This document shows, one piece after another, positions 1 to 64,000 of a stretch of DNA of 64,000 nucleotides. A program made the translations under genes and the position numbers. The DNA is taken from positions 46,748,001 through 46,812,000 of the forward strand of contig OZ024748.1 in assembly GCA_964016885.1 (NCBI GenBank), written 5' to 3'. This DNA comes from Eledone cirrhosa. Taxonomy: Eukaryota. The notes under the pieces were generated by a model. That model had not been told where the DNA came from. It ran no database searches and saw only the letters and a program-made list of their open reading frames with translations. Positions within the stretch are counted from its first letter, which is position 1, and every line of letters starts with the position of its first letter.

Positions 1-180
1 AAGGCCTTGTCAGCTTTATCTCCCCCTGTTTGCTGAAATTAATGTAAGTGAGTCTGTCACTACTCTAAAACAATAGCATAAGGTCTTCAAAATGCTTTAA
101 ATTAAGCATAAAGTGTATTGCAAAATACACTATATATACATTCATATACATATGGCTATTTCAGAACACCAATTCTAATT
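1..180 (+). mobile_element. Diverged partial copy of the 317-bp HHR repeat family at 55284-55996; the window start cuts through HHR stem III
   Basis: 1-165 is a diverged reverse complement of 55290-55454 (aaggccttgtc...tctccccctgtttgctga...gtcactactctaaaacaatagcata); followed by (TA)n. Confidence 0.8.
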
Positions 181-223
181 TATAAATATATATATATATA
201 TAAATATATATAAATATATTTAA

Positions 224-254
<31 letters not shown>

Positions 255-357
255 AATATATAAATGCATATATATATAAATAATATATATATAAATAAAT
301 ATAAATATAAATAAATATAAATATATATATATATAATATATATATATTTATAATATA

Positions 358-398
<41 letters not shown>

Positions 399-530
399 GT
401 GAGGTTTATTTTTTTACAAAATGAAAAATACCCGAGGTGCCCTACATGAGTGAAAGTATAAAGAAAAAATGATGAAATCGAAATTGCAACTGGAGTCTTA
501 TTTAAAAAAAATATATATATTTATTTGGTT

Positions 531-566
531 CTTTACCGGTTTCGCACTTCTTCTGCTTTTCATAAG
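531..566 (-). ncRNA. Degenerate hammerhead-like motif
   Basis: Minus strand reads ctt-ATGAAAA-gca gaagaag tgc-GAAA-ccgg-TA-aag; stems II/III intact with palindromic stem III, core mutated, stem I only 3 bp. Confidence 0.3.
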
Positions 567-2904
567 TAGAGTTGAGATGCAGGGTCTGTGGTTTTTCTCA
601 CATTTGATTGGTCTCTGAATGTTACTTGTTTTATACAGAAAAAAAGTGGCTCGCGATGCCAGGTCTTTAGAGAAGTAATTTGATTGGTTGGTCAATAATT
701 ATCATAAATTTCGCGCCAGTATATACAAACCAGCTGCATACAGCCAAAATTCCCTCACCGGTTCCGGCCTCAAATTGACAATAACCGGGCACTCATACCG
801 ACGTTAAAATATTGTTCTCAAAATATATAATTTCAAAATCTCATAGATTCGATATTATGTGGGACATTTATGTGAGGTAAAGCCTTTACCGCGAAAAATG
901 CAGTAGTAAATATAGAGTAATGTAAATGCTAAATGGATAAGGGTATTCCTGGCAGTGGGATGCTGAGCCATATGCATGTTAAGATCTCGTTTAGTCTGTT
1001 CTATTGATCAACAAGATGGAACACACACCATTGAATTATATTTCATATATGTCAGAAAATTACCTCAGCATGAAATTAAAATTAAACTACAATAAACAAA
1101 ACACATATCTCAAACACAAACCCTAAATTACAAATCTAAAACCACTTGTTGATGGAGAAATCGATAGATCTTGGGTGAAAACGATTAACACTTATTAGTT
1201 ATCTCTCGTTATGTTTTAATTTTTAATCCTGTTCTAGTCAGTCTTGTCTTCTTTCATCTTCCTTGGATCGATACTATAACTAATAATCAAAAACTGTGTT
1301 GATTTAATCGATCAAGCCATGCCGCAATATTTGTGGTGCATTATGTCAATGATAAAAATCAATATTTTTAAACTTTTAAATATTTAATATAAATTTGTCA
1401 GGAAATCATCGAATTTTTGTTGTTGTTAGTGTTGCTGCTTAGACCTTGATCACACATGGTCGAAGAAAACTATGATTAAAGCTATTCCAACCGTGACAAT
1501 CTTGTAATTTTTCGAATAGAGTGTACATAGAGCTATTTTATTTAAGTGGTAACATGTTATCTGTTTTTTTTTTTTTTATATATATTTATTTAAGGACAGT
1601 TGATTGTGATTTGTGAGGTTCTTACTGTTATTTCTAGCTATTTACACAACTGAGGAGAGGTCGTGTGTCGTTTGACAGAAAGTCGAAGAGAAATGACTCA
1701 TACGGTTTTTTAATTGCTTGCCAAAATTCCTGATGTGGAATCGTGTGTTGAAACGGATATTATTTCACATTTGTCGAGGCGTGGTGGCGACGTTCATTAC
1801 AAAACACACGCACTAGTATTACTCACTTCCAGTTATTTAGATTATTAATTAATTAATCAATTCATAAATGCATTTTTTCAAAGTTCTGAGAGATAAACAG
1901 GAAGCATGAAATGAATTTTGATAAAGACGTGGTGGAGCGATATATAGCCATGGATTAATCAGATAATGTGACGAAAAAAAGTTTAGTAAACCAATTAATC
2001 ATTTTAATAATTAACTAATTATGTGAGTGATTAATAATATCGAATAAAATCAACCAGTGCGTGTTTAATATATTAAGAATATGACACTCCCGAAGAACCA
2101 CAATAATGACTTTTACAATTTATCTTTCAGGACTGCTAAGTCTAGTGGAAAGAAGAGGAGTTATCCTGTAAGTTGATACCATGATCACGTATTTGTGGTA
2201 GAGAGAATATCTAAACTGCCACCCATAATCTTGATAGTGGTGGTAAACTGGGCGACTGATTAGGTCAACCACCCTAGATTTCAGGACACAAAAGATCCGA
2301 AGCAAATACTATTCTAACAATGTCACTAACTCAGAGCACGCGTCTGGTAATCTCTTATATCAATCCTGTAAGACTGAATGGCAGGTCTCACGTCCATGAA
2401 ATTTGAAATCAAAACAGAGGGAGCCAGAAGCAAATATTATTCTATCAATGTCACTAACTCACAGCTCGGTCTGGTAATCTTTTTGAATGGCAGGTCTGAC
2501 TTCCATAAAATTTGAAATCTAAGTAGAGGGATCGAGAGGAAAGTCCGTAATATGTTTTATCTAACCGGAAAGGTTCAAAGGTACCTCTGACGTAGATAAT
2601 ATTTGAAATCAGAGATCAGAAAGCCAGATGGAAGTCTGCAAGTCTCCTTAGTCTACGCTGCAACGATTCGGCTAATTCGTCGTCTTTTTGTAATGCGTAA
2701 TTACAATTGTTTAGCAAGATTTAAATTATATACTTTCTGATGTTTTCTTGATTAGGCGTTTGATGTTGAGATTTGTTTCAAAAATCTGTGACGTTGGTAT
2801 ACATATATATATATATATATTTAGGTTCTCTCTTGCTTTGTTAAATGCTTCTTTGATTCTTTTATAATCATTTTGTTGAATGCGTATCCCGCAGTGTCTA
2901 TGTT

Positions 2905-3365
2905 GGTGATTGTTGCGTTTTTGAATGTTATAAAATATAGACTTGCTGATTCTATGTAATGTAGTGTAGTGATTGTTGGCTTGTTGACTGTTATAAAATA
3001 TAGTCTTACTGATTCTATGTAATGTAGTGTAGTGATTGTTGGATTGTTGACTGTTATAAAATATAGTCTTACTGATTCTATGTAATGTAGTGTAGTGATT
3101 GTTGGATTGTTGACTGTTATAAAATATAGTCTTACTGATTCTATGTAATGTAGTGTAGTGATTGTTGCGTTGTTGACTGTTATAAAATATAGTCTTACTG
3201 ATTCTATGTAATGTAGTGTAGTGATTGATGGATTGTTGACTGTTATAAAATATAGTCTTACTGATTCTATGTAATGTAGTGATTGTTGGATTGTTGACTG
3301 TTATAAAATATAGTCTTACTGATTCGATATAGTGTGGTGCTGGTGATTGTTGCGTTGTTGGCTGT
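2905..3365. repeat. Minisatellite, 63-bp unit, about 7 copies
   Basis: agtgattgttggattgttgactgttataaaatatagtcttactgattctatgtaatgtagtgt recurs at 3031, 3094 and onward. Confidence 0.95.
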
Positions 3366-3694
3366 TATGTAGTGCTTGGGATTCTTCTGTTGAATATATA
3401 CTATATACTGGCGTGTTTATCCTGGAAATTGTCAAGTTGTTGACTTATGTAAGGTAGTGTCGGTAATTTTGGTGTATTAGGTCTTGTGGTGCTGTTAAAA
3501 ATATGTACTGCAGTGTCTATGTAGAAGAGTATGTTGTTAAGTGAATTATTCTGTAGGCCATATGTTGATGATTGTGGTGTTGGTGAATGGAATACAGTGT
3601 CTATATATGTGGCTGTGGTGTTGTTGTCTGTGAGGACTGCAACAGAACTGTCTATGTAGGTGATAGTTGTGTTGTAAAATGTATTGTACATCAG

Positions 3695-5390
3695 TGTCGA
3701 TGTAGCTGATAGTGGTGTCAGGAAATATATAGTACTGTAGTTTCTATATAGGTGATAGTGGTGTCGTGAAATATATAGTGCTGTAGTGTCTATATAGGTG
3801 ATAGTGGTGTCATGGAATATATAGTGCTGTAGTTTCTATGTAGATGATAGTGGTGTGGTGAAATATATAGTACTGTAGTTTCTATGTAGGCGATAGTGGT
3901 GTCATGAAATATATAGTGCTGTAGTTTCTATGTAGGTGATAGTGATGCTGTGAAATATATAGCGCTGTAGTGTCTATGTAGGCGATAGTGGTGTCATGAA
4001 ATATATAGTGCTGTAGTTTCTATGTAGGAGATAGTGGTGTCGTGAAATATATAGTGCTGTAGTTTCTATATAGGTGATAGTGGTGTCATGAAATATATAG
4101 TGCTGTAGTTTCTATGTAGGTGATAGTGATGTAGTGAAATATATAGTGCTGTTGTGCATATGTAGGTGATAGTGATGTAGTGAAATATATAGTGCTGTAG
4201 TGTCTCTGTAGGTGATAGTGGTGTAGTGAAATATATAGTGCCGTAGTCTCTATGTAGGTGATAGTGGTGTTGTGAAATATATAGTGCTGTAGTCTCTATA
4301 TAGGTGATAGTGGTGTAGTGAAATATATAGTACTGTAGTCTCTATGTAGGTGATAGTGGCGTCGTGAAATATATAGTACTGTAGTTTCTATGTAGCTGAT
4401 AGTGGTATCATGAAATATATAGTACTGCAGTCTCCATGTAGGTGATAGTGGTGTTGTGAAATATATAGTAATGTAGTCTCTATGTAATGGATAATGGTGT
4501 AGTGAAATATATAGTGTTGTAGTTTCTATGTAGGTGATAGTGGTGTAGTGAAATATATAGTGCCGTAGTCTCTATGTAGGTGATAGTGGTGTCGTGAAAT
4601 ATATGGTACTGTAGTCTCTATGTAGGTGATAGTGGTGTCGTGAAATATATAGTACTGTAGTTTCTATGTAGCTGATAGTGGTATCATGAAATATATAGTA
4701 CTGCAGTCTCCATGTAGGTGATAGTGGTGTTGTGAAATATATAGTAATGTAGTCTCTATGTAATGGATAATGGTGTAGTGAAATATATAGTGTTGTAGTT
4801 TCTATGTAGGTGATAGTGGTGTAGTGAAATATATAGTGCCGTAGTCTCTATGTAGGTGATAGTGGTGTCGTGAAATATATAGTACTGTAGTCTCTATGTA
4901 GGTGATAGTGGTGTCGTGAAATATATAGTACTGTAGTCTCTATGTAGGTGATAGTGGTGTTGTGAAATATATAGTACTGTAGTCTCTATGTAGGTGATAG
5001 TGGTGTCGTGAAATATATAGTGCTGTAGTCTCTATATAGGTGATAGTGGTGTAGTGAAATATATAGTGCTGTAGTCTCTATATAGGTGATAGTTGTGTAG
5101 TGAAATATATAATACTGTAGTCTCTATGTAGGTGATAGTGGTGTCGTGAAATATATAGTACTGCAGTCTCCATGTAGGTGATAGTGGTGTAGTGAAATAT
5201 ATAGTACTGTAGTCTCTATGTAGGTGATAGTGGTGTCGTGAAATATATAGTACTCTAGTCTCTATGTAGGTGATAGTGGTGTCGTAAAATATATAGTACT
5301 GTAGTCTCTATGTAGGTGATAGTGGTGTCGTGAAATATATAGTGCTGTAGTGTATATGTAGGTAATAGTGGTGTCGTGAAATATACGTTC
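3695..5390. repeat. Minisatellite, 46-bp unit, about 36 copies, with a 276-bp (6-mer) higher-order duplication
   Basis: Unit gtaggtgatagtggtgtcgtgaaatatatagtactgtagtctctat (e.g. 4861 and 4907); the variant block tgtagctgat...taatggataatgg recurs at 4391 and 4667. Confidence 0.97.
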
Positions 5391-5444
5391 TTCAGTGTTT
5401 ATATATGTGGTTGCTGTGTAATTGAGCTTATGTACTGTAAGCAC

Positions 5445-6450
5445 AGTGTTTATGTTGATGAACGTGGTGCTCTTGTATGTAGTGTAGTCTTTATGTTGAT
5501 GGTTGTGGTGTTGTATGTAGTGTAGTGTAGTGTTTATGTTGATGGTTGTGGTGTTGTATGTAGTGTAGTGCAGTGTTTATGTTGATGAATGTGATACTCT
5601 TGTATGTAGTGTAGTGTTTATGTTGATGGTTGTGGTGTTGTATGTAGTGTAGTGTAGTGTTTATGTTGATGGTTGTGGTGTTGTATGTACTGTAGTTTAG
5701 TGTTTATGTTGATGAATGTGGCTGCTCTTGTATGTAGTGTAGTGTTTATGTTGATGGTTGTGGTGTTGTATGTAGTGTACTGTAGTGTTTATGTTGATGT
5801 TTGTGGTGTTGTATGTAGTGTAGTGTCTATGTTGGTGGTTGTGTTGTTGTATGTAGTGTAGTGTGTATGTTGATGGTTGTGGTGTTGTATGTAGTGTAGT
5901 GTTTATGTTGATGGTTGTGGTGTTGTATGTAGTGTAGTGTAATGTCTATGTTGGTGGTTGTGGTGTTGTATATAGTGTAGTGTAGTGTTTATGTTGATGG
6001 TTGTGGTGTTGTATGTAGTGTAGTGTAGTGTTTATGTTGATGAATGTGGTGCTCTTGTATGTAGTGTTTATGTTGATGGTTGTGGTTTTGTATGTAGTGT
6101 AGTGTAATGTCTATGTTGGTGGTTGTGGTGTTGTATGTAGTGTAGTGTAGTGTCTATGTTGGTGGTTGTGGTGTTGTATGTAGTGTAGTGTCTATGCTGG
6201 TGGTTGTGGTGTTGTATGTAGTGTAGTATAGCGTCTATGTTGGTGGTTGTGGTGTTTTTTGTAGCGTAGTGTAGTGTCTATGTTGGTGTTTGTGGTGTTG
6301 TATGTAGTGTAGTGTCTATGTTGGGTCGTGTTGTTGCATGTACTGTAGTTTAGTGTCTATGTTGGTGGTTGTGGTGTTGTATGTAGTGTAGTGTCTATGT
6401 TGGTGGTCGTATTTTTGTATGTACTGTCGTGTAGTGTATATGTTGGTGGT
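5445..6450. repeat. GT-rich minisatellite, 33-38 bp variable unit
   Basis: Repeats of gtgt(t/c)tatgttg(a/g)tggttgtggtgttgtat(gtagt)n. Confidence 0.93.
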
Positions 6451-6469
6451 CCACTATGTGGTACCACTA

Positions 6470-6825
6470 TATTAGTAAAAAATATATATACAATATACAA
6501 GTGGAACCCGTTTCTTCTACAACAACTACAACGGTACGCGATGGGGCCCACCCACAGCCCCGGCGGACAGGATGGAGAAGGCGTTTCCCCGGAGGATGGC
6601 AATGGAGACGCGATGGAAGAGCCACTCCAACTCGCGGGGCTCACTCCTGCGGCTGGCCAGCTCAGAGCCTATGGTAGTGAGTAAGGAGGTAGCCCTGGGT
6701 CCGAGGACTCAAGAAGTCTCCACTGCCAGGAGTACGACCGCAAACCTGTCGGAGAACGACCGGTATTTCAGGAGTTTGGCCCCCTCCGCCAAACGTGCAG
6801 CAGAACCTGGGTCAGTCGCAGACTG
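6470..6825 (-). mobile_element. 3' fragment of a CRE-like RLE non-LTR retrotransposon (decayed)
   Basis: Minus frame reads ...AEGAKLLKYRSFSDRFAVVLLAVETS*VLGPRATSLLTTIGSELASRRSEPRELEWLFHRVSIAILRGNAFSILSA, resembling the CRE C-terminal A.ET.G ... R.S.A..RGNA signature; GC-rich island. Confidence 0.7.
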
Positions 6826-7629
6826 TATGCATGTGTGTGTGTGTGTGTGTGTGATTGTATATATGTTTGTTTGTGTGTGTGTATGTAAGTACGTACAAAC
6901 GAAAGTATGTATGCATGTGCGTGTGTATATGTATATATGTGTGTGTGTTTGTGCATGCATGTACGTACGAACGAACGAACGTATGTATGCATGTGTGTGT
7001 GTATATAAATATGTGTGTGTGTTTGTGTATGTATGTGTCAATATGTACCTTGGCATATATGTAATTACATGTATGTTGGTCTGATTTTTTTTTTTTTTTT
7101 GCTTTCAATATTGTGTTATAGCAAGTCCGACACACAAAGATCCTTATTTTCTGGAACAAAAACCTCTATTATAAAGTAAATCCTCCCACTTAGATACAAT
7201 CATACACACACACCCACCCAGAGAGAGAGAGAGAGAGAGGGATATATATATAGAGAGAGAGACCGTTAGAGACCGAGAGAGAGGCTGAGATAGAGAGAGA
7301 GAGAGTGAGAGAGAGAGACTGAAAGAGAGAGAAAGACCGAGAGAGAGCGAGAGAAGCTCAACCAGCAACACAACAACAGAACTCCTACCATTGTATCGTG
7401 TAAAACATGGTAAAACACCAATTAATTCAATGAGCCGTGTAATAGACTAAAACGAACAACTTTGAAATATGTAGGAACAGTGCAGTTTTGTATCGTTGTT
7501 GCTTGAGTTGTTGTAACTGTTATTGTCTTAAAGCAAAGATGTCGTCGGTGACTCAGATTATCGCTTCCACGCATACATATCCGTATTATGGTAAACATAA
7601 ATAGATATCCGTTTAAATGTCGATTAAAA

Positions 7630-7674
<45 letters not shown>

Positions 7675-7994
7675 GCTCTACAAAACAACTACAATAAAAG
7701 CAGTAAAACTGAAAATATATTTTAAAAAAACTCGCAAAAATATAGTTTTAAACAAATTGCAATAAAGTTCAAAAGGAAAAAATATACTACAAAAATTAAT
7801 TTAAAGCAGAACGGATTAATAAAATAAAATTTGAAAGGAAAAAAATTGAATAAAATAAAAAAATAAATAAAATTAAATAAAAAAACAACTATAAAACAGT
7901 TACAAATAGTGGAAATATAATAAAATATAAACAAGAATATATTGTTAAAAAGCAGTAAAGAGAACAGAAAAGAAAGTTGAATAAAAAAAAACAT

Positions 7995-8053
7995 GTATAT
8001 CTATGTGTAGTTACATATATATATACGCATATATATATATATATAAATATATA

Positions 8054-8093
<40 letters not shown>

Positions 8094-8546
8094 TATATAT
8101 ATATATGCATATGCATATATATATATATATATATGCATATATATATATGCATATATATATATATGCATGTATATATATACATATATATAGATATATATAT
8201 ACATATATATATATGCATATATATATATATGCGTATATATATGCATATATATATATGCATATATATATATATATATGCATATATATATAGATATATATAT
8301 GAATATATATATATATATATATGCATATATATATAGATAAATATATGCATATATATATATGCATATATATATATATATATATAGATGCATATATATATAT
8401 ATATATATGCATATATATATATATGATATATATAGATACATATACATATATATACATATGCATATATATATATATATATATATATATGCATATATATATA
8501 TATATATGCATATATATATATATATGCATATATATATATATATAAA

Positions 8547-8636
<90 letters not shown>

Positions 8637-8750
8637 CATATATATGCATATATATATATATGCATATATATGCATATATATATATGCATATATATATGCA
8701 AATATATATATATGCATATATATATATATATGCATATATATATATATATA

Positions 8751-8798
<48 letters not shown>

Positions 8799-8879
8799 TA
8801 TATATATATATATATGCATATATATATATATATGCATGCATATATATATATATATATATGTATGCATATATATATATGG

Positions 8880-8914
<35 letters not shown>

Positions 8915-8956
8915 CATATATATGTATATATATATATATATGCATATATATATATC

Positions 8957-9038
<82 letters not shown>

Positions 9039-9049
9039 CATATATATAC

Positions 9050-9091
<42 letters not shown>

Positions 9092-9108
9092 GTGTATATA
9101 TATATATA

Positions 9109-9197
<89 letters not shown>

Positions 9198-9266
9198 GCA
9201 TATATATATATATACATATATATGCATATACATATATGCATATATATATATATAGATATATATGCA

Positions 9267-9339
<73 letters not shown>

Positions 9340-9341
9340 GC

Positions 9342-9396
<55 letters not shown>

Positions 9397-9458
9397 CACA
9401 CATATATGAATATATATATATATATATATATGCATGCATATATTTATATATACATATA

Positions 9459-9526
<68 letters not shown>

Positions 9527-9750
9527 TATACATATACATATATACACACATACATATATACATATATACATATAATTACATATATGCATGCATACGTATA
9601 TATACATATATATATATATATATATAAATACATATATGCATGTATACATATATATATATACACATATGCATGCATACATATACATACATATATGCATGCA
9701 TACATATACATACATATATGCATGCATACATATACATACATATATGCATG

Positions 9751-9800
<50 letters not shown>

Positions 9801-9960
9801 TATTCATATATGCATACATACACATATACATTCATACATATACACATATATATTCATACATATATACATAATTATATGAATACATATATGCATATATGCA
9901 TACCTATATGTATACATATATGAATATATATATATACATACATATATAAATACACATTTA
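7995..9960. repeat. Compound (TA)n / TATGCA / TACA microsatellite, about 2 kb
   Basis: Direct reading; source of the YI-repeat ORFs. Confidence 0.98.
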
Positions 9961-10629
9961 ATACATATATGCATAGATATATCGATACATATATGCATGA
10001 ACATTATTTAGGATATAATAAATGAGCCTTAAATATTTCTTTAAAGTGTATCTATAAAATACAGCTTAATTTAATTATTTGTTCCGAATCAATTGACACC
10101 AAAGATACATAGGAGTTTCTTGACGGGCCGGATATAATGTAGTATATATCATGTATTATGTATTGTACTGTGTTATATTGTATTCTATTGCATTCTTCAA
10201 CGTTTTGAGGCAAAAAAATAAAAGACTGTAACTGCAAACATTACTTCCTGTGGAAGAATCTGTGTTTTATGTGTTATAAATAAATGCAGGCGAAACTAAT
10301 AACTATAACATCCATAATAATGAAAATATAATGTTTTCTTTATCGGTCACTTGAGCTGAAAGCATTGAAATAATAAACATCATGCTGACGATATTGATGA
10401 TGATGACGGTACTGATGATGATGACGATGATGATGATGATGGTATTAATGATGATCATGATGATGAAATAATAATGGTAAAAATAATGAATGTAGTCTTT
10501 ATCGTAGACAATACAAGTATATTAATCACATGTTTCATCTTACATTCAACATCGCCCTCGCCTACCATTATCTATTTCCTAATGTAATTTTTCTTTTGTC
10601 TTACGTATACACAAATACATACGTATATT

Positions 10630-10719
<90 letters not shown>

Positions 10720-12052
10720 TGTTGTTTTAAATGATGAATGGATATATATTTTTGTCATGAAGTGAAGTGTGAAGAGAGAAAATATGAAATACGGAAGAAG
10801 AAACAGAAAGCTTAAGAGAAATGGAAAGAACAAAAGTAACTGCACAAACACATCCCCACCACTACACACACACACGACTACACACCTACACCTACACACA
10901 CAGGTACACCCACATCTCCATACACACATACAAATACACGTATATACATAGAAAAAATGTATGTTTTGTGAGAATAAGTGAATAAGCATTACTAAATAAA
11001 CACGTGTATTTTGGGATAATGAAGCCATGAAGATGAATGCAAGAAAATGATTAGTTAAATGGTTGTTTGTTATACTGTGATTACATATTGAATGGAGGTT
11101 TACACTTGTACTTACGTTCACCTATATTTTCCACCTGTCACGAAATAGAAGTTAAATGCGTTCAGCATTTCAAGCAGGATATAGATTTATATATATATAT
11201 ATAAATGTGATAGTCCTCCGTCCCTCCGGCAACAATCTGTGTGTGTGTTTGTGTTTGTGTAAATGTATGTGTGTGTAAAAGGAAGGAAGAAAAGGGGATG
11301 GTGAAAAAAACTATAGCAAAACAACGGCTGGCGTACCATTTGCTATGCTGTGTGTGATTGTATGTGTATGCGTGTGTGTGTTTGTTTGAATGTATGTCTG
11401 TGTGTGTATTTTTGAAAGTGTGTCTGTCTGTGTTCGCGTGTTTATATTTATATACTCATACATATAAATGTATGCGTATGCACATACACACCTATACACA
11501 TAGGCGTCAGCGTGTTGAAGAAAACCTTAGTATACAAACATATATCTGCTTCGGTGGAGATCATATCCCAACATATATATGACTCCTAGACATGAGGTCT
11601 TGTTACATTTGTTTTCATCACATTTTCGTAGTTGTTCTGTGGCCTAGCGATAGGTGCTAAAGACGGTGGCGATCCTGGCCGTGTGTTCAATTCTGGTCAA
11701 GAGGTACATGTAAGTAATCTTTTTCAGTTTGTATTTTACATCCCATAGAAAACAAACTGAGAAACTTTTACCAGGAACCCTACTCCCGTCTAGGATAGAA
11801 CTTCGGATCAGGATCACCACCGTCCACGATTCCTCCAACTAGGCCTCCGAGACACCTATAAAAGTATAATGAAAATTAATAATTATAAACCTACTTTCAA
11901 AGTTTAAGAGATAAGGTGTCATTCATGGCTTTCCTAAAGATATTAGCCATATTTACGGTCGACTTGTCAATCTTCTGGTATTTGGTAACGACCTTATTAT
12001 TCCTGTGTGTGTTTAACTGTTGAATTAATTTAATTTGATTTTTTTAACAAAC

Positions 12053-12095
<43 letters not shown>

Positions 12096-12100
<5 letters not shown>

Positions 12101-12638
12101 ATTGAATATAAAAGAAAAACGAACACAGATATATACATATATGTGTTCAAATCGTAAGGGACCAGATTCGCTATGGTGAACTCCGTTAATTTTTTTAGCT
12201 ATTTCAAATGTGGAATAAACCTGGCTGCTATTTTTAGTCGTGTGGGTTTGTGAGACACGCTAGGACACCATGTGCGATGTTCAGTTTCTTAACATACTTA
12301 GAAGCGTCTAGAATACTAATTTATCACCCACTGATGAGCATAAATTGGTAATTCTATTCACAATTAACATTGCGAAACAACACCAAGTTGTCTGGGTGAT
12401 TTGTATTTATTTTCTTGATATTTTCTTAAATTGAGACAAGCAAACCCAATTGTCTATAGTTAGTATTTTTTTCACCTTAGCGGATCTGCTCCCTTGCGAT
12501 TTGAACACATATATCTATATATCTCTGTTCGTGTTTCTTTTATATTCAATTATAATATACGGCTCGGAAATATCTCTTTCTTAGAGCTATTTTGTTGTAA
12601 GAGACTATTTTGAGTTCCTAACTCAATATATACCTTTG
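12096..12638 (+). mobile_element. Penelope-like pLTR/retrozyme remnant with HHR and an inverted 5' copy of its 3' part, flanked by (TA)n
   Basis: 12096-12180 is an imperfect reverse complement of 12471-12555; HHR at 12323-12400; TA tracts on both sides. Confidence 0.75.
12323..12400 (+). ncRNA. Type I hammerhead ribozyme, canonical core
   Basis: atcaccca-CTGATGA-gca...tgc-GAA-acaac accaa gttgt-C-tgggtgat; 8-bp stem I, 5-bp stem III, GUC site, predicted cleavage after 12392. Confidence 0.9.
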
Positions 12639-12737
12639 ATATATATATATATATATATATATATAAGAGTTGTGGTGGGGAACCGGATGGACCATAACGC
12701 ACCAGAGTACTCAATACTTAGGGTAGTAGAGTGGGTA

Positions 12738-12846
12738 ATAGGAAAAATTTAACCCCGACAGCAGAGCTCAAGTGGTTTCGACGACTATTTCTGGACTCTT
12801 TCTGGACTATTTCAGTCCAGAAATAGCCGTCGGGGTTAAATTTTTC

Positions 12847-12850
<4 letters not shown>
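12738..12850. repeat. Nested inverted repeat containing the 3' half of an HHR (family also at 24757-24786 and 33138-33167; related at 62533-62562)
   Basis: ataggaaaaatttaaccccgac / gtcggggttaaatttttcctat; family minus strand reads GAAAcggc ttgagctca gccGTC ggggtc. Confidence 0.65.
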
Positions 12851-12888
<38 letters not shown>

Positions 12889-12992
12889 TATAACGCCGCT
12901 TTGTTCGTTTGTAAACAAACTGAACAGCCTGAATTTATGCCATACGGTGTTAAGGCAACCACGTCACCTTTTTGTTCAACACTGACACAGGA

Positions 12993-13035
12993 ACGATGTA
13001 CTAGTTTCAAGCTTGTTAGCTATCATCAGCACCGT
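12993..13035 (-). ncRNA. Minimal type I HHR (inverted copy)
   Basis: Reverse complement of 13363-13405. Confidence 0.85.
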
Positions 13036-13055
13036 ATACCCATCTGCCAGATAGT

Positions 13056-13126
<71 letters not shown>

Positions 13127-13362
13127 TGCTACTGTACGTCTGTATACATATATGTATGTACGTATACATACATACTTACATTTAAGTAAGTGCCATACTA
13201 AGAGTGAGAAATGAGATTTCGTTTTCATTTTATTTCAACCTATCGTTTTCGGTATGCCTGACCGATTTAACTCACTCAATATGCAAATTAGGCTGCTCAG
13301 CCGCTAATTTTCATAAGGAAAGTATATACTTTCGAACGTTCAACTATCTGGCAGATGGGTAT

Positions 13363-13405
13363 ACGGTGCTGATGATAGCTAACAAGCTTGAAACTAGTAC
13401 ATCGT
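13363..13405 (+). ncRNA. Minimal type I HHR
   Basis: acggtg-CTGATGA-t agct aaca agct t-GAA-actagt-A-catcgt; palindromic stem III ACTAGT, GUA site, cleavage after 13399. Confidence 0.85.
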
Positions 13406-13534
13406 TCCTGTGTCAGTGTTGAACAAAAAGGTGACGTGGTTGCCTTAACACCGTATGGCATAAATTCAGGCTGTTCAGTTCACCAAATATATATATATAT
13501 ATATATATATATCAACTATCTGGCAGATGGGTAT

Positions 13535-13577
13535 ACGGTGCTGATGATAGCTAACAAGCTTGAAACTAGTACATCGT
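13535..13577 (+). ncRNA. Minimal type I HHR (tandem copy)
   Basis: Same sequence as 13363-13405, 172 nt downstream. Confidence 0.85.
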
Positions 13578-13655
13578 TCCTGTGTCAGTGTTGAACAAAA
13601 AGGTGACGTGGTTGCCTTAACACCGTATGGCATAAATTCAGGCTGTTCAGTTCAC

Positions 13656-13715
<60 letters not shown>

Positions 13716-13718
<3 letters not shown>

Positions 13719-13869
13719 GCAGACTTGCCAGGTTGCCCAATAGCTCAAAAATCTACCAAGCGTCCTGGAGGCCGAAGGTTGTTTATTATTTATTTTTTCA
13801 AATTTTTTGTTGTCAAAGTTAGGGTGCGACATCGAGGACGAAGCTTCTTCGGCCCCTGGAAATACGGTA
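13716..13869. mobile_element. Possible DNA-transposon (Tc1/mariner-pogo type) end fragment
   Basis: gggtgcgac motif and terminal aaatacggta; internal inverted repeat ggccgaag/cttcggcc; similar gggtgcgacttatac near 27704. Confidence 0.3.
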
Positions 13870-15464
13870 TTTACCACACTAATGTACGTATATACATATA
13901 TACACATATACACAAACGCACAGTTCTATAGTAGTATTGAATATTATTCTGTGTGTTGAAAATAGGCATGTAGTTTGTTACGATTGTGTTAGCATATGTA
14001 CATCTCTATCATTTATTTATCAAACTATATATATGTATGTATTTATCGTTTATCAATTTATATTTGTATACATCCATTTGGCTATTTATCATAGGCCCCA
14101 CTCTCTCTCGTTATATTTTGGTCACACAGACTCTCTCTCACCATAAACATATATATGTATATAAAGGGTCTATCTGTGTACGAACTTGTATAGGTGTCTC
14201 TAGTAATGCATGGCCATCTGTGTGTGTGTGTGCATGTGTAAATACATACATACATAGATAGGCACATGCATATATAGATACATGCACACACACATACATA
14301 TTCATACACACATACACACATAAAGACATATACATATACATATTTACACATACATCCATAAATACATGTATACAGACTCACACATATATAGATACATACA
14401 ACCACACATAAAAAGACAAACACACATATACATTCATAGATACATACACACAGCCAAAACACACACACATACATACATAGATACATAGATACATACATAC
14501 ACACACATGTGCATACATACATACATACATACATACATACATACATACATACATACACACAGACAAACACACACACACACATACATAGATACATACATAC
14601 ACACACATATGCATACATAGATACATACATAAACACATACAAAGACACACCCACGTATACATACATAGATACACACACACATATACATAGATAGGTACAC
14701 ACATACAAAACAAAGACACACACACATATACATGCATAGATAGATACACAGATACATACAAAGACCAGACACACATATACATACATACCATAATACACGA
14801 AGCGCCATGTTAAACTGCTCACTCTATAAGACCTTGCCTAAACATGTCAGCGAAGTCGAGAAGACGTTGTCAGCCATATTATAACAGTTGATTACTTTTT
14901 CCATCCAACAGCCCGGACAACTGATTAAATATAATATGGCCGACAATTTCTACTCTTCTTAATTCCATTCATGCTATATAATCTCTTTGATATTCTAGCA
15001 TGAAACAAAAGATAAAATATCTGCCCAATGGACCGTTCATATATATAAAAACCCCATCATAACACTCTTCATTTAATACTGTTTTTACTCACCGTTGGGA
15101 TCATATTCGCTTTGTTTATAGTTTTTATTTGGTAAAATTTCTGTGTTTATGTGTTTATTTTCTTTGTATTATATAACGCGTTAGTTATTTTGTTCGTTTC
15201 CTGTTGCTTGTTGTATCCCTTTTCTCTTTTTCTACCTGATATCGTATGTATTTTTCATATTATTTTTAAACAGCGTTATCTCATCGTCGTTTGATTTTTC
15301 GGTTAAATGCCACCTATTTATCTCTACTTCTGCCTCTATTTCTCTGTATGTGTGTGTATGTATATGCATACAGACACACACACATGTAAACTCACACACA
15401 CACACATGTATACTCACACACACACACATGTATACTCACACACACACTCACATATACACACACA

Positions 15465-15525
<61 letters not shown>

Positions 15526-15542
15526 TATATATATATATATGA

Positions 15543-15572
<30 letters not shown>

Positions 15573-15573
<1 letters not shown>

Positions 15574-15643
15574 AGCGTGTCCCAAAAACGTATACACACT
15601 AACATCATTCTAATAAGTGTGTATACATTTTGGGGACACCCTG
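15573..15643. mobile_element. Tiny MITE with Tc1/mariner-like TIRs
   Basis: tagcgtgtcccaaaaacgtatacacact ... agtgtgtatacattttggggacaccctg; TIRs of about 28 bp resembling CAGGGTGTCCC ends, in TA context. Confidence 0.6.
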
Positions 15644-15771
15644 TTTATATACATACACACAGACGCACACACATACATATATATATACACACATATATAC
15701 ATATACTCACACATACATATATATATATATAATACATTAATAAATAGAAAATATATTTATAAAACCATATT

Positions 15772-15837
15772 TATTTTATTATATATATTTCAAGGGCAAC
15801 CAAGGCAAATTATGGTGCGCTTTCATCAGATAAAATA
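15772..15837 (-). ncRNA. Type I HHR (left arm)
   Basis: Mirror copy of 15995-16060. Confidence 0.75.
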
Positions 15838-15994
15838 CAGATTTGTTTTATAAATAAATATTGACGTACCCGGAAAAAAAGACAACCTTAACGGTTGGAG
15901 CTTCCTGGATTATTCCTGGACTATCCAGGAAGTTCCAACCGTTAAGGTTGTATTTTTTCCGGGTATGTCAATATTTATTTATAAAACAAATCTC

Positions 15995-16060
15995 TATTTT
16001 ATCTGATGAAAGCGCACCATAATTTTCCTTGGTTGCCCTTGAAATATATATAATAAAATA
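15995..16060 (+). ncRNA. Type I HHR with (AU)4 palindromic stem III
   Basis: tattttat-CTGATGA-aag cgcacca...tggttgc c ctt-GAA-atatatat-A-ataaaata; 8-bp stem I, AUA site, cleavage after 16052. Confidence 0.8.
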
Positions 16061-16234
16061 AATATGGTTTTATAAATATATTTTCTATTTATTAATATAT
16101 TGTGTATTTACTCCACTAACCTATTGAGTGCTTTATATCAGTTATAAAAAGTTTAAGCTTGTTGAATCCCAACAAATTAAATATAACCTCTGCATATATA
16201 TGCAACGTTTTTTTAAATATACACTTCTGCGTTC

Positions 16235-16310
16235 ACAGATTGACTTTGTTAGTTTCAGAGGATCTCGTTAAAGGTGAAAGCAGCGATCCTTTGCGTAAAC
16301 GTTAATCCGT
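16235..16310 (+). ncRNA. HHR-like motif of the CAGAAGA-core family (diverged copy)
   Basis: acagattgactttgttagttt-CAGAGGA-tctcgttaaaggt-GAAA-gca...tgc; homologous to 53063-53137. Confidence 0.55.
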
Positions 16311-16519
16311 TATTTTAATAAATATATATATATAATCACCATTCTTTCTGTTTCTGCCTCTCTTTGTATCTCCGTCTGTCCGTCTGTCACTGTATCCCTG
16401 TTTCTGTTTATACATCCACGCTTCCTCCCATCTCCTCACTGTATCTCTCTCATGGTCGGTAAACCGCAAATAAAACATTTGCTTAAACCAAACAACAGAT
16501 AAATGTATTTCTTTCATAG

Positions 16520-17585
<1,066 letters not shown>

Positions 17586-19226
17586 CTAATGTTACCATGT
17601 TGTGTTTTGTTTGGTTGTGGTTGTTTTTTTTGTGTGTGTGTGTTTATTTTTATTGTCGTTATTGCCATCATTTCGGATGTCGTTCTTATTTATAAATCAT
17701 TATAACAACTACTATTGTTAAAACACAGAATACCAATAACTCTACTACTACTATTAATGATAGCAATATTATTAATAATATTAATAATAATAACAATAAT
17801 AATAATAGTAATAATAATATTGAAATTAATAACAATAATAATGATAGTAAAATGATAGTAATAATAAAAATAACAATGATTATTATTATTTTGTTATCAA
17901 TATTACTAATGTTGTTATTATTATTTTCTTATCGTTTGATATATACTTGGTGTACTTTTTCTAGTTTCTGTTTGATTTGATTTTATTCGTTTCTATCAAG
18001 ATTTATTATGTTTGCTAGTGTCTCTATTTTTTTTTGTCTCTAAAAAAACGAGCTTTGTCAATATACAAAAATGTTATTAGTATAATAGTGCATTATCAAT
18101 ACGAATGAGCATTATCAGTATCAATTATTTTTACTGTTTCAAGAAAGGAAGAAAGTCAGTACAGTACCCATGACAAGTTACAACGCCTTACATGGTTGGT
18201 AGGAAGTAGTTACCATCCATATGCAAACCTGAAATGAATGCTTGTATAAGAGAGTACTCCACTAAATGAGGCTAAGGTCCAGATGATGCGGTGTTAAACT
18301 AGACGACCTATTATGTCAAACAGCTAAAAACTCAGTAACTTAAAGAGTCGACACAAAGTACCCAAAATTTCTCATATGATGTTCTAACTATCCCCACCAA
18401 TCTTCAGCTCTGGCTGGTACTATATTTTATAGAGACTGAAGAGATCGATGACAAAACTGGATTTCAGTGATATTTGAACACACAATACAGAGAAACGGAA
18501 TAAGTAATGCAAAAGTTCCTGTCTAAATTTCTTACAATTTGCCCAATACAACGCCCTACAAGGGTACATTATTCTTTTGACACCGGGTGCATGGAAGGTA
18601 AAATGTGACCTCTGAATTATTTGAATATACCACACAATGAACCGAAATAAATAATAATGAATAATGCAAAAACATCTCCTCTGATATTCTTACAATTTAC
18701 ATAATACATCACCCTAAATGAGTACTTTATTATATCAAGCTCGAGAGGATGAAAATCAAAATTGATCGTGGTGAGATTGCATCTGAGAGATCCATGATAT
18801 AGCACAGGCCATTTAATCCAACGATCTAATGAATATGCCAAAAATCTGTGAATATTTCCATCAGTTTGAAATAGGTGACTCACCTATCTCTCTATACTCC
18901 TTCATTACCACAACGAAACCAACATATCCGCTTCATTCGTCTGGCGTTCGAGCAAACGTGGGTCTTCTCTCTTGACATGTTTGTACGAGTGGCACGATTT
19001 TAGCCGTCAATTACCTACTAATCACACCCTATCATAAAATACAAAGAATATGCACATTGTACAATATATAAACATAAGTTGCAGTTTCCACCAAAGAATA
19101 TATCCTCAAGATATCTTTGAACCCAGAGGAATAATTGTAAAACAAAGGGACACAATTTTGAGAGGAATCGAAACCGGAGCCATGAAGTTCAGAAGTAAAC
19201 TTTAAAACTACAGACTCATGTCATAA

Positions 19227-19405
19227 TAATTGATTCTACGTTGGGCACAAGGCCAGCAATTAACCAGTGCATTACTGGTACTTTATTTTGTCGACCTCGT
19301 AAGGATGAAAGGCAAAGTCAACCTCGGCGGGATTTGAACTCAGATCGTAAAGGGACGTAACTATGCTGGAAAGCATGGCGTACGACCCTCTACCGATTCT
19401 GCCAA
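19227..19405 (-). mobile_element. tRNA-derived SINE
   Basis: Minus strand has A-box-like tggcagaatcggtag, B-box gagttcaaatccc and core gcctttcatcc...ggtcga..aaataaagtaccag; close copies at 33650-33830 and 35234-35423. Confidence 0.85.
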
Positions 19406-19418
19406 TAATATCATATAC

Positions 19419-19451
<33 letters not shown>

Positions 19452-19454
19452 TGT

Positions 19455-20805
19455 TCTTCTGGTTTTATAATTTCACAAACGTTTACCAATAGAGAGAGAG
19501 TCGGTTTCTAACATAGACACAAGACTCTCTCATTGGAATTTACACAACATCAACTAGGTAGATATGTATGTATGCATGTGTAGATATGGATGTTATTGTA
19601 TGTGTTTGATGTGGATGTTTTGAGTTCTATGTGTGCATATGTATATGCTTTGTATCTGTACATGTGTATATGCAGTTATTAGATGCAACATTTTTTGAAT
19701 GTTTTACATATTTTTACTGTTCCAATAAGGGATTGTACTTGTAATTTCCTAACTAGTTGTGTTCTTTCTGTTCCTGTGAAGCCTAGCTTCTCAAGATTTG
19801 TATTGAGGCAGTTACTAACATATCCCAGTGCCCCAATAATCACAGGCATAAATATGAAGGTGTAACCAGGGTGGAGTATCTGCAGATTTCTCATCAGTTC
19901 TGCATAAATATTCTCCTTTTCGCTAATCTTTGATATTATATTGGCATCTGCTGTGCAGCTAATTTCCACTACTCTGGATGTTTTCTGCTCCCTGTCCCAT
20001 ATCATAATATCTGGTCTGTCATGCCTGCATTTTATTGGGGTTTTTACTGGAACATTCCACCAGTACTCTTTCATATTATGTACATGGATGTCTTCCACAT
20101 TGTTGTAGCTTTTAACGTGTTTATTATCGGAGCTATCTTTTTTATGAACTGCGTTGTACAGTGTTTTGGCCACTACATCATGCCTCATATGTAGATAGTG
20201 CGGCGATGACATCTTTGGACAGCTGCTGATGACATGGGTGATATCCTCGATGTTAGTTCTGCAGAGTCTGCACTTGTTGTCACATCTAGGTGTTTTGCCT
20301 GCATCCCTATCTCTTTTGTGAATCAGGTATTTCGTGCTAATCTCCTGTTCCTGGATTGCAAAAGCGTATCCTTCAAAGTGGGAGCCAATATAGCAGTTGT
20401 TGATCCAAGATAGACTACTTTCCTTATCTATATTACTCTCACTCTGGAACTTCCTGGCAACATATCCATGCATGATTTTTTGCTGATAGGCATGCAGTTT
20501 TTCATCCATGGATTCACTGCGATACTGCTGAGCGACATCCCTGGGTGTGAGTTTTTGATTATCACACAGGGAATATATCCCAAGGAGTCCCTTCCCAACT
20601 CTCATGATCTTATGTGTTTCATGCAGATAGACTTGCTCCAGAAACGGCCTCCTACGCTTCGAGGTTCGTAGATGTTGTCGGAGAGATATGATGCGACATT
20701 CAAATGTTGTCTGGACTGATGTTAGGCCTCTGCCTCCCTGCTTACGTTTCAAGTAAAGGCGGTCTATGTCACTGTTGATGTGGAAGTTTCCGGTGTTGTT
20801 CAGTA
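19455..20805 (-). mobile_element. 5'-truncated R4/Dong-like RLE non-LTR retrotransposon in a (TATG)n microsatellite
   Basis: ORF 19679-20752 has the CCHC knuckle CRLCRTNIEDITHVISSC, RHD and the PD..D endonuclease motif RPDIMIWD...VEIS; 3' UTR hairpin; TATG repeats on both flanks. Confidence 0.9.
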
Positions 20806-21564
20806 TGTATGTGTGTATGTATGTGTGTATGTGTGTATGTATGTGTGTGTGTATATATATATGGTATGTATATATGGTACTTGTGTGATAGAGAGAAAGA
20901 GCTTATTTGAGAATAATACTCTTTAAATCCTTCCAATCTCTTAATGCATTATATCTATATTAGTATTTATATCTATATTAGTATTTATATATGTTCTCAA
21001 ATGCACCAAATCCTACACATGCACCTATTCTCACGAGCACACGCAATAGTATACACACACACACACAATCCTATACATACATACACACACACACGTAATC
21101 CTATTCATACACATACACACAATCCTATATATGCATATATATATATACACACATACACATAATCCCATGCATATATACACATGCACACAATCCTATACAT
21201 ACATACATATATATATACATACACACAATCCTATACATATATATACACACACACGCAAACCTATACATATACACACACACACGTATATATATATAAATAT
21301 ATATATATGTAATAATATATAATAATATGTATACAATAATATATATATATAATAAAATATATAAATATAATAATAATATATATATGTATATTAATAAGTA
21401 TTATATGCATATATATATATATATATATATATACGCATATATATATACATATATATATATATACATATATATATGTCCCATTAAAGTAACATAAATATAC
21501 TTTTCACCATAGAAATATTCTGAATATGGATGCAATTAAATATATGTTAACGAATATAGAATAC

Positions 21565-22335
<771 letters not shown>

Positions 22336-22342
22336 TGTGCGG

Positions 22343-22444
22343 GTCTGTATGTCTCTGTACATGTGTGTATGAATATATATATATATATTCCAGTATGCGT
22401 GTACATCTATATGTATCTGTATGTCTCTGTACATGTGTCTATGA

Positions 22445-22508
<64 letters not shown>

Positions 22509-22690
22509 CAGTGAGCGTGTATATCTATATGTATCTGTATGTCTCTGTACATGTGTCTATGAGTATATATATATATATATATATATTCCAGTATGCGTGT
22601 ATATCTATATGTATCTGTATGTCTGCTTACATGTGTGTATGAGTATATATATATATATATATTCCAGTATGCGTGTATATCTAAATGTAG
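22343..22690. repeat. Tandem repeat (about 4 units) with an embedded variable-length (TA)n
   Basis: ctgtatgtctctgtacatgtgt(c/g)tatgag(ta)n ttccagtatgcgtgtatatctatatgtat repeated. Confidence 0.85.
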
Positions 22691-22996
22691 TTCTGTCTTT
22701 ATCATAGTTGTAGTAGTAAAAAAATCAATTTAATAATCCAATAAGTGAATGTAATACAAGCTTAGTGTGTCTATTTTAGTGGAACCCACAGGGACTTAGT
22801 TGTAAGTATTTCCTACTATTTATTAATGGGATGGCGGTAGTATTGAGTGAGGAGCTGTACGAGGGGTGGAGTTGTTGGGAGGGAAATTAACACACATATA
22901 CACACACTTAAATATAAATATATATATATATATAAACACACACACATACACACACACATATATATATATATATATATGCACGCGCATATACACCCA

Positions 22997-23049
<53 letters not shown>

Positions 23050-23150
23050 TCACATATACACACACACACATATATATAATACACACTCACATATAGACAC
23101 ACTGATATACTCACACACACATATATATATATAGTCACACATACAGAGGT

Positions 23151-23234
<84 letters not shown>

Positions 23235-23505
23235 AAACAAGTAGAGATAGACAGATAGTCGTAATGAGGAAGCCTGAGAGAACAAAAATAATGTTCACTG
23301 AAGTTTGAGACTGATTTATATATATATTTATATATATATTATAAAACTATATATAGACATTCATGTATATGAACGCATGTATATATAATAATAATTGCGT
23401 GTGTAGAGGGAAGGGAGATAAACTGTGTGGCTGTAGGTTTAGAAAATGAGAGAGATGATAAAGACAATGCGATGAATATCAACAGTCAGATATGTAGACA
23501 AGTAG

Positions 23506-23569
<64 letters not shown>

Positions 23570-23585
23570 CCATAAATATATTTAC

Positions 23586-23626
<41 letters not shown>

Positions 23627-23684
23627 TGTGCGTGCATGAGTTTGTTTAGATAGACCAAGCGAGACAAGCAGGCAGGAGTAGAGA

Positions 23685-23786
<102 letters not shown>

Positions 23787-24329
23787 GTGATTAAGACTTT
23801 GGGGGAGGGAGGTGAGAGGAAAAATCTAATTCTAGAAATTGATCACATGGAATGTCCAACTGGTGATGTTATTACTTCTGTAAACATTAGAAGTTTGTCC
23901 TGTCTTGGAGGAAAATCCTCAGGAGATTCCACCAAACTTTGCCAACCCTCTACTACCTAATCTGCCATGGAAATAGATGTCCGTATGAGAAGGAAATATA
24001 AAGATAATTAAAATATATCATCAGTTAAATAAAGGAGATTGTAGTTGATAAATGATGATAATGAAACATGATATATAAAATACGATGTTGCATGTTTGTT
24101 AAGTGATGAGTTTCATGTCTCATGAAGCGATTTTCATCGTCCTGGTTTCAATCCAGGCTTAATTGATATTACTTTCTCTTCTTATATTAGGGAATAAACA
24201 TTAGAATATGAGAATACGTTACTATATTCCTGTTTCTATCTTCTTTAAGGACTTAAGTGATGAAAGCATCAACGATAGATATCAGATCTGTTTACGGGTG
24301 TCATGCAAGAAATAGTGTTTTTTGATAGT

Positions 24330-24569
24330 GTTTTATTCATAGAAAATACACCCGAATAAATGACATCCTGTCACTCATAGTCACCACCCGGTTGGTTTTG
24401 CTCGTAAAATATCTCCTGCGATTATTTCCTTAGATATTTTGACAACATGTTTGTAGTATTAGAACTGTGATCTGCCGTTCTAACTGGATTGTTTCCCTGA
24501 TCTCCGATGTACGCACTCAATTGAGTAACGTTGGAAGGTAGCACATTTCGGTCGCTTGCATTCACGACC

Positions 24570-24572
<3 letters not shown>
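24330..24572 (-). pseudogene. Possible decayed Penelope-like GIY-YIG endonuclease remnant
   Basis: Minus strand reads ECKRPKCATF...YSIEC, then after a frameshift AYIGDQGNNPVRTADH; resembles the Cys linker plus IY.I.C...YIG.T...R...H. Confidence 0.35.
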
Positions 24573-24623
<51 letters not shown>

Positions 24624-24710
24624 CACTCTACTATCCCATGTATCGAGTACTCTTATGAATAATGCTCACACTAGTTTAAATATGATAAAATACTGATCTC
24701 TCGGTCTCTG

Positions 24711-24745
<35 letters not shown>

Positions 24746-24817
24746 GGAACCAGTAAGACCCCGACGGCTGAGCTCAAGCCGTTTCAAGAAACGTCCTCAT
24801 TCGTTCATCAGACAACA

Positions 24818-24895
24818 AATTGCCTTGTCTGACGAACAAATGAGGACGTTTCTTGTATTCGTCTTATTCGGGAAACCTCTGGTAATGAGGTAATT
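24818..24895 (+). ncRNA. Type I HHR with degenerate stem II
   Basis: aattgccttgt-CTGACGA-...-GAA-acc tct ggt-A-atgaggtaatt; 11-bp stem I with wobbles; inverted partial copy at 24785-24815. Confidence 0.6.
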
Positions 24896-24916
24896 ATATT
24901 GTATTGTTTATTATAC

Positions 24917-24983
<67 letters not shown>

Positions 24984-25094
24984 TTTTTGAAGGACTACTA
25001 GCTTTTCAAATTTAGCTGTCCTTTCAGCACTGACGGGGACCATCACTAATTTATTAATATCCATGTAGTTTTTTATATCGATATTGAATGCGCA

Positions 25095-25217
25095 TCCACT
25101 GATGAGTTATAAGGGCCCGCTTGTGTGTATATCTATGGATTATATACAAGTTTCTACATAACCTGGACATTATTTATCCCAAATTATAGAAATCTGATAA
25201 CGAAACGATCGTATGGA
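25095..25217 (+). ncRNA. Type I HHR with a long (about 95 nt) stem II insert
   Basis: tcca-CTGATGA-gttat...ataac-GAA-acgatcgt-A-tgga; palindromic stem III, cleavage after 25213; lies in island 24981-25400 flanked by TA. Confidence 0.75.
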
Positions 25218-26149
25218 AGGAAAGAGAGATTTCTTTAATTATGTCTCATATAAAATAATACAACCAGCTCTCCACGGAATACTGTATAGTTAGCACCCCA
25301 AACACTAAATTGGGATTATACTTAGGTATATCCTAATGTTTGTTGAATGAGATGGAGTTGGTCAGAGTATCGCTTAAGCTGTCTCTGTTTATATATTGAA
25401 TATATATATATGCATATAGTTACCAACCAGAACCATTAGTTCTACCCATTGGTAATCAGACTAACTTAAATGTGATATGTATGTATGTATGTATATTTCG
25501 GACACTTGTAATCTGACTTCATAGTATATATGTTAAATATTGACATACATGTGTATATACTAGTGTATGTTTAAGGCATATTTCTCTATAATTCAATTAT
25601 ATTTGTTTAGGCACTTTTTAGATCATATTCCTGTATTATTAAATTATGTGTATTTAAATAAATTTAAATTTAATTTCTGTATTATTAAATTATATATATT
25701 TAAGTATATATAAATTGTATTTATTTCTAACGTCTGTAAAAAACAAAATTGTTCTTGAAAGAAATTCATTGAAATTCATAGTTGTTGATTTTGAAGTTGT
25801 GGTCAGGCCACAACTCTGTCTTGATTGGGCAGACCTATGATCAAAGGTTTTACAGTTATGACGAGCGTACAGCACATAGTGTATTGGACAGAATGTGGTA
25901 CCATGCTAAGTAGTTAAAAAGTTCACTTAGCATCTATGAATCAATTGTTCCGACGTAATTCTTTGTCTGGCTCTCAAAACATAATGTACTTGGCGGAGCC
26001 TATCATCAAACGCGGTACGCTGTAATCATACCATGTCTAGATATTCAAACATTCCCAAACGCTCATTCAGCCTGTTTCAGACTCCGCATGATTATAAGAT
26101 GTTCTTCTCCATTTTGATCACCAACAGCAGAGTTTAAAGATAAATTAAA

Positions 26150-26600
26150 TAGATAGATGATGGCTGCAAACTTTGCTAACAGTATTGCATTCGCTTGTCA
26201 GATTCAGATGCGTGACGCTAGGATATGGTTTTCCAAGCCTGCTAGAGACTTGCACACCTCACATTGATGACAATTATGGTTCTCCCTGGCATCATGTCTT
26301 GCATCAGGTTGCCTGTGTACCTTCCCAATACCGTGGAGATCATAGTTCACCGGTTCTCTTTGAACATGGTTGCGACTCAGGCTTCTGAGACCAGATTTGC
26401 TCAAGCAAATTTTTCCACACTCAGGGCACTTCAATTCAATGGAGACACCGATCGTTTCAAGAGATACACCAGGGCATTGCTTACGCACATCCCGTTTGAT
26501 CTTCTCATGCTCTATGTGTCTGTCCTCAAAATCATGAACCCCATCATACACCATTCCACGCCATTCACCATTACAGATAGATACATACAAACAAGACCTA
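26150..26600 (-). mobile_element. RTE (BovB-like) LINE 3' fragment
   Basis: GEWRGMVYDGVHDFEDRHIEHEKIKRDVRK...CPECGKICLSKSGLRS resembles the RTE ORF2 C-terminus with a C2H2-like finger. Confidence 0.7.
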
Positions 26601-27541
26601 ATTCGGTGAAATAATGTTAAATTAAAAAGCGCCATCTTCCTTATTTGACAGCTGTAGGTATTTCCTAACCTGTCAACTATTCTTTATTATTTCCGTGACC
26701 AAAACACTTTGTTCTAAACTTAAGATTTCACCTATCTGTCAATTAGTACCACGTGGTTGTAAATTGGACAAATGATGGAATGGCAAGAAAATCTAATATA
26801 TCTTCAGTTTCCCCGGTTTGTTGACTAGTTTCTACAGATTGTTCGGTAGGTATATATATATGATGATGATGATGATGATGATGATAATGGAGGTATTATT
26901 GTTGTTGGTGATGATGTGTGTGAAGTAGGAGGAAGATGATAAAGGCGGTCATAATGATGAACAGGAGGTCATAGACGATGATGAGATTAATGATGTTGAG
27001 GGGGTAGGTAGGATTGGAATGAGGAGGAAGGGGAGGGGGGAGTAGGATGAGGAGGATGAGGAGAAGGGTGAGATGGAGGAGGGGTGGTTGAAGAGATGGA
27101 TGAAGGTGAGGAACAGGGTGAGGCGGAGGATGTGGTGGATTGGACGATGATGAGGGGGAAAATCCTATCTCAACCCTTAGTATTCTCAGAGCTCATATAA
27201 CATCAAACAGCACATTAATATTGTGAGTTCATAGGTAATCTATAAATAAGATTAAATACAGTACTCAATACAGTACTCAATACAGTAGTTATGTAGAGTT
27301 TATATTTCTTCGCTGAACAGTTGACTTGTAGGTCAATTCCCTGTTTCAAACTATGTCATGTTGAACCACAAGAAAGAAATAGTCAACAACGAATTATATA
27401 CATATACAGACTAATGATGTGTTTCAATGGCGGACTGAAACAAAGGCCATGAGCTTGAATGGCGTACATTTTAACTACATTACATGCATGTGAGTGCACG
27501 TATGCACAGACACATATATCTGTGTGTGCGTGCGGGGTATG

Positions 27542-27593
<52 letters not shown>

Positions 27594-27814
27594 AATAATA
27601 TTAAGAAAAATGGTGTGCTTACATAAAAAATGTATTCTTTATAATTATTCTATGGCGACTCATATGCGATTCAAGATACAGTATTTACATTTGTTGCAGG
27701 TATGGGTGCGACTTATACATACATATATACATATAATATAAAGAAAGTTTCATAGAGTTAACGTATGTATATATATATATATTTACACGTGTGTATGGAT
27801 TTTTATATCATCAA

Positions 27815-27848
<34 letters not shown>

Positions 27849-27911
27849 CATACATAACTTGGTGATACGCAAAGCCATACATAGGTACCATACATATCAT
27901 ATATATATATG

Positions 27912-28890
27912 TATATAGAATTCACATGAATCAAAGTTCTGTTCAAACCATTTATTAGCTTACAATTGTTTCATCCAAACCAAGGTTTGGATTCTTCGGA
28001 GCAATTTTTCAATGATTGTTTACATACATGACCTCCTTTCCAACACAAGAGACATACAGATACATATGTATATATCGATGCACACTGGGGTGACATCCAT
28101 TATAATATTTTTGCAGGGTAATTTAAATTCAAAAATTAAAATCATATTAAAACAGCAAAATTAAAGTTAAAATACAACATCGGCAGTTTACGTAGATAAT
28201 GCAAGAGGATAGTTTGTTAGTCAGTTGAAGTAGTTAGTGCATGCAATAGTTACACGTGGGGCATGCACGTGTGTCTTATTTATATAAGATTATTGTGCGG
28301 CAAGGTGTTATATGCAATACAAGTACTTTAAGCGGGTAATCAAGAGTATTATGGAGGTTGTAGTGGTAAAGTATTATGTGCAGAGAAATATTATAAATGA
28401 GAAGCAAAATAATGTTATGGTTTTTGTATACACCAGCATTTTCACAATTCAGGAAAGGTAGTATAAGTTTATATGTCCTTCACATAATTAACGATGATTC
28501 AGTATTGGATGTTTGATGTATTAAGTTAAATTATTACAGCTTGTTGCGGCTCAGTGTTCTTTAATCCAATTTTATAGAGCAGGTTGGTTTAGTTGCGAGA
28601 ATTTACATCGTTTTATTTTCCGGAAGTATGTGTGTGATTAAGGGGACAAATTGCTCCGAAAAATCCAAACCTCGGTTTGGATGAAACAATTGTAAGCTAA
28701 TAAATGGTTTGAACAGAACTTTGATTCATGTGAATTCTATATAACTGCTCTGTAGAACAACTGATGTTATTACATTGAGCTATTTATCTTACTGGTAATA
28801 AGGTAGTAATAAATTACTGTCTTTCACTGTTTAGGGTTTAAAATATATATAACTATAAAAAGTTTTAGTATATACATAACCATAAATAGT
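27912..28890 (+). mobile_element. Penelope-like remnant with inverted arms (27912-28007 and 28648-28743), each containing an HHR
   Basis: Near-perfect inverted repeat of about 95 bp; TA tracts at both outer ends. Confidence 0.75.
27954..28005 (-). ncRNA. HHR variant with CCGAAGA core (second copy at 28650-28701 + has CCGAAAA)
   Basis: gct-CCGAAGA-atccaaac cttg gtttggat-GAA-acaattgt-A-agc; 8-bp stem II, palindromic stem III, GUA site. Confidence 0.7.
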
Positions 28891-29764
28891 ATCGTTAATA
28901 CTATATATATATATACATATACAGATGATACATATATCCATACACCCAGGTATGTGTGTGCATATTCATACGTGTGTGTTTATGTGTGTATGTGTATGTT
29001 TATACGTGTACAAATTAGTTGTTTCATTCTGCGAGTAGAAAGTTATTAGAAAGTAGGAAGCTATGAAAGTATTCTAAATAGTATAAATTTCTATATTTCT
29101 ATATATATATATGTCTATATATTTTATTATCTGGAAAACATCAGCAATATGTTTGGCTGGTTTATAATCACTTGAAGAGAAGAAAATAATAAAATAAAAG
29201 AGAGAAATTTTGCTGGAATATCCAATAATTTCTTGTGTTCTAAACAACGTGTCCATTATCTTCAGTCAAAGAAGTTAAGTTATTGTGTGCTTTAGATGAA
29301 CTAAGTTTTATATATGTTTTGTTATATTTTGCTGGCTTTTTCTCGCTTTTTGTTCTTTCGTTTTTATGGGGTTAGTATATATTTTTCACGGTATTTTTTT
29401 TTTTGTTTGTGTATGTGTGTTAGTGTGTGTGTCGCTGTGTGTATGTGGTTGTGTGTCGCTGTGTGTGTGCCTGTGTGTGTGTGTGTCAGTTAGTGTGTGG
29501 TTGTGTCTGATTGTGTGCATGTCTGCATGTGTGTGTCAGCTCGCGTTGGTTGTTTGGGTGGTTATGTTTGGTTGGCTGGTTTGGTGTTGATGGTGTTGTT
29601 GTTGGTGGTGGTTTGGTGGTAGTGTTTGTGGTGTTGGTGGTGGTGGCTGTGGTGTTGTTGTTGTTGGTTCTGCATCTTTTCTACTTCAGATAAATCATAT
29701 ACATCACAAATTATAATGCTTGAACAGAGTACAGACAATGCAATATGACTTATTTCTGTAAATG

Positions 29765-30612
29765 AATAGAGAGACAGAGAAAGGGAGAGAGAGGGGGAGA
29801 GAGGCAGAGAGAGAGAGCGAGAGACGCAGAGAGGGGAGAAATACAGAGGGATAGAGAGAAGGGCGGAGAGAGAAAGAGAGAAAGAGAAGGAGAGAAAGAG
29901 AGGGGGGGGGGGAAAGGGGAGAGAAGCAGAGAGAGAGAGATGGGGAAAGAATACAAAATGAGGAGTAGAGATAAAGACAGAGATAAATAGAATGAGGCAG
30001 AAATATAAGAAGACGAAGTGAAGGAGGAAGGGGGGGGAGAGGAAGGGAACGACAAGAAAGAGGAGGAGAAGGAGAAGAAGAAGGAGGAGAAGGAGAAGAA
30101 AGATAAGGAGGAGGAGGAGGAGGAGGAGGAGGAGGAAGAGAAGAAAGGCTTAATAAAGAAGAGAAAAGTAAAACGAGAAAAAGATAATTACGAAAACAAA
30201 GTTTTACGAGACAAAGAGTGAAAGAGAGAGAAAGAGGGTATGTGAGATTGAGGGAGAGAAAAAAGTGAGAGAGAGACAGAAAGAGAGAGAGTGTGAGTCC
30301 GAGAGAGAGAGAGAGAAGACAAAGTAATTGGGATAGTAAGTGAAAAGAGGGGTGAGGATTTCTAAGAGAATTTCGTTTCTCTTTCAAAGATGAGTGATAA
30401 TAAAACTAACAGCAATTAAAATAAAATAATAAAGAAAAACACCAACAACATCAACAACACCACCACCACCACCACCACTAACATCAACAACACCAACAAC
30501 ACCACCACCAACAAGAACCCCACCAACATCAACACCAACAACAACACCAACAACAACTCCAACAACACCACCAACAACATCACCATCAACAACAGCAACA
30601 CCAACAAGAACA
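29765..30612. repeat. Purine-rich (GA/GGA) tract followed by a (CAA/CAC)n low-complexity tract
   Basis: Direct reading. Confidence 0.9.
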
Positions 30613-30806
30613 ATGTGACAATAGAATATCTGTGAAAATATTTAGTTTTAAATTATTTATTGATATGAATTTAATTTAATATTCTCAAATATTATTATGG
30701 TAGAGAATACAACAGAATACAAAAAATATATATTTTCACTAATTCATATTTCCTATACAATCAATCAATATATATGTTTATGTGTATGTGTATATATCTA
30801 TGCATC

Positions 30807-30838
<32 letters not shown>

Positions 30839-30940
30839 CTTATATATATTTTTTTTTTAATGTATTTTATTTTATATTTATTACCACGTGTCTTCTTCTC
30901 TCAATACTGTTTGGGGGATGGAGTCAATTGTTTGACAGCA

Positions 30941-30983
<43 letters not shown>

Positions 30984-31290
30984 TTATATATATATATATA
31001 TCTAATATATATATATATTAGATATATGTCTGTGTGTGTACGCATGGGTGTTAATTATATATGTGTGTGTGGGGCTAAATATTATATATATGTTTATATA
31101 TATAAAGATTAAAGGTTAGAAGCATCAACGTTGTTTGACTACGAAATATAGTCTCTTATGTTGGCTACAGAAATGCTTTCTGTCTTCAGATTTTATAAGC
31201 CAAGCTTAGAAAAATAAATGTTTTTTGACAATGAAAATTAGTCTAACTTCCAAATTCAACACTTTCTCGTCGCTCAACGATTCTAAAAAC

Positions 31291-31349
<59 letters not shown>

Positions 31350-31518
31350 ATATATTTAGAAACACACAGATACATGCGGACACACACATATACATGAATG
31401 CATCCACACCCAACCGTGAGTTAAGGGTGCCAACCTCACCGATGTTGCTCAATGAATGACTGGGACAGACCAATCCGGTTGAACCAGACTGAACCAGTAT
31501 CAGAGTTAAAATTACATT

Positions 31519-31924
31519 ATGAAGAGAGAAGAAACATTTAGATATAATTAGTAATAAAATGTATCATACCTAAACTGCTCTTAGATTCCTCGACTACGCA
31601 GTTTCGTGGCATAAACAAAAACAATACATCATAAAGATATAGAGTCCCTGCGAGGTCTGCTTAGCTCTGTTTCTCGACCGTTATATCGCGTGACTATCTC
31701 CCCCTCCGCCTTTTGGGATTCTTTCTCACGTCGTGTAGACGCGTTCTTGAGACTAGTAAAATGAGGTTTCCTCTTGATAAGTCGGCAGACCTCGCGGGGA
31801 CTCTATATCTTTATGATGTATTGTTTTTGTTTATGCCACGAAACTACGTATTTGAGGAATCTAGGAGCAGTTTAGGTATGATACATTTTATTACTAATTA
31901 TATCTAAATGTTTCTTCTCTCTTC

Positions 31925-31926
<2 letters not shown>
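31519..31926 (+). mobile_element. Penelope-like remnant with inverted arms of about 140 bp (31519-31660 and 31785-31926)
   Basis: Arms are reverse complements with few mismatches; right end runs into (TA)n. Confidence 0.85.
31768..31859 (+). ncRNA. Type I HHR with U3-A8 core (TTGATAA)
   Basis: ttcctc-TTGATAA-gt c ggca...tgcc ac-GAA-actacgtatt-T-gaggaa; the left-arm copy gives actgcgtagt-C, implying ancestral palindromic ACTACGTAGT and a GUC site. Confidence 0.7.
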
Positions 31927-31969
<43 letters not shown>

Positions 31970-32217
31970 TATATAGATTTACATATACATAAACTAGACA
32001 GAGCCGTAGATATATATATGTGTTTTTGGCAACCATTCACGGTGTCGCTCAATGACGAATAATTAATTAAATAAATAACAATCAGAGCAATATACAAGAA
32101 AGTAAGTCATTAGAATCATTTGATAAAATATATACAATATTTCCTCTCCCAATCAGCATAATCAACCACACAAAAAATCAATTAACCAAGGCTATGAGAT
32201 TAAAAGGCACCTATGAA

Positions 32218-32590
32218 GAAACAATAGATAAATAAACCATAGCTGTTTTATTCCCGATCAACAGCCACAGAATATTTACCCAGTATTACTAATAGCCCGT
32301 GGAAATAGATTAGATATATAGCCAATCTATACACAATTAGGTACAAAATCAAAGTTAGAAGAAAATGTATACAAGCATACCGAAATTATGTCTCAATTAT
32401 GTCTCAATTTTGGTATGCTTGTATACATTTTTCTTCTAACTTTGATTTTGTACCTGGATTGGCTATATATCTTGTGTATGGATTGGCTATATATCTAATC
32501 GATTTCCACGGGCTATTAGTAATACTGGGTAAATATTCTGTGGCTGTTGATCGGGAATAAAATAGCTATCGTTTATTTATCTATTGTTTC
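32218..32590. repeat. Long fold-back palindrome (arms about 170 bp) with a tandemly duplicated apex (aattatgtctc x2)
   Basis: 32218-32387 versus 32406-32590; the right arm has an extra ggattggctatatatct duplication. Confidence 0.93.
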
Positions 32591-32789
32591 GGACATTTCA
32601 ACGCCTTGGATTGACTTTAATGTGTTGAAATGTCCGTGATCTCCAGCAGACAACTGATGATGGGAATGTTCCCTGTTCGTGCTTTCCTCTTATTTTATAA
32701 ATACACTTTATCAAGTAACCACAGAGCTCGCTGCTTTTTTCAGAATTTGTACGCCCTCAAAAGATAAAATACAGATAAAACAAACTTTG

Positions 32790-32850
32790 TATTTCATCTG
32801 ATGAGAGCATACCAAAGTTTTGGTACCCTTGAAATATATATAATAGAATA
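32790..32850 (+). ncRNA. Type I HHR, same family as 15995-16060
   Basis: tatttcat-CTGATGA-gag...ctt-GAA-atatatat-A-atagaata; downstream aatatggttttataaatata is shared with the 16 kb copy. Confidence 0.7.
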
Positions 32851-32893
32851 AATATGGTTTTATAAATATAGTTTCCATTTATTAATATCATTT

Positions 32894-32950
<57 letters not shown>

Positions 32951-33027
32951 TATCCTAGGGTTCAATCGGGGGTAACCACAGTAAGTTCCTCAATACATAG
33001 CAGAGTATAAATATTTAATATAGAAAT

Positions 33028-33078
33028 GGCTTCTACGGTACTACAACTGTTTCATTCGGGAGATATCATCAGGAAGCC
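33028..33078 (-). ncRNA. Type I HHR (stems II and III partly decayed)
   Basis: ggcttc-CTGATGA-tatctcccgaat-GAA-acagttgtagtaccgt-A-gaagcc; 6-bp stem I; short fold-back atcatcagg/cctgatgat at its 5' junction. Confidence 0.65.
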
Positions 33079-33442
33079 CTGATGATTATATATATATATG
33101 TATATATATATATGTATATATATATATGAACAAGTAAGACCCCGACGGCTGAGCTCAAGCCGTTTCGATGGCTAATTTCTATATATATATATATATAATA
33201 ATGACGTACAAGCCACCAGGTTAGACTTTATCGCATTTATTCATTATACAATCGGTGTTATATACGTCATCGAAATATTCCTACAACATCTATTGTATAA
33301 TGAATATAGGAAGTAAATTTTAACCTGTTGACGTTTACTTCATTGTTATAATTAAACTCTGGATAAAGCAAGCTTACTTGTATACTTCGTTCAGTCCTTT
33401 AATCTGCATAGTGTTCGTGATTGACTAACACATATTTTACCA

Positions 33443-33575
<133 letters not shown>

Positions 33576-33649
33576 TGTACCAACTCATAATATAATATTA
33601 TTAAATTAAATCAAATTGTTTAGAACTACAAGTAAGTCATTATTTTCCC

Positions 33650-33830
33650 TTGGCAGTATCGGTAGAGGGTCGGACGCCATGCTTTCCAGTATAGTTACGT
33701 CCCTTTATGATCTGAGTTCAAATCCCGCCGAGGTTGACTTTGCCTTTCATCCTTAGGGGGTCGATAAAATAAAGTACCAGTAATGCACTGGGTAATTGCT
33801 GGCCTTGTGCCTAAAGTAGAAACAATTATT
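33650..33830 (+). mobile_element. tRNA-derived SINE
   Basis: tggcagtatcggtag (A box) ... gagttcaaatcccgcc (B box) ... gcctttcatccttagggggtcgataaaataaagtaccag. Confidence 0.88.
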
Positions 33831-33856
33831 TTCCTTTTTTCAAATATATATATATA

Positions 33857-34411
33857 TATTAAAATAACAGATTAAAGATTAAGCAAAGAATCGCTGCTTT
33901 CACCCTTAATGGGATCTTCTGAAGATCCCGTTAAGGGTGAAAGCAGCGATTCTTTGCTTAAACTTTAATCTGTTATTTTAATAAATATTTGCTCTACGGT
34001 TCTAATATATTTGATATATATTTATCCTTATCGAGCCCTCTTTGGATTTTAGTCTTCAAATTTATTATTATTACTATTATTATTACTATATATATATATA
34101 TTACTATATATATATATATATATTTATTTATTAAAATAACAGATTAAAGTTTAAGCAAGGAATCGCTGCTTTCACCCTTAACGGGATCTTCTGAAACTAA
34201 CAAAGTCAATCTGTGAACGCAGAAGTGAATATTTCAAGAAACGTTGCAACCGGAGGAAGACAGGAAGACGATAAGGGTGAAAGCAGCGATTCTTTGCTGA
34301 TACTTTAATCTGTTATTTTAATAAATATTTGCTCTACGGTTCATATATATTTGATATATATTTATCCTTATCGAGCGCTCTTTGGATTTTAGTCTTCTAA
34401 TTTATTATTAT

Positions 34412-34415
<4 letters not shown>
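33857..34415. mobile_element. Cluster of four CAGAAGA-family copies in two inverted pairs
   Basis: Palindrome 33857-33983 centred on 33920 (1-nt loop); minus copy 34125-34270 joined to plus copy 34272-34415; outer ends at (TA)n. Confidence 0.9.
34139..34214 (-). ncRNA. HHR-like motif, CAGAAGA core
   Basis: Reverse complement reads acagattgactttgttagttt-CAGAAGA-tcccgttaagggt-GAA-agca...tgct-T-aaactttaatctgt. Confidence 0.65.
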
Positions 34416-34452
<37 letters not shown>

Positions 34453-34499
34453 CATGACACTGGTTCAATTACGCCTTCAATATAAAAGCACAAAATCAT

Positions 34500-35130
34500 T
34501 TAAATTACATAATATACGAAGCCCACACTGGATCTAAATGTTGCAAAAACTGAGTAGATATGTTTAAAAATTGATAATGATAATGGAATATTTGCAAATG
34601 CTGCTAAGACGCATCAGCTTTATCTATTTAGATCCAAAGGTCGTCAGCTGTAATGGCCCTGGTGATTAAGACATTCTTCATAGAAAAGCAGCGTTAGTCT
34701 ATAACGCAATGACCTTCGACAGATTTGGAAAGCCACCATCAATATTAATCTGAAGTTAGGGATGTATAATACACGATATCTACCAATGTTTCTTTATGGC
34801 TGAGAGACATGGATCGGGCATACGCAAAAGCAAAAACGTATCATCCGTGGCGTAATATACAAACATTGCAAAACAAATAAAGAAGGTTTCACATGCACAG
34901 AGCAGTCGCATCTCTATGCTCGGCTACGAAACCGGTGATTCACATGGATTGGTCATCAAATCCGGCATACAATTAGTAACTTACATGCAGAGTGTCTTCT
35001 GCTACATTAACTACCAGGTCACCGCATGAGACAAGACCAAGGACCACATTCCAAAGAAATCTCACAAAAGAACTGAATGCAAAAGTCACTGCAATTCAGC
35101 CAAAAGCCAAGAATAGAAACGTTTGAACAG
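34500..35130 (+). mobile_element. Decayed RTE-like LINE fragment
   Basis: IWKATININLKLGMYNTRYLPMFLYG*ETW and RLRNR*FTWIGH resemble post-RT RTE motifs; multiple stops. Confidence 0.65.
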
Positions 35131-35233
35131 GTTTTATTTTATCTTTCTCATGACTTTATGACATTATTTTAATATGGTTTATGGATGTATACATATCTCT
35201 CTGCGTTCTATAATTTCATTTGAAATAATCAAT

Positions 35234-35423
35234 AATTATTTCTACTTTTGGCACAAGGCCAGCAATTACCCAGTGCATTACTGGTACTTTATTTTATCGA
35301 CCCCCTAAGGATGAAAGGCAAAGTGAACCTTGGCGGGATTTGAACTCAGATCATAAAAGGCCGTTACTCTATGCTGCAAAGCATGGCGCCCAGCCCTCTA
35401 CCGATACTGCCAATCCATCGCCC
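35234..35423 (-). mobile_element. tRNA-derived SINE
   Basis: Reverse complement of the 33650-33830 family, including the head ggcgatggattggcagtatcgg. Confidence 0.88.
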
Positions 35424-37594
35424 TTTGAAATAATAAATAATGATTGATATACGCGCGCGCGTGCGTATGTATGTATATATATTCGTCTAGTTTTAAAGGT
35501 GTTTCAGCATTTATATTTTGTGAAAGCAATATATAAAAAAGGAATAACACAGTGTGTCATGTAAAAGACCCCTGGTCGTTGTGGACAAGATGTTGATTGT
35601 GCTGGTCCGAATGATGGCGCTGAATAACCCACTTCACCACTGAGTGTTTATATTTAGAGATGGCCAAAACTATTCCGATACATGGAACCAGGATATGTTT
35701 TCCCCGCTAAGGTTTCAACAAGGACACTAACACAGAGAGACTGTTATTTTATCCATATGTGACCTTCATCCTATCGGGACGTCGAAGTTTTGTGAGAAGA
35801 AGATGTAACCCTCATATTACACTATATTTAACTTTTTCGGTACCATATTACTAATAAAAGAGACCGCCCATGATTTTCGAATAATTCCAAATATATTCCA
35901 GACATTTCGAATTATAACTAACTTTCTTTTTGTTAAGCTAGTTTTCGGAAGAAAACTTAATAGTTTTTTACATAAAATTATAATAGTTGGCTGTTAGATA
36001 ATTATGAATACGTTAACATAAACAGCTTTGAAGGTTTGTATCCTAGAATCAAGACTGGTTTCTGGCAGTTTGGTATCCCAACTGTTAAATAGAAATTTCG
36101 TTCGTGACTTAACTATAAAAAAAAACGATACATTTAAATGTAATAAATCGATGAAGAAGGAGACAAAATATCACGTGACATTATGCAATATTAGACAGAT
36201 GAAGATAAATATTCTGCCTATAGAATATTATTATAGAGAATATTATTTATGTTATTTACCTAGTCAGTGCCAAGCATGTCATGTTAAGAAATACTACATC
36301 TCACGCTATAGTCAGACGTGAATTATTAGTAGAATGTTGAATATGGCAGTGATTAATATACACAGATATCTATTTATATTATTTTGCTATATTTTACATT
36401 TGGCATGGAATTGTGTTGTAACCGAAATGACTATTATGGAATATCATGGAATAATACCATTTATATTTTAGCTGATTCTGTATGAGATATAAACACTTAA
36501 TCAAGTCATACATAGCTTGTTAAGGATATTATGCAAAATATCTGTTTAGTAGAGGTGTGTATGTGTGTGGGTAGTCTGCAAGGAGATTATTAATCATGGG
36601 AGTACTCAATGCATGGTGAGATGCAGAGTTGGTATAGATATAAGTAAAATCTTGACCGCCAAGTAATCGGGAATAGATTTAGACAGTCGAAGCCAACAGA
36701 TTAAACAAAATTGATTCTTTCCTGCTACTCCCACTGCAGGTAAGGCTAAGGCCAGCACTAAGAGAGAAAGAAAGGAAACTAGAGACGAAAATGTGAACTT
36801 TTCTCCCTATATATGTATGCAATCCCCCCTCCCATATTCTTATTATTCTTATTAATATGCAATTTAATTGCATTATACACTTCCGTCGTGTGAAAAAGCG
36901 TATAAGCTGAAACCGGAAATTCCTATTTTGTAAATAAATATTTTGATGTTATTCTGAGAGAAAATCCTTTAGCATTTTTCTACTTTTTTTTTATTTTTAA
37001 TATATATATATATATATACATATATATATAGTAATATTTAATATAGAAATGGATTTTGTATAATTTTTTCTTGTATACACTCTAGTGTATTGAGTACCTT
37101 ACTTACTGTGATACTGTGGTTAGACCCGATTGAACCCGGTACTCTGAAAGAAAGAAAGAGAGACGTACCCTCAATACACTAATATATGCACCACACATTC
37201 ATATAAGTTTTGTCCTAGGACTGACGTGAACCAAAACATCCCTCATCAACGGATTTCTTTTCGTGAACATCTCATCGATTAGTTTGAGACCAAGTATTCC
37301 AAAATTATTCCTTTCCTTAAGATATCAGGAAGATGTTGTGGGTTAATTACACAGCAATAAGATTAGTTAGAACCTGTAGTATTAATTAAAATATATCGAA
37401 TTTTGTGTAATTAAGTCATATAAGCTGTCTTAACTGGCAAAATAGATTTTTGTTGCTTGAATTCTTTATATTTCAAAATATCGATTTTTATATTTAACAT
37501 AGCAATTCTATAACAAGTTTTTATTTTTCACACTATTTCTCTATACACACACCGACCACCAAGGTAAAATACGTTCAAACACACTGACACACAT

Positions 37595-37652
<58 letters not shown>

Positions 37653-37839
37653 GTCTATTTGTGTGTGTGTGTGAGTATGTATGCGTGTGTGTGTCTGTGT
37701 ACGTATGTATATGGTAATTTGATTTATCATTCTTTAAACTATGATTAAATGGCGAGTACGTGTATACATTTCAAAACAAATATGAATGGTCAGACATAGT
37801 AGAGTGTAGAGAACTATACACATGCAAACACATAGATAT

Positions 37840-37944
<105 letters not shown>

Positions 37945-38408
37945 CACACATATATATATATATATACATATATGTATATATATATATATAAACATATATG
38001 TATATGTATATGTATATATATATATATATACATAAACATATGTACGCATCTATATGTATGTGTGTATGTGTGTGTGTCTGTATATATATATATATGCACA
38101 AGAAAAAAGTCTACTCATTAGATTGAATAAACAAGTTAAAATGTAGAATTTTACAGCGAGTGAATGTTACTGTATTACGAGTTTAGCTATATACACGCCT
38201 ACACGTTATAGCCGCATATATATATGGAGAGAGACGGGGAGTGAGATAGAGAGAGTGAGAGAGAGACCGACAGAGACTGTGCGAGAGAGAGAACTAGATG
38301 GATACATAGGACGGTACATATTTATGTGTGTGTGTGCTTGTGTAACAATGTATAACATAAATGCACGTGTATATATATATAGACGTGTATAGAGTCACAC
38401 ATACAATC

Positions 38409-38482
<74 letters not shown>

Positions 38483-39524
38483 ATATACATATATAGACAT
38501 ATATATATACATACATATATATATATATATATAAACATATATATAAATAAACACATATATATATATATATGTGTGCATGTATACATGTACGTATGGATTC
38601 ACCGAACATTTATTATAATGCTCGGTGTGTTTGTAAACAAACATCCCGTATTAAGCCGTAGTGTCTAGCAACCATCGTTGCTCGTTTGTTCAACAATGAC
38701 AAAGGAACACTGTCAAAGGATTCTGAATTAATTTTCCGTATCAAATTTTACATATACTTCGTACGAGCATTTATGTAGTTTGCACTAGAATTTTTGTATC
38801 GTGGCGGCACCCTTAGAGATAGTATTAGTAATCTTTTTCGGGATTCTGAATTATTATTTCATATTAGTTTTTTTTTTTTGCACTGGGTGGTTGCTGGCCT
38901 TGTGCCTGGAGTAGAAACCTTTATTTCGCACTGGTCTCGGGACTCTGATTTATTATTTCGTGGTAGTTTCTTTAGTACTTTGGCCTCCCCACTTGTTGAC
39001 CCGCCACCGTAAGATATATTCGGTTGTTTACTTATACCTCTTAAAAGGGTCTCATTATAATTCCGTCCCACCTAATAAACCTTTCTTTAGTCTAGCAGGA
39101 CCAGTGAGAGTTTTGATAGCTGCCCTTAGGTTATAGTAACCAGAAATTGTTTTTTTTTTTTTTACATTTAATTGTTTTTTAACACTTTCGATATTTTTCT
39201 ATATATTTACCCCATATTGTTTTACTTATTGTTTCGATTTCCTCCCCCTCCCCTCCCTAGTACCTTCTTTGACCTGCTGCCCAGCTGTAGTTGGCACTAT
39301 CAACGCACGACGGTGTTTCCTCCACCCCCTCTCCCTCTTTCTTCTACTGGCAGGTTCAGCTACCCCTTCCCTCCACAAATTGCAATGATATATGTGTGCA
39401 TGTATGTATATATATAATCATACTACTGTACGTCTGTATACATATATATATGTACGTGTACATACTTATATTTAAGTAACAGCCGTACTAAGAGTAGGAA
39501 ATAAAATTTCGTTTCATTTTTTCC

Positions 39525-39648
<124 letters not shown>

Positions 39649-39700
39649 CCTATATATATATATATATATATATACCTATATATATATATATATATATATA

Positions 39701-41838
<2,138 letters not shown>

Positions 41839-41843
41839 ATATA

Positions 41844-41877
<34 letters not shown>

Positions 41878-41908
41878 TATATATATATATATGTTTATAT
41901 ATATATAT

Positions 41909-41980
<72 letters not shown>

Positions 41981-42020
41981 CTATACATATATACATATAT
42001 ATACATATATATATATATAT

Positions 42021-42065
<45 letters not shown>

Positions 42066-42092
42066 GGGCAATAAATATATGTTATGAATATA

Positions 42093-42140
<48 letters not shown>

Positions 42141-42202
42141 CATATATATATAAATATATATATATATAAACATATATATATATATAAATATATATATATA
42201 TA

Positions 42203-42238
<36 letters not shown>

Positions 42239-42288
42239 TATATATATATATATGTTTATATATATGTTTATATATATATATATATGTT

Positions 42289-42320
<32 letters not shown>

Positions 42321-42499
42321 CATATATATACATATATATACATATATATAAACATATATATATATATATAAACATATATATATATATATATATATATACA
42401 TAAACATATATATATATAAACATATATATATATATATATATAAACATATATATATATAAACATATATATATATATATAAACATATATATATATATATAT

Positions 42500-42530
<31 letters not shown>

Positions 42531-42541
42531 TACATATATAC

Positions 42542-42588
<47 letters not shown>

Positions 42589-42699
42589 CATATATATATA
42601 TACATATATATATACATATATACATATATATATATACATATATATATATACATATATACATATATACATATATATATATACATATATACATATATATAT

Positions 42700-42730
<31 letters not shown>

Positions 42731-43132
42731 TATTTGTATATAGGGCAATAAATATATGTTATGAATATTCATTCATGTTCTAATATTTCGATGATACCAA
42801 GTAAATAAATATTGAAATATATTCATACGCCTAACCTGTTACTGGGTTTTATTTTTGAAGTCTTCCAACGTATCGACTATTTAAATAACACTATTGAGTT
42901 ACATACAACTACTATTACTACTAATATTACTAGTAGTAGTAGTAGTAGTAGTAGTTGCATTGCTGATCAGTGTCTCTCTCTGAGTGGTAACCAAGACACT
43001 CTATAGAGAGTATCCCATATATATATATATATACACACACATAGATAGATAGATAGATATATTTCTTTAATATAGAAAGATAGATAGATAGATATGTGTG
43101 TGTGTGTTAGAGAGAGAGTGGTCGAGTGTTCA

Positions 43133-43171
<39 letters not shown>

Positions 43172-43499
43172 AGAATCCAGCTAAAGAGCCATCTCTTCCC
43201 CACATTGTATTTGCTATCGATGTCCTAATCTCTAATGAAAACCAATAAAACATTTTGGCATCTCGAAGATTTGTCTTGTTTGGTGTAAGAAAATATTTCA
43301 CTTCGGATTAGTTTCTGGTTCGTTAAAAATTTATGGATCTTACGTCGGTTTCGATGATGATTTATTCGGTGAAATAGACATTGAACTTGTAAATTGAGGT
43401 AAGTGTGAGAGACTATGTTAGGGATACAGGTAAACAAAATCAATCCGTCTTTTGCGATGACGAGTGTTGCAGTTGAGGCGAGCGACGCAAAATGGCGCT

Positions 43500-43772
43500 T
43501 GTGAAATTAACGTTATTTTTAAAGTAGTTGAGCATTCCACAGCCACGTGTACTCAACGTAGTTCTTATAGAGATTCAGCGTGACAGAGATTTGTGACGAG
43601 GCTGGACCTTAGGAATTACTGGTACAACTCATTTTTGTCAGCTGAATGTAATGAGCAACATAGCAACATGAAATAAATTGTCTTGCCTAAGGACAAAACA
43701 CGCAGACGGGAATCGAACTCACAACCTTACTATACCGAGCGGAATACCCTGACCCCTATATCACGCGCCTTC
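43500..43772 (-). mobile_element. Second tRNA-derived SINE family
   Basis: Minus strand has B box gagttcgattcc followed by gtgttttgtccttaggcaagaca (CORE/V-type-like). Confidence 0.6.
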
Positions 43773-44181
43773 ACGTAGAAATGTGTAATCGTAACTTAAT
43801 TCTCAGTCAGAATCAATGATACATAGTCTGTTACACGACTAGGGTTTTCAATAGCAGATCGATCCATTTCGATGGAGATCTGTGAAGACAGTTTCAGTTA
43901 CAAGGTTTGGATCAACACTAAACTATAGTAAAGGCACTCAGCTAGGTTGCCAGGTCATGGGATTGAACCCAAATCATCAGATCTTGTGTGCAGTTTCACT
44001 GGCAACTCTCTAGAAATAATATGTTATTAGAGAGAGAGAGAGAAATGTTTCTATTTTTTTATCTTTCGTATTCAAATTTCACAAATTGAAAATTATGTTC
44101 CCGTGTGGCCTATGTTTTGACTGCTATAACGTATTGGAAAGAAAATAAATATAAGTGTATATATATATATGTATGTGTGTG

Positions 44182-44266
<85 letters not shown>

Positions 44267-44308
44267 TATATATATATATATATAAAATATATATATATAT
44301 ATGTGTGT

Positions 44309-44374
<66 letters not shown>

Positions 44375-44403
44375 ATATATATATGTGTGTGTGTGTGTGC
44401 GCC

Positions 44404-44486
<83 letters not shown>

Positions 44487-44590
44487 ATATATATATGTGT
44501 GTGTGTGTATATGTATATATATATATATAAATATATATAAACAGACATATATATATATATATACAAACACACAGATATATATATATATAG

Positions 44591-44633
<43 letters not shown>

Positions 44634-44771
44634 TATATATACACAGATATATATATATATATACACACACATACACGTATATATATACACACATACATCT
44701 ATATATACACACACATATATATATACGCACTCGCACATGCACACATATATATGAAATCGCATACATATATT

Positions 44772-44803
<32 letters not shown>

Positions 44804-44833
44804 TGTCTGCGTATATATATATATGTGCGCGTA

Positions 44834-44887
<54 letters not shown>

Positions 44888-44913
44888 CACATATGTGTGT
44901 GTATATATATATA

Positions 44914-44996
<83 letters not shown>

Positions 44997-45359
44997 ATAT
45001 ATATATGTGTATATATATATATGTGTGTGTGTATATATATATATATATATGTGTATATATATATCTATGTACTATATCCCAAATCACCGGGAGAGATGAC
45101 CCCTTAGCCTTTGTCAAGGCAGAATTCTAGGAGAAGGAAAACTCTGATATAACACCTGCAACCCTGATGGTATCCAATGATGTTCTTCATTTTGGTAAAT
45201 ATCATCTTGGTTAAGAGAGTGGGTCTGGCTTTGTGGAGTGCCTTTGCTCCCTATCAAAGCTTCAGGGCACACCCATTGCTTCATATCTGGAGATCTCTCT
45301 GCACTTGTCGTCACATGGTACCATGGGCCTAGCACTATGTGTCAATAATTATCACAAGT

Positions 45360-48300
45360 GTAGTGTTTGTAGATGTCCTCCTTCTCCTGTATTTTTCTGA
45401 CAACGTTTACATCAAGTGGGCAGCTGATCTCCACAACAGAACACGTTTCAATGTGTGGTCCCAAACTACAATATCAGGCCGGTTGAGCTTTAATTTGGTG
45501 GCAGTTTTTATTTTCAGGTTCCACCAGTATACCTTAGTGCCATCTGTCTCAATATATTCCTCCTCGTTTGTTGTTAATTTTGTTTTCCGAAGTGCGTTCC
45601 AGATGGTTCTAGCTATCCCATCGTGTCTCATGGGGAGGTAGTAGCGAGATGACATTCTTTCGCTGCTGGCAACAATGTGGCTTACATCCTCGATCTTTGT
45701 TTTACATAGCCTACATTTATTGTCAGCTGCTGGCCCTCCTCTTTTGTGCAGCAGATATTTGGTAGGGAGTTCTTGTTCCTGTATTGCATAGAGATATCCC
45801 TCAAGGTGTGATGTCATAAACTTGTCGGAACTCCATGCCAGGCTTTTTGAGTGGTTTATCCCCTCTATGGTCTGTGTTTTACGCCTCAAGTATCCATGCA
45901 CAACTTTTTCTGTAAATTGGTCAATTTGTTATCTTGTTTGAACATTGAATAGGATCTTCCGATTTCTCTGGGTAAGAGATTTATATCAGGCTTTATTCCA
46001 TATCTCTCCTCCAGATCAGTCGCTATTCTAATGATATTTTTTTTTCATGCTCATAAACCTGGGCAAGATGGTTGCCAACCTTTTTCCTCTGTTGAAGGTG
46101 ATGCTTCAGTGTTACTATCCGGGTCTCATATGTTGTTAATATTGATTTTAGACCCGGCCACCTTCTTTGCGTGAGAAGTATAGCCTATCCACATCACCAT
46201 TGATGTTAAAGTTCCCAGTAACACTGAGAAGTTTTCGAGTTCTAACATCCATCTCACTTAGTTCTTGCAATGACCAGTTCAGCAGGCTAAATGTTGGCGT
46301 TAGAATTGGCACAGCATAAGTATTGTGGGCAATGTATTTGTTGAATGCTGACAGTTCTGATGACCATATTTTCTTTACTCTTCTGAGGTATTCAGTTCTG
46401 GTTCTCTCCTTATTTATGGGTCCATCATATCTGACATTCTCATCCTGTCCAAGATATCTGTAGTTGTCATCTGACTGCAGAGGTTGTATTGTCAGGCCGT
46501 TCATCTCTAGATTTCTAGAGGAGGGCACAGCTCTTCCACATTTTACTGCCAAATATGCACACTTGGACTCACCAAATTTCATTTTGATGTCGGTTGAAAA
46601 TTGTGTAATGAGGTCCAATTGTTTCTTGATGTCATTGATATTTGGCCCATACAAATTCAGGTCATCAACAAAGAAAAGATGGGAGATACTTCTGGGCCCA
46701 CTTCTTTGTCCACCTTGTTTCCTGAGTAGGTAAGATAGTGGATTCAGTGAGAGAACGAAGAGTAGCACTGACAAGCTATCATCCTGAAAGATGCCCTTCT
46801 GGTAATGTATCTTATCAGTCTTAACTTGCTCCTTCTCACCTCTAAGGATCAAATTGGTGTACCAGTTCTTGGTCAGGAGTTCAACAGCAGCTACCAATGG
46901 TTGTGGGACTTTAGCTAAATTTAAAGCCTTAATAATCCACCCTTGAGGTACACTATCAAATGCATTTTGATGGTCCAGCCACACCACAGTCATGTTTCTG
47001 CGATTCTTTGTTGTTCTTTCCTGAATCATTTTGTTAGTTAGTAGGTGATCTATGCAACCCCACACCTCCCTCTTTCCACCAGCTTGCTCAGGTGTTATGA
47101 TGTTGTTGGTAGCACAGTGATCCTGTAAGAACAGGTTAAGGCACCCAGTATATAATTTATACATGATGTTTTGGCAGGCTATTGGGCGGTAATTTTTAGC
47201 AAGGGTGGTTTGGTTATTTTGGGGAATGAGGAGAGTAGTGGCAGTTGATAACCATCTGGGCAGTTCTTGTGTGCCTTTAATGGTTTCTGTAAACAGCCGT
47301 ATGAGATCTTGCCGATAGAAAGTTAAATTCTTCAACCAGTATCCTGTAATGAGGTCTGGGCCTGGCGATTTCCTATTCGACATTTTCTGTAGAGCTGTTT
47401 CCAGTATTGACCCATCTATGTCATTGTTTTATTTGGACATGTTGGCAGTAGTCCTGTTCCAGTTCTTTTAGCCAATTAGCTTGTCTGTTGAATCCCTCAT
47501 CCATTTCCCATACAGATCTCCAGTAGCTCTTAACCTGTTCTTTTGAAGGGATGTCGTTTACAGGGATTGACCTTTTGCCACCGAAGCTGCGATAAACTGA
47601 TTTAGGATCTTTGGCAAACAATCTATTTAGCACTTGTCGTTTATGTGCTGTTGACTTATATTTTAGTCTTTCTGTTGTAGCTGTGAGTTGTTGTTTCAAC
47701 TGGTGTAATTTGGAGTTCAAAGTTTTAAATTTTGTATCTCCAAATCGTCTCTCTAACTTTTTCTTTAGGTCTTCCTGGTGTCATGTGAAGTTGCTCTCTA
47801 TGTTGCATTTCATAACGACTGCGATGTGTGAGATACTTCGTCTCAGGGAGAAAATTTTGGTTTTTAAATTTCGCATCCACGCTCGTTCAGGCTTTCTGTT
47901 TGTATCTTGATTGCGTGGTTTTAGATGTGTGTTATATGATAGCAATGTGACAGCTGAAACATATAACAAAACATTAAGCGTTTCAAATGTCGTTTCTACA
48001 CCTTTAGATCGTATAGCTTTCAGATAACTGCCAGCTATTTCGTTCACCGCTTCCAATTCCAATTTAGTGGGTTCTTTACTGATTCTGGTGTTGTATGGTC
48101 TGTCACTCACATTAAGGCTGTGTATCTCTTGAAACATATCGTTCCATATCACTTGTAGGGTGTCCACAAGTTTTTGGTGCTCTGTTTGTTCAGTAGAGTC
48201 ATGAATTTCAGCCTCGTTGTTGATATGGTGACAATTACTACTAGAGTTAGCTGACCTTTCTCGCTGTTCTTCAGTGGAAGTGGGATGGATTTCAGCAAAA

Positions 48301-49277
48301 TTGTTGTTGAGCTGTTCACTGTTAGATTTAGCTGGCCATTCTCTTTGTCTGTCAGTGGAGGTGGGGTCGTTGTCTACAAGGGCTGTATTTGTAGTATCAC
48401 TCAATTCCGTTAGATGTATCAATTTACATCTAATGATACGTTTTGCCTGTTCATTTAAATGCTTTGGAGAAAAGTCTAATTCTGGGTGTTTGGAGTTCCA
48501 TAAAGTTTTTAGTCTTTGCATAAAACCGAACTTTTGGGGTTCAGATTGTTTGTATGCTTCATATAATACTTTGTTAAGCTCGTAGCTCCACTGTATACAA
48601 CGGTTGTAGTTGCGATTTGGTCGAAGGAGACTTTTTGCCATGATGAGTTCGTCTATTCACTAATATTTTGTATTTATTTTTCAAAATAGTCGATGATCTT
48701 CTTTAAAAGTTTCGACAAGGTTCTGTCAGAATCAAATTTAAGGTTATTCACAGCTTGGGTAATATTTCTTTTCAGTTAGTTTTTAATTCTACAACTGTGT
48801 TTTAAACGTTGTTCTTGAATCGTTTGAATCGAGAACAAAAAGAACCGTTACTTAGTATATTTCTTTATGAATGTAATATAATATAACAACGCTGTATTTA
48901 TATGTTAAAGTTTATGTATCATTCATATAAATAGGTGTTCTACAACTTATTCACAACATATTCACAGTTCAAACACTTATGTTTTTGTTTCTGAATCGAA
49001 AACGTTACTTGTATATTTCTTTATAAATGTAATATGACAACGTTGCATTTATATGTTAAAGTATATGTATCGTTCATATATCATAAGTGTATGTATCGTT
49101 CATATAAATAGGTGTTTTACAACACACTTACAGTTCAAACACTTATGTAGAATTATTGTATGTAATCTTACCGCGTAATGTAGCTCAACTTTTTCCAATA
49201 TATGGTATGTTGCCTTCATGTAAGCCGTAATTACACACGTCCGATTATCGGACACTGACCATAACGGTCGCCATTAT
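45360..49277 (-). mobile_element. Near full-length but decayed R4/Dong-like RLE non-LTR retrotransposon
   Basis: Frameshifted ORF pieces 48641-47781, 47720-47421, 47383-46148 (RT: SPGPD, YRPIAC, EQAG, AFDSV, FVDD) and 45901-45407 (CRLC..H knuckle, RHD, RPDIVVWD); 5' end abuts (TACA)n. Confidence 0.92.
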
Positions 49278-49566
49278 GTATGTATGTATGTATATATATA
49301 TGTATGTATATATAGATATATATGTATATATAGATATATATATATGTATATATATAGAGATATATATATATATAGAGATATATAGAGATGTATATGTATA
49401 TATATATAGATAAATATATATGTATATATATAGATATATAGATATATGTATATATATATATTTATATATATATGTATATATATATAGATATATATATATG
49501 TATATATATATATTTATATATATATGTATATATATATATTTATATATATATGTATATATATATATT

Positions 49567-49597
<31 letters not shown>

Positions 49598-49603
49598 ATA
49601 TGT

Positions 49604-50116
49604 ATGAAACCGCGGTAAAGGCGTATATAGTAAGTGCACCGAACTTTTTAAAATTTATTTTAAAACTTTTTCTCTTTATTATTATTGATCTCCCCCTAAG
49701 GTAGAAATAACATTTTTGCCGTTTGGATTGTTGCTATTTCTACTGGCAGGACATTGACCTGTCCACCCTGCCTTTTGTCTTTGCACACGGCAACAGTTTG
49801 TGATTTGAACTCGGGAATTTTATATTCTCCGAGGGAGATGAGGCTTCTTAAAATTGCTCCCTTCTCAATGGAAATCTGCTTGGATTTTCCGTTTATTCTG
49901 GAGCATGAAACCGCGGTAGAGGCACATATAGTAATCACAGCGAATTTTTTTTTTACTTATTTTTAAACTTTTTCTCTATTTGCTAGACCTCGATTTTATA
50001 TGTTCTAGCTTGTTAATTAATTAACCCGCCATAGAACCACAATGGCATACGGTTGGATAATACTTGTTTCCCTATATGTATTTTTTACACGTAGGAATTC
50101 ATACTTTATTATTATA

Positions 50117-50125
<9 letters not shown>
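49604..50125 (+). mobile_element. TA-flanked island with a partial tandem (period about 301 nt) and a degenerate HHR at 49843-49923
   Basis: atgaaaccgcggta...ttttaaactttttctct at 49604 and 49905; gcttc-TTAAAA-t tgctcc...ggagca t-GAA-accgcggt-A-gaggc (core one nt short). Confidence 0.65.
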
Positions 50126-50154
<29 letters not shown>

Positions 50155-50463
50155 TGTATATATATATGTATATATACATTATATATATATATATGTGTTT
50201 ATATATATATGTGTATATATATATATATATATGTGTTTATATATATATGTGTATATATATATATATATGTATATATATGTATATATATATGTATATATAT
50301 ATGTTTATATATATATGTGTATATATATATATATGTGTTTATATATATATGTGTATATATATATATATATGTATATATGTATATGTATATATATATGTAT
50401 ATATATATGTATATATATATATATATGTATATATATATACATATATATATATATGTACATATA

Positions 50464-50504
<41 letters not shown>

Positions 50505-50694
50505 ATATATATATATGTATACATATATATATATATATATGTATACATATATATGTATATATATATATATGTATACATATATATATATGTATATATATAT
50601 ATGTATATATATGTATATATATATATGTGTATATATATATACGTGTTATATGTTTGTGTGTGTATATATATATATATATATGTGTATATATATT

Positions 50695-50757
<63 letters not shown>

Positions 50758-51042
50758 TTATATACGTATGTGTATATATATGTGTGTATATATATATATA
50801 TATATGCATACATTTACATATACAAATATGTGAGTGTGTCTGTGTGAATCAGTGTCTGTCGGTATATGTATGTGTGTGTCTGTTGTGTTGAGTGTGTAAT
50901 TGAGTGTATGTATGCGTGAATGGATTTTGTAACTAATCTGTGGCGCCATGATTTGTTCCACCTACACATTAAAACAAAGAAAATTTATTTTTAGTTATAA
51001 TGTCAATGACCAGTAAAGAAACTAGCAGGAAGTCTTATTTAG

Positions 51043-51129
<87 letters not shown>

Positions 51130-51189
51130 ATATATATATATATATATTTATTTATACATGTGTATATACATATAGATGAGATATAGATA

Positions 51190-51279
<90 letters not shown>

Positions 51280-51446
51280 AATTAGTATATCTAGTAACAT
51301 ATATATACACAGATGCATCCTTATGTTAGCAAATATATAGGTTTTTTTCTTAGTAACTATGTGGTTCAATGAATGGGGTTGCAGAACTATAATATGAGAG
51401 ACGTAAAATAAGAAAATTATAAAATTAACTTACTTACTTAAATTTC

Positions 51447-51528
51447 ACTCCCAACTAATTAGTTTCTGAAAGGGATTAAACGTACTATCCGAAGAGAGCA
51501 CGGAGAAGCCTTTCGTCATCAGGGAAGT
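51447..51528 (-). ncRNA. Type I HHR
   Basis: Reverse complement of 52342-52423. Confidence 0.78.
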
Positions 51529-51966
51529 CTATTCTCAGCTAAGTTTCCAGGCAATACGTGGACACAGAGAACTTATACAAAAATAATTAAGTGGATGGAA
51601 AAAGCAAAGCGAGGACTAATTCCAAGCCATTGATAAAATCACTGCCTCCTGCGTCGGTGGCAAATTCAAAAGAATCAATCACGTGACATCGAGGTCAATC
51701 AGTGGATAGTGGTTTGTTAGTAAGACAGCAGCCGTACTGTTACTATAGCAGCAGTTTTGGCCATTTTTGCTCGACAAATAATTTTGGAGATAATTATAAA
51801 GAATTAGTATATCTAGTAACATATATATACACAGATGTTACTTATGTTAGCAAATATATAGGTTTTGTCTTAGTAACTATGTGGGTCAATGCATGGGGTT
51901 GCAGAACTATAATATGAGAGACGTAATATAAGAAAATTATAAAATTAACTTACTTACTTAAATTTC

Positions 51967-52048
51967 ACTCCCAACTAATTAGTTTCTGAAAGGGATTAAA
52001 CGTACTATCCGAAGAGAGCACGGAGAAGCCTTTCGTCATCAGGGAAGT
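51967..52048 (-). ncRNA. Type I HHR
   Basis: Tandem copy 520 nt from the previous one. Confidence 0.78.
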
Positions 52049-52341
52049 CTATTCTCAGCTAAGTTTCCAGGAAATACGTGGACACAGGGAACTTATACAA
52101 AAATAATTCAGTGGATGGAAAAAGCAAAGCGAGGACTAATTCCAAGCCATTGTTAAATCACTGCCTACTGCGTCGGTGGCAAATTCAAAAGAATCAATCA
52201 CGTGACATCGAGGTCAATCAGTAGCCAGTGATTTTATCAATGGCTTGGAATTAGTCCTCGCTTTGCTTTTTCCATCCACTGAATTATTTTTGTATAAGTT
52301 CCCTGTGTCCACGTATTGCCTGGAAACTTAGCTGAGAATAG

Positions 52342-52423
52342 ACTTCCCTGATGACGAAAGGCTTCTCCGTGCTCTCTTCGGATAGTACGTTTAATCCCTT
52401 TCAGAAACTAATTAGTTGGGAGT
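52342..52423 (+). ncRNA. Type I HHR
   Basis: acttccc-CTGATGA-c gaaagg...cctttc a-GAA-actaattagt-T-gggagt; palindromic stem III, GUU site. Confidence 0.78.
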
Positions 52424-52471
52424 GAAATTTAAGTAAGTAAGTTAATTTTATAATTTTCTTATTTTACGTCT

Positions 52472-52524
<53 letters not shown>

Positions 52525-53062
52525 TAAAATAACAGATTAAAGTTTAAGCAAAGAATCGCTGCTTTCACCCTTAATGTGAAATGTACGTATTTGTATGCGT
52601 GTATGTATGTGTATGTACGTATTTGTATGCGCGTATGTATTTATTTAATTTCTATTACCTCTGTATTGTATTTATTTACTTTCATCTTAACTCTGAAGTG
52701 GAGATTCATTCGGTCTCCTAGTTAGAATTTTAGTCTACGACTTCTGCTATACCATTTACGTGGTTTTGTCTTTGCGTGCAATTGTTCTCCACGCTCCACA
52801 TATGACGTATTATCTACGTTTTTTTCGTTCATTGCCAGAGAACGTCTCTATGAACAACCTAAGAGAACATTATTCTACTACCTCTTTTATACCATAAACG
52901 TGGTTCTGTCTTTGCGCGTAATTGTTTTTCACCGCTCCTATTAATGACGTATCTTATTCGTTTATTCCCGTTCTTTAACAGCGAACGTTTCCACGAACCA
53001 AAGTATAGTCTTGCTGTCTTCCTCCGGTTGCAACGTTTTTTGAAATATCCACTTCTGCGTTT

Positions 53063-53137
53063 ACAGATTGATTTGTTAGTTTCAGAAGATCCCGTTAAAG
53101 GTGAAAGCAGCGATTCTTTGCTTAAACTTTAATCTGT
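53063..53137 (+). ncRNA. HHR-like motif, CAGAAGA core, bulged extended stem I
   Basis: acagattga[bulge]agttt-CAGAAGA-tcccgttaaaggt-GAA-agca...tgct-T-aaact ttaatctgt; inverted partial copy at 52521-52574. Confidence 0.62.
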
Positions 53138-53148
53138 TATTTTAATAA

Positions 53149-53241
<93 letters not shown>

Positions 53242-53337
53242 CATATATATATATTATATACGTATATATATATATTATATACATATATATATATATATTT
53301 TCATATATATATATATATATATATTTTCATATATATA

Positions 53338-53806
53338 TAACTTTGAATAACTTTGAAATGTTTTGGCCAGTATTGGCCCAGGCCATGTCTAACTTAATAG
53401 CACCACCTGGCGAAGTCTTTCAATTCAGGATTTGGGCACCATGGCCCATTCGAGAAGAGAATTACTGTTTGCGGAGACATATCCAGGTGTGGGTGGTTTG
53501 TCCGGGATTACTTGGAGGAATTTGTCCAAAGACTTCTTGAATTTTGTGTGGTCAGTTTCTGTTTTGACGTGTCCTGGTGTGATGTTGAAAAGAGCAGGGC
53601 CGATTGAGGTGAAATAATTGTGCCGTATTGTTGTTATGAGTTGCGATTTAGATTTTTGAATGGGACGGATAGCACGGGGCCCAAGCCTTGGGTGTATCTT
53701 GAAGGCGATGCCAACATCATTTGGGCAGTGATGATGGAACATTTTCCACATCATGCAGATAATATAACGCTCACGGCGACGTTGGAGTGAGTAAAGTTTC
53801 AGGTTT
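53338..53806 (-). mobile_element. CR1-like LINE 3' fragment in (TA)n
   Basis: [15 protein letters not shown]...GPALFN...[14 protein letters not shown]...SNSLL is homologous to the 41246-41755 product; short tandem tail (TTCAAAGTTA)n. Confidence 0.85.
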
Positions 53807-54396
53807 ATATTTTCATATATATATATATCATATATATATATATATATATTCATATATATATATATAATATATATATATATCATATATATATATATCATAT
53901 ACATATATATATATTTACATATATATATATTTACATATATATATATCATATACATATATATATATTTACATATATATATATTTACATATATATATATTTA
54001 CATATATATATATCATATACATATATATATCACATACATATATATATCATATACATATATATATCATATACATATATATATATCATATACATATATATAT
54101 ATCACATACATATATATTTATCATATACATATATATATATCATATACATATATATATATCATATACATATATATATATATATACATATATATATACATAT
54201 ATATATATCATATACATATATATATATATACATATATATATACATATATACATATATATATACATATATATATATCATATATATATATATATACATATAT
54301 ATATATCATATACATATATACATATATATATATCATATACATATATATATATATTTACATATATATATATCTTATACATATATATATATTATATAC

Positions 54397-54428
<32 letters not shown>

Positions 54429-54436
54429 TATATACA

Positions 54437-54468
<32 letters not shown>

Positions 54469-54918
54469 CATATATATATATCATATACATATATATATCA
54501 TATACATATATATATATCATATACATATATATATATATACATATATATATATATTATATACATATATATATATATATATTATATACATATATATATATAT
54601 TATATACATATATATATATTATATACATATATATATTATATACATATATATATATTATATACATATATATATATTATATACATATATATATATTATATAC
54701 TACATATATATATTATATACATATATATATTATATACATATATATATTATATACATATATATATATTATATACATATATATATATTATATACATATATAT
54801 ATATATTATATACATATATATATATATTATATACATATATATATATTATATACACATATATATATTATATACACATATATATATTATATACATATATACA
54901 TATATATATATTATATAC

Positions 54919-54983
<65 letters not shown>

Positions 54984-55006
54984 CATATATATATATTATA
55001 TACATA

Positions 55007-55037
<31 letters not shown>

Positions 55038-55099
55038 TATATACATATATATATATACATATATATATATTATATACATATATATATATATATACATAC

Positions 55100-55136
<37 letters not shown>

Positions 55137-55283
55137 CATACATATATATATATATCACATATACATATATATATACATATATATATATATATCTCACATA
55201 TACATATATATATACATATATATATATATCACATATATATATTTTATACATATATATATACATATATATACATATATATATAT
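53807..55283. repeat. Compound TA microsatellite
   Basis: Direct reading. Confidence 0.97.
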
Positions 55284-55437
55284 TGGAGCTCTGAAATAGC
55301 AACATATATATGGATGTATATATAATGTATTTTGCAATACACTTTATGCTAAATTAATAGCATTTTGAAGACCGTATGCTATTGTTTTAGAGTAGTGACA
55401 CATTCACTTACTTGAATCTCAGCAAACAGGGGAGATA

Positions 55438-55482
55438 AGCCGACAAGGCCTTGTTTCGCTTTTGTTGAAGCTTATCAAGGAT
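55438..55482 (-). ncRNA. Type I HHR, U3-A8 core (stem I mismatch)
   Basis: atcc-TTGATAA-gctt caacaa aagc-GAA-acaaggccttgt-C-ggct. Confidence 0.7.
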
Positions 55483-55754
55483 AACTACCCCTCCTGTCTA
55501 CTGAGATTACTGATGTTAAATTCTTATAGAATTCTAGTAAATAATCAGGAACTGATTATACAGAGCGATTGTTGGTCAGGCAGAAATTAAAAATTAGAAG
55601 TGGAGCTCTGAAATAGCAATATATATATGGATGTATATATAATGTATTTTGCAATACACTTTATGCTTAATTAAAAGCATTTTGAAGACCGTATGCTATT
55701 GTTTTAGAGTAGTGACAAATTCACTTAATTTAATCTCAGCAAACAGGGGAGATA

Positions 55755-55799
55755 AGCCGACAAGGCCTTGTTTCGCTTTTGTTGAAGCTTATCAAGGCT
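55755..55799 (-). ncRNA. Type I HHR, U3-A8 core
   Basis: agcc-TTGATAA-gctt caacaa aagc-GAA-acaaggccttgt-C-ggct; 12-nt palindromic stem III, GUC site. Confidence 0.82.
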
Positions 55800-56367
55800 A
55801 ACTACCCCGCCTGTCTACTGAGATTACTGATGTTATATTCTTATAGAATTCTAGTAAATAATCAGGAACTGATTATACAGAGCGATTGTTGGTCAGGCAG
55901 AAATTAAAAATTAGAAGTGGAGCTCTGAAATAGCAATATATATATGGATGTATATATAATATATTTTGCAATACACTTTATGCTTAATTAAAAGCATATA
56001 TATATATATATATATACAAATATATACATATATATATACATATATACAAATATATACATATATATATACATATATATATACATACATATATATATACATA
56101 TATATATACATATATATATACATATATATATATACATATATATATACATATATATATATATACATATATATATACATATATATATATACATATATATATA
56201 CATATATATATATACATATATATTTACATATATATATATACATATTTATTTATATATATACATACATATATATTTATATATATACATATATATTTATATA
56301 TATACATATATATTTATATATATACATATATATTTATATATATACATATATATATATATATATACAA

Positions 56368-56406
<39 letters not shown>

Positions 56407-56565
56407 TGTATATACATATATATACATATATGTATATACATATATATATATATATATACATATATATATACATATATATATACATATATATATACATATA
56501 TATATATACATATATATATACATATATATATACATATACATATATATATACATATATATATATAC

Positions 56566-56600
<35 letters not shown>

Positions 56601-56769
56601 CATTTATATATACATATATATATACATTTATATATACATATACATATATACATTTATATATATATACATATACATATATACATTTATATATATACATATA
56701 CATATATATTTATATATACATATACATATATATATATATATATATATTATATACATATATATATATGTG

Positions 56770-56892
<123 letters not shown>

Positions 56893-57400
56893 TATCTATA
56901 ATACACGTTACGAAAAATGTTCCAATATGATATAGATGCAGATGTTTAAATTATGTATGAATAAGTGATCGATAGATGTAGGTGGTTTGACCAACACTAA
57001 GAGATCGTTTGCGATAAAGAAATAAAAAATAAAAACCAAGCACACACATACACTAAATCAGAAAATAAAAGCGATTTATTGACAAATTGAACGAGCGGAA
57101 ACTGATATATGAAATCTCTTTCGCACAGCTGTCACAACAACACCGCAAAACACTTTTCATTCCAAAGTCTAATAAACTAGACGCCATTTTGACCAAATCT
57201 TAAAATAGCAATAGGAACGGGCGATATCCCTTATCTACGTGTATATATATGCATATATACATATATATATGCATACAGTATATATACATATATACTGTAT
57301 ATACTATATATTACATGTATATATACATATATATATGCATACAGACATATATATATGTATCTGTGTGTGTGTGTATATGTATGTAATAATATATATAATA

Positions 57401-57442
<42 letters not shown>

Positions 57443-57444
57443 TA

Positions 57445-57487
<43 letters not shown>

Positions 57488-57530
57488 GCATATATATATA
57501 TATATATGCATATATATATATATATATATA

Positions 57531-57588
<58 letters not shown>

Positions 57589-57758
57589 TATATATATATA
57601 TATGTCTGTATGCATATATATATGTATATATACATGTAAACACACACACACACTATTTATATATATATACATACACACACAGATATATATATATATATAT
57701 ATGTCTGTATGCATATATATGCACATATATACGTATATATACATGTACATACACACAC

Positions 57759-57857
<99 letters not shown>

Positions 57858-58497
57858 AAGAGAGAGAGGGCGAGACTATGTTTTAAATCATACATCTACA
57901 TATATACACACTAAAACTATATATATACATATATATATGTGTGCGTATGTGTACGTATCATTTTATACATATATGTAAACATATATATGTATATACACAT
58001 ATACACACACGCATAAAACTCATGAGGTACGTTTTCATTTCCCTAATCAAGTTCGAAGCCTATATTGAAATAACCAATCATTTTTTTTTCTGCTCTCATT
58101 GCTTAGAATCTGCAATCTTGTAACATCTTTAATGGGATTCTAGGAGAGATTATTCCATTGGCTGTCACAGAATTATCATAGACAACATGGCAAATACAGC
58201 TTATTTCGAAGACAATATTTTTATTTCTATTTTACGTTTGCACATAAAAATTATTAAAATCTCTCTATTGTCCTAAGTTAACAATTTTCCTCTTTATCAC
58301 GCACGCTTTCCTGCAAATACACACACGTATGCATGCATAGAAGCGCATGCACACACACATTGACTGATATATGCATACAAACATTTACAAGGCAATATAT
58401 GTATGCCTGCAAATAATCTATATATCGTGTATACATGGATAGGTATACACAGTATGTGTATATCTATCTATTTATATATATATATATATGTGTGTGC

Positions 58498-58594
<97 letters not shown>

Positions 58595-58595
58595 C

Positions 58596-58708
<113 letters not shown>

Positions 58709-58954
58709 ATGAATTGGCATTTGTTGAAATGTATCGGTGCTGTTATGCTTCACATCTCGTTGAGTTCAAATCCTGTCAAATCCAATTCAGATTTATTCTA
58801 TTCACACCGATTAATAAAGTACAAGTCTAGCACTCGTGTTGGTTTATCGTCTTTCTTTCTGTCTCCGAAAGAATCCGACTGTGATCCCACTTGATGGGTA
58901 ATGGGCTTCCTGTGGTTCAAAATGGCACTCCAAGTGAGTGGGTGTGGTCAACGA

Positions 58955-59112
58955 TCAGAAGATCCCCTTAAGGGTGAAAGCAACGATTCTTTGCTTAAAC
59001 TTTAATCTGTTATTTTAATAAATATTCGCTCTACAGTTCTTATATATTTGATATATATTTATCCTTATAGAGCCCTCGTTGGATTTTAGTCTTCTAATTT
59101 ATTATTATTACT
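58955..59112 (+). mobile_element. CAGAAGA-family copy, 5'-truncated at the HHR core and ending in TA
   Basis: tcagaagatccccttaagggtgaaagcaacgattctttgcttaaactttaatctgtt...; matches 33921-34075. Confidence 0.85.
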
Positions 59113-60582
59113 ATATATATGCATCACTTTGCTTCGATACATATGTCTCTCTGTATATATATATATGTGTATATACTTCCTCGCTTTTTGTGGCACCCTT
59201 TCCAAGAACAGCATAACAGCCGTCTCGGGAGGTGCGAGCGTGTGTAGCAAGAAAATGTAACGACAGCAGTTGAAGCCTCCTTTTCCTAAATCTATGTGTT
59301 CCCTCTCTTAACTCTGTAGACTCTATGGTCCAGTGCCGCATCAAACAAATTCAGCACACATTTTCTTTGATCAATAGATTATCTTTGACCAGCATTCCTG
59401 TTTTCTTAAGCCCAGTTCTTGTCTATTGGTTTTATGCCCTTGCCTTTTCTATTTATTATTTCCGAAAAAATGAAAAGCAATATCTATTTCAGTAAGATAT
59501 TAACTTAAAACTAAAAGAGTGGAACAAAATACAGCAATATATTTTTTCGTCGTTCTAACGATTCTCCCAATTCCTTGACATTTGTTTGGAAATTGGTCAT
59601 GTTAGTAGTAAACATTTACCATCAATCTTTACTTAATTTTATCTCTCAACTGTTTTAACGTCAAACTTCAAGCTAGTTGAATTTATTTTTTCTTTGATCG
59701 CAAAAATCAATATGAGTTATCGCAGTGAGATTCGATTTAATCAATTACTCGTCTACCATACAAAAATTTCGACATCGTGGTGGTTTATCAAATAGATTAA
59801 TCCATATTCAAAGTTTTATAAACAAGCGCAAATAATTGTTCATATAATTGAAAATAAAAGTGAAATATTTGTATGCATTAGACGTCTAAAGTTTCAACAA
59901 TACATGCGACCATCCTCAGAGGACTTTACAAAATATTTCTAAACATTAGATGGAATTAAATTGCATATTCAATGTGAGATGTATCAGCAGTAAAAAAAAA
60001 ACTATTACAGCAGTGACGACATGCGAGAGGGAGAAAAGAAAAAAAGAAAAAAAGAAAAAAAGAAAAAAAGAAAAAAAGAAAAAAAGAAAAAAAGAAAAAA
60101 AGAAAAAAAGAAAAAAAAGAAAAGAAGAACAAAAAGAAAGAAAAAACAAACAGGAAAAGAATAAAAAGGAAAAAGCTATTTTAAGAAAATACACAAATAC
60201 ATATGCATGCCTACAGGCAGACACACAAGTGTTTTCCTGTGATTATTTTAAGCTGTAATTATGTCTCAGCTATGTTACTAACCCTGTGAAAACGTCACAC
60301 ACGTATTTCCGGATATTTATCCGTCATCAGTGATGTTTTCGCACTCGGCGATGTGACAAATATAAGCTGTAGCTTCTATAAAATTATGTTTATTTGCATA
60401 TCGTGAAAATGGAAAATTTGCTGGCTATTTCCATGTGCATATTAGTGAGATCTTGACTGGTTAGTAATAATTAGAAGTTGCACTAACACAGCGTGAATCA
60501 CAATAGAGGAGTATCTGCAAAAATATAGAGGATATGTTTGGATACAAATGTCTCGGTATAAATATCTCAAAATTGCACCCAA

Positions 60583-60614
<32 letters not shown>

Positions 60615-60920
60615 ACATCTCTCTCCCTCTCTCTCTCTATATATATATATACACACACACACACACGTCTATATATCATAACAGACACACACATATATAT
60701 ATATAAAAATGCATTCGACACCATTACCAACACAACCATCACTCCGACCACCACCACAACTACCGCCGACATCGTTTCATGTTTTTTTAAACTTACAATC
60801 TTAAGAACATAGAAACATTATGTCATTCTTTGAACTGCTGCCTTCAAATGGAAGGAACAAACAATCGCAGAACGATGGTAAAAGAGATAAAGACATCGAA
60901 AGGGGACTCGGAAAAAAATC

Positions 60921-61000
<80 letters not shown>

Positions 61001-61483
61001 CTATATATATATATTAGTAGTAAATACATTTGAGAGGTTTTCAAAGGTTATATAAGTATTAATCATATCACAACAATTCAGGAATACGGAACACTGATTA
61101 TTACAAAAGAAACTTCAGAACAGAGAGAAACACATACATATGTTTAGTATATATATATATAAATATATATATATACATTTATATATATAATATATATATT
61201 TATATATATAGAGAAAGAGGTATGTGTTTCTGTGTACATAGCTTATACATAAAACAAAGTTTTGAGACATTGAATATTAGTTGTACAGACGGCGAACTTT
61301 CACTGTATTAGCTCTATATTTGTGTACACACAGGCATATATACATGACTTTTTTTTTTATGTATGTGTATATGTGCGTGTATGTGTAGATGTGCGTGTAT
61401 GTGTATGTATATATGTGCGTGTATGTGTATATGTGCGTGTATGTGTATGTGTATGTGTGCGTGTATGTGTTGTTGTGCGCATT

Positions 61484-61612
61484 TGGGAGAACTGATAGTG
61501 CGTCGAACAAAGTAACACACGGTATATGTTCCGGATATTTACGTCTGATTTCAAATTCCGTTAACCTTTCATCATTTCCTGGTCGATAAATAATGTACCA
61601 ATGCAATACGTG
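61484..61612 (+). mobile_element. Degenerate tRNA-derived SINE
   Basis: tgatttcaaattccg...cctttcatc...ggtcgataaataatgtacca resembles the 33650 family. Confidence 0.55.
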
Positions 61613-61640
61613 AAGCCATATAATCGATTTTCCCTTCTCT

Positions 61641-61681
<41 letters not shown>

Positions 61682-61685
<4 letters not shown>

Positions 61686-62240
61686 GCATGGCAATCAAAA
61701 TAGATGGAAGCTACGGAGTAGACAGACCCAGAAAAACCTGGGACGACTTGATAAATTCCGACCTTACACAGTTACACCTCTTCAAGACAATGTCACTGGA
61801 CCGAGATCTTTGGCGCTACGCAGTAATACAGAAGACTCGCCTTGCCTAAGTACAAAGCGAAACCTACAGTCAGTAGGCACCTCCTAACCCAAAATACAGC
61901 TCATCCCACTACCCGCACCCCCATCAACACCACCCCTTTCTCTGTAAAGTTATGTTGGTACCACAATATCCAGTCCTAAACAAATGAGGTCGTGTAGGTA
62001 TCACGACAAAAAAACACAGTCCACGCTGTAATGTGGCCGTGTAGGTAACACGGTAAAAACCTCCCAGTTCCACACTGTAAACGTTGTTGGTGTTAGGAAG
62101 GGCCTCCAGTCGTAGAAAACCCGCCAGACAGTCCTATACAAGCAAGACAACCAATCTTGCCTCAAGTGGGACAATTCCCGTCTAAATCCATGTTAGCGTG
62201 GAAGATAGACCTTAAACGATGATGATGATGATGACGATGA
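61682..62240 (+). mobile_element. RTE LINE 3' end with (GAT)n tail
   Basis: KIDGSYGVDRPRKTWDDLINSDL...DRDLWR (RTE C-terminal GRP.KTW...DR..WR); 3' UTR ends in gatgatgat; 5' truncated at (TA)n. Confidence 0.8.
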
Positions 62241-62475
62241 TCTACACACGAATATGAAGAACAAACTGAGGTTCCATATTGAGGTTTTTATAAGAATGTG
62301 TCGCAGACGGTGGCTCAAGATGCATATCTCTGTCATGAATGTGTTCCTCTTAACATATACACTCTGCTATAGTATAGAACCTTAATACTGGAACCTTCTT
62401 CGGTAAACTACAAACCTTCTGAACCACTTAATTATAAATGTGTGTTTCTCTATGTTTATATATATATATCTCGTA

Positions 62476-62524
<49 letters not shown>

Positions 62525-62585
62525 AGAGTCAGGGACTCGACTGCTGAGCGCCGGCCGTTTCAACAGCTAGATCCGAATGGGCGGG

Positions 62586-62629
62586 ACCGTCCTGTTGAAG
62601 GCCAGTCAAGCCTGAAATGCATAGACGGT
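62586..62629 (+). ncRNA. Minimal type I HHR with one core substitution (CTGTTGA)
   Basis: accgtc-CTGTTGA-aggc cagtcaa gcct-GAA-atgcat-A-gacggt; all three stems perfect. Confidence 0.75.
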
Positions 62630-62769
62630 TGTCCCCCTTGCTACTGTTGGACACCACCAGAGGGCGCTAGCCCCGGTGTTTGCATAGCTACTGCTTCCTA
62701 AAACCGTGTTTCTTTAGAAATAAGAAATTTCTATACCTATTTGTATAAAGCTATGCTTGAAGCTAAATC

Positions 62770-62812
<43 letters not shown>

Positions 62813-62859
62813 AAGTAAAAGCGAAGTAGTTTCAGATGTTCAAGTCCTTTAATAATAAT

Positions 62860-62933
62860 GCTGTGATATATATTTCAATGACGACACTGGCCACACTGTT
62901 CTGTGTGCGAGTGTTGTGACATAATCAGACAGC
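62860..62933 (-). ncRNA. Type I HHR with one core substitution (CTGATTA)
   Basis: gctgt-CTGATTA-long stem II (acaacact/agtgtcgt)-GAA-atatatat-C-acagc. Confidence 0.6.
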
Positions 62934-63046
62934 TTGTTACATAATAAGGTTATGTTTCCGAGGTAATCCAAGTTGAATCGACATGGGAACGGACTATATA
63001 TATATATAATATAAGATCAAAAGATGGTTAAAGGAGTTCCATGTAA

Positions 63047-63113
63047 TTTTATTATGCGCATTTCAAAAACAAACATCATCATGCAATAATATTTGTGTTT
63101 TCATCAGATAAAA
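63047..63113 (-). ncRNA. Type I HHR (left arm)
   Basis: Mirror copy of 63238-63304. Confidence 0.78.
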
Positions 63114-63237
63114 CAGGAGAACATGATATGAAGGCTAAAAAACACTTGTGGATAGTGCAGTTTTAAATCAACATATATGTTGATTTAAAACTGCACTATC
63201 CACAAGTGTTTTTTAGCCTTCATATCATGTTCTCCTG

Positions 63238-63304
63238 TTTTATCTGATGAAAACACAAATATTATTGCATGATGATGTTTGTTTTTGAAATGCGCATAAT
63301 AAAA
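63238..63304 (+). ncRNA. Type I HHR
   Basis: ttttat-CTGATGA-aaacacaaatattatt...gatgatgtttgttttt-GAA-atgcgcat-A-ataaaa; palindromic stem III, AUA site, cleavage after 63298. Confidence 0.78.
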
Positions 63305-64000
63305 TTACATGGAACTCCTTTAACCATCTCTTGATCTTATATTATGTATACTCCAGTCCTACAAACTGTAGAGTGCTTCTTATCCGATATCTGCATTGCT
63401 TTATTGTACTACAATAAAACTCAGCTCCTACATATATATATACGTACATGTGTCTATGCATCTTCTTATGTATGTGTGACTGTGTATTTTCATATTTCAG
63501 TATTAGAGAACATGTGAGAGTAATTCTTTGATACAAAACTGTTCAAAGAGTGGATTATACTTTATGAGGAAATATAGAAATAAAAACCTTTAGAACAGAA
63601 TATATCGTTCAGATTTGAACCTAGATTTAAATCATTCGCAAAACTTTCTATTTCTCGTGAGTGTCTCTACCGAAATAATGGTATCGCTTGTCTTCCCCCA
63701 CGGTCAAAAATTATTCCAATATTAGATTTTATTGCATTACTATTTACCAATACAATCGATCTCTTTTTCCCACGGATTCTTGACTGCTGTTTTAATATAT
63801 ACCTACCTCTGGGTTAGTTTAGCCGTCAGTCAGGTTTTATCAAATTTTATCTAGCAATTGTATATCATCATTGCCCCTACGCTATTTTGTATATAACTAT
63901 ATTTGTCTTGGTCCACATATATTGTAACCTTTAGTCTATAATGTTTATTGCATTAAGAGTGCAGGCCTTTGTGGCTAATGAAGAAATTATTATTAACAAT

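Follow-up and report, generated by a model that had tools for sequence, protein, structure and literature searches.

Results

Structure of the insertion

The locus lies in a 64-kb stretch of DNA (the window, i.e., the whole stretch that was analysed), which contains no N. It consists of two direct copies and one flipped copy of a repeat unit, each carrying a hammerhead ribozyme (HHR) motif, set in a TA repeat (Table 1). A tandem unit of about 520 nt followed by an inverted partial copy had been described in an earlier note; this layout was recovered as 522 + 425 + about 250 nt, with starts of the direct copies at 51276 and 51798 and with TA tracts on both sides, as had been reported. The strand switch, previously put near 52224, was placed at 52219–52222, where the two arms overlap by 4 nt; an overlap of at least 4 nt is expected in about 2% of random position pairs.

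Table 1. Features of the HHR-bearing insertion, in positions of the 64-kb window.
Feature	Position	Strand	Remark
Left (TA)n tract, presumed target	51197..51275		last 3–4 bases common to element end
Unit 1, full 522-nt copy	51276..51797	-	element 3' ("long") end abuts left TA tract
3' extension, ~116–125 nt, tail-like	51276..51397	-	in both direct copies, not in inverted copy
Possible 50-nt spliceosomal intron	51388..51437	-	GTAAGT donor, pyrimidine tract, TAG acceptor; putative
Type I HHR motif 1	51447..51528	-	predicted cut 3' of 51453
~93 nt private to unit 1	51705..51797	-	unit 2 ends before reaching equivalent stretch
Unit 2, 5'-truncated tandem copy, 425 nt = pseudo-LTR (pLTR)	51798..52222	-
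Type I HHR motif 2	51967..52048	-	predicted cut 3' of 51973, 520 nt from cut 1
Microhomology, 4 nt, at head-to-head inversion joint	52219..52222		one substitution 3 nt away
Inverted 5'-truncated copy, ~250 nt	52219..52478	+	3' ("short") end at 52472–52478, merges into TA tract
Type I HHR motif 3	52342..52423	+	predicted cut 3' of 52417
Right (TA)n tract	52475..52519		common to next HHR-like insertion (about 52520–53150)

The offset between the direct copies is 522 at their start, 520 at the HHR and 519 beyond it. Tandem Repeats Finder works up to a longest period of 500, and the unit of 522 nt is hence beyond its reach. As inverted arms, either 51392–51651 or 51912–52157 matches 52219/52233–52478, with 98% complementarity over 246–260 nt, and the inverted arm ends 116–125 nt short of the direct-arm end. 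The unit has a GC content of 36%. Both element ends have a few A/T bases in common with the TA tract. A target-site duplication (TSD), often hard to discern for PLE insertions in general, is unreadable inside the TA flanks, and the unit junction at 51797/51798 is free of a TA spacer.

In the direct copies the HHRs are sense on the minus strand, a correction to the earlier reading of the orientation; the inverted copy carries its HHR on the plus strand. It follows that both element 3' ends point outward into TA, while the 5' ends stand head-to-head. Donor- and acceptor-like motifs occur 50 nt apart on the 3' side of the HHR, which makes a spliceosomal intron in the pLTR possible. A MITE or TIR DNA transposon was rejected as an identity for the insertion, the inverted arm matching an internal stretch that starts ~120 nt inside the left end.

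Hammerhead motifs

HHRs reported before at 51447, 51967 and 52342 as looking identical were found at exactly these positions, and the 84-nt stretch with the HHR is free of differences among all three copies. Purifying selection on the HHR did not reach significance, with 0 differences in 84 of 428 nt for about 12 events (P≈0.07). With a structural descriptor, 12 sites in the window passed, the three at the locus included; 50 block-shuffled windows gave 0.02 sites on average and never more than 1. When one core mismatch was permitted, 16 sites were obtained vs. 0.68 in shuffled windows; 43 cores of the CUGANGA type are listed in the window. Rfam returned nothing at the gathering score for the whole window and, up to E=10 for 51200–52550, no HHR family and only chance miRNA matches. 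The HHR call therefore depends on the structural descriptor and not on Rfam.

The core is intact in each motif. Stems I and II both have 6 bp, stem II carrying a loop of 35 nt, and stem III is palindromic. The cleavage site, GUU, obeys the NUH rule but ranks below the best triplet (PMC9217987). Between G12 and the final pair of stem II lies an additional A, which creates a C·A mismatch at the stem II base, and a U occupies position 17. The G10.1-C11.1 pair beside the core, reported to be highly conserved in the HHRs of Penelope-like elements (PLEs) (PMC4209133), is absent at the locus, where the C·A mismatch is followed by G-C; the same position is U·U or A-U in other families of the window. 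Core-adjacent mispairs were rejected in one HHR survey, yet U·U variants were reported there (PMC3088659), and axolotl U·U variants are described to cleave as dimers (PMC7229834). HHRs of PLEs and retrozymes in print were often weak or silent in vitro.

The energy of stem III was calculated as +1.5 kcal/mol for the hairpin vs. -9.0 for the two-copy duplex, values which suggest that the HHR is of the dimer-dependent type. Dimer-cleaving PLE HHR variants reportedly have their own published study, and C·A and GUU variants may already be described there.

Predicted RNA products

The cut-to-cut distance on the minus strand is 520 nt, in line with the length of the RNA proposed in the earlier note; the further proposal of about 250 bp of dsRNA was found to apply to another molecule. 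When the whole minus-strand RNA is modelled, one of the two direct HHRs is taken up in pairing with the inverted arm, its stems having probabilities of about 0, and the plus-strand HHR is likewise buried. Since the inverted arm occupies one direct HHR, a 520-nt double-cut RNA and a ~250-bp hairpin need different transcripts. For the tandem RNA without the inverted arm, a stem I probability of about 0.03 was obtained in a model that represents the dimer fold poorly. The predicted circle has an MFE of -101.1 vs. -94.2 ± 4.7 in 60 shuffles (z = -1.5) and is not notably structured.

According to these models, cleavage by the HHR would be confined to transcripts with a start within unit 2 and no inverted arm, while a read-through transcript would form the ~250-bp hairpin, with silencing of one HHR. 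If the locus is transcribed through, this hairpin could be a substrate of a small-RNA or editing pathway.

Coding content and homology searches

The six-frame translations of the locus are stop-rich and no ORF with a homologue was found, which upholds the former statement that the insertion has no ORF. A 47-codon ATG frame across the unit junction, tried as a PLE N-terminus, had no Pfam match, and comparison with longer proteins gave no homologue (0/20 candidates scored; weak evidence). The 5' end of unit 1 showed nothing recognisable as a coding remnant. Pfam analysis of the 113 non-repetitive ORFs of ≥60 aa in the window revealed no GIY-YIG domain at E up to 0.001, and a GIY-YIG regular expression, a strict pattern of low power, gave 0 matches over the window. 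With no ORF for a telomerase-like RT plus GIY-YIG at the locus or in the window, it is concluded that the locus is not an autonomous PLE; the autonomous element that the earlier note proposed to search for was not found in the window.

Further copies of the 522-nt family were not found elsewhere in the 64-kb window, and the unit had no match among phage sequences. A search for homologues with the nearby RT yielded 642 RT relatives. Broken non-LTR retrotransposon ORFs (RVT_1, zf-RVT) are located at 45410–48656 (-) and 19679–20902 (-) and are presumably R4/NeSL-like. A LINE RT ORF at 39902–41755 (+), with a stop between two open frames, and a similar-looking C-terminal fragment at 53425–53997 (-) are taken by us to be CR1/L2-like. 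A dispersed repeat of ~180 nt, which we assume to be SINE-like, occurs at 19225–19405, 33650–33830 and 35231–35413 with 88–94% identity.

Twin priming is an L1-style mechanism, and a SINE-like HHR element mobilised in this manner by a LINE with an R4/NeSL-like or CR1-like RT would be compatible with the microhomology at the joint and with the RT ORFs at 46148–47428 and 39902–41206 in the window. We consider this very improbable, as blastn (word size 7) found no sequence common to the unit and the LINE-type RT elements of the window, and as a partial tandem with a one-sided extension and a palindromic-stem HHR is the pattern of PLEs.

Other insertions in the window

About ten other HHR-bearing repeat families were identified in the window (those at 24811 and about 31775 being judged by eye), which looks like animal DNA and of which 26% is masked by microsatellites. 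Of 18 rows, 13 remained as contiguous fold-backs once repeated rows, a cross-pair of two insertions and the 12918 pair with its intervening TA had been set aside. In eight of them, one arm lies ≤3 nt from the masked microsatellite and the other arm 74–132 nt away; two are symmetric, and three fit neither class. That the extension is element sequence was demonstrated only for the 522-nt family and the neighbouring family. From the roughly ten HHR families and the 8/13 asymmetric fold-backs, it is evident that the insertion is one case of a common local pattern.

The neighbouring family (52520–53150), with inverted ends of ~55 nt, has a MITE-like look, yet it contains an HHR-like motif, and the MITE reading was rejected for this family too. 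Related pieces are present at 16201–16328, 33850–34412 and 58955–59098. This motif has a CUU site and an intact core at 33919, with one core change at each of 53083 and 34193. Separate copies again show the short end and the extension, and there is an internal degenerate duplication of 140 nt. The family extends >500 nt upstream of the HHR-like motif, with no Pfam match in this part, and its fold-back at 52521–53148 is of the symmetric short/short form.

A 317-nt tandem of about 2.2 copies is located between TA tracts at 55285–55997, and its family is also represented at 1–190. Its HHR is on the minus strand and has a known U3-A8 core variant, and, like the 522-nt unit, it has a GTAAGT donor-like motif on the 3' side of the HHR. 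A dispersed copy of this sibling family runs about 10 nt past the unit junction, and only in this family was a fixed unit length seen across copies.

A very young HHR family at 12918–13057 and 13340–13684 comprises two 100% identical 147-nt copies with TA between them and an identical inverted copy; its HHR is compact, with a U·U mismatch at the stem II base. The copies of a 172-nt tandem family are TA-separated and are accompanied by a separate inverted copy. More fold-backs were recorded at 15742–16090, 63013–63338, 27918–28737, 31521–31924, 12095–12556, 24785–24855, 33200–33344 and 32218–32590, mostly beside TA tracts and mostly with outward HHR-like motifs and one-sided extensions. Single HHR-like motifs are found at 62592 (+), with a changed core position 6, and at 12331 (+), with a non-palindromic 4-bp stem III and a G-C pair beside the core. 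At 2906–6450, minisatellite arrays lie side by side; their units measure 63, 46 and 43 nt, and their GC skew is strong.

Divergence between the copies

Over 428 columns, the alignment of units 1 and 2 shows 11 substitutions and three gap events, and 6, 3 and 5 differing columns were counted in the 248 columns common to the three copies. The copies, identical in the HHR-containing 84 nt, differ by 1–3.5%. As other HHR insertions in the window are 99–100% identical, the insertion is young, although the window contains younger ones, and its earlier description as recent holds in a relative sense only. At three variant events the inverted arm has the state of unit 1 and at another three that of unit 2, the split expected for three copies with private changes.

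Two separate events, i.e., a single copy followed by an adjoining fold-back, or else a local tandem duplication, would accord with the reported tendency of PLEs to land in or beside earlier copies and with the TA between the copies of the 172-nt family. This origin is quite unlikely, given the junction without a TA spacer, the 93 nt of unit 1 that are missing from unit 2, and a likeness between unit 2 and the inverted arm that is not above that between unit 1 and the inverted arm.

The substitutions between units 1 and 2 comprise 1 transition and 10 transversions, and those between the first two copies of the 317-nt tandem, at 55285–55918, 1 transition and 8 transversions, vs. 35 transitions and 26 transversions in nine non-tandem comparisons. 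A post hoc Fisher test of the two pooled tandems (2:18) against the non-tandem counts (35:26) gave P = 2e-4; the pooled count leaves out the third, partial 317-nt copy, which adds one transition. The non-HHR 63-nt minisatellite is also transversion-leaning (6 transitions to 11), and the remaining non-HHR tandems gave transition:transversion counts of 10:5, 16:14, 5:6 and 97:47. Many of the changes between the units duplicate the adjacent base, which makes consensus error a possible source of the excess.

Copying of the adjacent base, as in consensus errors, would also be compatible with an assembly or read-chimera artefact, and PLE tandem and inverted structures are reported to trouble assemblies (PMC8557442). 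An artefactual origin is nonetheless extremely unlikely: the arms have private differences, stop at the element boundary and do not mirror the flank, unrelated families of the window show the same outward HHR polarity, and the window is without Ns.

Origin of the insertion

The insertion is very probably an ORF-less PLE-type product. The Penelope pLTR signature named in the earlier note is borne out by the layout, which matches the published PLE pattern (PMC8557442, PMC3846280). PLE insertions are described as partial tandems, often with an inverted truncated copy, a 30–40-nt tail at one end and a (TA)n bias (PMC8557442; PMC3846280; PMC8969392), and two direct plus one inverted pLTR with head-to-head joints, as well as non-PLE sequence between pLTRs that moved in trans, have been reported (PMC3846280). 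A purified PLE protein, for which a dimeric state is predicted, prefers AT-rich DNA, cutting both strands and extending them; reverse transcription begins at two internal sites downstream of the HHR, which define the tail, and insertion does not need the HHR (PMC11167929). The in vitro start site is described as non-homologous to the target (PMC11167929), whereas at the locus both ends have a few A/T bases in common with the tract.

We propose, as the probable course, one event with PLE reverse transcriptase and GIY-YIG endonuclease acting in trans. The PLE protein would nick both strands of the (TA)n tract. One nick would prime cDNA synthesis at the "long" start site, from which 1.8 units of a ~522-nt tandem or circular RNA would be copied, and the other nick would prime at the "short" start site about 120 nt upstream, with ~250 nt being copied. 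Joining of the two cDNA 3' ends via the 4-nt microhomology would then give the head-to-head inversion with the element 3' ends facing outward. The locus itself is most likely an inert copy.

The template could alternatively have been the RNA of an autonomous PLE, with a stop of the RT after 522 nt, a jump onto another RNA at the start site used before, and then inversion, in which case the unit length would reflect chance truncation. Such template jumping had been the mechanism given in the earlier note; it can no longer be read from the locus, since a continuous tandem or circular short RNA of 522 nt gives the identical sequence. Most PLE copies show 5' truncation, partial tandems are common among them (PMC8557442; PMC8969392), two templates could account for the 3.5% difference between the units, and the 3' end is common to both direct copies, although a continuous template gives the same. 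Against jumping, the 5' end of unit 1 is without a recognised coding remnant, the junction is family sequence in the 317-nt sibling, and no Pfam match appears in the >500 nt that the neighbouring family has upstream of the HHR-like motif. We regard a jump as rather unlikely and, given a PLE-type product, lean to a continuous non-autonomous template because of the sibling copy that crosses the junction and the lack of a coding remnant.

For the inverted arm, self-priming has to be weighed, where the nascent strand folds back on a 4-nt match and copies itself, and an endonuclease resolves the hairpin at a fixed site. Self-priming has been put forward as the source of head-to-head Penelope inversions (PMC3846280), as has resolution by the endonuclease for the PLE tail (PMC8557442), and the usual short/long ends (8/13) are accounted for, the asymmetry being explained at least as well as by two-strand priming. 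However, both strands were extended in vitro and the tail matches two RT start sites (PMC11167929), the fold-back at 52521–53148 is symmetric, and the inverted arm is as close to unit 1 as to unit 2, though private post-insertion changes could mask a closer relation. Self-priming is somewhat unlikely on this balance, though a rival to be taken seriously, and for a PLE-type product we slightly favour two-strand priming over fold-back.

A wider reading, which we offer as speculative and doubtful, combines short tandem or circular RNA templates, two-strand priming and an error-prone RNA template pool. The genome would, on that conjecture, hold many non-autonomous HHR-bearing PLE derivatives with two fixed start sites 75–130 nt apart, and the transversions would reflect a heterogeneous RNA pool (RNA-level replication or damage) and not DNA decay. 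If it is true, each insertion records a PLE integration intermediate and ties retrozyme circles directly to the PLE machinery. No paper pairing "twin priming" with "pLTR" was found among the matches listed in the literature search.

The locus is not exceptional, its architecture being known and recurring throughout the window, and alone it matters little, as one more ORF-less PLE footprint; the ~120-nt extension, the C·A mismatch at the stem II base and the transversion-rich tandem differences are mildly unusual. The origin of PLE tandem and inverted insertions and the role of the HHR are described as open (PMC8557442, PMC11167929); with some ten HHR families within 64 kb, this genome would be good material for addressing them through thousands of junctions.

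Comparison with known systems

Judged by its architecture, the locus appears to be a PLE product. With EN+ PLEs (Penelope/Poseidon, Neptune, Nematis and Hydra clades) as described, it has in common the partial tandem, the inverted 5'-truncated head-to-head copy, the one-end extension, the sense type I HHR near the 3' end and the (TA)n or AT-rich target; a palindromic helix III in the type I HHR of the pLTR is likewise a PLE feature. Retention of a spliceosomal intron in the pLTR is a further trait of these elements, to which the putative 50-nt intron may correspond. EN+ PLEs carry an RT-EN ORF, in contrast to the locus, and their reported tail of 30–40 nt is exceeded 3–4 times by the extension of about 120 nt. 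PLE tails near 120 nt were not encountered in the accessible literature, in a search that was not aimed at tail length. PLE HHRs are reported to keep the G10.1-C11.1 pair, where the locus has its C·A mismatch.

The palindromic-helix-III HHRs of metazoan PLEs (PMC4209133) resemble those of the locus in the intact core, the long helix II and the unpaired base after A9, and differ in that the locus has the extra A before G12 and U at position 17. For these ribozymes, the palindromic stem III/dimer design and opposite-strand HHR pairs 100–700 nt apart have been described (PMC4209133). Naiad PLEs also form tandem and inverted insertions in (TA)n (PMC8557442), but are described as being without canonical HHRs, whereas the locus has the full motif.

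A non-LTR retrozyme has been defined, for working purposes, as a run of two or more ORF-less units that each contain a complete type I HHR (10.64898/2026.07.22.740005), and the locus would, by its sequence, be classed as one. Like the metazoan representatives (PMC7229834; 10.64898/2026.07.22.740005), it has ORF-less tandem units with one type I HHR each, a GC content below 50% and a dimer-type stem III; its unit of 522 nt is within the 51–972 nt range of 10.64898/2026.07.22.740005 and above the typical 150–450 nt of PMC7229834. It differs from them in the predicted circle, which is not notably self-paired, in an HHR of the long-stem-II PLE type with a 35-nt loop, and in the inverted arm, which is not described for retrozymes in the available text of these two sources. 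Non-LTR retrozymes are argued to derive from PLE pLTRs in 10.64898/2026.07.22.740005, where only one of nine tested dimers cleaved. If the unit is a true non-autonomous circle, the locus adds a non-vertebrate-looking case to this proposed PLE origin of retrozymes.
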